From contig JAHLTZ010000001.1 in the NCBI GenBank assembly GCA_025786725.1, positions 868,001 through 932,000 on the forward strand: a DNA stretch of 64,000 bases, written 5' to 3'. This document shows, piece after piece, positions 1 through 64,000 of this stretch. The notes under the pieces were generated by a model. That model ran no database searches. It worked only from the letters and a program-made list of their open reading frames with translations, and had not been told where the DNA came from. Position 1 is the first letter of the stretch; every line of letters starts with the position of its first letter. Source of the DNA: Syncephalis fuscata S228. Its lineage: Eukaryota > Fungi > Zoopagomycota. The translations under genes and the position numbers were made by a program.

Positions 1-827
1 TCATTCTTATTTTATTATTCAGGTCGCAGTGCTATGGTAAGTGTTTAGTAATGATTTATTTGCTTTATTAAACAATATTCAGATTCAAGATATGACAGGC
101 GAGGAATTAAATGGTGTTTGTAATTCTCTTACACCTATGGATCATCTAGTGACTGGCCAATTAGTAAATGCGGTAATTGTTTTATTATTGATTAATTTAT
201 TCACTTTGCTAATTGATAACTGTGTAGGATATCAATACGATTTTGGTTAAGCGTATTCCAGTTGGTGCTCGACTACTGGTACTTAATGATATAGTGACAC
301 CGGGCTCGCTTTGTGGCCTACCTACTGTTTATAAAGGGGATGGCAGTAAGCGTGGTGTGGTTAGTGATACGGCTGGTTTGGGTGCAATAGCCGCCACTGC
401 TGGTCTTAAGCTTCTTTTTGGTCTGGATGCCGGTGCTATGAATTCAGCTGGTAGGGGGGCTGCAAAAGCCGCTAAAGTAGCATATAGTAGGAATAAGCGT
501 CAATCTAATCGAGGAACACCGGCATTGGTTGTGGCTATTGGAAGGTAACGATAAACAGTAGACACAGTATCAATAGTACTAACTAATAATACCAATAATA
601 ATGGTAGAAAACCACCTAAAACGGCATCGAACGCTGCGGCTCAAGTGCCACCACCGCCACCTGGTACCGTGGCCCGTTTATTCATGGAGCTTTACCAATG
701 TAATCCGGTTCTTTCATACGAACAATTACGTGTCGGTATGATTCAGCAATTTATGACTCGTTATGGACATCGACCGGAATTCTCGTCAGGTAGTGATCTT
801 TTGTGGAGGGGACAGATTGTTATTTAA
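1..827 (+). CDS. Metacaspase (peptidase C14)-fold protein, 3' part (5' end outside window), apparently catalytically inactive. Exons 1-36, 83-172, 228-544, 608-827
   Basis: Splicing at GT..AG sites gives SFLFYYSGRSAM|IQDMTGEELNGVCNSLTPMDHLVTGQLVNA|DINTILVKRIPVGARLLVLNDIVTPGSLCGLP...TPALVVAIG...LSYEQL...YGHRPEFSSG...IVI*. This is colinear with fungal Mca1-type motifs (LFFHYSGHG; DGDExDG..IxPxD; LVKPLxxGxRLTAxFDSCHSG..LDLP; YSQKPQLSSS). Confidence 0.8.
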
Positions 828-1013
828 TAACAAACCAGTATAAATAAAATTGATATTAATTATTACAATTCAAATTCGCTTAATTCACTTATTAGTTATT
901 ATGTAATAAAATACTTAATTAACTAGTTCAAATTATGACCATAGATTTTGTATGGTAAAGCATCTAGTAATTAACATTATACTAATACGATGCATCCGGT
1001 TATATTTATTGCA

Positions 1014-2879
1014 TTAATAATTCTTATAGCCCACTAGGTTGATACGCTCAACCTTGGCCATAACCTGGGCTTCTTGATCGGACAAGTAGCGGTCCATCAA
1101 TTCTAGGTGGGCTTTTTCTTTTACACCGAGTATACGTACGGCAAGTAATCCGGCATTGGTGCTATTATTAATAGCTACTGTGGCTACTGGAATACCTCGC
1201 TATAAGTATTCATTATTAGTACTCATGTATATTATTATGTTATTATCGTATGCTTACAGGCATCTGAACAATAGAGTAGAGCGAATCAACACCATCAAGA
1301 CAGCTGCCTTTTACCGGTACACCAATGACTGGCAATGAAGTCTGAGCGGCCACCATGCCTGGTAGGTGTGCTGCTCCGCCAGCACCGGCTATAATGCATC
1401 GTAGCCCACGTTCGACTGCTGTACGTGCATACTCGGTAAGACGGCCTGGTGTACGATGGGCACTAACAATTGTCAGTTCAAATGGCACATCGAATTGTTC
1501 AAGTATTTCTGCAGCCGCTCTCATTACTGGCAAATCCGAGTCACTTCCCATAATAATGCCCACAACCGGCTGGCCACATGATGTAGGCGACGAGAACAGC
1601 GGTGTATTTAATTGTAGCATAGTCATGGCTGTCTCGGCGGATGCCTCTTCTGCGTCGGGTTCAGCTGCATCGAGTTCGCTAAGAATAGGTGCCATAGACG
1701 ATAGGATGCTGACCAAGCTGGAGCCTACTACAGTAATATGGCCCATCTTACGACCAGGTCTTAGTTCTGGTTTGCCGTAAAGATGAACAGTGGCGCCTGG
1801 TACATTTAGGGCAGCTTGTGTCGCACCAGTCATACCATTACTGCCTAGTAGATTAACCATAATGGCGGCGGGTACCTTTAAATCAGTACCGCCTAGTGGC
1901 AATCCAACAACGGCTCGTAAATGATTTTCAAACTGAGACGACTGGCATGCTTCAATAGTGTAATGGCCTGAATTGTGTGGTCTTGGAGCAATCTCATTAA
2001 CAAGGATTGAGTCTATATTGTAATGCAGTTACAAATAAGTACTGTAGTAAATAGCTAATCGTTATACTGACCATCTTTCATAAGAAATAGCTCTACACCA
2101 AATATACCTGCACCTTCAAGAGTAAGAACAGCTGCCTCGGCTACACGACGTGCCATATCAGCTACTTTTGTTGAAACCGGTGCGGGTGCCAATACTAAAT
2201 GACAGACACTACGCCGTTGAATCGTTTCAACTACCGGATAGCTTACGACTTTTCCATCTCGACTACGTACTACCATTACGGCTAATTCCTTGTTATAGTT
2301 TGCCCATCGCTCAGCGTAGATACCGCCGACACTGGCTGCATCTCCACCGCCCAAACTTGCATAGGCCGTACTACAGTTGTCTGCTGTATTCACTACCGCA
2401 TTACCGCGGCCATCATAAGCAAGTCGGCGTGCCTTTAGCATAAGTGGATAGCCAAATGAGTTACCAGCCTCTGCAACGGCATTTTCGTTAGTACAAGCAA
2501 AAAAGTCTGGCACGGGTACGCCATGTGATCGTAGATGCTCTTTTTGGCGCAGTTTATCCTGGATAAGCGCAATGGTTGCCGGCGTGGGCTGGACATCGAT
2601 TTTGCCGTTGGCAGTATCAGCTACTTCTTTTAGTGCCATCGTATCTACATGCTCAATTTCAACGGTAAGTACATCACAATGCGTCGCTAGTTGTTGAATT
2701 GCTTGTGGATCGGTGAATGGCGCGTCAATATGAGTGGTGTTGGCCAATAGCTGCTTAGCTGGCGCTTGTGGCAAAGGATCAAGTATATGCAGGGGAATTT
2801 GAAGACGGTGAGCCGCTTCAGCCATCATACGACCCAGCTGACCTCCTCCAAGTACGCCAACACGCTTACTCGAGATCAT
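1014..2879 (-). CDS. ADE2: Phosphoribosylaminoimidazole carboxylase (PurK ATP-grasp + PurE fusion). Exons 2879-2072, 2012-1258, 1199-1014
   Basis: Motifs [60 protein letters not shown] and VQMP|[16 protein letters not shown]. Two GT-AG introns restore one frame. Confidence 0.97.
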
Positions 2880-3403
2880 TATATATGGTTAGGTATATGA
2901 TATAGATATAGACAAATACACCAAGAGCGATAGAGCGGCGACAGGCTAGTCGAAACAAAAAGCTTAGCAAGAAAACCCGAAAATAAATCTGGCAATCTCA
3001 CCTTATCAGCATCTATCTAATCAGTATGCTAGTCACTTAGTCCCACTGTTATGGCGATAACTTGCATTAATTAACTTTTAATTACAAGTATTAACATTAT
3101 ACTAATTGTTAATTAGTGTAATTAGTGTAATTGCTCCCATTGATATCGGATACGTTAGCTTAACAACGAACATTGGTTACTTATTGCTATATAATTGTAT
3201 TGGCACCGAATAAAACGAATTATTGAACACATTGATGTTTATATTTATCGTATATTTTTATCAAACTACGTCACATTAAAGCTCTTTAGGTATACCACCA
3301 TTAATACTGTTCTGCATTTCCGTTGTAGCCGTTCTACATTTAATCTGATGTTTGTATAATTGGAAAAGCCAAGGGCTTTCGTTTTCGGTTTTCTGTGGCC
3401 GTC

Positions 3404-4675
3404 ATGGTTTCCTCGTCGCGGCCGCCGCCTATCTTTTACCACGGCACCTATCTATCCGCTTCTCCTTCTTCTTCTACCTCTATTTCTGCTGCTGCTACTG
3501 CTGCTGCTTCTTCTTCTTCTTCTAGCACTGCTTCACGGCCACAGGCTCAGGTGCCATATCGTCAATCATCCAAATATAGTGGTGTATACGATCCAATTAG
3601 TGGGCCTGCTGTAAAACGGCCAGTAACCTGTATCCAGCCGTTTCATTTGGTAGCACCACCATCACAATTACCACGACCATTAGCACCACGATTACCAGTG
3701 CCAGTATCATTGGCATCTCCGCCTCGACCGTCTATATTTTTTCACTCTTCTGCTGCTGCGTTTCCGCCTTCCTCTAATACTCCTTTGCATACTAGAACTT
3801 TATTTGAACTTCCATTTCCTCGATCGACAATGAGTATCCAACACCAGCATCCGCCACCCATGGCAGAGGCACATACTTATCCTCATGCAAATACAGGATA
3901 TAGCCACCCAGTACAACCACAGACGACTTATATGGGTAACGCCATGAGCTATCATAGTGGCGACCCATTAACCGGGCCACCAGCGGCTAAGCATAAAGGC
4001 AGTGCCTCCAAATCCTGCTGGACACGTAAGCGTCGACCATGCGGCAGATTGTGTCCGTGTTGCTGCTGTAGTTGCTGCTGCTGTTGCATTGTGTTGATTC
4101 TTCTAGCTATTGCTATTGGCATTACTACGTTTTTTGTATGGCCTCGCGTTCCACAGGTCGACCTACTTGAAATCAAGCCTATTACACTGCCATCAGGCAT
4201 GGATCTGGCATCCTCAATGCTAAATACAATAACAGGCAGTGGCCCGCTTTCATTTACGAGTGAGTGGCAACTTAAAGTGGCCGTTGATAGCCCCAACTAT
4301 ATTGGGTGGCATTTTGACAAAGTAACTGGTGAGTTGGTCGATCCTCCAACTGGTCGTGTTGTTGGCACGGGCAATCTTACCGATTTCACGCTGCCGGCCC
4401 GTACGAATACAACTGTCACGCTACCCGTGCAACTAGTCTACAAAGCAACGTCGTCAAATGATGCTAATAAGGAAAGCAGTGGTATAACTGGTGGCATACT
4501 AAGCAAGATAATGGATCCAATGCTGTCACGGGTCATTACCGCCTGCCAGCAAAAGACTAAAATCCCTATGACACTTAAACTATCATTTTTAGTGCCGGTC
4601 ATCCGATGGTTTGGTGTACCTCATATTGAGCGATCTATTTCCTTATCTTGTCCTTTCCAAATGCCTTCTCTGTAG
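3404..4675 (+). CDS. Type II membrane protein: Pro/Ser-rich N-tail, poly-Cys, one TM helix, LEA_2 (NDR1/HIN1-like) luminal domain
   Basis: First ATG at 3404 (3830 is an alternative start). CPCCCCSCCCCC, then a hydrophobic helix, WPRVP, VDSPNYIGWHF, GxG..F.LPAR.NT...LPV and a terminal ISLSCP. Two paralogs lie elsewhere in this window. Confidence 0.75.
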   Translation: MVSSSRPPPIFYHGTYLSASPSSSTSISAAATAAASSSSSSTASRPQAQVPYRQSSKYSGVYDPISGPAVKRPVTCIQPFHLVAPPSQLPRPLAPRLPVPVSLASPPRPSIFFHSSAAAFPPSSNTPLHTRTLFELPFPRSTMSIQHQHPPPMAEAHTYPHANTGYSHPVQPQTTYMGNAMSYHSGDPLTGPPAAKHKGSASKSCWTRKRRPCGRLCPCCCCSCCCCCIVLILLAIAIGITTFFVWPRVPQVDLLEIKPITLPSGMDLASSMLNTITGSGPLSFTSEWQLKVAVDSPNYIGWHFDKVTGELVDPPTGRVVGTGNLTDFTLPARTNTTVTLPVQLVYKATSSNDANKESSGITGGILSKIMDPMLSRVITACQQKTKIPMTLKLSFLVPVIRWFGVPHIERSISLSCPFQMPSL

Positions 4676-4999
4676 CATCCTTTTTTCATAGTTTTTTTTA
4701 AGTATAATAACTTTATATATCGATGCATATTACTCAATTTTAAATAAAAATAATTGTATCAACTACTTAATAGACTAATTGGGTTAATATTACTGTGTTT
4801 TTACTCAGTTTACTAAACATACTTAAAGCAGAAGCTAAATAAAAAACATATTATTTTTTTCAATTACTTTATATGTTAGAATGGTTGCAAAAACGACAAT
4901 AAAGAAGAGAGCCAAGTAATTTAGATAATAGATAGCAAAAGTTGATTGTGTGGCAATTTCCGTGATGCCAACTAATAACATGGCATATGTAGCAGTAAT

Positions 5000-5467
5000 C
5001 AAATGGCTACAATTAATAGTATTCAATCTATTGAACATGCTAGTTGATGGTAAGTGACATCAATCATCAAATACTCATCATTGTAGATTTATTATCCAGT
5101 ATGCATATATCCACCATTTACTTGCATTATTCCCATTCTATCTCACACTACTATATACCATTATATAATATACAGTCACATTCTATTTGCTATAAACTTC
5201 AAGTAGATATAAATAATGAGCTGAATTGGCCGACTTTTGTTAATAATAAAGCTAAAGCAAAAAGAACAATTGCAATAGCTAGCGCGTATATACTAGACAA
5301 TAAAACAGTATACAATATTAAGTGACAATTAGCTATGTCAAAGTTATTAAGCATATATGCATATTGGATAATGGATCTACGATTATGAGTATTTTGATGA
5401 TAGATGTCACTTACCATCACCCAGCATCATGTTCAATAGACTGAATATTATTAATTGTAGTCATTTG
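5000..5467. mobile_element. MITE-like non-coding element with ~110-bp imperfect terminal inverted repeats
   Basis: 5000-5110 (caaatggctacaattaatagtattcaatctattgaacatg...gatggtaagtgacatc...atgcatatat) is the approximate reverse complement of 5352-5467. A related copy lies at ~45665-45830. No clear target-site duplication. Confidence 0.65.
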
Positions 5468-6408
5468 TCTTCCAAAAAATAATAAATGTAATGATGTAAT
5501 GATTAATAAAACGCTTAATTACAAAAATAAAAATAAAACTTTATTAAAAATACAAAAAAGAAATGCAGTCTATATAACTGCTAAATTAATAAGAAATGGA
5601 TTAGCTAGATAATAGTATACGATTAAAGTTAGTGACAAATTATTAATTAAAATTACTACTTACCTTAATATCTTCTAACAAGATGTTAATTGAAAGCGCA
5701 CAAGCACGTGGTGTATTGCCAATAACTACATCTAAGGCTTTAATTTATTTAATAAATGGTTAATTGCTACAACATTAGTTACATCATAGCAATAGCAACC
5801 AGCTGATCAATACTATATTGTATAAACTAACGACTATACGACGCTATTATCAGTACCAGTAATGCTTCTATTTTTATTTTATATTTTATTTTTATACTCG
5901 AGTAATTATAAAACACGTATAATCATTTTAATGGTACATAATATACACCATTCCTATAAATCATATTCCACAACTGCTATTAATTTTATAGCTGTAAAAT
6001 CTATTTAATATAATGATTCATACTAGCTAATAATTTATTCTCCTCTACAATTACACTATATTAATACTAGTAAGCAATGAAAAGGCATGAATAGTAGTGG
6101 ACTTATTATATTTATATGCACACAATGAACAAGTAAAATAAAATGAGTTTTAAAAAAATCTAACAATAAGCATATGTTTTGCAAATAAAATATATACATC
6201 AAAAACATATACTAACACGTTTTATACAATGTATTAAGTAAATAATATTTATGGGTAATATTCTAATGATGAATAGCAATATTGACAATAATTCAAAGTA
6301 AATGAATGCTATATACATTAGAGCAGTAGAATACGCAAGTATATCCGTTATTTTGTAGCGATTGGAGTTGATGATAGTAGTAAAATAATAAATAATGGTT
6401 TTTTTAGA

Positions 6409-8279
6409 TTATTGACTGCTACAAGTGCTAGTTGTTATTTGCTGAAATTGGTTATTAAACTGCTCAATTATCTGCTGGGCTATGGCTCGACCAGAATCGG
6501 TAGCGTCAGCAGTGATGGCCAAGTAAATAGATTCATTACACGTCGATACAGTAATGCTCAGCTTTCCGGGTCCTATCGTTGGTGAGTGCACTAGCCAGGA
6601 CTGTACGCGATAGTACGGCAGCGTCTCTCCTTTTAAATACAAAAAACTGATATTTTCTTCATCTTTGACTGTTGTTGTGCTTGTGGAGGGTAGCAATACT
6701 TGAAGTTCACAATTTTCTGTATATTGATTCCATCTAATATTAAAAACATTAGTACTGTTTAGTAGCAATAATAAATTACGTACGCATTGAATGATTGCAT
6801 GTAAAATGCCGCCGGTGCTTGTTGGTGTGCTATTTGTCTATACTGACGAGCGGCTTCTAGACGATCAGTAGTAGAATTTACCCCCTTGCCAGATATATGA
6901 ACATATGCAGACTGTGTTTGATGAAAACTAAAACTGTTACTATCTTCACGCAATGATATAGGCAATTGCAGCAACCAATCACTTGCATCTTTGCCTGTGT
7001 TTAGTTCATTTGCCAAGCCTATTGACTGGATAGTATGTTGATTGGATCGAACAGATATGTATGCTTCTATAATACAGGCCAATATGACATCATTGATATC
7101 AGTATCTGGATAAGCATCACAAACAGTTTGTACAGCAGATAATGGAAGAGGGGTCGACCATCCGGTGTATTTGAGCTGTGATCGACGATTTATCCAAACC
7201 AATGGCTTTGTTTGAATTAAACGAATCCAATAGACTGATAGAAATGCTAATGAATACATAAGGCGGCACCAAGTGTAAATTATTTGAGTTACAGCTTGGG
7301 CTGTTTGATAGCTTGTTTGTAAGATTAGCGAGTGCCATGGTGTTGGTGCAAGTGTGCTGGCTACTGTATGAGTATCAGCTGATAAAGCACCATAAGATAA
7401 ACTTGTAAAGGTATTGTCCTTTAATAAAGTGCTTTTCTCATCACAATCAACATTAGGGGCAGTATCATTATTGGAGTTGATACTGTTCGCTGATAATGAC
7501 ATCGCAGTAGTAATTGTCTGGAGTAAACCTTCAATGTCCATGATACATTGATGAACGGCGAGTGCCATAATTGTTTGGTTTTCAAGGCCATGCATTAGTT
7601 GAACCCGCCATAACGGTAAATTAAAAGCGTGGTGGCGAGAGTGAAATTCACCGTAGCATGACTGAATTGCCGCTTGCTCACGATCCATTAAACTTGGATG
7701 CTGTGGCGAGGGTGGCGGCAGTAATAGCCATCTTTCTTCAATGTTGTCTCGAGGATGCCACTCTGGTAAGGCAGTTGTTTGTTCTGATGATGATGATGAT
7801 GGATATGGCTGATAGCTAATATCAGACCAATGAGCTAGACCACGCGTATGCCATCCATTATTTTCGCCTTCTTTGCAAGTACATTGGTGGCGATGGTACT
7901 GAGTTTTCATTGCAGTCACAGGAATTTGACGTAGACGAGGTTGTAAACGACAAATCAATTCCATTTGGTCGGCAACCACTGTCGGGCTGACTTGGCCTTC
8001 TAACCAAAACAATAGTGTGGTATAGCTATTACGTTCCGATGAATTGCTTCCTGTTGACAGCAAATTCAACTCTGTTGATGTCATTAACACCGAAGGTATG
8101 GCCTGATAATTGTCGCCATTCTCGTTAGTGCTGCCCACGCCATCAGTACTATTAATATCATTGGCAGTATTAATAGCGATAGTACCCTCTTTTTTCTTGC
8201 TACTATTGTATTTATCCAATTTCGGCGACGATGGTATTGGTTTAATACATAAATATCCATCAAAAACAATATCTCCCAT
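6409..8279 (-). CDS. Wax ester synthase/diacylglycerol acyltransferase (WS/DGAT)-fold protein with degenerate catalytic motif. Intron 6783-6734
   Basis: LPLWRVQLMHGL..MALAVHQCIMDI occupies the HHxxxDG position. Also DINDVILA, LPISLR, and C-terminal LYLKGETL...LSITVST...LAITAD. A 50-nt GTACGT..TAG intron joins the two ORFs in frame. The 5' end is uncertain. Confidence 0.7.
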
Positions 8280-9049
8280 TGTATAAATTGAATCACTGAC
8301 TAAAAAAACAAACAGCAAAAAAATAAAAAGGCTTGAATAATGAATGGTGCATATTACATTTAGCCAGTTTATTATTGTTTTTATTGTCTACAAGTGTTAG
8401 TGCCGTGCTGACCATCATGATGTTGAACTCAACACGTGAATAAGTCGTGATGTCAGGTGATTGAGAAATCCAGTTACATGTGAACATTAGCGCATGTTGT
8501 CGTCATCTGCTCTTTGTTGCAATTAAAAGCAAGCTTTCTCTTTTTTGTGATATTCTCGTTTTTATGCGTCTGATGATTGGTTTGATAGTAGTAGTGTTTT
8601 GTATATTGTAATCCATAACAAACAGTAAAACAAAAATTCCCAATGCTACTTAAATAGTATTCGAGTGTTTCCATTTTAGGTAACCATAATATCAGTACTA
8701 AAAGACAATTGGTTATATCAGAGTGAATATTGTTACCAAGCCATGCAGACTCTGTGCCATTTAAAGCAGTGCCTTCTTATTGAAAACGAGCATACCACGT
8801 GTGTAACGCGCAATCAAAATAAATCGGAGTCAATGGCGGCCATTTTAACAAGTCGGTGGCCAGTCTCATAAAAGCTGCGTTTTTATTATTATTCTCGTGT
8901 GTACCATTAACGTAACATTACTTTTTTACTTATAATACCATTTCTAACGATTAATACCGCAGTATTTTATAGTTACTGCAATATTTTAATTACTTTTATC
9001 AATTTCCTATAGACCGTATTATAACGAATAATACTTTTATTTTATTTAA

Positions 9050-9946
9050 ATGGCTAATGAAACACCATTAATTATTCTTAATCAAATGTCATCGTTATCG
9101 GATAAAAATGCAACGGTTTCGCAGCCGACATTTGAAGTCCAAGAGCAATTTAACTCGACTGTAATAGTAAACGATTACAATCATGAGATGGATATAATTG
9201 AAGGCTATCGGCAGACCGAAGAATCGACAGCCACTGAGACAGGTCACAAAGAAACTAATATGTCTACCTCGGCAGATTATGGTAACTATCTACAGTCGCT
9301 AGTCAGTCGTCAATATCCATATGCTACTACCGCATCAATAGCGCACTGGGATTCTTGGCACCTTGCAATTGATGACCATGCAGATAGGGTTTATTCTAGC
9401 AGGCAGCCATCGCATCATCCTTCAATGTCTTATTATGACTGTCAAGAGCCGAATGATATGCCTTCTTATGGGCCTTGTTTGACAACAAATTATGCGCAGT
9501 TTGATACAATTAACTACAAAAGATCTCAATCAGCTATTACAGCGCCAAATGCCATCATATCCTCGCCATATCTATCGACACCGCCACTAACGCCATGCTC
9601 GCCACAGCGTAACACTATATCTGTGCAACAAGCACAGTATTCAACACCCTATACTTCGCCGTCTTATGCCTCATCTACAACCATTGTTCCCCCTCCATTT
9701 CTAGGCATTTCCAAGGCAGTATCGCCTCAACAGATAGAGGCCTCCAAGCCTGTAATGCTACCGCCTATCTACAATGACAATAGCGAGAGAAAAACCTCAA
9801 ATCTTGAAGCTACCTATCATCCATGTTCCAGCTGCTTACCATCATTCTCAGTCTCGATTTGTTGTGTGTGTGCGATAGTCATACCAGTGCTGCTACTGTC
9901 AATCGCTCTTGTTGGTTTTTTTGTTGATTTTAGCTCTATCATTTAA
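9050..9946 (+). CDS. Uncharacterised Ser/Pro-rich protein with C-terminal Cys cluster and TM anchor
   Basis: 298-aa intronless ORF, GC-richer than its flanks, ending PCSSC...CCVCAIVIPVLLLSIALVGFFV. Confidence 0.65.
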   Translation: MANETPLIILNQMSSLSDKNATVSQPTFEVQEQFNSTVIVNDYNHEMDIIEGYRQTEESTATETGHKETNMSTSADYGNYLQSLVSRQYPYATTASIAHWDSWHLAIDDHADRVYSSRQPSHHPSMSYYDCQEPNDMPSYGPCLTTNYAQFDTINYKRSQSAITAPNAIISSPYLSTPPLTPCSPQRNTISVQQAQYSTPYTSPSYASSTTIVPPPFLGISKAVSPQQIEASKPVMLPPIYNDNSERKTSNLEATYHPCSSCLPSFSVSICCVCAIVIPVLLLSIALVGFFVDFSSII

Positions 9947-10254
9947 ATACCGCTTATAGTAATAACCGTGTCTTTATTTGATGCATATATTATTTGAACA
10001 CATAGATATTATATGGTACATTGTACGAATGAATTCACTAATAAAACTAATTATAATACATTTATCAATTGTATATGATATAAAAACTAGTAACATGCTA
10101 TGCTTGTGTATATATATATTGAACAAGCAAATGGACAATGGGTGCAAATTTACATGCGTAAATATAGATTATTGACAAAATTATTGTGTAATTATGCGCT
10201 GAAGCAAGCAGTTACCATATCACTTGATGTTTCGTGCAAAAAGACGAAAACAAT

Positions 10255-10385
10255 GAGTAACAATGATAATATGCTGATGATGACGATGGTGATGAGAGTA
10301 AGGATGATAATGGTGCTGATGATAGTAATAATAATGGTGATGAGAAATAAAAGGATGAATGATGATCGGTATGAGTGGATTATGG
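10255..10385. repeat. Degenerate (TGA/TAA)n trinucleotide low-complexity tract
   Basis: gatgatgacgatggtgatg...gataatggtgctgatgatagtaataataatggtgatg. Confidence 0.6.
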
Positions 10386-11094
10386 TAATAGACACCGCAA
10401 AGTTTGACATAGCCGTAATGGAGGCATAGAACGCAGCGCAAAATACAAAGGAAAATGGACATAAAGGTCGCTAATAAAATGCACACAAAACATCACACAA
10501 ATAACAAACAACAGACAAACAAACAGACAAATAACTTTACAAATAAACAAGTGCTAGATGCATAGACAAACAAATAAGTGTGCAAAAATAACTATTAGCT
10601 TGTCAATAACTATATCGGCCAACAGTCGTAGCACTAGCATTTGTGTTACTTGTAAATCGTCGTATCCAGTGTAATTAATCGGAAAGCTTGGTACTTTAAA
10701 ATGCTCAACATCGTAATTGTCGTAACGCTTGCAAATAAAAAAGCGTGTGGATGCCTTAAAAAGCAACTGATAACTACAATGATAGACAGATGGTATTACT
10801 GTACATCTGGCACAATATAAAGTCTAATAGTAAATTAAACTGCTATCGACCAGATGAACAACAATTATTTGTCCAGTCAATAAAGAACAGATTGGATGCT
10901 AGTAATAGACGAGAAAAACGTGAATGCTGCGCGTCAAAAATAAACGCGTTAACTTGTAAAAGGAAAGTGGCGATATAAGCGTGGATGTGTGCAAGGGGTA
11001 AAACAAAGCGCGAATAGAAAAGTGCAGCCATTGCTCAAGCACTGACGTGGCTTGTGGATATGCGTGTGTTGAGATGGAAAGACGGACGAAGGAA

Positions 11095-11145
11095 GAAAGA
11101 GAGGTAGAGAGAGGTAGAGAGGTAGAGAGAGAGAGAGAGAGATAG
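11095..11145. repeat. (GA)n / GAGAGGTA microsatellite downstream of the RFX gene
   Basis: gaggtagagagaggtagagaggtagagagagagagagagagatag. Confidence 0.85.
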
Positions 11146-11514
11146 AATAAAAGATAAAAAGGTTGAAATGGATGGCGATAAAGTGGGATAAAGGAATAAG
11201 AGAAAGTAGAGAGGTGAGAGTATTTGAAAGCAATGACTAGCATTTACCAATGTTGTTTTTATGCTGATATAATTGAAAGACAAAAAACAGGTCATTCCAG
11301 CTGCTTAGTAACTTCGTTATGCAGATTTATATCAATATCTGTTAACGTAGATTTAGAAAGAAGAAAGAAAATGAAAAGAAGAGTTATGTTTAAAGAGTAT
11401 ATATATATATATGCTACAAATGAAATGAAGAATAGTACGCGAGAGTCAACGCGTTAAAAAGAAATGGTGCCATAACTTTGGCTGAGTCATAGGGAAAATA
11501 GTAGGAGAAGAAAT

Positions 11515-14251
11515 TTACGACCGGATTGGCTGGTTTGCCGTCGGAGGAGCAGTTGACAGGTTTATCGATAGAGTGGATCGCATCGATGATGCTGGACTAG
11601 CAGAAAGAGAAAGCTCACGATGAGTATGGTCGTGGCTATACTCGCGGTCGGTGTAATTACGGTGTGAATAGGCAGCATCTTCGCAAGGCTCTTCGGCAAA
11701 CTCACTACTATCGCAGCTATGCATATCGCTATAAGCATCGGCTGCCATTGTGTGTTGCATGCTATCAGGCTGTGGCGATGGCGAATGATCCGATGTATTC
11801 ATATCGACATCGCTGTTGTCGGTTGTGGTAGCAGTGCCGGCAGTGTCGCGACGACCCGTCAGATTGGTAATTTTGGTGTCGGTAGTAGCCTGTTCTGATG
11901 CAGCAAAACGTGATCGACGGCGCTGTTGTGCTACGCGTTGTGCTTCCGTTTGTGGGCGACCTTTTTTGGCCGTGACACTAAATTGGCGATTGATGAGCAC
12001 ACGTAAAGTAAAATGAAGGAAGGAAAAAAACGCTTATGGCGGTACAAACAATGGCCAATCATAGGCCATCAAGTAATAATTGACTTACCGATTGCCATTA
12101 TATTTTGGGTCATCACGAACGATGGCTTCGACGTTGGCCAGCAAATAAGAGCCGTCTTTTGGGTGAATGCCAATATAGGAGTAGCTATAAACAATAATTA
12201 AGAATAAACGGCATGTTGATTTATAATGGTTAGTAACTAGAATGGTATTATAGTAAGTGATGGTAGTAACTTACGTTGACATGCGTCGTTGGCCAAGTCG
12301 ACGTGATCGAATGCCAGGAAAAGTGCTTACAACAAGACGGCCAAAGTTGGCCAAATCAAGTAGTTCGCCCTCTGGATCAACACGTTCTGCGTATTGAATG
12401 TAGTACTGATGTAGTGTACGGCGTTGAATAGAAAAACGAGGTGGTGCTGGCTCAAAGTTATCGAGTAGCCTATCAGATGTAGATATATATCGTTAATAAA
12501 AACAAATGCTATGCTTAGCAAACTTACCATTTGCGCCCAGTATCTCGTTTACGTGCCAGCTCGTCGTGACGTGGATGTGCACGTCGCATCATTGAAGATT
12601 CATGGAAGTTTGAAAAGTTTTGCGATGCAGCAGCCATGCCATTAAAGTGAGAGGCTGGCATAGGTGCATTACTGATATCTAGTGCATCATTGGCATGAAT
12701 AGCGCCACTAAACGACGAATGGCCACGAGAAGAGTGCATGTTGTCGGCAAATTCATGCTTGATCGCATGATGTACCAGCGTAGAACGATGTGCAGTACCA
12801 CTTTGCTTGTATGCCATTGTTTCCGACACTATAGAATGATATCATAAGGTTGGTTAGTCGTTATTATTGTTAACAAAAAACAATCGCTTCATTGTATGCT
12901 ATATTTTAGCACACAATGCTAACAGAGACTTACCATGGCTACCGTGGCTTGTGGGTATTTGATGCGAACGCTGTTGCTGAATAGACGTGGTCGAAGAAGT
13001 GTGGCCTTGGCATACACTATCGTAATGAACATCGGCAGGCGGTGTCACCTGGCTATACACAGGTGGGTCGCGTTGCTGGTAACGCTTCACGGCATCCTGT
13101 TGATAGCCAGCTGGTGTATGGCGGGCATAGGACGAGCTATAACGGTAGTCGTTATAGTCATGTACTCGACCCTCTTTATCATAGCAGGACGACAAGTGAT
13201 CAAATGACTGTACAGATGGCAAGCCAGCAATCGGTTTGCTATCATGTCGCAATGACGGTAAGTGTGGCGCCGATTGATGGTGGTAAAGCGATGGCAAAAC
13301 GGTCTTTGTTTTTGGTAGGCCATTATTCAATGTGTTTGCTTTGGAAAGTCCATGAGAAAACTCGATTGAATGCTGTTCGGGGTAGAAACGATGGCCAACC
13401 GGTGCTGGTTGTCTATAGGATAGTGGACGAGCGTATTCGTCACTTCTTTCTGTGTGAGCGAATTGGTTTGAATAGGATGTGCTATCGGCGGAGGTATAGG
13501 AAGAGGTGGCGGTGGCGGCAGCAGCATGCTCATACATATCGGTAGTGCTCGGTGAAATACGCTGGCGGTTTAATGGAACGGAGTGGTGCGCAGCGTGTTT
13601 CGTGTAGTGAACACTATCGGTAAAAGATGGCCGTTGCTGTTGCTGCTGTAGCAAATGATGCTGCATTTCAAACGATCGTGGCGGAGTCGTTTGGCCGAAT
13701 CGAAGCATAATCGAGTGCTGTTCTTTTGGGTAGGCAAGTACTCGATCCCTAGCCATCATCGCCTGTTTATTAACTTCACGGCGATCATTATAGTTATCAG
13801 GGGATAGCGGAGTAATGAGTGGGCGATTATGAACAAATCCGCCATTTTTTGAAGGTAAAGGCGATAGTAATTCGGATATCTTTGTAGGTGAACGTGTATC
13901 ATTGCTGTGCTCGCTTTGATGTCTAGCCGAGATGAGTGCTGGGTGCTGATGACTTGAGGGTACATGGCCAGAAGAAGGCTTTGGACCATTGCTATACAAT
14001 GCTGCAGGGGTCGAATAACTTGTGGGCTGATAGTTTGACACCGAGTCACTTGTACTGCCATTTTCTGGGTGAGAAATTAAGAACGGTAGAGGTGGCAGGC
14101 CGGCCTGTGTATGCTGACTATCGCCTGAGCCAATTGTTCTAGGCGCAGTTGAATGGTGTTCGGCGGAACGATGAGCAATGGCATTCGAATGCTGATTGGA
14201 AGGTAGCCAGGACTTGGCACTCTCCGTAGTTTGACTATGGGTGGCATGCAT
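11515..14251 (-). CDS. RFX-family winged-helix transcription factor. Exons 14251-12934, 12828-12528, 12469-12275, 12184-12089, 11977-11515
   Basis: The spliced product contains KWLLDNFEPAPPRFSIQRRTLHQYYIQYAERVDPEGELLDLANFGRLVVSTFPGIRSRRLGQRRMSTYSYIGIHPK. This matches the RFX DNA-binding domain pattern (WLLDNYE...LPRSTLY.HY...ASFGKLIRSVF.GLRTRRLGTRGNSKYHYYGIR). All four introns are GT..AG and preserve frame. The rest of the protein is low-complexity. Confidence 0.88.
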
Positions 14252-16264
14252 CTGAATGTAGTCAAACAAGTTTTAGCACGTTATTTACGGCGAACTTTAC
14301 CATGGATTACTGACCTTGAAACAGATTGACTAATACTATTAGTTACTAAATTGCCAGAAACCGGAACTAGCAGTGAGGATACGCGTGGATGAGGATGAAA
14401 AGGGAATGCAGAGATAGCTGGTCTACTGTGCAATACGGATAGATTGACAAAACAAGAGATTGTTTTTGAAAACTATGGATTGAATTGTAACGTCTGCCTA
14501 TAAGATAAATAGATGTAATTGATTAGTATAATGTGCTATATACAAAGGGATGGTTCAATGATGTGAGTATAAACATAATAGCTTAAATGCCATTATTACA
14601 AAGAGACTGATCTAATTAAACCAACCATTGAAATAGACTCAAGTGTGTCGGCACACATGCATGTAAAGATCAGTGGCGGGGAAAGGTAAGGCATGGTCAA
14701 AGCGCAATTAGCAAATCCAGCCAGCATATGCATGCAGATGATGCAACATAGGCATGGGCAGTGCTAGGCTAATAGATACATGATGGTATCAACTGGCTAC
14801 TTACAATTAAAAAATCAGTCGCAAAAGCAGATTAAAGTGTATGACCGCGCAGGAAAGCAGATAAGTGTTGCGAATAATGAGGTGCGGATAGGTTATTTGG
14901 TATGCTATATAAGTGTTGGTTGATTAGTTATAGCTTTGTGTAAACGATGAAACAAGGCAACCAAAAAGCATAATGAGGGAGGAATACAAAGTCTGAACAC
15001 AAAGATAGCAAATAAATAGACTGAGGCGCGTAATTGTGCGTCAGAATAAGGAAACAAGCCAGTAATTATGATCGAGACAATTGAAATAAACATGCAGCGA
15101 ATGTACGCGGATGTCGACAAAAGTGTAATCTACTCAAATTGAGCGGCATTGAAAATAGTAGTAAGAACAATAACCGCAACAGTAATAGCAATGCTAAGGC
15201 TAACGCACTATGGTCATGAAAAACCAACAAAACAGGTATTAATGGAGCAAAATAAATGAATTAGTGTAAAAAACTAAAACAACACCCGAAAAGCATATAA
15301 ACTTGGCTCTGGTACGGCAGCAACCAAGGCGGGAAATAATACGCATTAAACGAGCGGCTCGTTAGATGACCACGCGGCATATAGAACCGTGGAGTACAAA
15401 ACAATTACAGGGCGGTAAGGGGCAAAGGCATACATGTCAAAATGAAAAGGAGACGGTTTGAAATCGTCGTGTCTGGTAAATTCTAGCACGTTTAGTCTAA
15501 TGCCGGTCGGTTCTGCATCAGCTAATAATAACGATGAAACAAGCAGGATTTCTTATTATATTGACCATCTGAAATCAATAATTGCTTGGTAAAAGTCTAG
15601 GCTTGCCCAATAAAGCAATATAGACACGAACGGATTAGACTACCACGATGAGTAGTTTCAAGTTTCAAGGCTCGGGAGTTCAAATAGATTCAAGGTAACT
15701 GACAGTATAATTAGGGGCAGTCTGCGGGAATGGTCGAATAAACGATGATAGGTGTTCTTATTTCTTAATCATTACGAAACAGGTCACAGAAGTGTCAATG
15801 CCCCAATGTGTCCTGGTAACAAAGTATAGACCAGAAATACGGTGAAGTACTGAACCGTTTAACATCAACACGAACGAGGAAAAGGGATTATCACGTAAGC
15901 TGATTGATGAGCATGCAAACATAATGCTTAAAGTTACAGCATTTTGCAATTAAATAATAATATTGTTACCGAAAACAAACATCCGATGTCAACATATTGT
16001 TTGAATTGCTGGCTAATAAAAATTAAAATACATAGCCATCAAACTAGTTACTAATTATCCTAATGGATTGTAATAATAATGAACATTACACCATATAATG
16101 TGTGATATACGCGTATATAAAATAAACAGATGAAAGTAAAGATTGCTTATAGCATTAATAACGTAATACTTACTTGTAATGTGCTGATTCAGAAGGGGTG
16201 TTTAACTAGCTTGCGAAAAAAAAATGAAAGAAAAGCAGAAGCAGCGATAGAAGTAGCAATAGTA

Positions 16265-16385
16265 GTAGCGGCAGCAAAACAATAACAATGACGAAAACAG
16301 CAACAACAACAACAACAACACAACAACAACAACAACAACAATAACAATAGTCGCAATAATAACAACGACAACAACAATAACAATG
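16265..16385. repeat. (CAA)n microsatellite
   Basis: caacaacaacaac... with aat/gac variants. Confidence 0.9.
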
Positions 16386-19300
16386 GCTAGCTGCAAAAAA
16401 CACCTAATATAATGAAACAAATAAACATCAAACACGTACACGGCTTATCGTTAGTAAATTCTAGATTAACCATCAAATAGCAGCGCAAAAATAAAGTGCA
16501 TCGCTAAACTGTGGACCATTTAAACTAAGGTGTTAACAATAAAATACCTACTAGTTGGTTTCCAATATAAATAAAATGTTTAAAGGCAAACAAGCAAAGG
16601 ACTATAATAACAAACTATAATGAAGAGAAAAGATGGAATGCAATTTGACGATTAGATTTGCTAGCCAATTGCCTCTTATAGATCTTAACAGAGAATAGCT
16701 CAAAAAGCGGACCTTTTTACGCTCGCATTTCAAGTAGCAACATGACAAAAAGGTGTCGTAATATGAATGGACAAGTAAGTATGTGCGATAGTGAGAGTGA
16801 GAGTGAAAGGCGTGCTGCTTGGTCACATTGTCAGAATCCCGAAATTGGTTGACATGTGTGATCGGACGGGCAAGTCAAGCTTAGGCATGGTTGTACAAAT
16901 AGGCATGTGGACATGTTCTGTGTGACACATGCAATTGCAAGCAAGACGATCGATATAACAAGTTCTATATTAGTATAGACATACTAGTTGAGAACCTTGA
17001 AAAGCTTTGTCTAGTGTCTAGACACCATGCGGAATCGAAACTAAGCTATCGGCCTTTCATCCGGTTCCACTTGTATCTAATGCTTTAATGTTTCAAAGCT
17101 TTAGCTAAAAATGGAATGGTTCCTGAAACCAATAGAAAAGTCGATAGCCGGGACAATACTGAATTGAGTGATAGCCCATATCTCTGGACCGTACACACCT
17201 CTCGCTCACTCGCGCCGTCTCTTAGAGGCATGCGTTTGAAATAGAAGAACGTCATTCCATAAGCTGAAAAGGAGAATTACAGACCAAATGCAACGTGCAT
17301 TAAATGTGGTCTATTCTCGCCTTTGTCAAAATCCCATACACTCACAGGACAAGCAAGCAGGCAATTGGGCATGCCGCCTAAAGTGCTGCTGAGCATGCGG
17401 AGGCAATCTGCACAGCAATGACAATCATGCGCGCACTGGGCAAAGATAAGTGTGCAAACTATTCCCAGTTGACACTTGCAATTAGAGTAGCGTTATGGAG
17501 CAAAAATGGCAATTCAATCTGCCACACCAACGCTAGAGTGAGAAAGACCGAGGGAAGCGTGAACATTGCAATGCACATGTTTCACCAAGCATGTTTGCTA
17601 TTAGCAACACGCGCTGACAAGTAAGCCTGCAAAGCCAAGCATATGACTTTTTTTCTTGCTAATGGAATAAACAGCGTTGTTTGGTTGGCAAAGAGCGCAT
17701 TAAACGCAAGGAAAAAAGGTATCTGATCTGAGCGTTGTAGTCTCAATGGCACATGAACTGCATAGCGCTATGCATTCGGACAGTGTTTTACCGCTGTAAC
17801 CGCGCCGCACGCAAGCACAGTAGATGGCGTGTGAGCTAGTTAACCCATCCAAAAATAGTACTTTCGAACATGTAATACTACATGTTTCGGTGAGGCGGAT
17901 TGTAAAGCAGTACTACAAGTTATTCAAAGTGCAAAAATGCACACCAACTACTACTGCTAACACTAATAAAGCGCTTATAGCTACTATTACAGTTAGTAAT
18001 ACGGATGTTATTGTATCACTTTTTTGCAATAAACAATAACAACTATATTAATATTACAAACAGTTTGCTCAAAAGTGTATGAGCATAATAAACCACTTTT
18101 AAGATTAAAATACCAAAATTCAATACGCCAAGCGGCAGATAGTTTCAAGATGTACCTACTTGTAAAATACCAAAACAATAGTGATTAAATAACTATTCAA
18201 TAGCGGTAAACAATAAAAAACTAGATGACAAAAGCTGCAAACTATGATGGCCAGCGTTTGCAAGCCGGAGAGTAATAAAGTAGAATAACAAAAATGTTAG
18301 TGACTGGAGGTGTTGATGGTAAGGAAAGTTATTTCGGAGAAGATAAATAAGTGCTGTAGATAAAAGAGGAAAACACGGAGATGTGTTGTTATAGGGAACG
18401 GTGTGCGGAAATGAAGAAACGAGCACAAGGGGTGTACGTACGCACCGGTAAATACACACACACACACCCAAAGATGTGAGTCGAAACGAACTTCAGTAAG
18501 TATATTAGGAAGAAGATGGAGAATACCCAGCAGCGTGAATTCAATGCTAGAACTGGACGTAGTAAGGCGGTCAAATCGGACCGCAAGATATATCAACGAA
18601 CGAGGTAAGCAGATGGGTACACAAAAAGGCCGTCACATTCACTGGCGGCTCTACTTGCCTATGAGAGCACGGGCAAGGAAATTGTCACACCAGCACTTAT
18701 CGCTGCAGGTGATAATCAGAGCTTGATGAAAATACAGGAAATCTGGACTCTTCCATAACTCAAGCATTCAAGTCCAGATTAATGTAAGCATAAAGTTTCC
18801 GAGAGCACAGAACCAAAAAGCCAAGACATGCATATTTCAAACATAAACATGCCATTTTGTGAATACAAATAAAAGTTACCATGAGATGTATCGCGCAAGA
18901 GAAAAAGATATTACGCGTGATATGCAAATAAGGCAATTTTATCATTATCTCCGGCAAATTTAGTAATTCACTTTGTTGTTGCAATTGCCATTAAACAGAC
19001 AAAAAAACTGATATACATTACAAAAGATAAGAAACAAAAAGTATGCACGTGCCTAGATCACACGTGTTAGAAACTACGGGGCTGTGGGTGTATTGAAAGC
19101 GAGAGTGGAAAGCTGGAGTATCGAAAGAATGACAAAAAGAAGCATAAAAGTCAATACTTTGATAAACCGAAAAAGGAAACCGAATTATTGGCGTAATCCT
19201 AATGTATATAGGTAAACCAGCATCACCGTAACCAACAATTCAAGGTGTGGTTTATTGGTGCTATGCAAGATAATTCCGGCCTCGTCCCGTCTCTAGCTCA

Positions 19301-19749
19301 AGACGCGTAGGTATCAGACTTATGTGACTGCCGACTAATACAAACTAACGAAGAAATAAGGTAAATGGCCAAGAATACACCGTTTTAATGCACGATTGGC
19401 AAAACACAGATATGGGTGGAGATGCAAATATCCGTCTAGTAGAATTTACTGCCAAAACAGATATGAGCCCATTAGATTATCAAGCAACCTGGCACGATGT
19501 ACTCGTTTATAGTTATCTTTGATCCTAGGGGTTTAAATACCGATAAATCACGCATATGTGTTTTATGCTCTGCCTAGATTAGGCGTATAACAACAAGTAC
19601 AGCATCATTGCATTAAACTGCATGGGATGCTGAGGCACGTTTAAGGAAAACCAAATGAGTAATCAGTATTCATGCCTGTGTGATGGTGAAGCGTTGTACT
19701 GAAACAAAAAAGGCTTAGAAAGATTACGGCCATTGATGCAATTGATGCG

Positions 19750-19806
19750 CGCGCACACACACACACACATATACACACATACACACATACACGCATACAC
19801 ACATAC
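19750..19806. repeat. Imperfect (CA)n microsatellite
   Basis: gcgcacacacacacacacatatacacacatacacacatac. Confidence 0.85.
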
Positions 19807-22800
19807 GGCGAACAGAAACTGTTCAGTGTTATCTTAATGAAACTCAAGTAGGACACGGCTAATTATAGCAGCTAGCCATGCCATCTCACTGACCATTCAT
19901 CCATTAACACACAGCTCTGGTAATGTAATACGATTCTCATGTGACTAATATTATATTTCATTACACAATTGACCCACAAAATAGGCAAACGACAGTACAC
20001 AGGCCGCAGACCTCGCGTTGAAACACATGTAGACACCAACCGCCCGATGTAGGTCGTGGCAAGCACCATAAACTATTTCAAAAATCCTTAAACGTTTCTA
20101 CGACACAAATGGTAGCTAGTAGCAGCTGTAGTAACTTACCAAATATTGTCGGGCTATCCAGGTGGATATCAGCAGCTATATGAACGAAAACAATGGTCAG
20201 TATTTGGTACCATACAAAGAATGGCCGAGCAAAGGCTCAATGGTTTATGTCGCTCAGAAAAGCGTAGCTGGCAAGTAAATTGGAGCAATTTAACAATAAT
20301 CAATGGTGTGCTTTGTAATTCAAGTGGCTAGAAATAAAGCTAAACCATGCAGTTCTACGTAAAAAAGAGTGTAATTTAAGCGAATTTAAAGTTTAAGGCT
20401 CAAAGGAGATTGGATAAAATGTAATACTAAGTGGCAAGTGTATGAATGTGCTGTAAGATACAAATATAATAACGCGGCGTTATTTAAGTAGCCTTGACTA
20501 AACAGTTACTTTGCCAGGTGCTACTCGCAACCTCCGTTGACTCTGTATTCAAACACACGTGTATATAACAATGGTGTAATAGTGGTGGTGGTGGTGGTGG
20601 TTATGGTGGCAGTGGCTGGATAGAGAGGGGAAAGAGGGGAAGAAAGAAGAGAAAGGACTCAATAGGTGAATTAACAGGTATGAGGAGGGAACGAAAGAGA
20701 GGAGAGTAAGAGTGATAAGCGCTGGAAAGGAATAAACATAAAGAATAGAGCTGACGAAGCGAAAAAGAGTAGAACAAAGTGGAAAGAAGTCAGCTAGTAT
20801 TAATGTGGGGACGTGCACCGCCCCTTGTAATCGGAAGTTGCAGTGAAATAGTATTGCCAATGCCTAGCTGGCTATGGAAAAGATGTGGTTGACAATGTGG
20901 GCTGTTGTCTTCGCAAACGAACTGTACAACAAAACGACATGACAGCCTGACGCTCGTCTAAGTACCTGTGCATCATCCCACTTGACTGCCAACATCGTGG
21001 GATTGATCTGTGTGAATACCCACCGTTACATACATACATATGAAGAAACACGAAGACCGACGCAAGACGCACGTGCATTCGCAAAGGTAGGATGCTTACC
21101 CGGAGTGAACTGTACAACGTCTGATGAAGGTGGCAGTAGATCGAGAGGGATGTTGAAAGGAAGGAAACAGGAGAAGGACTAATGTATATGATAAAACTAT
21201 ACGGGTACCTACATCCGAGGACATGCAGTGTTTATTAATTGTCATAGGCAATAGCATTGGCCGAATTGAATGACGGTAAAGTGACTGGCTACTATTGCGT
21301 GAACACTGGTCGCAATCATAAGGCAGTTTTACAGCCTGCAAAAATAACGACACAACTTAGTCAGGTTATCCATTTCGAGTACCCGTAGGTATTGGAACAA
21401 CACGTGTCAGCATGGAGAAGCTGAGGTGAGATTTAATGTAAAACAAAGTCGATGAATATCTGATGAGAAATTCTTTATTTTGGAAGTGTCGATCAACAAC
21501 AGCCACTGTCCGTTTGCACGGTAATGTAAACAATGAAGCTGGCCAGCATATCTCCTGTACCATACTCATAAAATGCAATCATTTATGGTTACTTACTTGT
21601 TTAAACAAGTAAATGAACGAAAGCAGACATAGGCTGTAATACTGATGGGTTGGCGACAAACAATGAGACACCACACATACACATACACATACACACACGC
21701 ACACACACATCGGAAGCGGTAGAGAAAATAGCTTGTTTAACCACGCGCATTGAAGACAAGTTGGTAACCTGTAAGTTAATATGCAGAGGCCTCAGAATTC
21801 ACGGCTTCTCTATCGGTCTGTATCCTTTTCGGCTTATTGAGTCTTTTGACAAAAGCATGTCAGCTGGAACTTGTAGCCAAGACCAAACTTAGCAATGGAT
21901 AGTCTAGGACTGCTATAATAGATAAGCAAAATTAAAAAGTAAACCGCCAATGTCTTATCATCATCGTCACACTGGTGATTGATTTTGGTAAAAATGTTAT
22001 AACCTATAGCGATGCTGATGATCGTAAGGCATGTGTATACGCACACCACCCATTCATAATTTAATGTCTAGCCACAAACCAAATTTACCGATAAGTACAC
22101 TGAATGAATGGCGAGCAATCTAAGTTTGTTCGTTAGCAAGATCAAACAGAAATGGATAAATCTGCATGCAAACACACGAGTATGGCGCGTGCACTTGCAC
22201 ATGAAATTGGAGACCTACTACGCCGCAGCCGTGCCCATTGCCTAGCTCAATGGTTGGCTTTTTAAATTACGCGCCCTACTGTTCTTGCACCGAGCGTTTA
22301 TGTACTGCCCATGACATATTAAAAGGGAAACATTTTGATGGTTTTGGCATGATGCATATAAAAGTCTAGACAACTTTTCCCATTTTCTGACTAACGGCTA
22401 AACCGTTCAGCAGTTGTCATTGTTGTTGCCGTTTTTGTTTTCCTTGCCATGCAATCATTGAATCGCATTTGCATTTTAGCCATTAGAACAGACAAGCTTG
22501 CAGTTATCTTTTGCAAGTACCCGTTTGATTAAGCGTAACCGGTTCTTCAGGTACATAGTATTTGGCAGTGACCGGCGCTAATAGCTAGTCGGTCCGATGC
22601 AATGTCTGTGCGAAGCATGCTTTTTAACATCACAGCTGATGGATGTTGGCAGTAACGGGCTTTTGTCTAAACGAATTCTTACATCATAAATTGTTTTGCA
22701 AACGCGCAGCGATTTGCAGGCCATGTTATTGGCATTGCCAACCATTTTTTATTTAGTCTTAAACCGTTTAGCCGATGCCAATTATTTGAGGCGCTTTCAA

Positions 22801-22997
22801 AAATTATATAAGCATTTAGTTATGCAATATTATTACTACTATTAATATTGCTACTATTACACCAGTAAAGACAATGACAGCGGTGTAATAAACATTTAAA
22901 TGTTTTTACGTGTTTTTAGCAAGCATTGCGGCAATTGTAGTATGAATATCACACACTGCAGATTCATACTCGAGATGCCATACGGTATCATTGCAAC

Positions 22998-23078
22998 TGT
23001 GTGTGTATGTGTCTATGTGTGTATGTGTCTATGTGTCTATGTGTCTATATGTGTGCATGTGTGCACGTGTGCGCGTAT
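22998..23078. repeat. Imperfect (TG)n microsatellite
   Basis: tgtgtgtgtatgtgtctatgtgtgtatgtgtctatg... Confidence 0.85.
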
Positions 23079-23413
23079 GCATTCGCTTAAATGATTTTTG
23101 CTGGTCTTTCAAAATTTCAACACTGCTATGGCCTATCTGCTGCTCTTTCTCTTGAAAACGAAACACTGAGTGTAACCAATCATCGACTAGTTTGCTGTGT
23201 GTTTTGCTTTCCCGAATTTTTCTGCTTCGTTTGCTTTTAAAATCTTGTTTTCTGGCCTTTTGCCACCTCTACTGCATCAAATATAAGCCTATTTTTACGT
23301 CATATTAGCACACGATAGAAGAATATTAACCAAAGTTTTTTTTTGATAAAAGCTGTTAATACAAGAACAATCGTTTGTAGTAGCGTTTAATTATATAGTA
23401 AATTATTATTATA

Positions 23414-23458
23414 AATAATAGTAATAATAGTAATAATAGTAATAATAGTAATAATAGT
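23414..23458. repeat. 9-bp tandem repeat (AATAATAGT)x5
   Basis: aataatagtaataatagtaataatagtaataatagtaataatagt. Confidence 0.9.
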
Positions 23459-23985
23459 TACAATGGTAATATTTAAGCGTAAGCTGTTAAAGTTTTGCCT
23501 ATAACAACTTGCTTAATGGTAATTATAACGTAGTATCAATTGATTAGAAAGAAGCACAAGTAACACTATTACTTTGCTAATATACATAGAAGCAGGATAT
23601 TTCTTAAACATTACCAACAATGTTCAATTAAAGTCAGCGTCGGAGATATAAATTAATTATGGTGTAAGTGGTTTCGTCAAATTGTAATATGCTAATATTT
23701 ACAAAAAAGCTATCTTTATTTATTTAATGAAAATCATAACATATAAATAAATAAAAATTGATAATTACATTTTGAGTATACATATACTGGCGTAGTTTTA
23801 ATATTTACAATATATTATATATGCTAATTTAGCTGGATTTATTTAAAACTAAAGGTAGTCAGGATTAGTCAATAATTATAGCTAATGATTTGTTAATCGG
23901 ATTACACATCTATCTTTTGAGTAATTTATCATGATGATTGATAAAACGTGATGTGGTTTTAATCTTGTACATTAGCTTATTATTG

Positions 23986-26194
23986 CTATCGGGAAAGATG
24001 ATTCCACGTCCAACAGACATCTTCAAGTTTCTCATCGTAAGGCACCAGTGGCAAATCGTAAGGCATCGTTACAGCTACGGTATTGGCTGTAATAGCCACA
24101 GTTGGATTTATTACTGAATTATCCAGATTTGATGGGCGTATTACGATGGATTTATCATTAGTCTATTGTGACACATTAGCAAATGGTTATAATATTTTAA
24201 ACTTTTTTTACCTCATAAAGGTTGGGCAGTATTAAAACGCCAAGTTCATAGGAACGTATCATTAACTGTGTGTTCTTCTTTTGCAACTGTCCCCAAGCTG
24301 CTTTTGACAAATTGGCACTGGTTAGCAAAAACCAGGCCAGTGTGGTGCCCAATGTTTTAGTCGTGCATATGCGTGTATAGCTCTAGCTTAAAAGCGTCAA
24401 TAATACAAATAAAGTTGTTTCAAAATGGTCATACCTTGACATGAGGCATGGCCATATCACGGCCAATATTAGAGGCAGTCCAGAGGTGCAAAAGTGGATC
24501 CATATAATGCTTTTGTGCAGCGTAGTTTTTGCCATCGAATGGCAGACTATAGCCAGCCTCTATGCCTTCAAAACTAATCAAAATATATTAACTAAATTAC
24601 AAATGTTATCATTAGTAATATACCTTGTTTCCACTTGCTGGCAAGTTGGATATATTAATTTTAACGGAATAGATTTAGCATCTGTTTTAATAATATCAGA
24701 ATCCTCTTGTTGCTGGGCAGATAAACTCTGTCCAAATTCATCCAGCAGCCAAGAAGATTGTGCACCCAATGATCCAACACTAGAAAACTAGTATTACAGT
24801 TAATCATATGCATGGTAAACATATATGCAAAGCCTACTTGTGCAACTAAGTAAGACGTATTTTGATCCGTAGGAGCCACGTGCCTGGCCAATGTCTTACG
24901 CAACTGCATATGACCCCACCGATCTCGTTGGTCACCTTGATGATAGCCAGGAACTGAAGCAATAAGTTTTGCCTAAACTTATTTGTTTTTAATGTTCTTT
25001 GCGCTGTAAAGTATGCTTACCTTGACGTGGCTAAAATCATATTGAGTAATAATTTGTCGCCATCCGGAAAGGTCATTGCCATAAACGGCCAAATAATCAA
25101 GTAAGTCTTGCTCAAATGCACATACGGCTGTTTCAGTGCTTTTGCTCGCTCTCTTTTTAACCAGTACTGGCGAAGACCACACAGCCTGAGTTTTTAGGCT
25201 TAATGGTAGTAATGAGCGTGGTGTTAATTGCTGCACAAGTGATGCAAATACCAACTTACTTCCAATCTTTAAATATAATATTGGCGGTGTGAATATGAAA
25301 TATTGCAGTGCCATCAGTATAAATAATAAACATGGCCTGTAACAGTTTATCGTTAGCGCAAGCGCATGGCAGTCTTTATGATTACCTTTGTATGGTGAGT
25401 ACCTGTCATACTGTCGTGTTATTATTACCATTATTATCATTATTGATTTAAGTAAACTTACCATAGCTGATAGGAAGTGCTGGTGTAATGATATTTAATC
25501 GGCTATTTCGTGTCTATGAAATAAATAATATTTAGCGGTATGCAGCATTGCTGATTGCAGAGACTTACATTGACATCTAGCCGATAGCGATTATCGCGAT
25601 GGCCATGTACTAGCGTGATTTCAGCACTATTACGCGATCTTTCATTTAAATGGCCGAAAAGAAAATCACGTCTATCAAATAATTTAACTGCAACATTTGA
25701 TCAATGTTACCCTGTAAAAAAGTAAGAGACGAACATATTTAACTACACTAGAATTACCTGAAGTAAATCTGACAAGGATACGCAATTAATATTGTTTTTT
25801 GGCCCTGCTGGCTCCACGTAGGTCAAACGGATGCCGCTATCTATAGCCGCAACATCGGCGACATCTTGACTGCCCAGTGGCAAACTAGTGGCTCTGATAT
25901 TTGTGTAGAATTAATTTATTACCTTAAGCATTAATTTCAATACTTACATAGTGGTGTCGTCTACTGACAAATTGAATGCACCTTTTTCACCTCCCATTTG
26001 CTGCTTTGACTCTAGTCGGGACCGTTTGTAATCAGCTTCATTAGACGAATTCTCTTCATGACTAGAGGAATCGTCAAGCAGCAGAATAGGCTGGGCTGTC
26101 TACTAGCTATGCATAAGCTAGAGTGTAGTTTTCCACGTTGCATTGAGCATACCTGGGAAAGATTACTGCTTGTGGGCCGCTTTCTCGTCGTCAT
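23986..26194 (-). CDS. TDP1: Tyrosyl-DNA phosphodiesterase 1 (multi-exon)
   Basis: Spliced motifs PISY|GTHHTK|AMFIIY...[33 protein letters not shown]|[28 protein letters not shown] and PYDLPLVPY. Both HxK catalytic motifs are intact. The start (MTTRKRP, 26194) and exact C-terminus are less certain. Confidence 0.92.
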
Positions 26195-28241
26195 TGCGTG
26201 CTTTATGTGAAAGTATCGCAAATAAGCGAAATAAATGGCAAAAAGGCGATAACAATAATAGCAATTGCTATGCTTACAAACGTATTTGCACTGCCGATCA
26301 CAATCACATGATTTTGCATGATTAGCACCATAAGCAGTAATTATTAATTATAAATACCAGCTTTATTGCTTTCGATATTCTACTCATATTTTACTTCTCA
26401 AGCATCGTTAATACAATACGACTATTTTCATGACACCACTCTCCTTATAATATGAAACACGTTATAAGCACGCACGAATATAATAAAAGTATACATTTCT
26501 CTCTCACACACGTCGCATCGCATCGTCCTTGGGTATTCTCACATCATTAGAAGCTTCAAAAGTAGCTACATTGTGTTGTATTTTTGTATTTTGGCTGTTT
26601 TATCGGCTAAATTAGTACATAATTTATATGCTCTACCTTTTGCGCTCTACCGCACGTTTAAGAGCTGCAGTTTTACGACAATAATAATTAGATTATATAT
26701 TGGCAAAAGCCATAAAATAGAATCAAGTATTTTATTCTTTATTTTTTTATATTATGTTCCACATATTTGTTGGCAAAAAGTCTTGCGTTTATAAATCTAT
26801 AAATAAATATTTAGCTTAAATAGATAAGTAAAACTAGAGAAGCATCGATTTGAGCGTAAAAATATATTGTATCAAATATTCGACGACCGTAGATATGGTG
26901 TTAGTAACAATGATGGACTACCTAGCAGATAAAAGATTGTATAAAACAAAGCTTTTACAAACAATCAGCTGTCCAGAAATCATGTAAATTAGTGATGATG
27001 TTTTATTACTTCAAAACAGCTAACTTGCTTTAATAGTCTCAAGCGTCCAAGCATATTTATAATTTATCAATGTTCTATTCTAAACAACACATATTTGTTA
27101 TTTTGTCTGCATCGCAGCAGTATGTGATCTGCACTTAGTTTGTTGTCATAATGTTGTAAATTGATAAATAGGTCGTACTTTGATTAGCGTTATTGTTGCC
27201 TATGTTTCTATTAAGTAATGTTTTGCTCGTATGCTTGAGTAGCTATAAGGCATATTATAGTTATTTTATAATAAACAATATATATTGCATTTTGATCAAT
27301 ATCCGTTTTACATGGTGCAATTTACTTTAAATAATAACAGATACCAGCTAATTCTTGGCCTGACTTATATAATTATATTATATGCGTATTAGTATGCAAT
27401 GAAAAGAGTATGGATATTAACGAGTGAATTAGCGTGTGTATGCGTAATGATCAACGTAAGCTGTCCATACCAAAATTCTCAACAAATACAGCTAGCGAAA
27501 AACAGAAAACTTTTACAATTAACGTCTAGCTATTAGAATATGCAATAGTATAAATAAAACAAAGTAAAAAAATGTGTATAAATAGTAGCGTTAATGCTAT
27601 AGTGTGTTTATATGCATGAGCGAAAGCACAAAATAAACAAAAGTATACGAGCAAAGTTAGCGTTAAATGTAAAAATGGTACCAGATAAAGCGCAATTATA
27701 ATATGCTATTTTTATATACAATAAATGAATATGCAAAAAAGCATGAGTGACGGCGGTGAAGCTATAGCGAATATAGCTCAATAAGCAAATTGGATTAAAA
27801 TTCATAAATAATAAGACTAGAACAAGAATAAAAATAGCATTGGATGGAGCAAGGTTATGCGAGTATAGAATGATAAATGTACGATATAAAAGCATATAAA
27901 ATGATGTTCAAGTTATAGTGTGTACAGCGTAATGAGGGAATGAGTGAAGTATATTGGAACATATAAACAATAGAAAATGTCTATTATATTATAGAATGAT
28001 ATATAGTAGTATAGAATAGAATGGAAATGATATAGATGAATATAGTATATGTGTGCTGGATAATAGATCTACAATGAAAATTATTGTGCATCAGTCATAA
28101 TATTAAGTCAAATTTTATGTCTGCAGTAAATAAAGTAATTATGATATTAGTGTTTATTAATTATTAGTTTTAAGTATGATTTAACAAAATGCATAATAAA
28201 GTCGTGTCGTTGATGATAGCAATAGACAAAACAAGTCAAAA

Positions 28242-28919
28242 TTAGGCGACAGGTGTTGGAGTGCTGGTGACTTGTGTAGAAGACGAGGCAGCGGACGAGG
28301 CAGCAGAAGCAGGAGTGGAAGCAGAGGGTGCTGCTGCCGTGGGACACTTCATTGTAATTTCCTTCTCGCGGACCACCTTGATGCTAGCACCACGCAGACG
28401 GAAGGTGGAGATAGCCTTGAATTGCATTGGTTTGCCAGGAGCAGGCAAGCACATACCGATGTAGCGTAGTGTAATTGGGTCAGTCAAGCCAGTTCCAGTG
28501 TAGTTGAGATTCAACGGAAGATACATCTGTTGGACTTTACGCTTTGTAATCTCCTGGTCCTCCACGTAAGAGCTACCAACCTTCACGCCGCTTACGGTGT
28601 CAACAATCTCGGTATCAATGGATTTGAAGGTCCAATCGATCCAGTTCTTGTTATCAATAACGACCGTCGCTCTGGCTTGACTGGAGAAACCGAACGGATT
28701 GGCCTGCGAGCGGACAACAGGTGGTGCAGTGACAGTGACGTCGACAATATCGTATTCGGGAATACGTGGCACAAGGAAGCCAAGAAGAAGAGCGATCAAC
28801 AAGAGAAGGAAGAATGTAAAGATGCTACAGGCACGGCAGGACCAGCAGAAGCAGTGACGGTGAAGTACAGGCTTCTGCTTCTCGTCTTTAGAGAACACGG
28901 TGGTGGTAGCTGAGGCCAT
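28242..28919 (-). CDS. LEA_2-like type II membrane protein (paralog 2)
   Basis: HCFCWSCRAC, a TM helix, VPRIP, IDNKNWIDWTF and ITMKCP. Intronless, 225 aa. Confidence 0.8.
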   Translation of the reverse strand: MASATTTVFSKDEKQKPVLHRHCFCWSCRACSIFTFFLLLLIALLLGFLVPRIPEYDIVDVTVTAPPVVRSQANPFGFSSQARATVVIDNKNWIDWTFKSIDTEIVDTVSGVKVGSSYVEDQEITKRKVQQMYLPLNLNYTGTGLTDPITLRYIGMCLPAPGKPMQFKAISTFRLRGASIKVVREKEITMKCPTAAAPSASTPASAASSAASSSTQVTSTPTPVA

Positions 28920-31125
28920 AATAAATGCTAATTAAATCGAAGCGATGAACAATAATAGCGGTGAAAAATACAGCAATACTGGATTACAAGCAGATTATTA
29001 AGATAAAGTGACGGTTGTTAAGCGTAAACAACAGAATATCAAATGGATTACTATTTGCGCTAATAGGCGAATACAGTGGTGCAGTCAAATAGTATCGCTT
29101 CTCTTGGAGTGTTTAAATAGCTTTAGCTTTAGCAAACAAACATCCGCTTAATAGATACACGCGTCGATATGCCTATGTGCGTTTCCTGCGTTTTTTCATA
29201 AAGCATCCCCGCACTACAACTATTGGCCAAAGCGGAAATGGAAAAACATGTAACAATTTCTGGAGATATTCTTTTTGCTGGAGATGCAATAATTCCCTCG
29301 CAAATAGTTGCTGCGCCACTTAAAAAGGCTGTGTTCTAATGGCAAACGTGAGAAAAGTAATCTGTAGCCATCCTAAATAGTTGCTAAAAGCTTTGACCAG
29401 TGATAAAACCAAGCTGCTGTTATTTTTGCTCAACCTTTTGTTCCAATTAAGAAACCAAATATAGGTCAGCTGCACCTGCCGGGAATATTCGAAAATGGAA
29501 CTGATGGTCGGTTAAATGTGCGGGGTGCCATCATACTTTTATTTCTATGAGATCATTTGCTCAGGATGGCATCCGCACAATTGACTGATTCATCGGCTCT
29601 GTCTTCGAGTATTTCCTGCATGTAATCAATCTATACTGGATCTCTTAATTCGAACAAAAAGCAGACTTTTACACAAATAAGTATCAAAGACTTTTTGGCT
29701 AAATCGATATTGTCTACTATCGCTATTAGTCATCATTTCAATTAATCGACAAATGCATCTGTTATTATCGTGAGAACAAGTTTTTTAAGCGGAGTTGCTC
29801 ACAAATAGCGCTGTGGAGTACGTAAATTTGCTCCAAAACAAGAAGTAATTATTATTTGCTTTTCTCTTGCCGTGCATATCCGTGTGTTTGTACGGTGTTG
29901 TTGCCAGACAGATTACTTGATTGCACGCCCCAACATGATTAAATCGCTAATGACAACAATAGTCTTCTATAATCGCAAAACCCCCAACCGATTAACAACG
30001 TTATTTGTTTTGTAAATAAAGGCGTTCCTACAATGGACCTTAGATAAAGTATATAAAACAAAGTAAAACAGATGTCTTTATTGCTAGTAACCTTCTTTCT
30101 TTAGTATTTGTCATGTAATTAAGCACATGATAAATTGCAAACGTATAATCTTGTCGCCACTTTATGTGTGCTGATACAGCTATTAATATTAGCACTATTA
30201 CTACTACATTGTTTTATAAAAAGTGCTACATAAACACTGTTATCTCCCATATTCTTATGTGCTCAAGTATACCAATTATACTGTTTGACCTAGGTAATAT
30301 TACAGTATTATAACTATAAAGTAAATAATATTCTAAGCAAGCCTAAGACTACAGCTGTTTTTATTTTGTTTATTATTATTCTTTACATTTGCACTAAGAT
30401 GGTTAATTATAGCTAATTATGTCCAAATTAGTTAATGCCACTTAGTTATGACTTTAATGCTATCTAAGTTAAATGGTGAATCATTCATAATAATAACAAT
30501 TCAAAAGAAAATAGATTGGTATATAAATGAAAGAGACCAAAAATAAAGACGATATAATATAGATAATGCAATACTGTAAGACATTAACAATATGGTGGTG
30601 TTTACAATAGATATAGCATACGATCATAATATGATGATAAACTTGTGAAAATAATAATAATAATGATAACGGCTGCTACAATTTATCATATAGTTTCATG
30701 CTCAATAGAGCAGATGGGTAACACTAGTTTGACAGATAACACTGAAAAGCAAACGTTGGCAGGGATTAATAGCAATTTATTATTTAACTATGCCACTAGT
30801 CCTACTACAGAATAACTGATAATTGAAAACAAAGGAAATAATGCATGCTACTGCTATTGGCAATATGATAATGAGTCGATTGCCAATCAATAGAGTGGCG
30901 ATCTATTCACGTTACATAGTATGTTACCAAGTGCTAATGTATACACTAGGTGATAAGGGGCTTGTTGGTCATTTTACCGATGATCCACTTGCCAGAAGTG
31001 ATGAAGAAAAATAAAGTGCCAGCTGCCTCTTACAGACAATATGGTTAATAATGAAGGGCAGAAGGTCAATTGCTAAAACAATGCCCGCTTTGTTGTTATC
31101 TGTTGACCATGGCAGCTGGCCGCGC

Positions 31126-31275
31126 TTAGTGGTTTGTAAGGCTGCCACCGCTGTTGTTCGAGAGTGCCGGTATCTTATCGCGGAATACGACAAATGTAAG
31201 CACCAATATCACAATAATTGAAATGATAATGGAGCAAATGATGGAGCAGACGCAGCGGGATAGACATCCAATCAT
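31126..31275 (-). CDS. Putative 49-aa Cys-rich single-TM micropeptide (MIGCLSRCVCSIICSIIISIIVILVLTFVVFRDKIPALSNNSGGSLTNH)
   Basis: Below the ORF-track cutoff. Start context acaatcATG resembles that of other genes here, with a pyrimidine-rich leader. Its Cys cluster, TM helix and KIP segment mirror the anchors of the flanking LEA_2-like genes. Confidence 0.6.
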   Translation of the reverse strand: MIGCLSRCVCSIICSIIISIIVILVLTFVVFRDKIPALSNNSGGSLTNH

Positions 31276-31880
31276 GATTGTAATATGCTAGTTTAACTGA
31301 AGCGGCAACACAGAGTGCACAGAAGAGAGATGCTAAAGATCAAAAAGTAGTAAGTTGAAAGAAAAGAAGTATTGGAATGCTTGCGCAATACAGGCGGCGA
31401 TGTCCATCCCGTTACCCCTTTTGTGTGAAATTGGGCGTGCCCGTTGAATTCTGTAAAGGCTGTGCGTCCACGCTAAGTTTAGCCCATAAACGCATTGTTT
31501 CAGCATATGGGACATCTATCGCGGCACACTAGCAAAGGCATAGTCTGCATTATTATTTGAAAATAGCCAATGGTAGGCAGTTGTGGTTTTTCGTTGTAGA
31601 TGCATGGTGCTGTGAACATGGTGTTATCTACCCAGCTAAATGCTATATATAAAATTGATCGTCTTAATTGGCATTTTTACAGATTAAATATAACAGTTAA
31701 TTAGTATGTCATGCGCTAGTGTGCTAATCAATTATTTATGCACCAATAAAACCCAATGTTTAAATGTGTTAAATATTTAATAACCGACAGGCTATAACAA
31801 ACTGATTCATAATCCATACAATGTATTAAAGATAAAGCTAATCGACTCATATCCCTTGGACCCATAGCAAGAGATACTTT

Positions 31881-32453
31881 TTATTGGTCTGGGCAAGTAA
31901 TAGTGATGTCCTGCTTAATTGTTGGCTCCAATGAAAAGACAGCTAATCCTCTGAGATTTAGTTTGGCTTCAATTGTAGCGGGGATCGGTATATGTGGTGA
32001 CGCACAGATGGCTACAAGACGAGCGACTTCTGCGTCGTTCTTATCGCCTTGGTAGTTGAGATTAATGGGGACGAGAAGATTGTACATTTGACGCGCTGGA
32101 ATATCGACACCAGCAAGTGTGCCGTTGCCAATAAGCTTGTCGGTTCCTTTGTCGTAGACCTTGACATTCATTTTCTCAATAGTCCAGGAAATGTAGTTTT
32201 TGTTATCAAGTCGGAGAATTGCGTCGTATTTCCCGGAAAACGTGCTATCTGTGGCACTGGGTGCGTTAATCGTGCGGAGACCCAAATAGTCCACATCTGG
32301 CATGCGTGGCCAGATAAAGAAAAGCGCAATCGCAAGACCTATCGATAAAATAACGAATATAATGGTGAAAACGAGGCAGCTGCAGCAGCAGCAAGTTCGC
32401 GTAGCGACCGGCTTGGATCGTTCTTGTTGGGAGAATATGGTGTGTGGTGCCAT
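31881..32453 (-). CDS. LEA_2-like type II membrane protein (paralog 3)
   Basis: TCCCCSC, a TM helix, WPRMP, LDNKNYISWTI, IGNGTLAGVDIPAR and ITITCP. Intronless, 190 aa. Confidence 0.8.
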   Translation of the reverse strand: MAPHTIFSQQERSKPVATRTCCCCSCLVFTIIFVILSIGLAIALFFIWPRMPDVDYLGLRTINAPSATDSTFSGKYDAILRLDNKNYISWTIEKMNVKVYDKGTDKLIGNGTLAGVDIPARQMYNLLVPINLNYQGDKNDAEVARLVAICASPHIPIPATIEAKLNLRGLAVFSLEPTIKQDITITCPDQ

Positions 32454-34096
32454 AGTAATAGTGCGTATTTAAAAGTTAGGAGCAATCAATACGATAGCTA
32501 GAAACGAATAAGTTTAATGCGACGAGAAATAGCGTCGAAAAAAGCTGTATATCTTAAAGCGTAATGGGGCAGTAAGCAGTGACACTGATGCAACAGATAA
32601 AAATATCAAAAAATACTAGTTATACCAGTTAGGTTGTTTGTTAAAGGCAAATATTTCAAAATAGTTCGTACACGTAAAGTTACGCTTATACAAACGATGC
32701 ACTAAAAAGAAGTTAAGACGAGGCGCAAGGTAGCAAATAGAAAAGAGTAGCAGTAATAATGTTAATTCGACTATGGCATGGACGTCGCCTTTTATTGTTG
32801 CCAGAAGTCGTAGCAATAACGCTGAGAAGGTATCTACACAGCATTGTTGCAATAACAGGTAAGAACGTGAATACTACCATGTAGAGATAGAATAATTATC
32901 ATAGGCAAAGGCAGCATCAAAAATCATCTATTTTGGGGCAAGTGAAGCAAACTATAGACGCCAAGAAATGCCATAGAATTCCGACTTATTCAAAGTTATT
33001 GAGTAATATTGAAAAAAAATTTGGTACACAGTGTGTTTTATCTTTTTCTTTTTTGGCAAAAAAGACGCATCGCTAGTGCCAAGAAATGACATTAACCAGT
33101 ATTTCATGTCAACTGCATGCTATGTTATGCAGTTCAATAAAAAAAAAGAACCAGTTAGGATGGAATAATAAATATGCTAATAATTAATTAATGGTCAAGT
33201 TGAATATTAATTCTTTTCAGTGGGAGATTTAGTTATTAAAATTGCATACAAATAAATTAATGCCACTAGTTTGAGATTAATTTTTAAAATATAGGCAACA
33301 TCAAATAGGTGGTACAAGTAAGCGGATAAGCATAAGGTACTTACTGTGTTTTTATTGCAGCCTTTAATATTATCATTGGATTAATTAAGTGCCAATGTTC
33401 AGTGAATTGCCTTAATCAAGAGCAAAGACAGTTATTAATAGATAAGCTAATGAATTGTCTGCTGCTGCAATTACCAGACTATTAGACTATGGCGTTACTA
33501 ATATGTAATGAAATATTTAAAATGTATACTTCGTTGGTTATTCGCTAGCAAACAAGGAGTGCTATTCAATAAACAGCACCAAACTATAGCTATTTACATT
33601 TGTGCTAGAATAGCAGCTGGTTCAACAGCTATATCAGCACATGGGCTGACACAGTCCCTAGTAGTAACACCATGCTGGTTCAAGAGAACCTGTGCGATCA
33701 TAACAGGCAACCAGTGTTTAAACAAGATAGATACTTCTCCTTATCGCCAAGTATCATGACGATGACTTGGTCAAACATGTGGCGTTTTGGCTTAAGTAGC
33801 GCAGCACAGCCAATGATTTTGTAAACATTCTCAAGGACACCATCACTTATGGAATAGTTTAGAATGACATCAGTGAGATTATACACATGAATTCGATTGC
33901 GATAAAATACAATAAAACTACCAATATTTGTACAAACATATAGAATGTAAAACGCCACCTAACGCTAATCTTCTATCATATCTTACTTTTTGTCTCTCTA
34001 TTATCAAGCCAATAGTTAAACTATATCCACGCTGGTGTGAAACATAAATAATCACCTTGAATTCTTGGCACCAGTACTTTTGAAACATTTAATTTA

Positions 34097-34253
34097 AAAA
34101 ATTGGAAAATGCATTGTTTTTAGTTTTAATTAGAAAAATACATTGTTTTAAAATTTACCATAATAAATTCTTCTTTTTTTAGTTTATTATAATAAATTTA
34201 AGAGCAATGTATTTTTATAATCAGAATTAAAAACGGTGTATTTTTCAAATTTT
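34097..34253. repeat. Fold-back inverted repeat (~72-bp imperfect arms, ~11-nt loop)
   Basis: aaaattggaaaatgcattgtttttagttttaattagaaaaatacattg...ataataaatt pairs with agtttattat...caatgtatttttataatcagaattaaaaacggtgtatttttcaaatttt. Confidence 0.7.
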
Positions 34254-34579
34254 CTACTATTAATGCGTATCATTAATTAATAGCAGTTTCACTTTTAAGA
34301 TTTTCACTCTATTACATCTAGTTTATTTATCTTAGCTTCATAAAGGCATTGCCGTAGATATTATAACATGAGACAAAATTAGTATATTTGTGGCTATTAA
34401 CGCATTATGGTTATAAGCATTTATAATGTTATATTATTTTTTTCATTCGTTGTCGCCTATCATTGCTCAACTTGCCTATTTTATGCTAAAAATAATAACA
34501 CGTGCTAGCCTTTCAATTGCGTACCCATTCGTCATCAGTATTCATTGCTGTTTCGTATCTATAACAATTATATCGCAAC

Positions 34580-35694
34580 ATGAGCTTATATTCTTTCAAT
34601 ATTCCTAAACGTCAGCTTGGCAAAAATGGCCCATTACTGCCGGCCATTGGACTGGGCTGCATGGGCATGTCTCCTGGATCCTATGGAAATAATAAAGTGT
34701 ACTCCAACATATCACTAGCAGACTTGCCAGTCGACGTAAACGACGAAACCACTGCATCGGCTCTGGCCACGCTTACTCGCGCATTTGAAGCTGGATGTAC
34801 CTTTTGGGATACGGCCGTGAGTAATATAACTTGTATACGTCACAATGGTACTAATTATCTACACTAGAATGCATATGGTTTTGGCCATAACGAAAAATTG
34901 ATTTCACATGTGTTAAAAAAGCATCGAGATCAAGTGTTTATTTGTACAAAGTTTGCCATTCGCATGTTTATGGATGGTCGCCGTACCGTCTGTGCCGAAC
35001 CAAGTTATATCCGCCAGTGCTGTGAAGAAAGTCTTGCTCGTCTTGGTGTAGACTGCATTGATTTGTATTACCAGCATCGTGTTGACCCCAATGTGCCAAT
35101 CGAAACGTCGGTTGGTGCTATGGCCGAGCTTGTACGTGAAGGTAAGGTGAAGTACATTGGCTTGTCAGAATGCTCGGCCGAAACGCTACGTCGTGCCCAT
35201 AAGGTTCATCCCATTGCAGCCGTGCAAGTCGAATATAGCCCATGGACTCGTGACATTGAAACAAATGGACTACTTGATGCCTGTAAAGAGCTCAATATAG
35301 CACTAGTTGCATACGCACCACTTGGCCGAGGCTTCTGACCGGCAATATCCGCACCGTAGATGATATTCCTCCTGGTGATCGTCGTCATTATATTCCACGT
35401 TTTGAAAAAGAAGCTATTGAAAAGAACCTAGCACTTGTTGATGCATTTCGTCGTATGGGCGAGAAAAAAGGATGCACTGCCAGTCAGCTATGTTTAGCAT
35501 GGGTGCTAAAACAATGGGATGGCATCTTTGTTATTCCTGGCACTAAGCGTGTCAAGTATCTGGAAGAAAATCTTAGTGCCAGTAATGTTGTAGTGACCGA
35601 TGAAGATGACAAGGAGCTGCGTGAATATATTGAAGACATTGGTGTTACAGGTGAAAGATACAATGAAGCAGGTTTGAATATGGTCAATATTTAA
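34580..35694 (+). pseudogene. Aldo-keto reductase copy A (YakC/AKR13-like), intron 34817-34867, 1-nt deletion at ~35333-35336 (pseudogene or assembly error)
   Basis: GLGCMGMS, WDTA|NAYG, CTKF, LYYQHRVD and GLSE. It reads ggcttctgacc where paralogs have ggctttctgacc or ggcttcttgacc. The downstream frame is otherwise intact. Confidence 0.85.
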
Positions 35695-36470
35695 TCTATT
35701 ACATTGTAACTTGTGTGCAATATAAATAAATGGGTTTATCATTGTAATTATGCCATTTAAGTATGAATATTCGATAATCTTCAATATGATATTAGCAAAG
35801 AACGTTAACTTTACCAATATTTTATTAGCATTATTTGTATTAATTACTAAATAACGAATCAGATAATATATTATTAAATAAAACAACAGTTACATCATAA
35901 TATGATTAGTATCATTTCTTTCTTCGTCAGCTCATTCCTTTCTATATTATCCTATGCTTTAATAAACACGCTTTATTAATAAAAGCACATGTCCATTATA
36001 ACTTTTTACAAAAGCGCACATACTATTATTCTATCACCAATATCTATACACTCTATTTGTTTATTTATTTTGTATCTATATCACTTTGCTAACCTGCAGT
36101 TACATTGCAGCATAAGTATAAAATAAACCAAGATAATAGATGTCGCTTAAATTAAATCATACCCAAAGATGATGATATAGAATATTAGGGCATAAAAATT
36201 ACTTTATTTTAGTTAAATTAAAACAAGTATAGCAACTATCCCGGTTGTTAATAAGTTATGGTGTTTATTTTAAAGTTATAGTATAATTTTTATTAGCCAG
36301 AGCTTGTTGTACATCATAATCAATGCCGTTGTGTAACCATAGCACTGTTTGCTCTACGTCATCAGTTCAGCGATGACGCGTTTATTGCTATTAAACAGAG
36401 GGCTATATGCCTTTATCTGCTCTTTTCATTCGTAACTTTGCACCTATTGATTGTTTAGCAAACCAGCATC

Positions 36471-36815
36471 ATGCCAGTACTTAACATTAACACCAATGTT
36501 CAAATAAAGGACGAGGAACAGCTGATGCAAGAGGCAACTGAGATTATATTTACTGAGCTGGACAAGCCAAAGAAATATATCCTAATTCATGTCAATTCAA
36601 ATCAAAAAATGCTTTTTGCCGGCACTCATGATCCGGCAGTCAATGCTCGCCTCCTTTCCTTGGGAACCGTAGAGCCTGAGGCAAACAAGCGAGTATCGGC
36701 TCGTCTTTGTGCAATCTTTGAAAAACATACCGGTGCCACTGGTGACCGTATGTACATCGAATTCACAGATCCTGGCTATGCCAACCTTGGATATAATCAT
36801 TCCACTTTTGGATAA
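36471..36815 (+). CDS. MIF / D-dopachrome tautomerase family protein
   Basis: 114 aa. M-P-x-L-x-I-x-T-N-V start with catalytic Pro1, LxKPxxYI, MLFAGTHDPA, DRMYIEF and NLGYNHSTF end. Confidence 0.9.
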   Translation: MPVLNINTNVQIKDEEQLMQEATEIIFTELDKPKKYILIHVNSNQKMLFAGTHDPAVNARLLSLGTVEPEANKRVSARLCAIFEKHTGATGDRMYIEFTDPGYANLGYNHSTFG

Positions 36816-37049
36816 ACTTTATTTGAACAATAAACTGTCCACTTGACCATCACACAAATATGGTTAATAATATAAAAGAAGGCCGAAGCATGACGTTGCT
36901 CAATATAAAAACAAAAATAAGCAACACTGGAAGGCAGTAATAGTTAACATGGTAAAAAAAAGCCTATGCCCTTTTTTAAAAGTTAGTATTATTAAAAATA
37001 AACACAGTGCATAATGTAAACAGCAACACTAACACTACATACCTAAATA

Positions 37050-38400
37050 TCTATGTAAGAATAACAGTTGATTAAATACTAAGCAGTTTGAAGTAAAAAT
37101 AAGCAAATATTTATTACATAGCAGTGCCAGTTGTCTTACCATAGTAAACAGCCGATTATAAGAGCGTACACGGCTATTTGTGCTATACCGTCTTTGTCCG
37201 CACAATAACACATAGTTCAATAAAACATAACAATGCTTACCTGTAACTTCAAAGAAACGGTAAATGCTTCAGATGTAGACTGATAGAACATAGCCAGAAA
37301 CTGACAAACAGCAAACCGCCACAAACATTGACACCAGTTACAGTACCGGCTCAGGACAATTAGTGCAATAATTAGAATGTAAATAAAGCACCGTACAAGC
37401 ACCGCTAGCTACATACTAAGCAGTATGCTATGGAAGACGCTGGCAATTAAACGACAGCATATACACCAATGTCGTTCATAGATTACAGAGCTGTAGCCGT
37501 TAGTGATAATGATCAAATAGCAAATTTGCTTAAATATACTACAGTCTACAAAGTTAACGTGTTAGATCTTGCATTAGTTGTTGCATTTGAAAACGCCAAT
37601 GTTTAGAAAGAAATGGTGTGAGCAGAATGTTAGGTAGTGGAATCAAACAAAGAAGGTACTTGGTAGAGAAGTACAGCGCATATAGCCATCACAGTCCTCG
37701 TATTGATAGCTGTGCACATACAGTAATAGCAACAGTAGCAACTCGCGCTGTTGTACTGGCGCTGAAGACTTACTTAGCGACTATACTAGCAGTTTGATCT
37801 ACTAATATTGGTGGTGTATGCATACAGCAGCTGTACCTGAAGACTGTGCTGGCTATATGCCGCCAGAATCACTGTATACGCTGTTTTTGCTAGAGAATGC
37901 CACCACAGATCGTACTGACAGCAGCTTGTACCGGCTCGACAGTAGTAGATCACACTGCCACTGTTGAAATAGTAAAGCTGTTGCTAGCTGACCTGTAGTG
38001 GCAATCTATAGCAAAACATAGCATATGCTTAACACAATATAAAAACAAGCCACAAAGGCACTTATTGTGTCAAAGAAGTTGTCAATACCAATAAGCAGAG
38101 TAAATAAAGTGATTTGCATAAATGTCAGATTGCAAAAGAGCAAGGCAAGAATGTAAATAGTATTTGTACTTAATTAGTATTAGGCAACTACTGATGCTAG
38201 CAAGGCAGCATATATAAAAGGTAAAAGTATATGTACTGGATACGTGCCGTCAAGTGTAAAGAAAGAGAAAGGACAGTGATGACGTAGATTATGTGCTGTA
38301 TTGTTAATATATGTGAAGTGATAATAGTGATGTCATTTGATACCAAACTACTCATTTTCATAGAACATGTTGTCAGTAAATAGTGAATATATTAAAAATA
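37050..38400 (-). pseudogene. Decayed intron-containing gene remnant / dispersed repeat, copy 1
   Basis: Minus-strand hydrophobic fragments (FIYILIIALIVLS; GIAQIAVYALIIGCLL) end at GTAAG donors but are broken by many stops. 37850-38300 aligns by eye with 51255-51660, and 38332-38400 with the reverse complement of 63838-63905. Confidence 0.4.
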
Positions 38401-38974
38401 GATGCTATTTAGTGTTAAATAGCATTTTTAGTCATATTATTTTAAAATTTGATACTATTGAATAATGAATTATCTATTGCTGAATTTCTGCATACTCAAA
38501 CTATTAGCTAAAGTAATTGATTTACGCTCTTGTTAATGTTTTTTGTTTACGTATATTATTTTGGAAAAGAACAGTGTGCTAAAAAATAATAACTAATAAT
38601 GCACAGCTTTGTAGAGTAAATACCTATTGCTCTTTACTTATCATACAATAAAGATAAAGTTTATACTGATTATTAATGATTACATTCCAGTTTTCAAATT
38701 ACGAATCTAATGTCAACAGCAATTTATACGTTATGGATAAAAAACGGATGCATTGAGCTACGCGAGTAGAAGTGAATATAGTTAATAAAGTCAAAGTGTT
38801 TAGTTCATTATTTATAAACACGTTTATAGGCGTATGCTTTAATTTGGTTATGCTTATGTTAACAAAGAACTCAATTAAGCAAATAATGCTTTAATGCAAA
38901 TATTAAATGGCCAGCGTTGTTTAAATTGCTATAATTTATTAATCGATGGCATATAAAGCCAAGACTAGAATAAA

Positions 38975-41900
38975 CTATCTGCGACGATAGCCACGATATC
39001 TTGAATTTCCATTCACTGGATTGCTAGATCCGTATGAACCATGTTGAGATGTTGGTGGTGGTGAGTATCCACCATATGGATAGGCTGGATAGCTAGGCAC
39101 GTATGGACTAGGCTGAGGTACTGGTGCTTGCGGATATCCGCTAGGTGGGTAGGATGGATAGCTAGGCGTATATGGCGGTACTGGTTTTTGTGCTGGCTTA
39201 GCTGGAACTGGCTTAGGCGGCTCTGGAGCTGGTACTGGCTTAGGCGGCTCTGGAGCTGGTACTGGCTTAGGCGGCTCTGGTGCTGGTACTGGTGGAGCTG
39301 GTGCTGGCTTAGGCGGCTCTGGTACTGGAGCTGATGGGGCTGGTACTGGCTTAGGCGGCTCTGGTGCTGGTACTGGTGGAGCTGGTGCTGGCTTAGGCGG
39401 CTCTGGTGCTGGTACTGGTGAAGCTGGTGCTGGCTTAGGCGGCTCTGATGCTGGTGCTGGCTTAGACGGCTCTGGTACTGGAGCTGGTGGAGCTGGTACT
39501 GGCTTAGGCGGCTCTGGTGCTGGAGCTGGTGGGGCTGGTGCTGGCTTAGGCGGCTCTGGTGCTGGAACTGGTGGAGCTGGAGCTGGCTTAGGCGGCTCTG
39601 GTACTGGAGCTGGTGGAACTGGTACTGGCTTAGGCGGCTCTGGTGCTGGAGCTGGTGGGGCTGGTACTGGCTTAGGCGGCTCTGGTGCTGGTACTGGTGG
39701 AGCTGGTGCTGGCTTAGGCGGCTCTGGTACTGGAGCTGATGGGGCTGGTACTGGCTTAGGCGGCTCTGGTGCTGGTACTGGTGGAGCTGGTGCTGGCTTA
39801 GGCGGCTCTGGTACTGGTGGAGCTGGTACTGGCTTAGACGGCTCTGGTGCTGGTACTGGTGGAGCTGGTGCTGGCTTAGGCGGCTCTGATGCTGGTGCTG
39901 GCTTAGACGGCTCTGGTACTGGAGCTGGTGGGGCTGGTACTGGCTTAGACGGCTCTGATGCTGGTACTGGTGGAGCTGGTGCTGGCTTAGGCGGCTCTGG
40001 TGCTGGTACTGGTGGAGCTGGTGCTGGCTTAGACGGCTCTGGTACTGGTGGAGCTGGTACTGGCTTAGACGGCTCTGGTGCTGGTACTGGTGGAGCTGGT
40101 GCTGGCTTAGGCGGCTCTGGTGCTGGTACTGGTGGAGCTGGTGCTGGCTTAGGCGGCTCTGGTGCTGGTACTGGTGAAGCTGGTGCTGGCTTAGGCGGCT
40201 CTGATGCTGGTGCTGGCTTAGACGGCTCTGGTACTGGAGCTGGTGGAGCTGGTGCTGGCTTAGGCGGCTCTGGTACTGGAGCTGGTGGAGCTGGTACTGG
40301 CTTAGACGGCTCTGGTACTGGAGCTGATGGGGCTGGTACTGGCTTAGGCGGCTCTGGTGCTGGTACTGGTGGAGCTGGTGCTGGCTTAGGCGGCTCTGGT
40401 GCTGGTACTGGTGAAGCTGGTGCTGGCTTAGGCGGCTCTGATGCTGGTGCTGGCTTAGACGGCTCTGGTACTGGAGCTGGTGGAGCTGGTACTGGCTTAG
40501 GCGGCTCTGGTGCTGGAGCTGATGGGGCTGGTACTGGCTTAGGCGGCTCTGGTGCTGGTACTGGTGGAGCTGGTGCTGGCTTAGGCGGCTCTGGTGCTGG
40601 TACTGGTGGAGCTGGTGCTGGCTTAGGCGGCTCTGATGCTGGTACTGGTGAAGCTGGTGCTGGCTTAGGCGGCTCTGATGCTGGTGCTGGCTTAGACGGC
40701 TCTGGTACTGGAGCTGGTGGAGCTGGTGCTGGCTTAGGCGGCTCTGGTACTGGAGCTGGTGGAGCTGGTACTGGCTTAGACGGCTCTGGTACTGGAGCTG
40801 ATGGGGCTGGTACTGGCTTAGGCGGCTCTGGTGCTGGTACTGGTGGAGCTGGTGCTGGCTTAGGTGGAACTGGTATTGGAGCTGGAACTGGCTTAGGTGG
40901 TTCTGGTACTGGTACTGGCTTAGGCGGTACTGGCTTAGGTGGAGCTGGTGCTGGTACTGGTGGAGCTGGTGCTGACTTAGGTGGTATTGGAGCTGGTGAA
41001 GCTGGTATTGGCTTAGGTGGTATTGGAGCTGGTGGAGCTGGTACTGGCTTAGGTGGTATTGGAGCTGGTGGAGCTGGTACTGGCTTAGGTGGAGCTGGTA
41101 TTGGAGCTGATGGAGCTGGTACTGGCTTAGGTGGTATTGGAGCTGGTGGAGCTGGTACTGGCTTAGGTGGAGCTGGTATTGGAGCTGATGGAGCTGGTAT
41201 TGGAGCTGGTGGAGCTGGTATTGGAGCTGGTGGAGCTGGAACTGGCTTAGGTGGTTCTGGTACTGGTACTGGCTTAGGCGGTACTGGCTTAGGTGGAGCT
41301 GGTACTGGAGCTGGTGGAGCTGGTGCTGGCTTAGGTGGTATTGGAGCTGGTGGAGCTGGAACTGGCTTAGGTGGAGCTGGTATTGGAGCTGGTGGAGCTG
41401 GTACTGGCTTAGGTGGAACTGGTATTGGAGCTGGTGGAGCTGGAACTGGCTTAGGTGGTTCTGGTACTGGTACTGGCTTAGGCGGTACTGGCTTAGGTGG
41501 AGCTGGTGCTGGTACTGGTGGAGCTGGTGCTGACTTAGGTGGTATTGGAGCTGGTGAAGCTGGTATTGGCTTAGGTGGTATTGGAGCTGGTGAAGCTGGT
41601 GCTGGCTTAGGTGGTATTGGAGCTGGTGGAGCTGGAACTGGCTTAGGTGGAGCTGGTATTGGAGCTGGTGGAGCTGGAACTGGCTTAGGTGGAGCTGGTG
41701 CTGGTACTGGTGGAGCTGGTGCTGACTTAGGTGGTATTGGAGCTGGTGAAGCTGGTATTGGCTTAGGTGGTATTGGAGCTGGTGGAGCTGGAACTGGCTT
41801 AGGTGGAGCTGGTACTGGAGCTGGCGGAGCTGGAACTGGCTTAGGTGGAGCTGGTATTGGCTTAGGTGGTGTTGGTGCTGGCTTAGGTGGTACTGGCACT

Positions 41901-42663
41901 GGAGCTGGAGCAGGCTTAGGTGGCGCTGGCACTGGTCTAGGTGGCGGCGGTGCTGGCCTTGGTGGGATTGGTTTAGGTGCCGGTGGATGATGTGGTGGTG
42001 GGGCAGGCCTGGATGGGGGAGGACGATGTGGATGTGGCGGTATTGGATTTTTTGAATGAGATGGAACTAGATGATGTAAAGCTGGTTTATGTTTATCATG
42101 ATCAGAAGTCAAGCTAGCAAAATTGACGCTATTTACGGCATCATTAGTTTCGTTAATATTTTCATCAAACTGCGTTTGCATAAAATTAGCATTTGTTTCG
42201 TCGTTTACTTCATCAATTAGTGTATTAACTTCTGACTGAGCACCATTATCGTCTGAAATATCACTTTTTAAATTAACGTGCTTGTTGGTTTGAATAGTTT
42301 TAGCATTTTCATCTAAATGGCTATGAGTTACACTGCTGTTATTTAGGTATATTCCTTACCAGTAGAACCATCGTTATTATCAAGATCTTTATTAGATTTC
42401 GGCGTATTATGTAATTCTCCGCTGATTTTTTTGCCATTTGGGCCTTCAATGGTCCAGAAAGTAACGTCGTCGTCCCTGTTTCCTTGTTGATTGTCAGGAA
42501 CGCTATTAGTTTTAAAATGCCATCCTAAAAAGGAAACATCAATATCTTTGGATTGGTTTGTTGATGTGTCTTGATTAGTAGGCGGTGCGCCTGAAACAGA
42601 TAAAACACTGTTTGTTGCCGCTGCAAGTAATGCAGCCGCAAATATTATACGCTTACTAAGCAT
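38975..42663 (-). CDS. Secreted Pro-rich repeat (extensin/HRGP-like) protein, 1213 aa. Intron 42359-42313
   Basis: Signal peptide [23 protein letters not shown] 47-nt GTAAGG..TTTAG intron joins the 106-aa and 1068-aa ORFs in frame. About 950 aa of PAPPKP/PEPPKP repeats, then a Tyr/Pro-rich and basic C-terminus. Confidence 0.85.
39195..41960 (-). repeat. Coding minisatellite of the Pro-rich protein
   Basis: Repeated ggcttaggcggctctggtgctggtactggtggagctgg and ggcttaggtggtattggagctggtggagctgg units. Confidence 0.95.
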
Positions 42664-45600
42664 AGCAAGCAGTAATTAAAATGTGACAGCTAAGTGATAA
42701 ATAGAATAAAGAATAATATATAGTTTCCAATATGGATAAAGATGTTGGGCCGTAAAATATTAGGTTGGAAGATTGTACGTATAGCTACACTCTTTAGACA
42801 CCTGGACTAAATTGGCATATCTATTTATTGTTGCAAGCTTTGGCATCAGCAAATCAATAGCTTTCATTGGCAATTCAAATACACTTGGCGATAAAACAAC
42901 ACAGGCCTATCTATTGGTTGTACACGTCGTAACTTCATAGAAAAAATTGTCAACTAATAATTCGTGTTGATACATTGAATCTATTATTGTCGAATATAGT
43001 AATACAAATCAATCGACTTTTTACGTTTTATACCTATAATAAATTTGTTTTATTTATATCCTAACGCTATTTATTATGTAAATGGAAAATAGCTATATAT
43101 TTAATTGTTTTTTAATAAAATACTTGGATTTCTGCTTATTTGTTTTATTGGTACTATGATAATTAAACATGTATTTCTTTATAACGCTATGAATCATTAA
43201 AAAGCATTGCCGAAATATTAAAGCTTGATTGTGCCGTAGCTTAGATTTTCCTTTCTAGAACGAAGAATGTTACAAAGACTACAGGCTTACACAAACAAAT
43301 CACCAGACGATAAAGGCCAATTTTTAAGGAGCCTTTTTGCTAAAGGCAATACCGGTATTGTTCAAGTTGTTGAAACAATAAATTAATTTTTCCTTTTTAA
43401 GACACTAATTAATGCCATATTAATTGAAGGATAGGCTAATTGCCGGCTTGTTCTGTCTTACAGATGCTAACAACACTTTGAATTCTTCAAACTAGCTATT
43501 TAATAAATACGTTACATTGTGATAATATGATATTAAATATAAATCTAATCTAATCAGCTAGACACAGGTGCGTGTTTTTTATAATGACTAAGCTTTGCTA
43601 ATTAATATTTTGTGTATGTCAGCTTGGTCAATAGCCAAGTTCATGTGTGTTCTACGAACTTTCATTCCAGCTATTTTTGCAACCAAATAAGTCTGCTTGT
43701 TCAAAAACCTGTTTCTTGGTCACTGATCTGAACAAGTATCTCGATTCGATGTATTTGTTGTCTATGAGTCAATTTAGTGAATACTTGGCAGAGGCATTAA
43801 CAACATAGTGGTAATATGGCTGGCCTAAATGATTGACATAGTCTATTATACTATCACATCTACTCAGGTGTTTCTATATACTGTTACCGTTTGGAAACTT
43901 ATACAATACTGCTTTACAGCATAATCAATGTTTGTGCTAATGGATGTTTACAAGTAGTGCTTTGCAATTGATACGCTCTAGCATATGGACTATGGCTTGC
44001 ATTTTTATTTTGTCTTGTATATTCAATTAGGCTGTTTATCCTAGCAGTCTAGCTACTGTAAAGTTAAAAGTCATAAAATATTGTGTTTATTTAACTGTAG
44101 CAAATGCTGGAAAGCAACTTTAGCATATCTGAGCCACAGCCATGCTATTGTGAAGCACATAATATTAAACGGCTCATGTGACATATTTTCTACTGAAATG
44201 TATGTTTGTAGCTGAGCCTTGAATAAATTAGATGATGTATCCAGACAGTTAAGCTATCAAGTTGGTAATATTGTGACGTGGCACCGTGTGTCCATCATGG
44301 CACGGATAAACAGTGCTGTAATAAAGCATTAGCACACTATTATTCAATAAACAATAATAATGCAATATATAAATGGGATTAGCATTAGATTTAATTGCAC
44401 CTGTTATATACAATAGTATGAACTAATATATAATAGACTAGATGGCGTGACATAAAATTGTACAAGGCATTAACAAATGGTAATTATTTAATGGAGCTAC
44501 TTCACTTTGACCCTCACATTTTTATTTATCTATTTCACCCCTCAACACTTTTAAATACAATTAAACATACACTCATCACTATAACATGTATAATATTGCA
44601 TCCAACACTAATCAATTCATGTGTAATTATCAATACAATAATGTAATTAAATATGCACATTACGGTATTAGTTGAAGTTGAAATAACATTTAATAAACTA
44701 AAAGGCTTTTTACACTAAATTGTTAAATATCTTTGCTGAAACGGTTTACAAGTATAAAAAGAATAAAATAATTGCGATTATTAAATATAGCTATTATAAT
44801 ATGCAAATGTGGTTCAAGTAAACAGAAACAAGATAGAAAAGAAATAGATCACATAACAGTTTGATGTACATTATGACAAACAGGCAGCAGAAGTAATGAG
44901 TAACGACATGAAATCGCGGTTATATGGCTTCTATTAATATTCGATCAATCTTTCTACACATGGCCAACAACAATAATAATCGGGTTCAAATGTTTCAAAA
45001 ATCAAATAGTATGTTACATTGTTTGTTCAAATTAATTTATTAATAGTTCAATAGAAAGTAGTATAACTATGTTGTGTATAACAATGGCATGACCTCAATT
45101 GAAACGAATTTTACTTTGGAACAGATGTGGGAGTCAAAGTACAATAAAATTAAAACATTGAAGTAGTAGTCACCACGACTGTTGCTATGATGCTATAAAC
45201 ATTTGCAACATTTTCACATGTTGTGCTATTATTAATGTTGTAGTTTTTACTATTCGCTATTTCTGCCGTGTTTAAAGAACAACACAAAGCATCAATTTGA
45301 CACAAAGAATACAGATTACTATCAAATTTAAAAATTACAAGATGCATATTATTTTGTATTATAGTGCTATTGAGTAAATGTAGTAACACTAATAAACATC
45401 TAATTATACGAAAAACACGAAAGAAAGGCTTGTTATTTTTTATTTTAGCAATAAAGATAATTAATTATATAGAAGCTTTCTGTATTTAAAACAATGTACC
45501 AGGAATAGCTTAGTATTTATTTTTTATATTGAAAGGTGAAAATAATTAAACAATGAGTATTACCAAATATTCTGATAATATCAGCATAATTTATACTATA

Positions 45601-45664
45601 ATTATGATATTATACAGACATGTCCTACATGTTTATAATGCCTACTTAATAATCTAAGTAACAT

Positions 45665-45830
45665 CCAATCTATTGAACATGATGGTGGGTGGTGAATAAC
45701 ATCAGTTATCAAATACTCATCACCATAGATTCATTATTCAGTATGCATATATACTCATTTGCCTATATCATGTTCATGGCATATTCGTGTTACTATATAT
45801 CATTTTAAAATGTAGTAACTACGCTCTACT
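45665..45830 (+). mobile_element. Partial diverged copy of the 5.0-5.47 kb MITE-like element (one arm plus interior)
   Basis: ccaatctattgaacatgatggtgggtggtgaataacatcagttatcaaatactcatcaccatagattcattattcagtatgcatatat resembles 5023-5110. Confidence 0.6.
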
Positions 45831-46116
45831 CAAAACTATTGTCCTTTTGTCGCTAGCTTTAGTTGTTATAAACTTTGCTTATTTCAGTTAGCTATCACCA
45901 CTATAACCTCAATATTTCTATTTATAGATTTTATTGTCTATCCATTCTACTGACACCATTATGATATATAATGCCCATAAGCTATTAATAAAAACTGTTT
46001 GTTTATTGTTAACTCTATTTTATAGAAAGTGCTACAATCTACACCTATAACAGCACAAGTACAACATACTTGTCTCCTTTAATTGCATTTTATCTTTATT
46101 ATTATTATTATACGTC

Positions 46117-49100
46117 ATGTGGCAGCCTGTCGAGCCATCTTCCACACAGGCCAATAGCGAAACAAAAACACTAGCGAAAGAGATTGTAGGCGCTGAAACA
46201 GACACACAAGCACTGAATGAGGCAGCCTTATTGCTGAAGGAGAGGAAAATCGATTCAGATGCCATAGCCATCGAACAATCAAAGGAACCAACTAGCACGA
46301 TTCACTCACCCAGAAGCAGCGAAAAGAATCAAACACCAAGAACCGCGGTGCGTATTCATAGACGATCGGAACCAGGAAGTCCAGGATCAAACCAGAGCAA
46401 TGTAGACGCGTCGCCATTGCAGCTACGCAGCAAAATACCGTCCGTTGCTGTTTTATCACCTTTATCGTCGCATGCCAATTCGTTTGATAAAACCGATATA
46501 CAAGCAAATACTACTACGTCAAAACAAGAGCCAGAAAATAGCGATATGCTTGAAATGACTGCAGAACTACTAGTTGATAGCAGTAAAAGTCCATTAATGC
46601 ATAATAATGTGCCTGATTTGCACCTACCAAGTACAGTTGATCTGGATGATACCAATAACCTTGAAACTACTGGTAAGTAATATAAGTTAATTACAATGAT
46701 AATACTTAAATTAGCCTAATTGTATTGACATTAGCATTGGATAAGGAAGCTGCTGATACTGGTGACATGCCTACTGCCAATGAGCTGGTCCACCATTTAC
46801 AATGGCCACAGCGTCATCTTTTTACCTTGATGGAAGAACGATCAAAAGATTTATCTAGCGTATGTTTAGAGCCGGCCCACGAACAAGATGCAGAACCATC
46901 CAATGATGCGGACCACCCATCGAGTAATTTAATTGATGAACAGTTGCCACCTTCTACTGTAGTGGCTATGGATCGTTACTTAACCAAATCCGAGGCCAAT
47001 TCATTTGTTGGTTCCGAACCATCTGTACTTGTTGAGGAGTCAACAACAAGTGTCATTATTGAAGAGTCTATCAGTCAATTTGGTTTGCTTAACAATTTCA
47101 ATAATCAAGTATATAATGATACCATTTCTGTTGAAAGTTCTCCAGATGTTAGATTAACAAGAAATGATGCAACAACACGCGATAAACCACACTATCTTGA
47201 ATTGCATACAACGCCAATACGCCAGCAGAATAATCAACGTGAAGCATCTTATATGTCGTTGCCACTACCACACTGGGACACGTCTCCTTTACACGAAGCA
47301 TCGGATAGCATACTTACTGGCTCACCTGCTCCACGTTTTGTATTGAAAAGAGGTACATCAGTAGAACATGAAGTGAATGATAGCATTAGTATTGGAGAGA
47401 TTATTTCTCATGAACCAACGTCAACGACTATGCTAGACAATAATATTACGGCAAAAAGTATTGTTAATCAGTCTTTAAAAGCAACTGAACCGACAACAAC
47501 AAGTCAGATAGCAGATGAGCCAACGAATCTACCAACCAACACTAAAGCGACTATTTCTAAAGTTAGGGAAACAAATGATCAGAATTTAATTAGTGTTAGC
47601 GCACAATATTCACCACAAGGTCTTGCCGCCTTTCTACTGCCACCAAGACAGTCTAGCGATATAGTGACAACATCAACAGACGTAGATGACATCAATGTAC
47701 CAGAACGGCCCAGCACAGTCACTTCAGGAGCACCTATGTCTGCAGCACGTACACCAGCTCGTCGGCCACTTTCTATGCCGGCATGGCAACCAGCATCAAT
47801 AGTGTCGACATCGTCTGAACGATCAACTAAAAAAGAAATAGCTAGTAATGTGTCGAATGTCACAGATAATTGTATTGGAACAACACCCTTGAGTAAACGG
47901 GGCAGTCCAGTTATTGATAATATCCGTAAGTCAGAGGATTTGTTTATTAACAACGATGCTCAGTTGGGTGGATCTAAATCTAATCCGACAACGGTATCAA
48001 CAACTGCATATGCTGCAAAACAACAAGACAGTCCATTAATGCGTACGCCATTGACATCGCCGCGTAAATCGTCGCGACCAACATCGTTAATTAATTATAG
48101 TGCGGGATCTCCATTATCAACTGGACTAGCAGAGGCACGTCTAGTAGGAATGTCTGACAGAAAGCAGCATTTGGCCCAGTTAACACGTAGAGCAAGTGCA
48201 CTTACAGCACGGCAGTCTACTGGTAGGTAGTTATTGACAGTGATAGACAGCCAACTAAATAACGCTATTTAATTAGCATCACAAGGATTGTTTATTAATT
48301 TGGAAGAGAATTCAACCGCATCAATAAATAAATCGGATCGTAGTAAGGCAGCAGAAGACAAGCCAATGTCAAAAGGTCAGAAAATATCCTGTATAGATAA
48401 AGACTGAAAACACCATCACCTGTAACCACTGGAGGTCCACCGGCAACTACAAATTGCACTATGGGATCAGATGCGATATTGGCATCCATACCGGCAATGT
48501 CATTGGACGAGTATTCGCCTCGATCAATAGCAGCATCGACACATTTTGCTGGAGAAAATACGGCAGATCAAACGGATACAACTACGCCTAGCGTATGGCC
48601 TTTAAAACACTACCGACAAACACCGGATAAATTATGGCGCACTGTTGCATCAGCATCTCTGGTAGATAATGCAATTCATACAACCGAAAATAGTGAACAG
48701 GACGATGATGAGGACACGGATGAAGAAGATGAACAGTTATTACGTGCGTCATCAGTGGCTAAAAACAATAATGTTCTACATGAACAGTTGCAACTGCAAT
48801 CACTAACTGCCATGTTATCGGATCGATTACCGTCTGAAGGATGGTCTACATTAACGGTATTGGATCTGTCGGATACATCTACACTAGAATCATTTAATGG
48901 ACTTGATATGTTATGTCCGGCACTTGAGGAATTAGTGGCGTATGTATTTGACTAGCTAGTGAGCTATAGTGATAAATACTAATAGACGGCTATAGACGAC
49001 GATGCAATCTTACTTCATTAAGAGGGTGCCAACAAGGATACAACGACTAAATGTTATGAGCAACCGGTAGGTAGATGGTATTATGAACAAGTAGAAACAT

Positions 49101-50766
49101 TAATACTGTAATTATAACAATCTAGTTTACGAGAAACGGATATCGTAGATTTACGTCATTTAACCGAGTTAACAGTACTTGAGCTATCTGACAACTATTT
49201 ACAAAAACTTATATGTAAGTGTGAAGAGACAAGCGCTATTTACACAATACATGTAACAAATATTAAATAATAGATTTTGGCGAATTAAGACAGCTACGGG
49301 ATCTACGTGCTGATAAAAACAAAATTAAAGAACTTGAGGATTTGTCGGCGACCTGTTTGGAACATTTAAGCTTACGAGGAAATCGGCTAATATTTGTTGA
49401 TTGTGCTCAACTACCCTGGTAAGTAACTGAATAAATAGTTTATTATAGCATGTGTTTGACTAATTGATTTGTAAAGTGCTTATATGAAGAATCTATTACT
49501 TAACAAAAATGCTATTGCTAAGGTGCAAAGCATCGGATTGCTTCAACAACTAAAAATTCTGAATCTTGGTTAGTAGCAAATCATGGTATAACACAGTATT
49601 AATGAACCTTTTAATTATTGTTATTATTATTAGATCACAATTTGTTATCGCATTTTGAAAGTACAACACCATTAGCCAGTCTACATACACTTCGATTGTC
49701 GCATAACCAATTACGTCATCTTCATGCAGGCTGGTTTCCTACTGTGAGTGTACTATACGCCGATTGTAATCTATTGCATAAAATAGACGGCTTGGCCATT
49801 TTATCTATGCTAGAAAGTTTTTCAGTGAGAGATCAGCAGCGTAACTGGTAAGCGATTTCAGCCTATTTGATTTATTATTATTGCACATTTTGTAACCTTT
49901 TACTATTTATTGGACAGGGAGATGAATTTCGATGCTTTGCCACCAGCACGCAATCTTTACCTATCAGGCAATCCGTTTCCTGATTTAATTCGCTGTTCGC
50001 GCCTAGACCTGAGCTTGAATTTCTTGAACTTAGTGGCTGTAGTGTAATTACACTGCCACACGCTTCACTATGGCCGAATATTCGGGTATTTAATCTAAAC
50101 TACAATCATTTACGCGATCTATCACCTCTTCACCGGCTACTTTCACTGCGTCGACTCATGTTAGTAGCCAATTCGGTAAATACGGTTGATGTGGTGGCGT
50201 GTGCAGTGCGTCGACTTCCTAAGCTACATGCGCTCGATTTACGACGCAATCCGGTGGCTGCATCGCTGTATGCACCACTTGTATCGACGACGGCCACCGT
50301 TTTATGTCTTTCACTGCTACCATATCAAGCGGATCTACAATGGCGACAAGCGGATCTACACTATCGAATGCATCTATCGGATTTGACGCTTTGTCGACGA
50401 GCCGCTTATCGGTCCACGGTTATTCGCTGTGCACCTGCTTGCTTGTCCGAACTTGATGGACAGCCAGTGGCGAATAACGAGCGCAGTGAAGCTGAAGAAA
50501 TGTTTCGCTGGATTCGTGATCAAGCTGCTCTGCCTGATGTATCGTCGTCTATACTATCGGTGGCACCGTCGATGCTACCGGGGAATGTAACCATTATTGA
50601 AGAAGTGGAAACAAAAGCTGAACCGCAATCAATGTTGTCGCCACGTAAAGAGACTACAGCTACTACTCGAACTGAGCCGCGAGTAGCGACCACTACGGCA
50701 CCATCAAGTGCACGTGCGCCGCGTACCATTAGCCTGGCTGATTTTGCGCTTGGTAACAAAGCTTAA
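46117..50766 (+). CDS. Leucine-rich repeat protein, Cdc11/Nud1 (SIN/MEN scaffold)-like; multi-exon, with three apparent 1-nt deletions
   Basis: A long disordered Ser/Thr-rich N-half is followed by many LRRs across short exons (LTVLELSDNYL, LRDLRADKNKI, LEHLSLRGNRL, LHTLRLSHNQL, IRVFNLNYNHL, LHALDLRRNPV) and an LRR cap (YRSTVIRCAPACLSELDGQ). The family call rests on architecture. Confidence 0.72.
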
Positions 50767-51254
50767 TCGGTATATAATAGTTGTAACTATGACGATGTAT
50801 CAACATTGTCAATGGTTATTGTATATTTAGTGCTCAATGCAAACTTGTTTAGATGCACTGTTGATTAGTTTATCAATACCAAATTATTATTTGGTATTAA
50901 ACAATAACGTATTAATTATTAGCTAAATACAAAACAGTGTCAATACAGTGATTATTATTATTATTATTAAATTTAACATCGTTTTTAGTATTAATTACAT
51001 AATATTGATAATTTATCTAATGGTGTTGTAGAAAAGGCTTTTGAAATATAAGTTATAAACACGTGGTAATTTATATGATCTTGCTTGTACTTGCTAACAA
51101 CATGCTTGATTGAATAAAATGTAACATTATTTACTTGACAATTTAAATGATGCGCTTTATTTGCAGAATTAGTAAAACATATTGCAAAGGAATGCACTGC
51201 AATAATTGATCATAGCCGTACACATACAACAGTAGCTAACACAATGATTATGAT

Positions 51255-51810
51255 GACCATATGCTGCCAAATCTGTTGTATGCTTTGGTTTGCCATAGAT
51301 TGTCACTGCAGATCGTACTAACAATAGTTTGTACAGTCTCAGTAGTAACAGACTGTACCACTACTGTTGAGATTGCACATACTTTTATTAGATGGCTTGC
51401 AATTGCAATCTGTAGTAAAAGCAAGTCAAAGATACACTTACCTTGCCAAAAAAACTGTTAATACTGATGATCAGAGTAAATAAGGTAATTACAAAAACAA
51501 TGCAAGAGAGTAATGTAAATAATGTTTGTACTTGACTATTAGTCAGCCAACTAATGGCACTATCTATATAGTATATATAGAGTGTACAAGTATATGCAAT
51601 GGATATATGTTGTCAAGTGTAAAGAAAGAGAAAGAGAGATGTGATGACGTAGATTGTGAGATGTGATCCCTGTCAGTCAATATTTATAAACAGCCAAGTT
51701 TAATTCATTGATAAATGGAGTGTAAATAATAAAAGTCAATCTACCCAACATGTCGGTACATCATAGAACAACAAGTGAAGCAATAGTGCATTAAGAATAA
51801 AGGTCATTTA
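51255..51810. repeat. Dispersed repeat, copy 2
   Basis: Shares cagatcgtact, gtcaagtgtaaagaaagagaaag..tgatgacgtagatt and other blocks with 37850-38300. 51711-51810 is a near-identical reverse complement of 63899-64000. Confidence 0.75.
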
Positions 51811-52211
51811 ATCATTAAACATAAGTTAATTTAAAAGTAAATAAATGATAATTGTATGCAAAATAATGTTTATTTTGTTAATAAATAAAATAATTTATAT
51901 ACTAGCTGTTCGCTTAGTATTAATACCACTAATATTGATAATTTCAATATATTAATAGTTTAGATGATAACAATTTATATTAGCATGCTTCATATGATGA
52001 AGGATTTGGTGATATATTTTAACCAGTAGTTAATCATTTGCCGTCTAGTTGGATATGTGATAGGAATATTGTTAGACAAAATTTTATTATAATAATTATC
52101 ATTATTATTTTTTAATATAGTATTACATAATATCAACAGCTCATATTTTAAAAATGTGACTACAATGACAACTATTTCTTCATATTAAACACAAACTAAA
52201 GTGCATTAAAT

Positions 52212-53322
52212 CTAAAGATTAAGTGCAGACATACCATCGGCATCGTAGCGATCGCCTACAACATTAATGCCTTCAATACATCCACGCAGCTCCTTGTCGT
52301 CTTCATCAGTTATTACAACGTTGTTGGCACCAAGATTTTCTTCCAGATACTTGACACGCTTAGTGCCAGGAATAACAAAGATGCCATTCCATTGTTTTAG
52401 CACCCATGCTAAACATAGTTGACCGGCAGTGCATCCTTTCTTCTCACCAATGCGACGGAATGCATCAACAAGTGCCAGGTTTTTTTCAATAGCTTCTTTT
52501 TCAAAACGTGGAATATAATGACGACGATCACCAGGAGGAATATCATCTACTGTACGAACTTTTCCGGTCAGAAAGCCTCGGCCAAGTGGTGCGTATGCAA
52601 CTAGTGCTATATTGAGCTCTTTACAGGCATCAAGTAGTCCATTTGTTTCAATGTCACGAGTCCATGGGCTATATTCGACTTGCACGGCTGCAATGGGATG
52701 AACCTTATGGGCACGACGTAGCGTTTCGGCCGAGCATTCTGACAGGCCAATGTACTTCACCTTGCCTTCACGTACAAGCTCGGCCATAGCACCAACCGAC
52801 GTTTCAATTGGCACATTGGGGTCAACACGGTGCTGGTAATACAAATCAATGCAGTCCACACCAAGACGAGCAAGACTTTCTTCACAGCATTGGCGGATAT
52901 AGCTTGGTTCGGCACAGATAGTAAACTTGGTCCCAGAAAAGTCATGGAAGCCAAATTTTGTACAAATAAACACTTGATCACGATGTTTTTTTAACACATG
53001 TGAAATCAATTTTTCGTTATGACCAAAGCCATAAAGATTCTAGTATAAATAATTAGTATTTTTATAATAATTGTAGTTAATAATTACTTACAGCAGTGTC
53101 CCACAAAATACATCCATCTTCAACTGCACGAGTAAGTGTGGCCAGAGCTGATGTTATATCTGCATTGTCTTCGTCAATAAGTATGTCTTTTGGGGACACA
53201 TTAGCCAATGTAGCTTTGTTTCCATAAAAACCGGGCGACATGCCCATACATCCTAGACCGATAGCTGGTAATATTGGGCCATTTTGGCCAAGCTGGCGCT
53301 TAACGATATTGAAAGAAGACAT
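52212..53322 (-). CDS. Aldo-keto reductase copy B (intron 53091-53040)
   Basis: Intact ORF after splicing. Catalytic D (WDTA), Y (NLYG), K (CTKF) and H (YQHR) are present. Confidence 0.95.
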
Positions 53323-53971
53323 GTTGGGTAGATACTATGGAATGTGTGACACTGGACCGATAATTGTAATGTGGATAATTGCAGCAATTTGCGGTTCTAT
53401 TTAAATGCTATAGCACGTCGCAACAAACCGGTAAAACCATTAATTACTAATTCATATATTAGTAATCAATGGTACATAAAAGCAAGCAATGTTTGACATA
53501 ATTAGACAAATACAAGAATTCGGCAAACCCATTACGTAGTATAGCGTTTAAGAATGGACTGTTTTTCTAACACATGAGTCATATCTTATTGTTTGAATCG
53601 GTTTTACCACATTTATTAAACAAGTCAGTGTCTGAGTTATAGCGCTTTAAACTGTACACACGTTTTGCCGCCTTTGGTGGGTAAAATAATGATTGGGGGT
53701 AACATTGATGCTAGTTTATTTCGTGTAACTGCTTAAGCTACAGCAATTGCTATTTGGTTTAAAGCCATATAGGTAGGACAAATAAGCATGTTTCTATTGA
53801 GATTAAACATTTTGAGTAGCTTTATTAAAGGTAATAAGCTAGTTAACAACACATTTACAACTTATCTCCAAATCCAAATAAAATTACTAGTGCGCTGTTG
53901 TGTTTTTAAACCCGTACATTTGTAATAATAATGATAATGTACAATATTTAATCAATAGCATAATAGTAATA
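53323..53971 (-). promoter_or_regulatory. Upstream region of AKR-B, duplicated in inverted orientation at 56143-56791
   Basis: About 650 bp of near-identical reverse complement; I noticed only one substitution. Confidence 0.85.
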
Positions 53972-54275
53972 AAGTATAGCAAATACAATTTACGGTTTAG
54001 AACGCAGCAGCGTGCAAGTTTTATATAATAATTTACCTTAGAGCATAAGCATTAAAGCACTATCTAATGGTGCAATACTGAGTTTTCATGCTAAAAAATA
54101 TGCCAAGCTTTATTTGCTATTATGCCTCATGAATTATTGGTTCATGTGCTATTTCATGTGACTTTACCGGTTTGTTGCGACGTGCTATAGCATTTAAATA
54201 GAACCGCAAATTGCTGCAATTATCCACATTACAATTATCGGTCCAGTGTCACACATTCCATAGTATCTACCCAAC

Positions 54276-55386
54276 ATGTCTTCTTTCAATATCGTTAAGC
54301 GCCAGCTTGGCCAAAATGGCCCAATATTACCAGCTATCGGTCTAGGATGTATGGGCATGTCGCCCGGTTTTTATGGGGATAACGCTGCATTGGGCAATAT
54401 GTCCCCAAAAGACTTACCAATTGACAAAGCCAATGCAGATATAGCATCAGGTCTAGCCACACTTACTTGTGCAGTTGAAGATGGATGTATTTTGTGGGAC
54501 ACTGCTGTAAGTAATTATTAATTACAATTATTATAAAAATACTAATTATTTATACTAGAATCTTTATGGCTTCGGTCATAACGAAAGACTAATTTCACAT
54601 GTGTTAAAAAAGCATCGTGATCAAGTGTTTATTTGTACAAAATTTGGCTTCCGTGAATTTGTTGAAACTAAGTTTACTATCTGTGCCGAACCAAGCTATA
54701 TCCGCCAGTGCTGTGAAGAAAGTCTTGCTCGTCTTGGTGTGGACTGCATTGATTTGTATTACCAGCACCGTGTTGACCCCAATGTGCCAATCGAAACGTC
54801 GGTTGGTGCTATGGCCGAGCTTGTACGTGAAGGCAAGGTGAAGTACATTGGCCTGTCAGAATGCTCGGCCGAAACGCTACGTCGTGCCCATAAGGTTCAT
54901 CCCATTGCAGCCGTGCAAGTCGAATATAGCCCATGGACTCGTGACATTGAAACAAATGGACTACTTGATGCCTGTAAAGAGCTCAATATAGCACTAGTTG
55001 CATACGCACCACTTGGCCGAGGCTTCTTGACCGGCAATATCCGTACCGTGGATGATCTACCAGCAAGTGATTGGCGACATTATAATCCTCGTTTCCAAGA
55101 AGAGGCATTGGCTAAGAACTTGGCACTCGTTGATGCATTAAACCGTATTGGCAAGAAGAAAGGATGCACTGCCGGTCAATTGTGTTTAGCATGGGTGCTA
55201 AAACAATGGAATGGCATCTTTGTTATTCCTGGCACTAAGCGTGTCAAGTATCTGGAAGAAAATCTTGGTGCCAACAATGTTGTAATAACTGATGAAGACG
55301 ACAAGGAGCTGCGTGGATGTATTGAAGGCATTAATGTTGTAGGCGATCGCTACGATGCCGATGGTATGTCTGCACTTAATCTTTAG
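54276..55386 (+). CDS. Aldo-keto reductase copy C (intron 54507-54558)
   Basis: Intact ORF after splicing, catalytic tetrad present. Confidence 0.95.
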
Positions 55387-56142
55387 ATTTAATGCACTTT
55401 AGTTTGTGTTTAATATGAAGAAATAGTTGTCATTGTAGTCACATTTTTAAAATATGAGCTGTTGATATCATATAGTATTATGTTAACAAATAACACTAGC
55501 AGTGATAAATGTCGGATGAGATTTTTGTTTGCCAATCTTTTTATTACAAATTTAACTAGTCATCATGTTTAATCATTGTTCGTCAATATATCATTAATTT
55601 ATTTATTATATAAATAATAATATGCGCTATAACAACACAATTATATAATTTTTTGTAACAAGTGGTAACAGCTTTCTTGTTACAATAAACCAAATGTTAG
55701 AAGTACGATAATATTAGTTACATCACCTTTATTCCATTTACATAAATAATAGTGGTATGTACCCGATAATCCCTGACGATTCCTTAATTATTTCCTGACA
55801 TGGAAATAACGCATTTAACGTGTTAACATAATACATTTACTAATATCTCGACTATGAGATGGTTAATAATATACACACTGATTAAAGGATTATTATCTAT
55901 TATATTCACTATATTGTATTCACGGTTGTTACAATTTTTGTCATCAGTGTCATTAGCATATTGATACTAGTAATATTATTACTATTATTACTATTTTTCA
56001 GCTTAATATACAAGCCAATGTATTTTATTAACACCAGATAAGCGTCTACAATCATTTATTATTTGTTATGTTTAGTTTTCAAGCACAATATTATATAACT
56101 GCACTATTATGCCCAAAACGTAGTAACTTTAGTGATAATTAC

Positions 56143-56791
56143 TATTACTATTATGCTATTGATTAAATATTGTACATTATCATTATTATTACAAATGTAC
56201 GGGTTTAAAAACACAACAGCGCACTAGTAATTTTATTTGGATTTGGAGATAAGTTGTAAATGTGTTGTTAACTAGCTTATTACCTTTAATAAAGCTACTC
56301 AAAATGTTTAATCTCAATAGAAACATGCTTATTTGTCCTACCTATATGGCTTTAAACCAAATAGCAATTGCTGTAGCTTAAGCAGTTACACGAAATAAAC
56401 TAGCATCAATGTTACCCCCAATCATTATTTTACCCACCAAAGGCGGCAAAACGTGTGTACAGTTTAAAGCGCTATAACTCAGGCACTGACTTGTTTAATA
56501 AATGTGGTAAAACCGATTCAAACAATAAGATATGACTCATGTGTTAGAAAAACAGTCCATTCTTAAACGCTATACTACGTAATGGGTTTGCCGAATTCTT
56601 GTATTTGTCTAATTATGTCAAACATTGCTTGCTTTTATGTACCATTGATTACTAATATATGAATTAGTAATTAATGGTTTTACCGGTTTGTTGCGACGTG
56701 CTATAGCATTTAAATAGAACCGCAAATTGCTGCAATTATCCACATTACAATTATCGGTCCAGTGTCACACATTCCATAGTATCTACCCAAC
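56143..56791 (+). promoter_or_regulatory. Upstream region of AKR-D, inverted duplicate of 53323-53971
   Basis: Direct sequence comparison. Confidence 0.85.
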
Positions 56792-57901
56792 ATGTCTTCT
56801 TTCAATATCGTTAAGCGCCAGCTTGGCCAAAATGGCCCAATATTACCAGCTATCGGTCTAGGATGTATGGGCATGTCGCCCGGTATCTACGGAAACAACA
56901 CTGCATTGGCCAATGTATCATTAGCAGATTTACCAGTCGACGTAAACGACGAAACCACTGCATCGGCTCTGGCCACGCTTACTCGCGCATTTGAAGCTGG
57001 ATGTACCTTTTGGGATACGGCCGTGAGTAATATAACTTATATACGTCACAATGGTACTAATTATCTACACTAGAATGCATATGGTTCTGGTCATAACGAA
57101 AAATTGATTTCACATGTGTTAAAAAAGCATCGTGATCAAGTGTTTATTTGTACAAAGTTTGCCATTCGCATGTATCCTGATGGCCGCCGTGCTGTATGTG
57201 CCGAACCAAGTTATATCCGCCAGTGCTGTGAAGAAAGTCTTGCTCGTCTTGGTGTGGACTGCATTGATTTGTATTACCAGCACCGTGTTGACCCCAATGT
57301 GCCAATTGAAACGTCGGTTGGTGCTATGGCCGAGCTTGTACGTGAAGGCAAGGTGAAGTACATTGGCCTGTCAGAATGCTCGGCCGAAACGCTACGTCGT
57401 GCCCATAAGGTTCATCCCATTGCAGCCGTGCAAGTCGAATATAGCCCATGGACTCGTGACATTGAAACAAATGGACTACTTGATGCCTGTAAAGAGCTCA
57501 ATATAGCACTAGTTGCATACGCACCACTTGGCCGAGGCTTTCTGACCGGCAATATTCGTACGGTAGATGATCTGCCAGCAGGCGACTGGCGTCGCCAAAA
57601 TCCTCGTTTCCAAGAAGAGGCATTGGCTAAGAACTTGGCACTCGTTGATGCATTCCGTCGCATTGGTGAGAAGAAAGGATGCACTGCCGGTCAATTGTGT
57701 TTAGCATGGGTGCTAAAACAATGGGATGGCATCTTTGTTATTCCTGGCACTAAGCGTGTCAAGTATCTGGAAGAAAATCTTGGTGCCAACAACGTTGTAA
57801 TAACTGATGAAGATGACAAGGAGCTGCGTGAATATATCGAAGACATTGGTGTTTTAGGTGATCGCTACGATGCTAATGGTATGTCCTCAGTTAATCTTTA
57901 A
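56792..57901 (+). CDS. Aldo-keto reductase copy D (intron 57023-57073)
   Basis: Intact ORF after splicing, catalytic tetrad present. Confidence 0.95.
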
Positions 57902-59030
57902 AAATATTGCGCTGCGGCCTTATGCAATATAAATAAACAGCTTTGTCGTTATAATCATAATGCCTAAATATGAAGCATCAATAGCATTAAATCTGATACT
58001 AATAAACAACATTAACAATGATAACAATAACCATTTTAACAATGATTGCGTTGACACTATTTTGTGTATGATTAATAGCTATTTATTTAATTACAGATCA
58101 CCTTTTTACTCATCATGATATTTTGACTAGTGATTTTGCTTTTTGAATTTCATCGCATAATGTACCTTTTGACTAATTTACCAAAACATTGCTTAATGTT
58201 AAAATATAGCTAAACTCACGGAATTAATTGAATTTTGAAGCACGGAAATATGTGTTTGCATTTACTTAAAAGTGACGTTTGAAGTAACAAGTATGATAGC
58301 TGATTATATATTTTTAAACTTTTGCTAGTGAATAATTGTTTTAACGCGGTATACAAAAGTAACTAAAATATATTAATAATTAAAATAGTTTTTGAATGCT
58401 TATAGCACATATGTTGCAACATCCTTGTATGTATTACACAAACAAAGGATGCAATAAAACAAAAACTTAAAGGGATACTAAAATAATAAAACGTTTTGAT
58501 TGTCGCATAATATATTTAAATAAATGTACTCAGTACACACAGATTAGTAATGCTAATTGATGGCACATAAATATCACAATGCATTCTGCATTGAATGAAT
58601 GGGTTATGTACAAATGGTTTGTTTATAATAATTTAAACAAAGCAGTGGTTGTTTTATTTTAGAGCATCTATATAGGTACACAATGGACATTGTGTTATTG
58701 GTTTTAAAACACTAGTGCAGGTTAATGCACAAGTAACGTTGTTTGTGTATCATATTATTTTAATTCATTGTCACAAAATTCTACTTTCTTTAGTGCTACA
58801 TTTATAACAACGTTCAGCTAATTACCAATTGTATATAAAAGAACCAAATTTACACTTATGGAGCTGTCAACTCATTATCTTAACATCAATCTTTAGAGCC
58901 ATTCTCAATATCTTTCGCGCTACAGGAACACTTATCACAGCCGGTCTGGTAAGCCATTTTACAAATGATAGTACTAAATTAAATATCATGTTGCTGTTTA
59001 TTATAGTTTAAGTTTTTAGAACATTTTATT

Positions 59031-59531
59031 ATGAAGACATACATTCTCATTGCCACGTTCGCCCTTCTGGCCACCAACAGCCACAAGGCTGAATCGCTTG
59101 CCCTGTTCAAGGCACGACTAGACCCAATAAGAATGCTTTGTGATGTCAACGAGTACCGTGCTAAAAATGGCAGGAAGCCGCTAGGACTAGATGCCGATCT
59201 GAGCCGTTCAGCTACAAGACATAGCCAAATACAAGCTCAGCAAAACAAAATGAGTCACCACCTTCCTGGAGAACCTGACCTTGGTGGACGCATTAAAGCT
59301 TTAAAAGGAAGCTGGCTGGCATCAGCAGAGAATGTACATCAGGTAAAGGGCACTCAGCAAAAGGCCATGGAGGACTGGATTAAGTCTGATGGACACCGTA
59401 GAAATTTGCTTTCCGACGCTTACACACATGCCGGATTTGGTATGGTAGTCAGCAAGCAAGGTACACCATATTGGACTCAAGTGTTCAGCAACGATCCTAA
59501 AAAGAAACAGATTATTCCAAAGTGCAAATAA
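59031..59531 (+). CDS. Secreted CAP/SCP (PR-1 superfamily) protein, short bacterial-style domain
   Basis: Signal peptide, then VNEYRAKNGRKPL, HS..Q....MSH, AENV, WIKSDGHRRNLL, AGFG and YWTQVF. A probable 5'UTR intron lies at ~58949-59007. Confidence 0.9.
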   Translation: MKTYILIATFALLATNSHKAESLALFKARLDPIRMLCDVNEYRAKNGRKPLGLDADLSRSATRHSQIQAQQNKMSHHLPGEPDLGGRIKALKGSWLASAENVHQVKGTQQKAMEDWIKSDGHRRNLLSDAYTHAGFGMVVSKQGTPYWTQVFSNDPKKKQIIPKCK

Positions 59532-61492
59532 GCCATTAGAAAGCATTCGAATAAAGTGACTTTGACAACGTATATGTTTATTGTAATTCTTATTCATGGC
59601 TGTTCTACAAATGAACTTGTAAAATCATGCAATACAATAGCCATAAATAGTTATTTCTAGTATACATTATTGTACTTAATATCTACAGTAGAATCATTGT
59701 CCTTAAAACAAGCTAATAGTATAATTACTTTATCAACAACGACACCATTAACAATGATTTGTGTAGGATAACATTATAACGATCATTGTCCTTCAATCGT
59801 CAGATTTTACAGTAACACAAACGTGAATTTACTGCATGCATCAACCATAGCTATATTTGGTTTGTCAATTAACTCACTTGCATTGCTTGCACAAATACCC
59901 AAGTAAGCTAGTAGCCTGATATGAATTGATTGCGCTGGAAACGTACTCAAAACGAGATTAGGTATAAAATACCGCAAACCAGTTTTCCATGTGATTATTT
60001 ACTCCATAGTGAACGTGGGTGTAGTTGCATGTGGTCTTCGCCAACATATTCAAAACTGCAGGACGCTATACAACCAATTTTCATCGGTCACGCTCGCTGT
60101 ATTCACGTTGTCGCACACGCGCTTTCTCTTTTTCTCCCTTTCCTTCAAGGATACACAAAAAACCGAGACTGGCAATTGGCCAACATCCTTGGATCCGGTG
60201 ACATCTGCATTACAATAAACTGGTCAACAACACTGGCATTGCAATTCTTTCCTATTTTCAACACTTTACTCTCCTTCTTCTCCATAAGAACGAAGCGCCA
60301 CAAGCCCATTAGCGCTACCGTTAAAGTGTCGTGCTGTACACGAACCCCACACAAACACTTTCCGTATTCATTTCGTTGATTATTCGTTTCTGCGTTCCTT
60401 TTTCCTTTTTCCTCTAAGCCAACTAACATTATTTCCCTAATACGTTTGCTAATATTTTGCCACTCAGGTTTATTAATTACTGTTTAGCAGTATTGATGCA
60501 ATTGTTCCCGTTCCATTTGCTTTTCTTTATTTACTTCAGCCGCGATACATACGTATTACCTTACTATCAACTCCGCCCAACTCCGCATCTCTGATTAAAT
60601 ATCATTTTCACTTCGCACTTGTTTATTAACAACAAAACAAAACCGTGTAAATCTTTGTATTTTACCATACCACCTTTGTCGCCGTTATTGGTATTACTGC
60701 CATCCGTATCGTCAACACTATTGTGATTCAACAGTACACTGCATATCTTGGCTATCTATTTATAGCAAAACACCACACTACTCCTCGTGTGTCAGTGGCT
60801 CACGCCTATTAAAAGACGAGAGGATTAGTAATTTGTGGTAGAATAATATCGTCTCGTTGTGCTCTTGGCGCCTTTGGAGCATTTGCACGCGAAACCTTGA
60901 CTGGATTCAAGTATAATTTTACATTATTTAGCGTGCTTAACTTTTAAGTATCTCCAGCCTCCTTTGGTTTGCCCTTGGCCTTCGGCGCTATCTTTTTCCA
61001 TCACATCCAACTATCATCCGCTTCTGACGTATTAGCATCGTCACCTATCCTATAAGCCTTCCTTCCTTGCCACTTCCATTCTTTTTTACTGCTGTGATAC
61101 CTTTCAGTTCCCGTTTAGTTTATCCGTATACTTATTTACTCCCTCATTCGCTCGCTCGCTCACTCTATATATATCCATCTATTCATCTTTCTCTCCCTTG
61201 TTACTTTTGACGTCACCCCTCACAAATCCATCACGTGGAGTTGCACTTCCAATTGGTATTGTTGTTATAGCTACAATTATAACTTTTGTCTGCACCTCGC
61301 TTATACGTTTCACCGAGTGAACGTGCGCTGTAAAAACGCAGCAACCTTACTGTCATTATTCTGTCATCATATCCACAGTGTAGCCAGCTTCTTTTGGGCA
61401 ATCCACTATATTAGTTTGTGTTTATTCATTTGTTCCATATTACTATATTTGTATACTCCGTCTCATTTCTGCTAAAAATTTATTTGGGCACG

Positions 61493-63375
61493 ATGGCACC
61501 ACTTTCGGGCACGCTTTCAGCTGCTCGTCTTTTTTCTACGCGTTCGCGTCGTCGCAGTCGAGCAAATATCAACTCGACCGACAATAACAATATCACCTCT
61601 GCCCCTTCAACCCCTCTCATGCCCACACGCACCACAGGCAGCACCGAGTCGTTGCCACCGCTAACTACATCGTCATCCTTTGTCCCCACCGGTGAAACGA
61701 TGCAGCGCGCGGCCGGTCTATTTCTGAGGGAAGGTTCCGGCTTCCCATTTCCCTATTTGGTAGCAGCAGTAAAGGCTCGCACCAAAGACAAATCAGTCGC
61801 GATTCTGGTAATTTATCTGCTAGCTCCTACCTTTCAATGTCGGCATCAAGCAGTCATAGTAAAGGACAATCGTCGGCCCGTAAAAACAAATCCGGATTTG
61901 TCCTTGAAGCTGATACTGGCCTGACTGCCACAACTCTTATTAATGTCGAGCAGCAATGTGCACTTTACGATCGACCAAAAAATCAATCGTCGACCATTAT
62001 TGCCGACATCGACAAGTCTGAATACGCTTCTTCCTTCAAAATGATGACCAGCCATACCTTGCCAATGCCTCTTTCAGCCCATCGTGAAAGCTTACCCTCT
62101 ATCGAGCTGTATGACTACAGCCAGAAAACCAAGCCGATTAAAACTAGTCTACGGATCAATAATCGGCCGGCACCTATCGCCATTCCTGCAAAATCATCCA
62201 CTAGTTCCGATGCTATGGATAGTGCTGTTTTTAGCGCTAATACCGCTAAGGAAAGCGGTTTTCCTGCGCATTTGACCTATTCGCCACACTTTCAGCATCG
62301 TCGTGGATCTGATTCATTTTTATTTGATATGCCCTTGCGGGCCGGCCCTAGCGGCTATCCGTGGAATAGCAACACACCTCAGCCGGAGGCTGCAATGATG
62401 TCGCGCGATCCGCGTCGTCACGGAAGTGAACGGCCTTATCTTAGTAAGAGCCGTGTCACCATTGATACTCAACCACTTGGCAGCGCTAGTGCAACCAATA
62501 GTGCGCCACTCCAGCAACGTCATTCAGTTGTTGCTGTAGCTGGACGTTTTGCTACTCCAGCCGTCCCTGCCTTGCTTGCTGCCTATGATTCGACAGCCAA
62601 CCCAACTGACATGTGTCAGAATAACGACACATTGTTGCCACCTACCTCACCTGATATTTTGGGCACTTCGCCGCCAGGTGTACACGCATGGCGACGTCGT
62701 CGTTCTTTAACACCAGGCCCGATCAACACTCACATTAGCCCATCGGTATCAAACACGGCACCATTATCGTCGCAGTATCCTTCATCGGCAAATAAAATGC
62801 ACGGAAATGATTCTACAAATCAGATCCGGCCTCGTTTAGAGCTTTGGGAGGCACGTCGTGAATTACGTGCCATGGGAGGTCTTGATGAACTGCTTGCTCA
62901 GCCAGACGCAACGGTAAAGTGCACACTTACTCCAGTTGTGTGCCGTGATCCATACCGTATATCGCCGCTAAACTTGCGTGTCGAAGAAGAAGAAGAAGAG
63001 GACGAGGAGGAAAATGGCGACAACGACGAAGGAGTAGAAGGAGAAGGCATCTTTTTTGTTGACGGTGAAGATGCACTGCCTATGAAGCCCATCACTAGCT
63101 CTACAGGGTTACCGTGGAGCCATAGCTGGGAACATCAGCATAAAAATAATAGTTGGACTCATGGCCAACAAGATGGTGCAATTTCACGTAGCTATTCGGC
63201 GATCCCTCGTGCCATCGCTATGGAAAAGTCGGCTACTCTACCCCGTGCCGCAACATCTAATAGTTTACTTTGTGAAGAAGATGAATTAAGCAGCTTTAAT
63301 GCACTTTTACAAATTTCTTTAAAACCAACCAATATTCTTACTAATAATATCAGTATTAATAATAACGGGCTATAA
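61493..63375 (+). CDS. Uncharacterised, largely disordered Ser/Pro-rich protein; the two overlapping ORFs are probably one gene with a 1-nt deletion near 61695
   Basis: MAPLSG... from ATG 61493. The downstream frame is open from just after the TGA at 61693 to 63375 (AARGRSISEGRFRLPISLFGSSSKG...). Contains RRxS motifs and an acidic tract. Confidence 0.65.
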
Positions 63376-63837
63376 TCAACCAACAACTAATAATATAGTT
63401 CTAATAGGTTTGATTTATGTCATTAATATTTTTTAATAATGCGCGTAGCCATTGCCTTTGTGGCTTTGCGCAACAGCCATTAGCATCACATTTTTACCAA
63501 TATTTGCGCACTTTATGCTTGATTCACTTTCACCAAACATTTGATAATGATTTTTATAGCTTTGCTTTTTTGCTGATTATCTTAAAATTAGCAACTTGAA
63601 ACACTTATTTGTTTGTTATTTATGGTTAATTTTATTATTACACAATTTAAATACTAGTTTATATAAAATAATTAATAAAATAATAGTTATTTTTATATTA
63701 TAAACTATTATTAAAGCAATCATTACCATAGCTGCTACCACAGTTGTTAGTTAAAATACGTAGTACTGCTTCATTGATTACTGATAGGTTCCGTAATTAC
63801 ACTTGTTTTTAAAGTAAATTTAGTAAATTTACTTAAT

Positions 63838-64000
63838 CTTTTAATATACTCGCTATTATACTGAATTTATGTTCTATGATAATGAGTAGTTTGGTGTCAA
63901 ATGACTTTTATTCTTGATGCACTATTGCTTCACTTGTTGTTCTATGATGTATCGACATGTTGGGTAGATTGACTTTTATTATTTACACTCCATTTATTAA
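63838..64000. repeat. Dispersed repeat, copy 3 (inverted, runs off window end)
   Basis: Its reverse complement matches 51711-51810 and then 38332-38400. Confidence 0.8.

Follow-up and report, generated by a model that had tools for sequence, protein, structure and literature searches.

Concerted evolution with islands of divergence in a four-copy aldo-keto reductase array of Syncephalis fuscata

What process could leave four linked genes nearly identical through much of their length, yet mosaic around that common core? The question is raised by an array of aldo-keto reductase (AKR) genes in Syncephalis fuscata, a fungus that is parasitic on other fungi (a mycoparasite). A preliminary description proposed that recombination between the copies homogenises the core and shuffles specificity modules around it, making the array a recombination-driven diversifier. 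A literature search found no paper on this reductase locus. The array lies within a window of 64,000 nucleotides, which is the whole stretch of DNA analysed here. Self-BLAST of the window recovered the four copies at the places and on the strands originally claimed for them, with pairwise identities of 82-94% and one intron of 51-52 nt per copy, at the same position in all four:

34580..35694, + strand: copy A, intron 34817-34867, public model KAI9599612.1 (328 aa)
52212..53322, - strand: copy B, 352 aa, KAI9599618.1
54276..55386, + strand: copy C, 352 aa, KAI9599619.1, inside an invertible segment
56792..57901, + strand: copy D, 352 aa, KAI9599620.1, intron 57023-57073, spliced in RNA (the D/A intron)

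In a database search with copy D exon 2, the S. fuscata copies are named aldo/keto reductases. All contain the PF00248 domain (Pfam E 1e-74 to 1e-80), and a structure model (pLDDT 92.5) gives the (beta/alpha)8 fold, with AKRs as the best Foldseek matches. Perakine reductase, AKR13D1, is the nearest solved structure by both sequence (E 2e-67) and fold (PDB 3UYI, 3V0S; E 6e-30, 38% identity), and by sequence the four copies are classed as AKR13-like, or perakine-reductase-like, enzymes. Under AKR nomenclature, membership of a family takes 40% identity or more to one of its named members; identity to perakine reductase, the sole AKR13 member compared, is 37-38% over the structural alignment. The copies share with it a TIM barrel carrying the catalytic tetrad D75, Y80, K105 and H147, which does not vary in 69 sequences or in any S. 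fuscata copy. Unlike it, they have an insertion of ~20 residues in the beta1-alpha1 loop. Going by the family, they are probably NADPH-dependent carbonyl reductases that differ in substrate preference. Exon 2 or public protein identifiers served as queries in the database searches, while joined coding sequences, with breaks written as N, were used for alignment and distances and for one comparison with fetched loci.

Two other species have one copy at their locus, the contig of one of them, S. pseudoplumigaleata, being short. That contig has a neighbouring gene in common with the window. The trees of all segments place the S. fuscata copies in a group of their own, apart from both other species (bootstrap 80-100).

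Within the gene, uniform and divergent stretches are sharply separated, as seen in the following elements:

D 57197..57538 (+), A 34991-35332, B 52916-52575, C 54682-55023: homogenised core, residues 119-232
D 57155..57196, + strand: island L3, the beta3-alpha3 hairpin, residues 105-118, A~D versus B~C
D 56882..56962, + strand: island L1, the beta1-alpha1 loop with a Syncephalis-specific insertion, residues 31-57

Core DNA of the other copies is 98.5-99.4% identical to that of copy D, and silent divergence (dS) in the core is 0.02-0.08 among copies versus 0.70-0.82 to the sister species. At the protein level, the core was first described as identical in all four copies; this holds for copies B, C and D across residues 119-232 but for copy A only up to a break in its reading frame. 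The same residue is also found in all copies at 18 core positions that vary across the family. Between loop types, dS reaches 0.57-0.68 in L1, 0.54-0.77 in L3 and 0.56-0.74 in loop B (L7, residues 233-263); silent divergence between species is 0.44-0.96 in this comparison. Third-position divergence is 0.64 in L3 and 0.75 in L7 versus 0.05-0.20 in the flanks, and L3 is an island of only 42 bp with homogenised DNA on both sides. Old divergence persists in islands at the active-site-face loops and at the gene ends. Homogenisation is local, since an unlinked paralog on another contig (C361) is just 75% identical in the core. As silent sites are homogenised and conversion tracts segregate between haplotypes (see below), the uniformity of the core is due to ectopic gene conversion rather than protein constraint, in agreement with the original proposal.

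In the structure model, L1 lies just past the first barrel strand and L3 is the hairpin past the strand bearing K105, while loop B corresponds to the island that follows the GRGF motif and loop C to the tail. The known AKR specificity elements are loops A, B and C, beta1-alpha1 and beta2-alpha2 (PMC10813097). Three of these are strongly variable among the copies, and two positions, 79 and 82, vary in beta2-alpha2; the L3 hairpin is absent from the published list. The claim that the variable blocks occupy the C-terminal face of the barrel is supported by the model for most of them (beta1-alpha1, beta3-alpha3, loop B and the C-tail), but loop A (148-154) is invariant across copies.

Several of the groupings described for these blocks were recovered unchanged in the alignment. 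Codons ~1-31 unite copies B, C and D, with A distinct, and the post-GMSPG loop, the intron and the post-CTKF hairpin group A with D and B with C. Other groupings required amendment. For instance, the upstream sequence said to be common to B, C and D extends for ~650 bp between B and D, but for only ~113 bp in C (~38 bp in the other haplotype). The post-GRGF loop does separate A and B from C and D, although the copy A loop had been quoted in another frame as a result of a 1-nt deletion. In the C-tail, the identity of B and C stands, but the tail of copy D is intermediate, 9/24 residues away from A and 8/24 from B, and a tree joining A with D is weakly preferred there (AD|BC, p-AU 0.027). A 16-mer common to a dispersed repeat and the start of B, C and D was discarded, as its local score of 44 falls inside that of shuffles (maximum 50).

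All four combinations of L3 and L7 types are present, one per gene, in line with the original claim for 5' and post-GRGF-loop types. Copy B has derived beta1-alpha1, beta3-alpha3 and tail blocks together with the same loop B as copy A, while copy C combines B-type 5' loops and tail with an ancestral-type loop B. Among the four, it is copy D whose loops most resemble those of the single-copy genes in the sister species. A single duplication tree for the array is ruled out by AU tests, in which segment trees reject each other: AD|BC is obtained for residues 31-118 and AB|CD for 233-267, with alternatives rejected at p<3e-5. The 89 informative coding sites (59 A+D, 21 A+B and 9 A+C) fall into 16 runs, compared with a permutation mean of 45 and a minimum of 29 in 100,000 (p<1e-5). 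Significant identity tracts connect five different copy pairs (A=B, codons 241-262; A=D, 48-81; B=C, 320-352; B=C=D, 1-31; C=D, 253-267), and include the following:

A 35356..35421 (+), B 52550-52485: A=B loop-B tract, identical, codons 241-262
A 34727..34879 (+), D 56933-57085: near-identical A/D tract, codons 48-81 and intron, 22 kb apart
55285..55445, + strand: C-tail and start of the 3'UTR of copy C, identical to copy B

Zoopagomycota are commonly diploid (PMC6784888, PMC9457484), and a second-haplotype contig (C152) shows conversion in progress. This contig is 99.2% identical to the window from 56143 on and holds the start of B as well as C and D. Across the gene bodies of C and D, 13 of the 23 allelic differences have both bases represented in paralogs, where new mutation is expected to give such alleles in ~9% of cases (P~1e-8). 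That leaves 10 differences in 2.2 kb, which fit the 0.5% heterozygosity of the flanks. Allelic protein changes are limited to a pair of residues where L3 ends in copy C and to A227S in copy D, the one core residue changed in the other-haplotype copy. An independent public run carries the C152 allele of copy C at all five differing sites covered. The two haplotypes can be compared over these features:

54201..54275, + strand: 75-bp conversion tract in the 5'UTR of copy C, B/D-type in the window and a diverged version of its own in C152
53230..53971, - strand: left arm of a near-perfect 742-bp inverted repeat, promoter and first ~31 codons of copy B
56143..56884, + strand: right arm, promoter and first ~31 codons of copy D, one difference from the left arm in the window haplotype
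53842, 53867, 53898: three SNPs, the same in both arms within a haplotype and different between haplotypes
53972..56142: 2.17-kb segment with copy C, in the opposite orientation at positions 848-3017 of C152

The SNP pattern in the arms is one of arm-to-arm conversion, unless it was made by polishing. Both inversion junctions are contained in C152, with B-specific sequence beyond the left arm and D-specific sequence beyond the right; these orientations come from one assembly and the two haplotypes of one strain. Since the flip alters no protein and leaves copy C beside an identical arm either way, the inversion is probably neutral.

As assembled, copy A lacks 1 nt at ~35333, so that the frame stops directly past GRGF, and the public model KAI9599612.1 jumps 26 residues across the break. 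A consensus error is more likely than a pseudogene for several reasons: the deletion shortens a homopolymer, the two contigs differ by two further indels of this kind within the gene at 61.4-63.4 kb, the S. plumigaleata ortholog has two, and A-specific sequence is present in the RNA run. In addition, dN is 0.04 versus a dS of 0.23-0.30 across residues 264-328 of copy A, a ratio that points to purifying selection on its 3' part.

The explanation preferred here, at a probability of about 0.68, is that of old linked duplicates with a conversion-homogenised core, selected loop islands, a few block transfers and one inversion. A single ancestral AKR13-like gene would have been duplicated in the S. 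fuscata lineage, and the resulting linked copies would have begun to diverge at an early date. Most of the gene has since been kept uniform through short conversion tracts by ordinary homologous recombination among these copies, while the islands are most likely maintained by selection for two pockets, one ancestral (D-like) and one faster-evolved (B/C-like). A few tracts carried whole islands across, producing the mosaics. In this way copies A and B came to share loop B (the donor probably being A), B and D the promoter with the first 31 codons, A and D codons 48-81, and B and C the tail. In one haplotype, the C segment was inverted through a single crossover within the identical promoter arms of B and D.

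The unequal pace of the two loop types can be seen in the number of derived residues, which is 29 in copy B versus 9 in copy D (p=0.002), or 22 versus 7 when loop B is left out (p=0.008). Copies C and D differ at 11 of the 20 codons in 233-252, mostly silently, which indicates that the loop B of copy C is an old ancestral-type loop and no fresh copy. A reciprocal swap of loop B between A and C via a double inversion is disfavoured for this reason. Most simply, the derived loop B arose in copy A and was then copied into copy B.

The islands could also have been kept apart by a neutral heterology barrier, in which weakly constrained loops diverged until conversion was blocked and the copies are near-equivalent duplicates retained for dosage. 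This alternative is unlikely, although it accounts for several observations. For example, the islands coincide with positions that are variable across the family (mean conservation 0.38 vs 0.76) and dN is never clearly above dS in any segment, being about equal only in L3 and the tail, so relaxed constraint may have contributed. The N-terminal island, with a dS of 0.65 versus a dN of 0.10, is moreover not an active-site loop. However, a barrier of this kind sits poorly with an island as short as L3 between homogenised stretches, with past tracts that have already crossed whole islands, and with the acceleration of the loops in the B/C lineage.

Both possibilities were approached with a toy simulation that combined family-derived purifying constraint with homology-dependent conversion, in a model without indels or tract hot spots; in its first grid, conversion was set too low to be informative. 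Diverged gene ends arose easily without selection, as the neutral barrier would have it, but of 540 neutral runs, only 3 yielded both internal islands with a uniform core, and 0 the full pattern, which includes uniform flanks. The simulation favours selection keeping two loop types, without proving it.

A further question is whether recombination is itself favoured for the new loop combinations it creates, as the diversifier proposal implies, with the weakly expressed copy C and, if broken, copy A acting as donors. MHC and R genes offer known examples of donor pseudogenes (PMC3924837). The presence of each L3 and L7 combination in one gene and the transcription of the chimeric copy B agree with this proposal, as does, weakly, the near-background depth of C-specific exon-1 RNA contigs, given that contig depth cannot rank genes. 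Nevertheless, the main effect of recombination at this locus is homogenisation, and ~3-4 whole-block transfers suffice to explain the mosaics over a time that brought silent sites near saturation. The block combinations of C and D do not differ between the haplotypes, no recombinase turned up among the seven neighbouring ORFs scanned, nor was a silent-cassette architecture found, and loop A does not vary while the islands fall on family-wide variable positions. The apparent purifying selection on copy A also argues against its use as a donor. Contigs specific to A, B and D are all present in the RNA run (contig share threshold 5%, at which a low-depth copy A contig would be hidden), and with five copy pairs linked by tracts, the locus differs from a single expression site fed one way by silent donors. 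A diversifier is thus improbable on this evidence. The broader idea of a natural loop-swap library, in which selection favours new active-site loop combinations, arm inversion speeds their exchange and the combinations of different isolates match host carbonyl defences, is likewise doubtful.

Assembly chimeras are a very remote explanation. The near-identical 342 bp core might have caused halves of two or three real genes to be exchanged during assembly, and 1-nt homopolymer indels do occur in coding regions of this assembly. At the level of assembled contigs, however, the separately assembled C152 repeats the C and D mosaics with SNPs of its own, and the explanation was rejected on that basis; the contigs are also Mb-scale, and B and D are matched exactly by copy-specific RNA contigs. 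A programmed invertible switch of the shufflon or phase-variation type, flipping copy C or the promoters, would explain both orientations in the assembly but is scarcely credible and was set aside, as no recombinase was found among the seven neighbouring ORFs scanned (part of exons), the arms are 742-bp homologies and not short recombinase sites, orientation is linked to haplotype-specific SNPs, and copy C adjoins an identical arm after the flip.

In summary, the array is best read as concerted evolution with islands of divergence and a few whole-loop transfers, and can be placed among several known systems. Cassette diversifiers such as VSG, pilE/pilS, vlsE and chicken Ig, as well as shufflons, likewise have a constant framework with variable segments swapped by recombination; unlike them, the S. 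fuscata locus recombines at a low rate, and no single expression site, silent cassette array or recombinase was found in it. Palindromes, e.g. those of the Y chromosome, undergo arm-to-arm conversion and isomerising inversion. The S. fuscata arms are similarly closer within than between haplotypes and their spacer occurs in both orientations, but they span only 742 bp and consist of two gene promoters.

The closest parallels are cases of concerted evolution with peaks of divergence, including human red/green opsin, RHD/RHCE and yeast heat-shock paralogs (PMC3924837). In these, too, linked paralogs are homogenised by conversion and retain old divergence in short islands where specificity is presumed to reside, whereas S. 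fuscata has four copies, three lineages and several islands, known here from sequence. In Tigriopus californicus, rare conversion of a divergent block between GOT1p1 and GOT1p2 has led to novel chimeric proteins (PMC3728101). Both are metabolic enzyme paralogs with divergence islands, chimeras and tracts that segregate as polymorphism; the S. fuscata case, known from two haplotypes, differs in being a fungal AKR and in including an inversion. The process is a known one, and the array is a new, clean example of it rather than a new mechanism or a diversity-generating machine. It offers a compact, well-resolved fungal case in which a comparison of two haplotypes from a single genome reveals conversion tracts, arm-to-arm homogenisation and an inversion alike, and its islands point to candidate substrate-specificity residues. 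With four natural chimeras on an identical core, the idea that a peak of divergence marks specificity, as in the opsin and RHD/RHCE genes, becomes easy to assay.

The DNA upstream of copy A, the first of the four aldo-keto reductase (AKR) copies, has a relative elsewhere in the same assembly (G000). A 2.8 kb stretch containing a membrane-protein gene (31762-34581) recurs on contig C224 (138035-140970) at 73-78% identity, and the similarity stops exactly at the start codon of A. No AKR follows the upstream-of-A copy on C224.

Other features of the window, and two unlinked AKR paralogs on other contigs of the assembly, are as follows:

36471-36815, forward strand: intronless MIF-family gene adjoining A (PF01187, E 4e-22)
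36940-38400 and about 44470-45150: further dispersed repeats
38975-42181, reverse strand: proline-rich tandem-repeat ORF of >1000 aa
51268-51809 and 63899 to 437 nt beyond the window end: dispersed repeat, two copies, 97% identical, in inverted orientation
59031-59531, forward strand: protein with a CAP domain (PF00188) that appears to carry a signal peptide
C361:115858-116937: AKR paralog with one frameshift near residue 290
C223:111930-113016: AKR paralog, a decayed pseudogene

Copies B, C and D are flanked by the two inverted dispersed-repeat copies. A short match between this repeat (51738-51753) and the start context of B, C and D did not rise above shuffled scores. Across the proline-rich tandem repeat, haplotig C194 is ~1.3 kb longer than the window. 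Two 1-nt homopolymer indels relative to a second contig, at 61710 and 62842, both lie inside one coding gene and are likely consensus errors.

Among the unlinked paralogs, the C223 pseudogene carries a D/C-type loop B (the variable loop after GRGF). All Syncephalis copies share an insertion of about 20 residues in the beta1-alpha1 loop, within residues 31-57 of D (56882-56962). Occupancy of this insertion is 0.30 among 65 other homologs, and in the predicted structure of D the same region has the lowest pLDDT. At residue 227 of D (about 57521), in the YSPLG motif, all four window copies have Ala; Ser is found in the second-haplotype D, in the sister species and in the homolog consensus.
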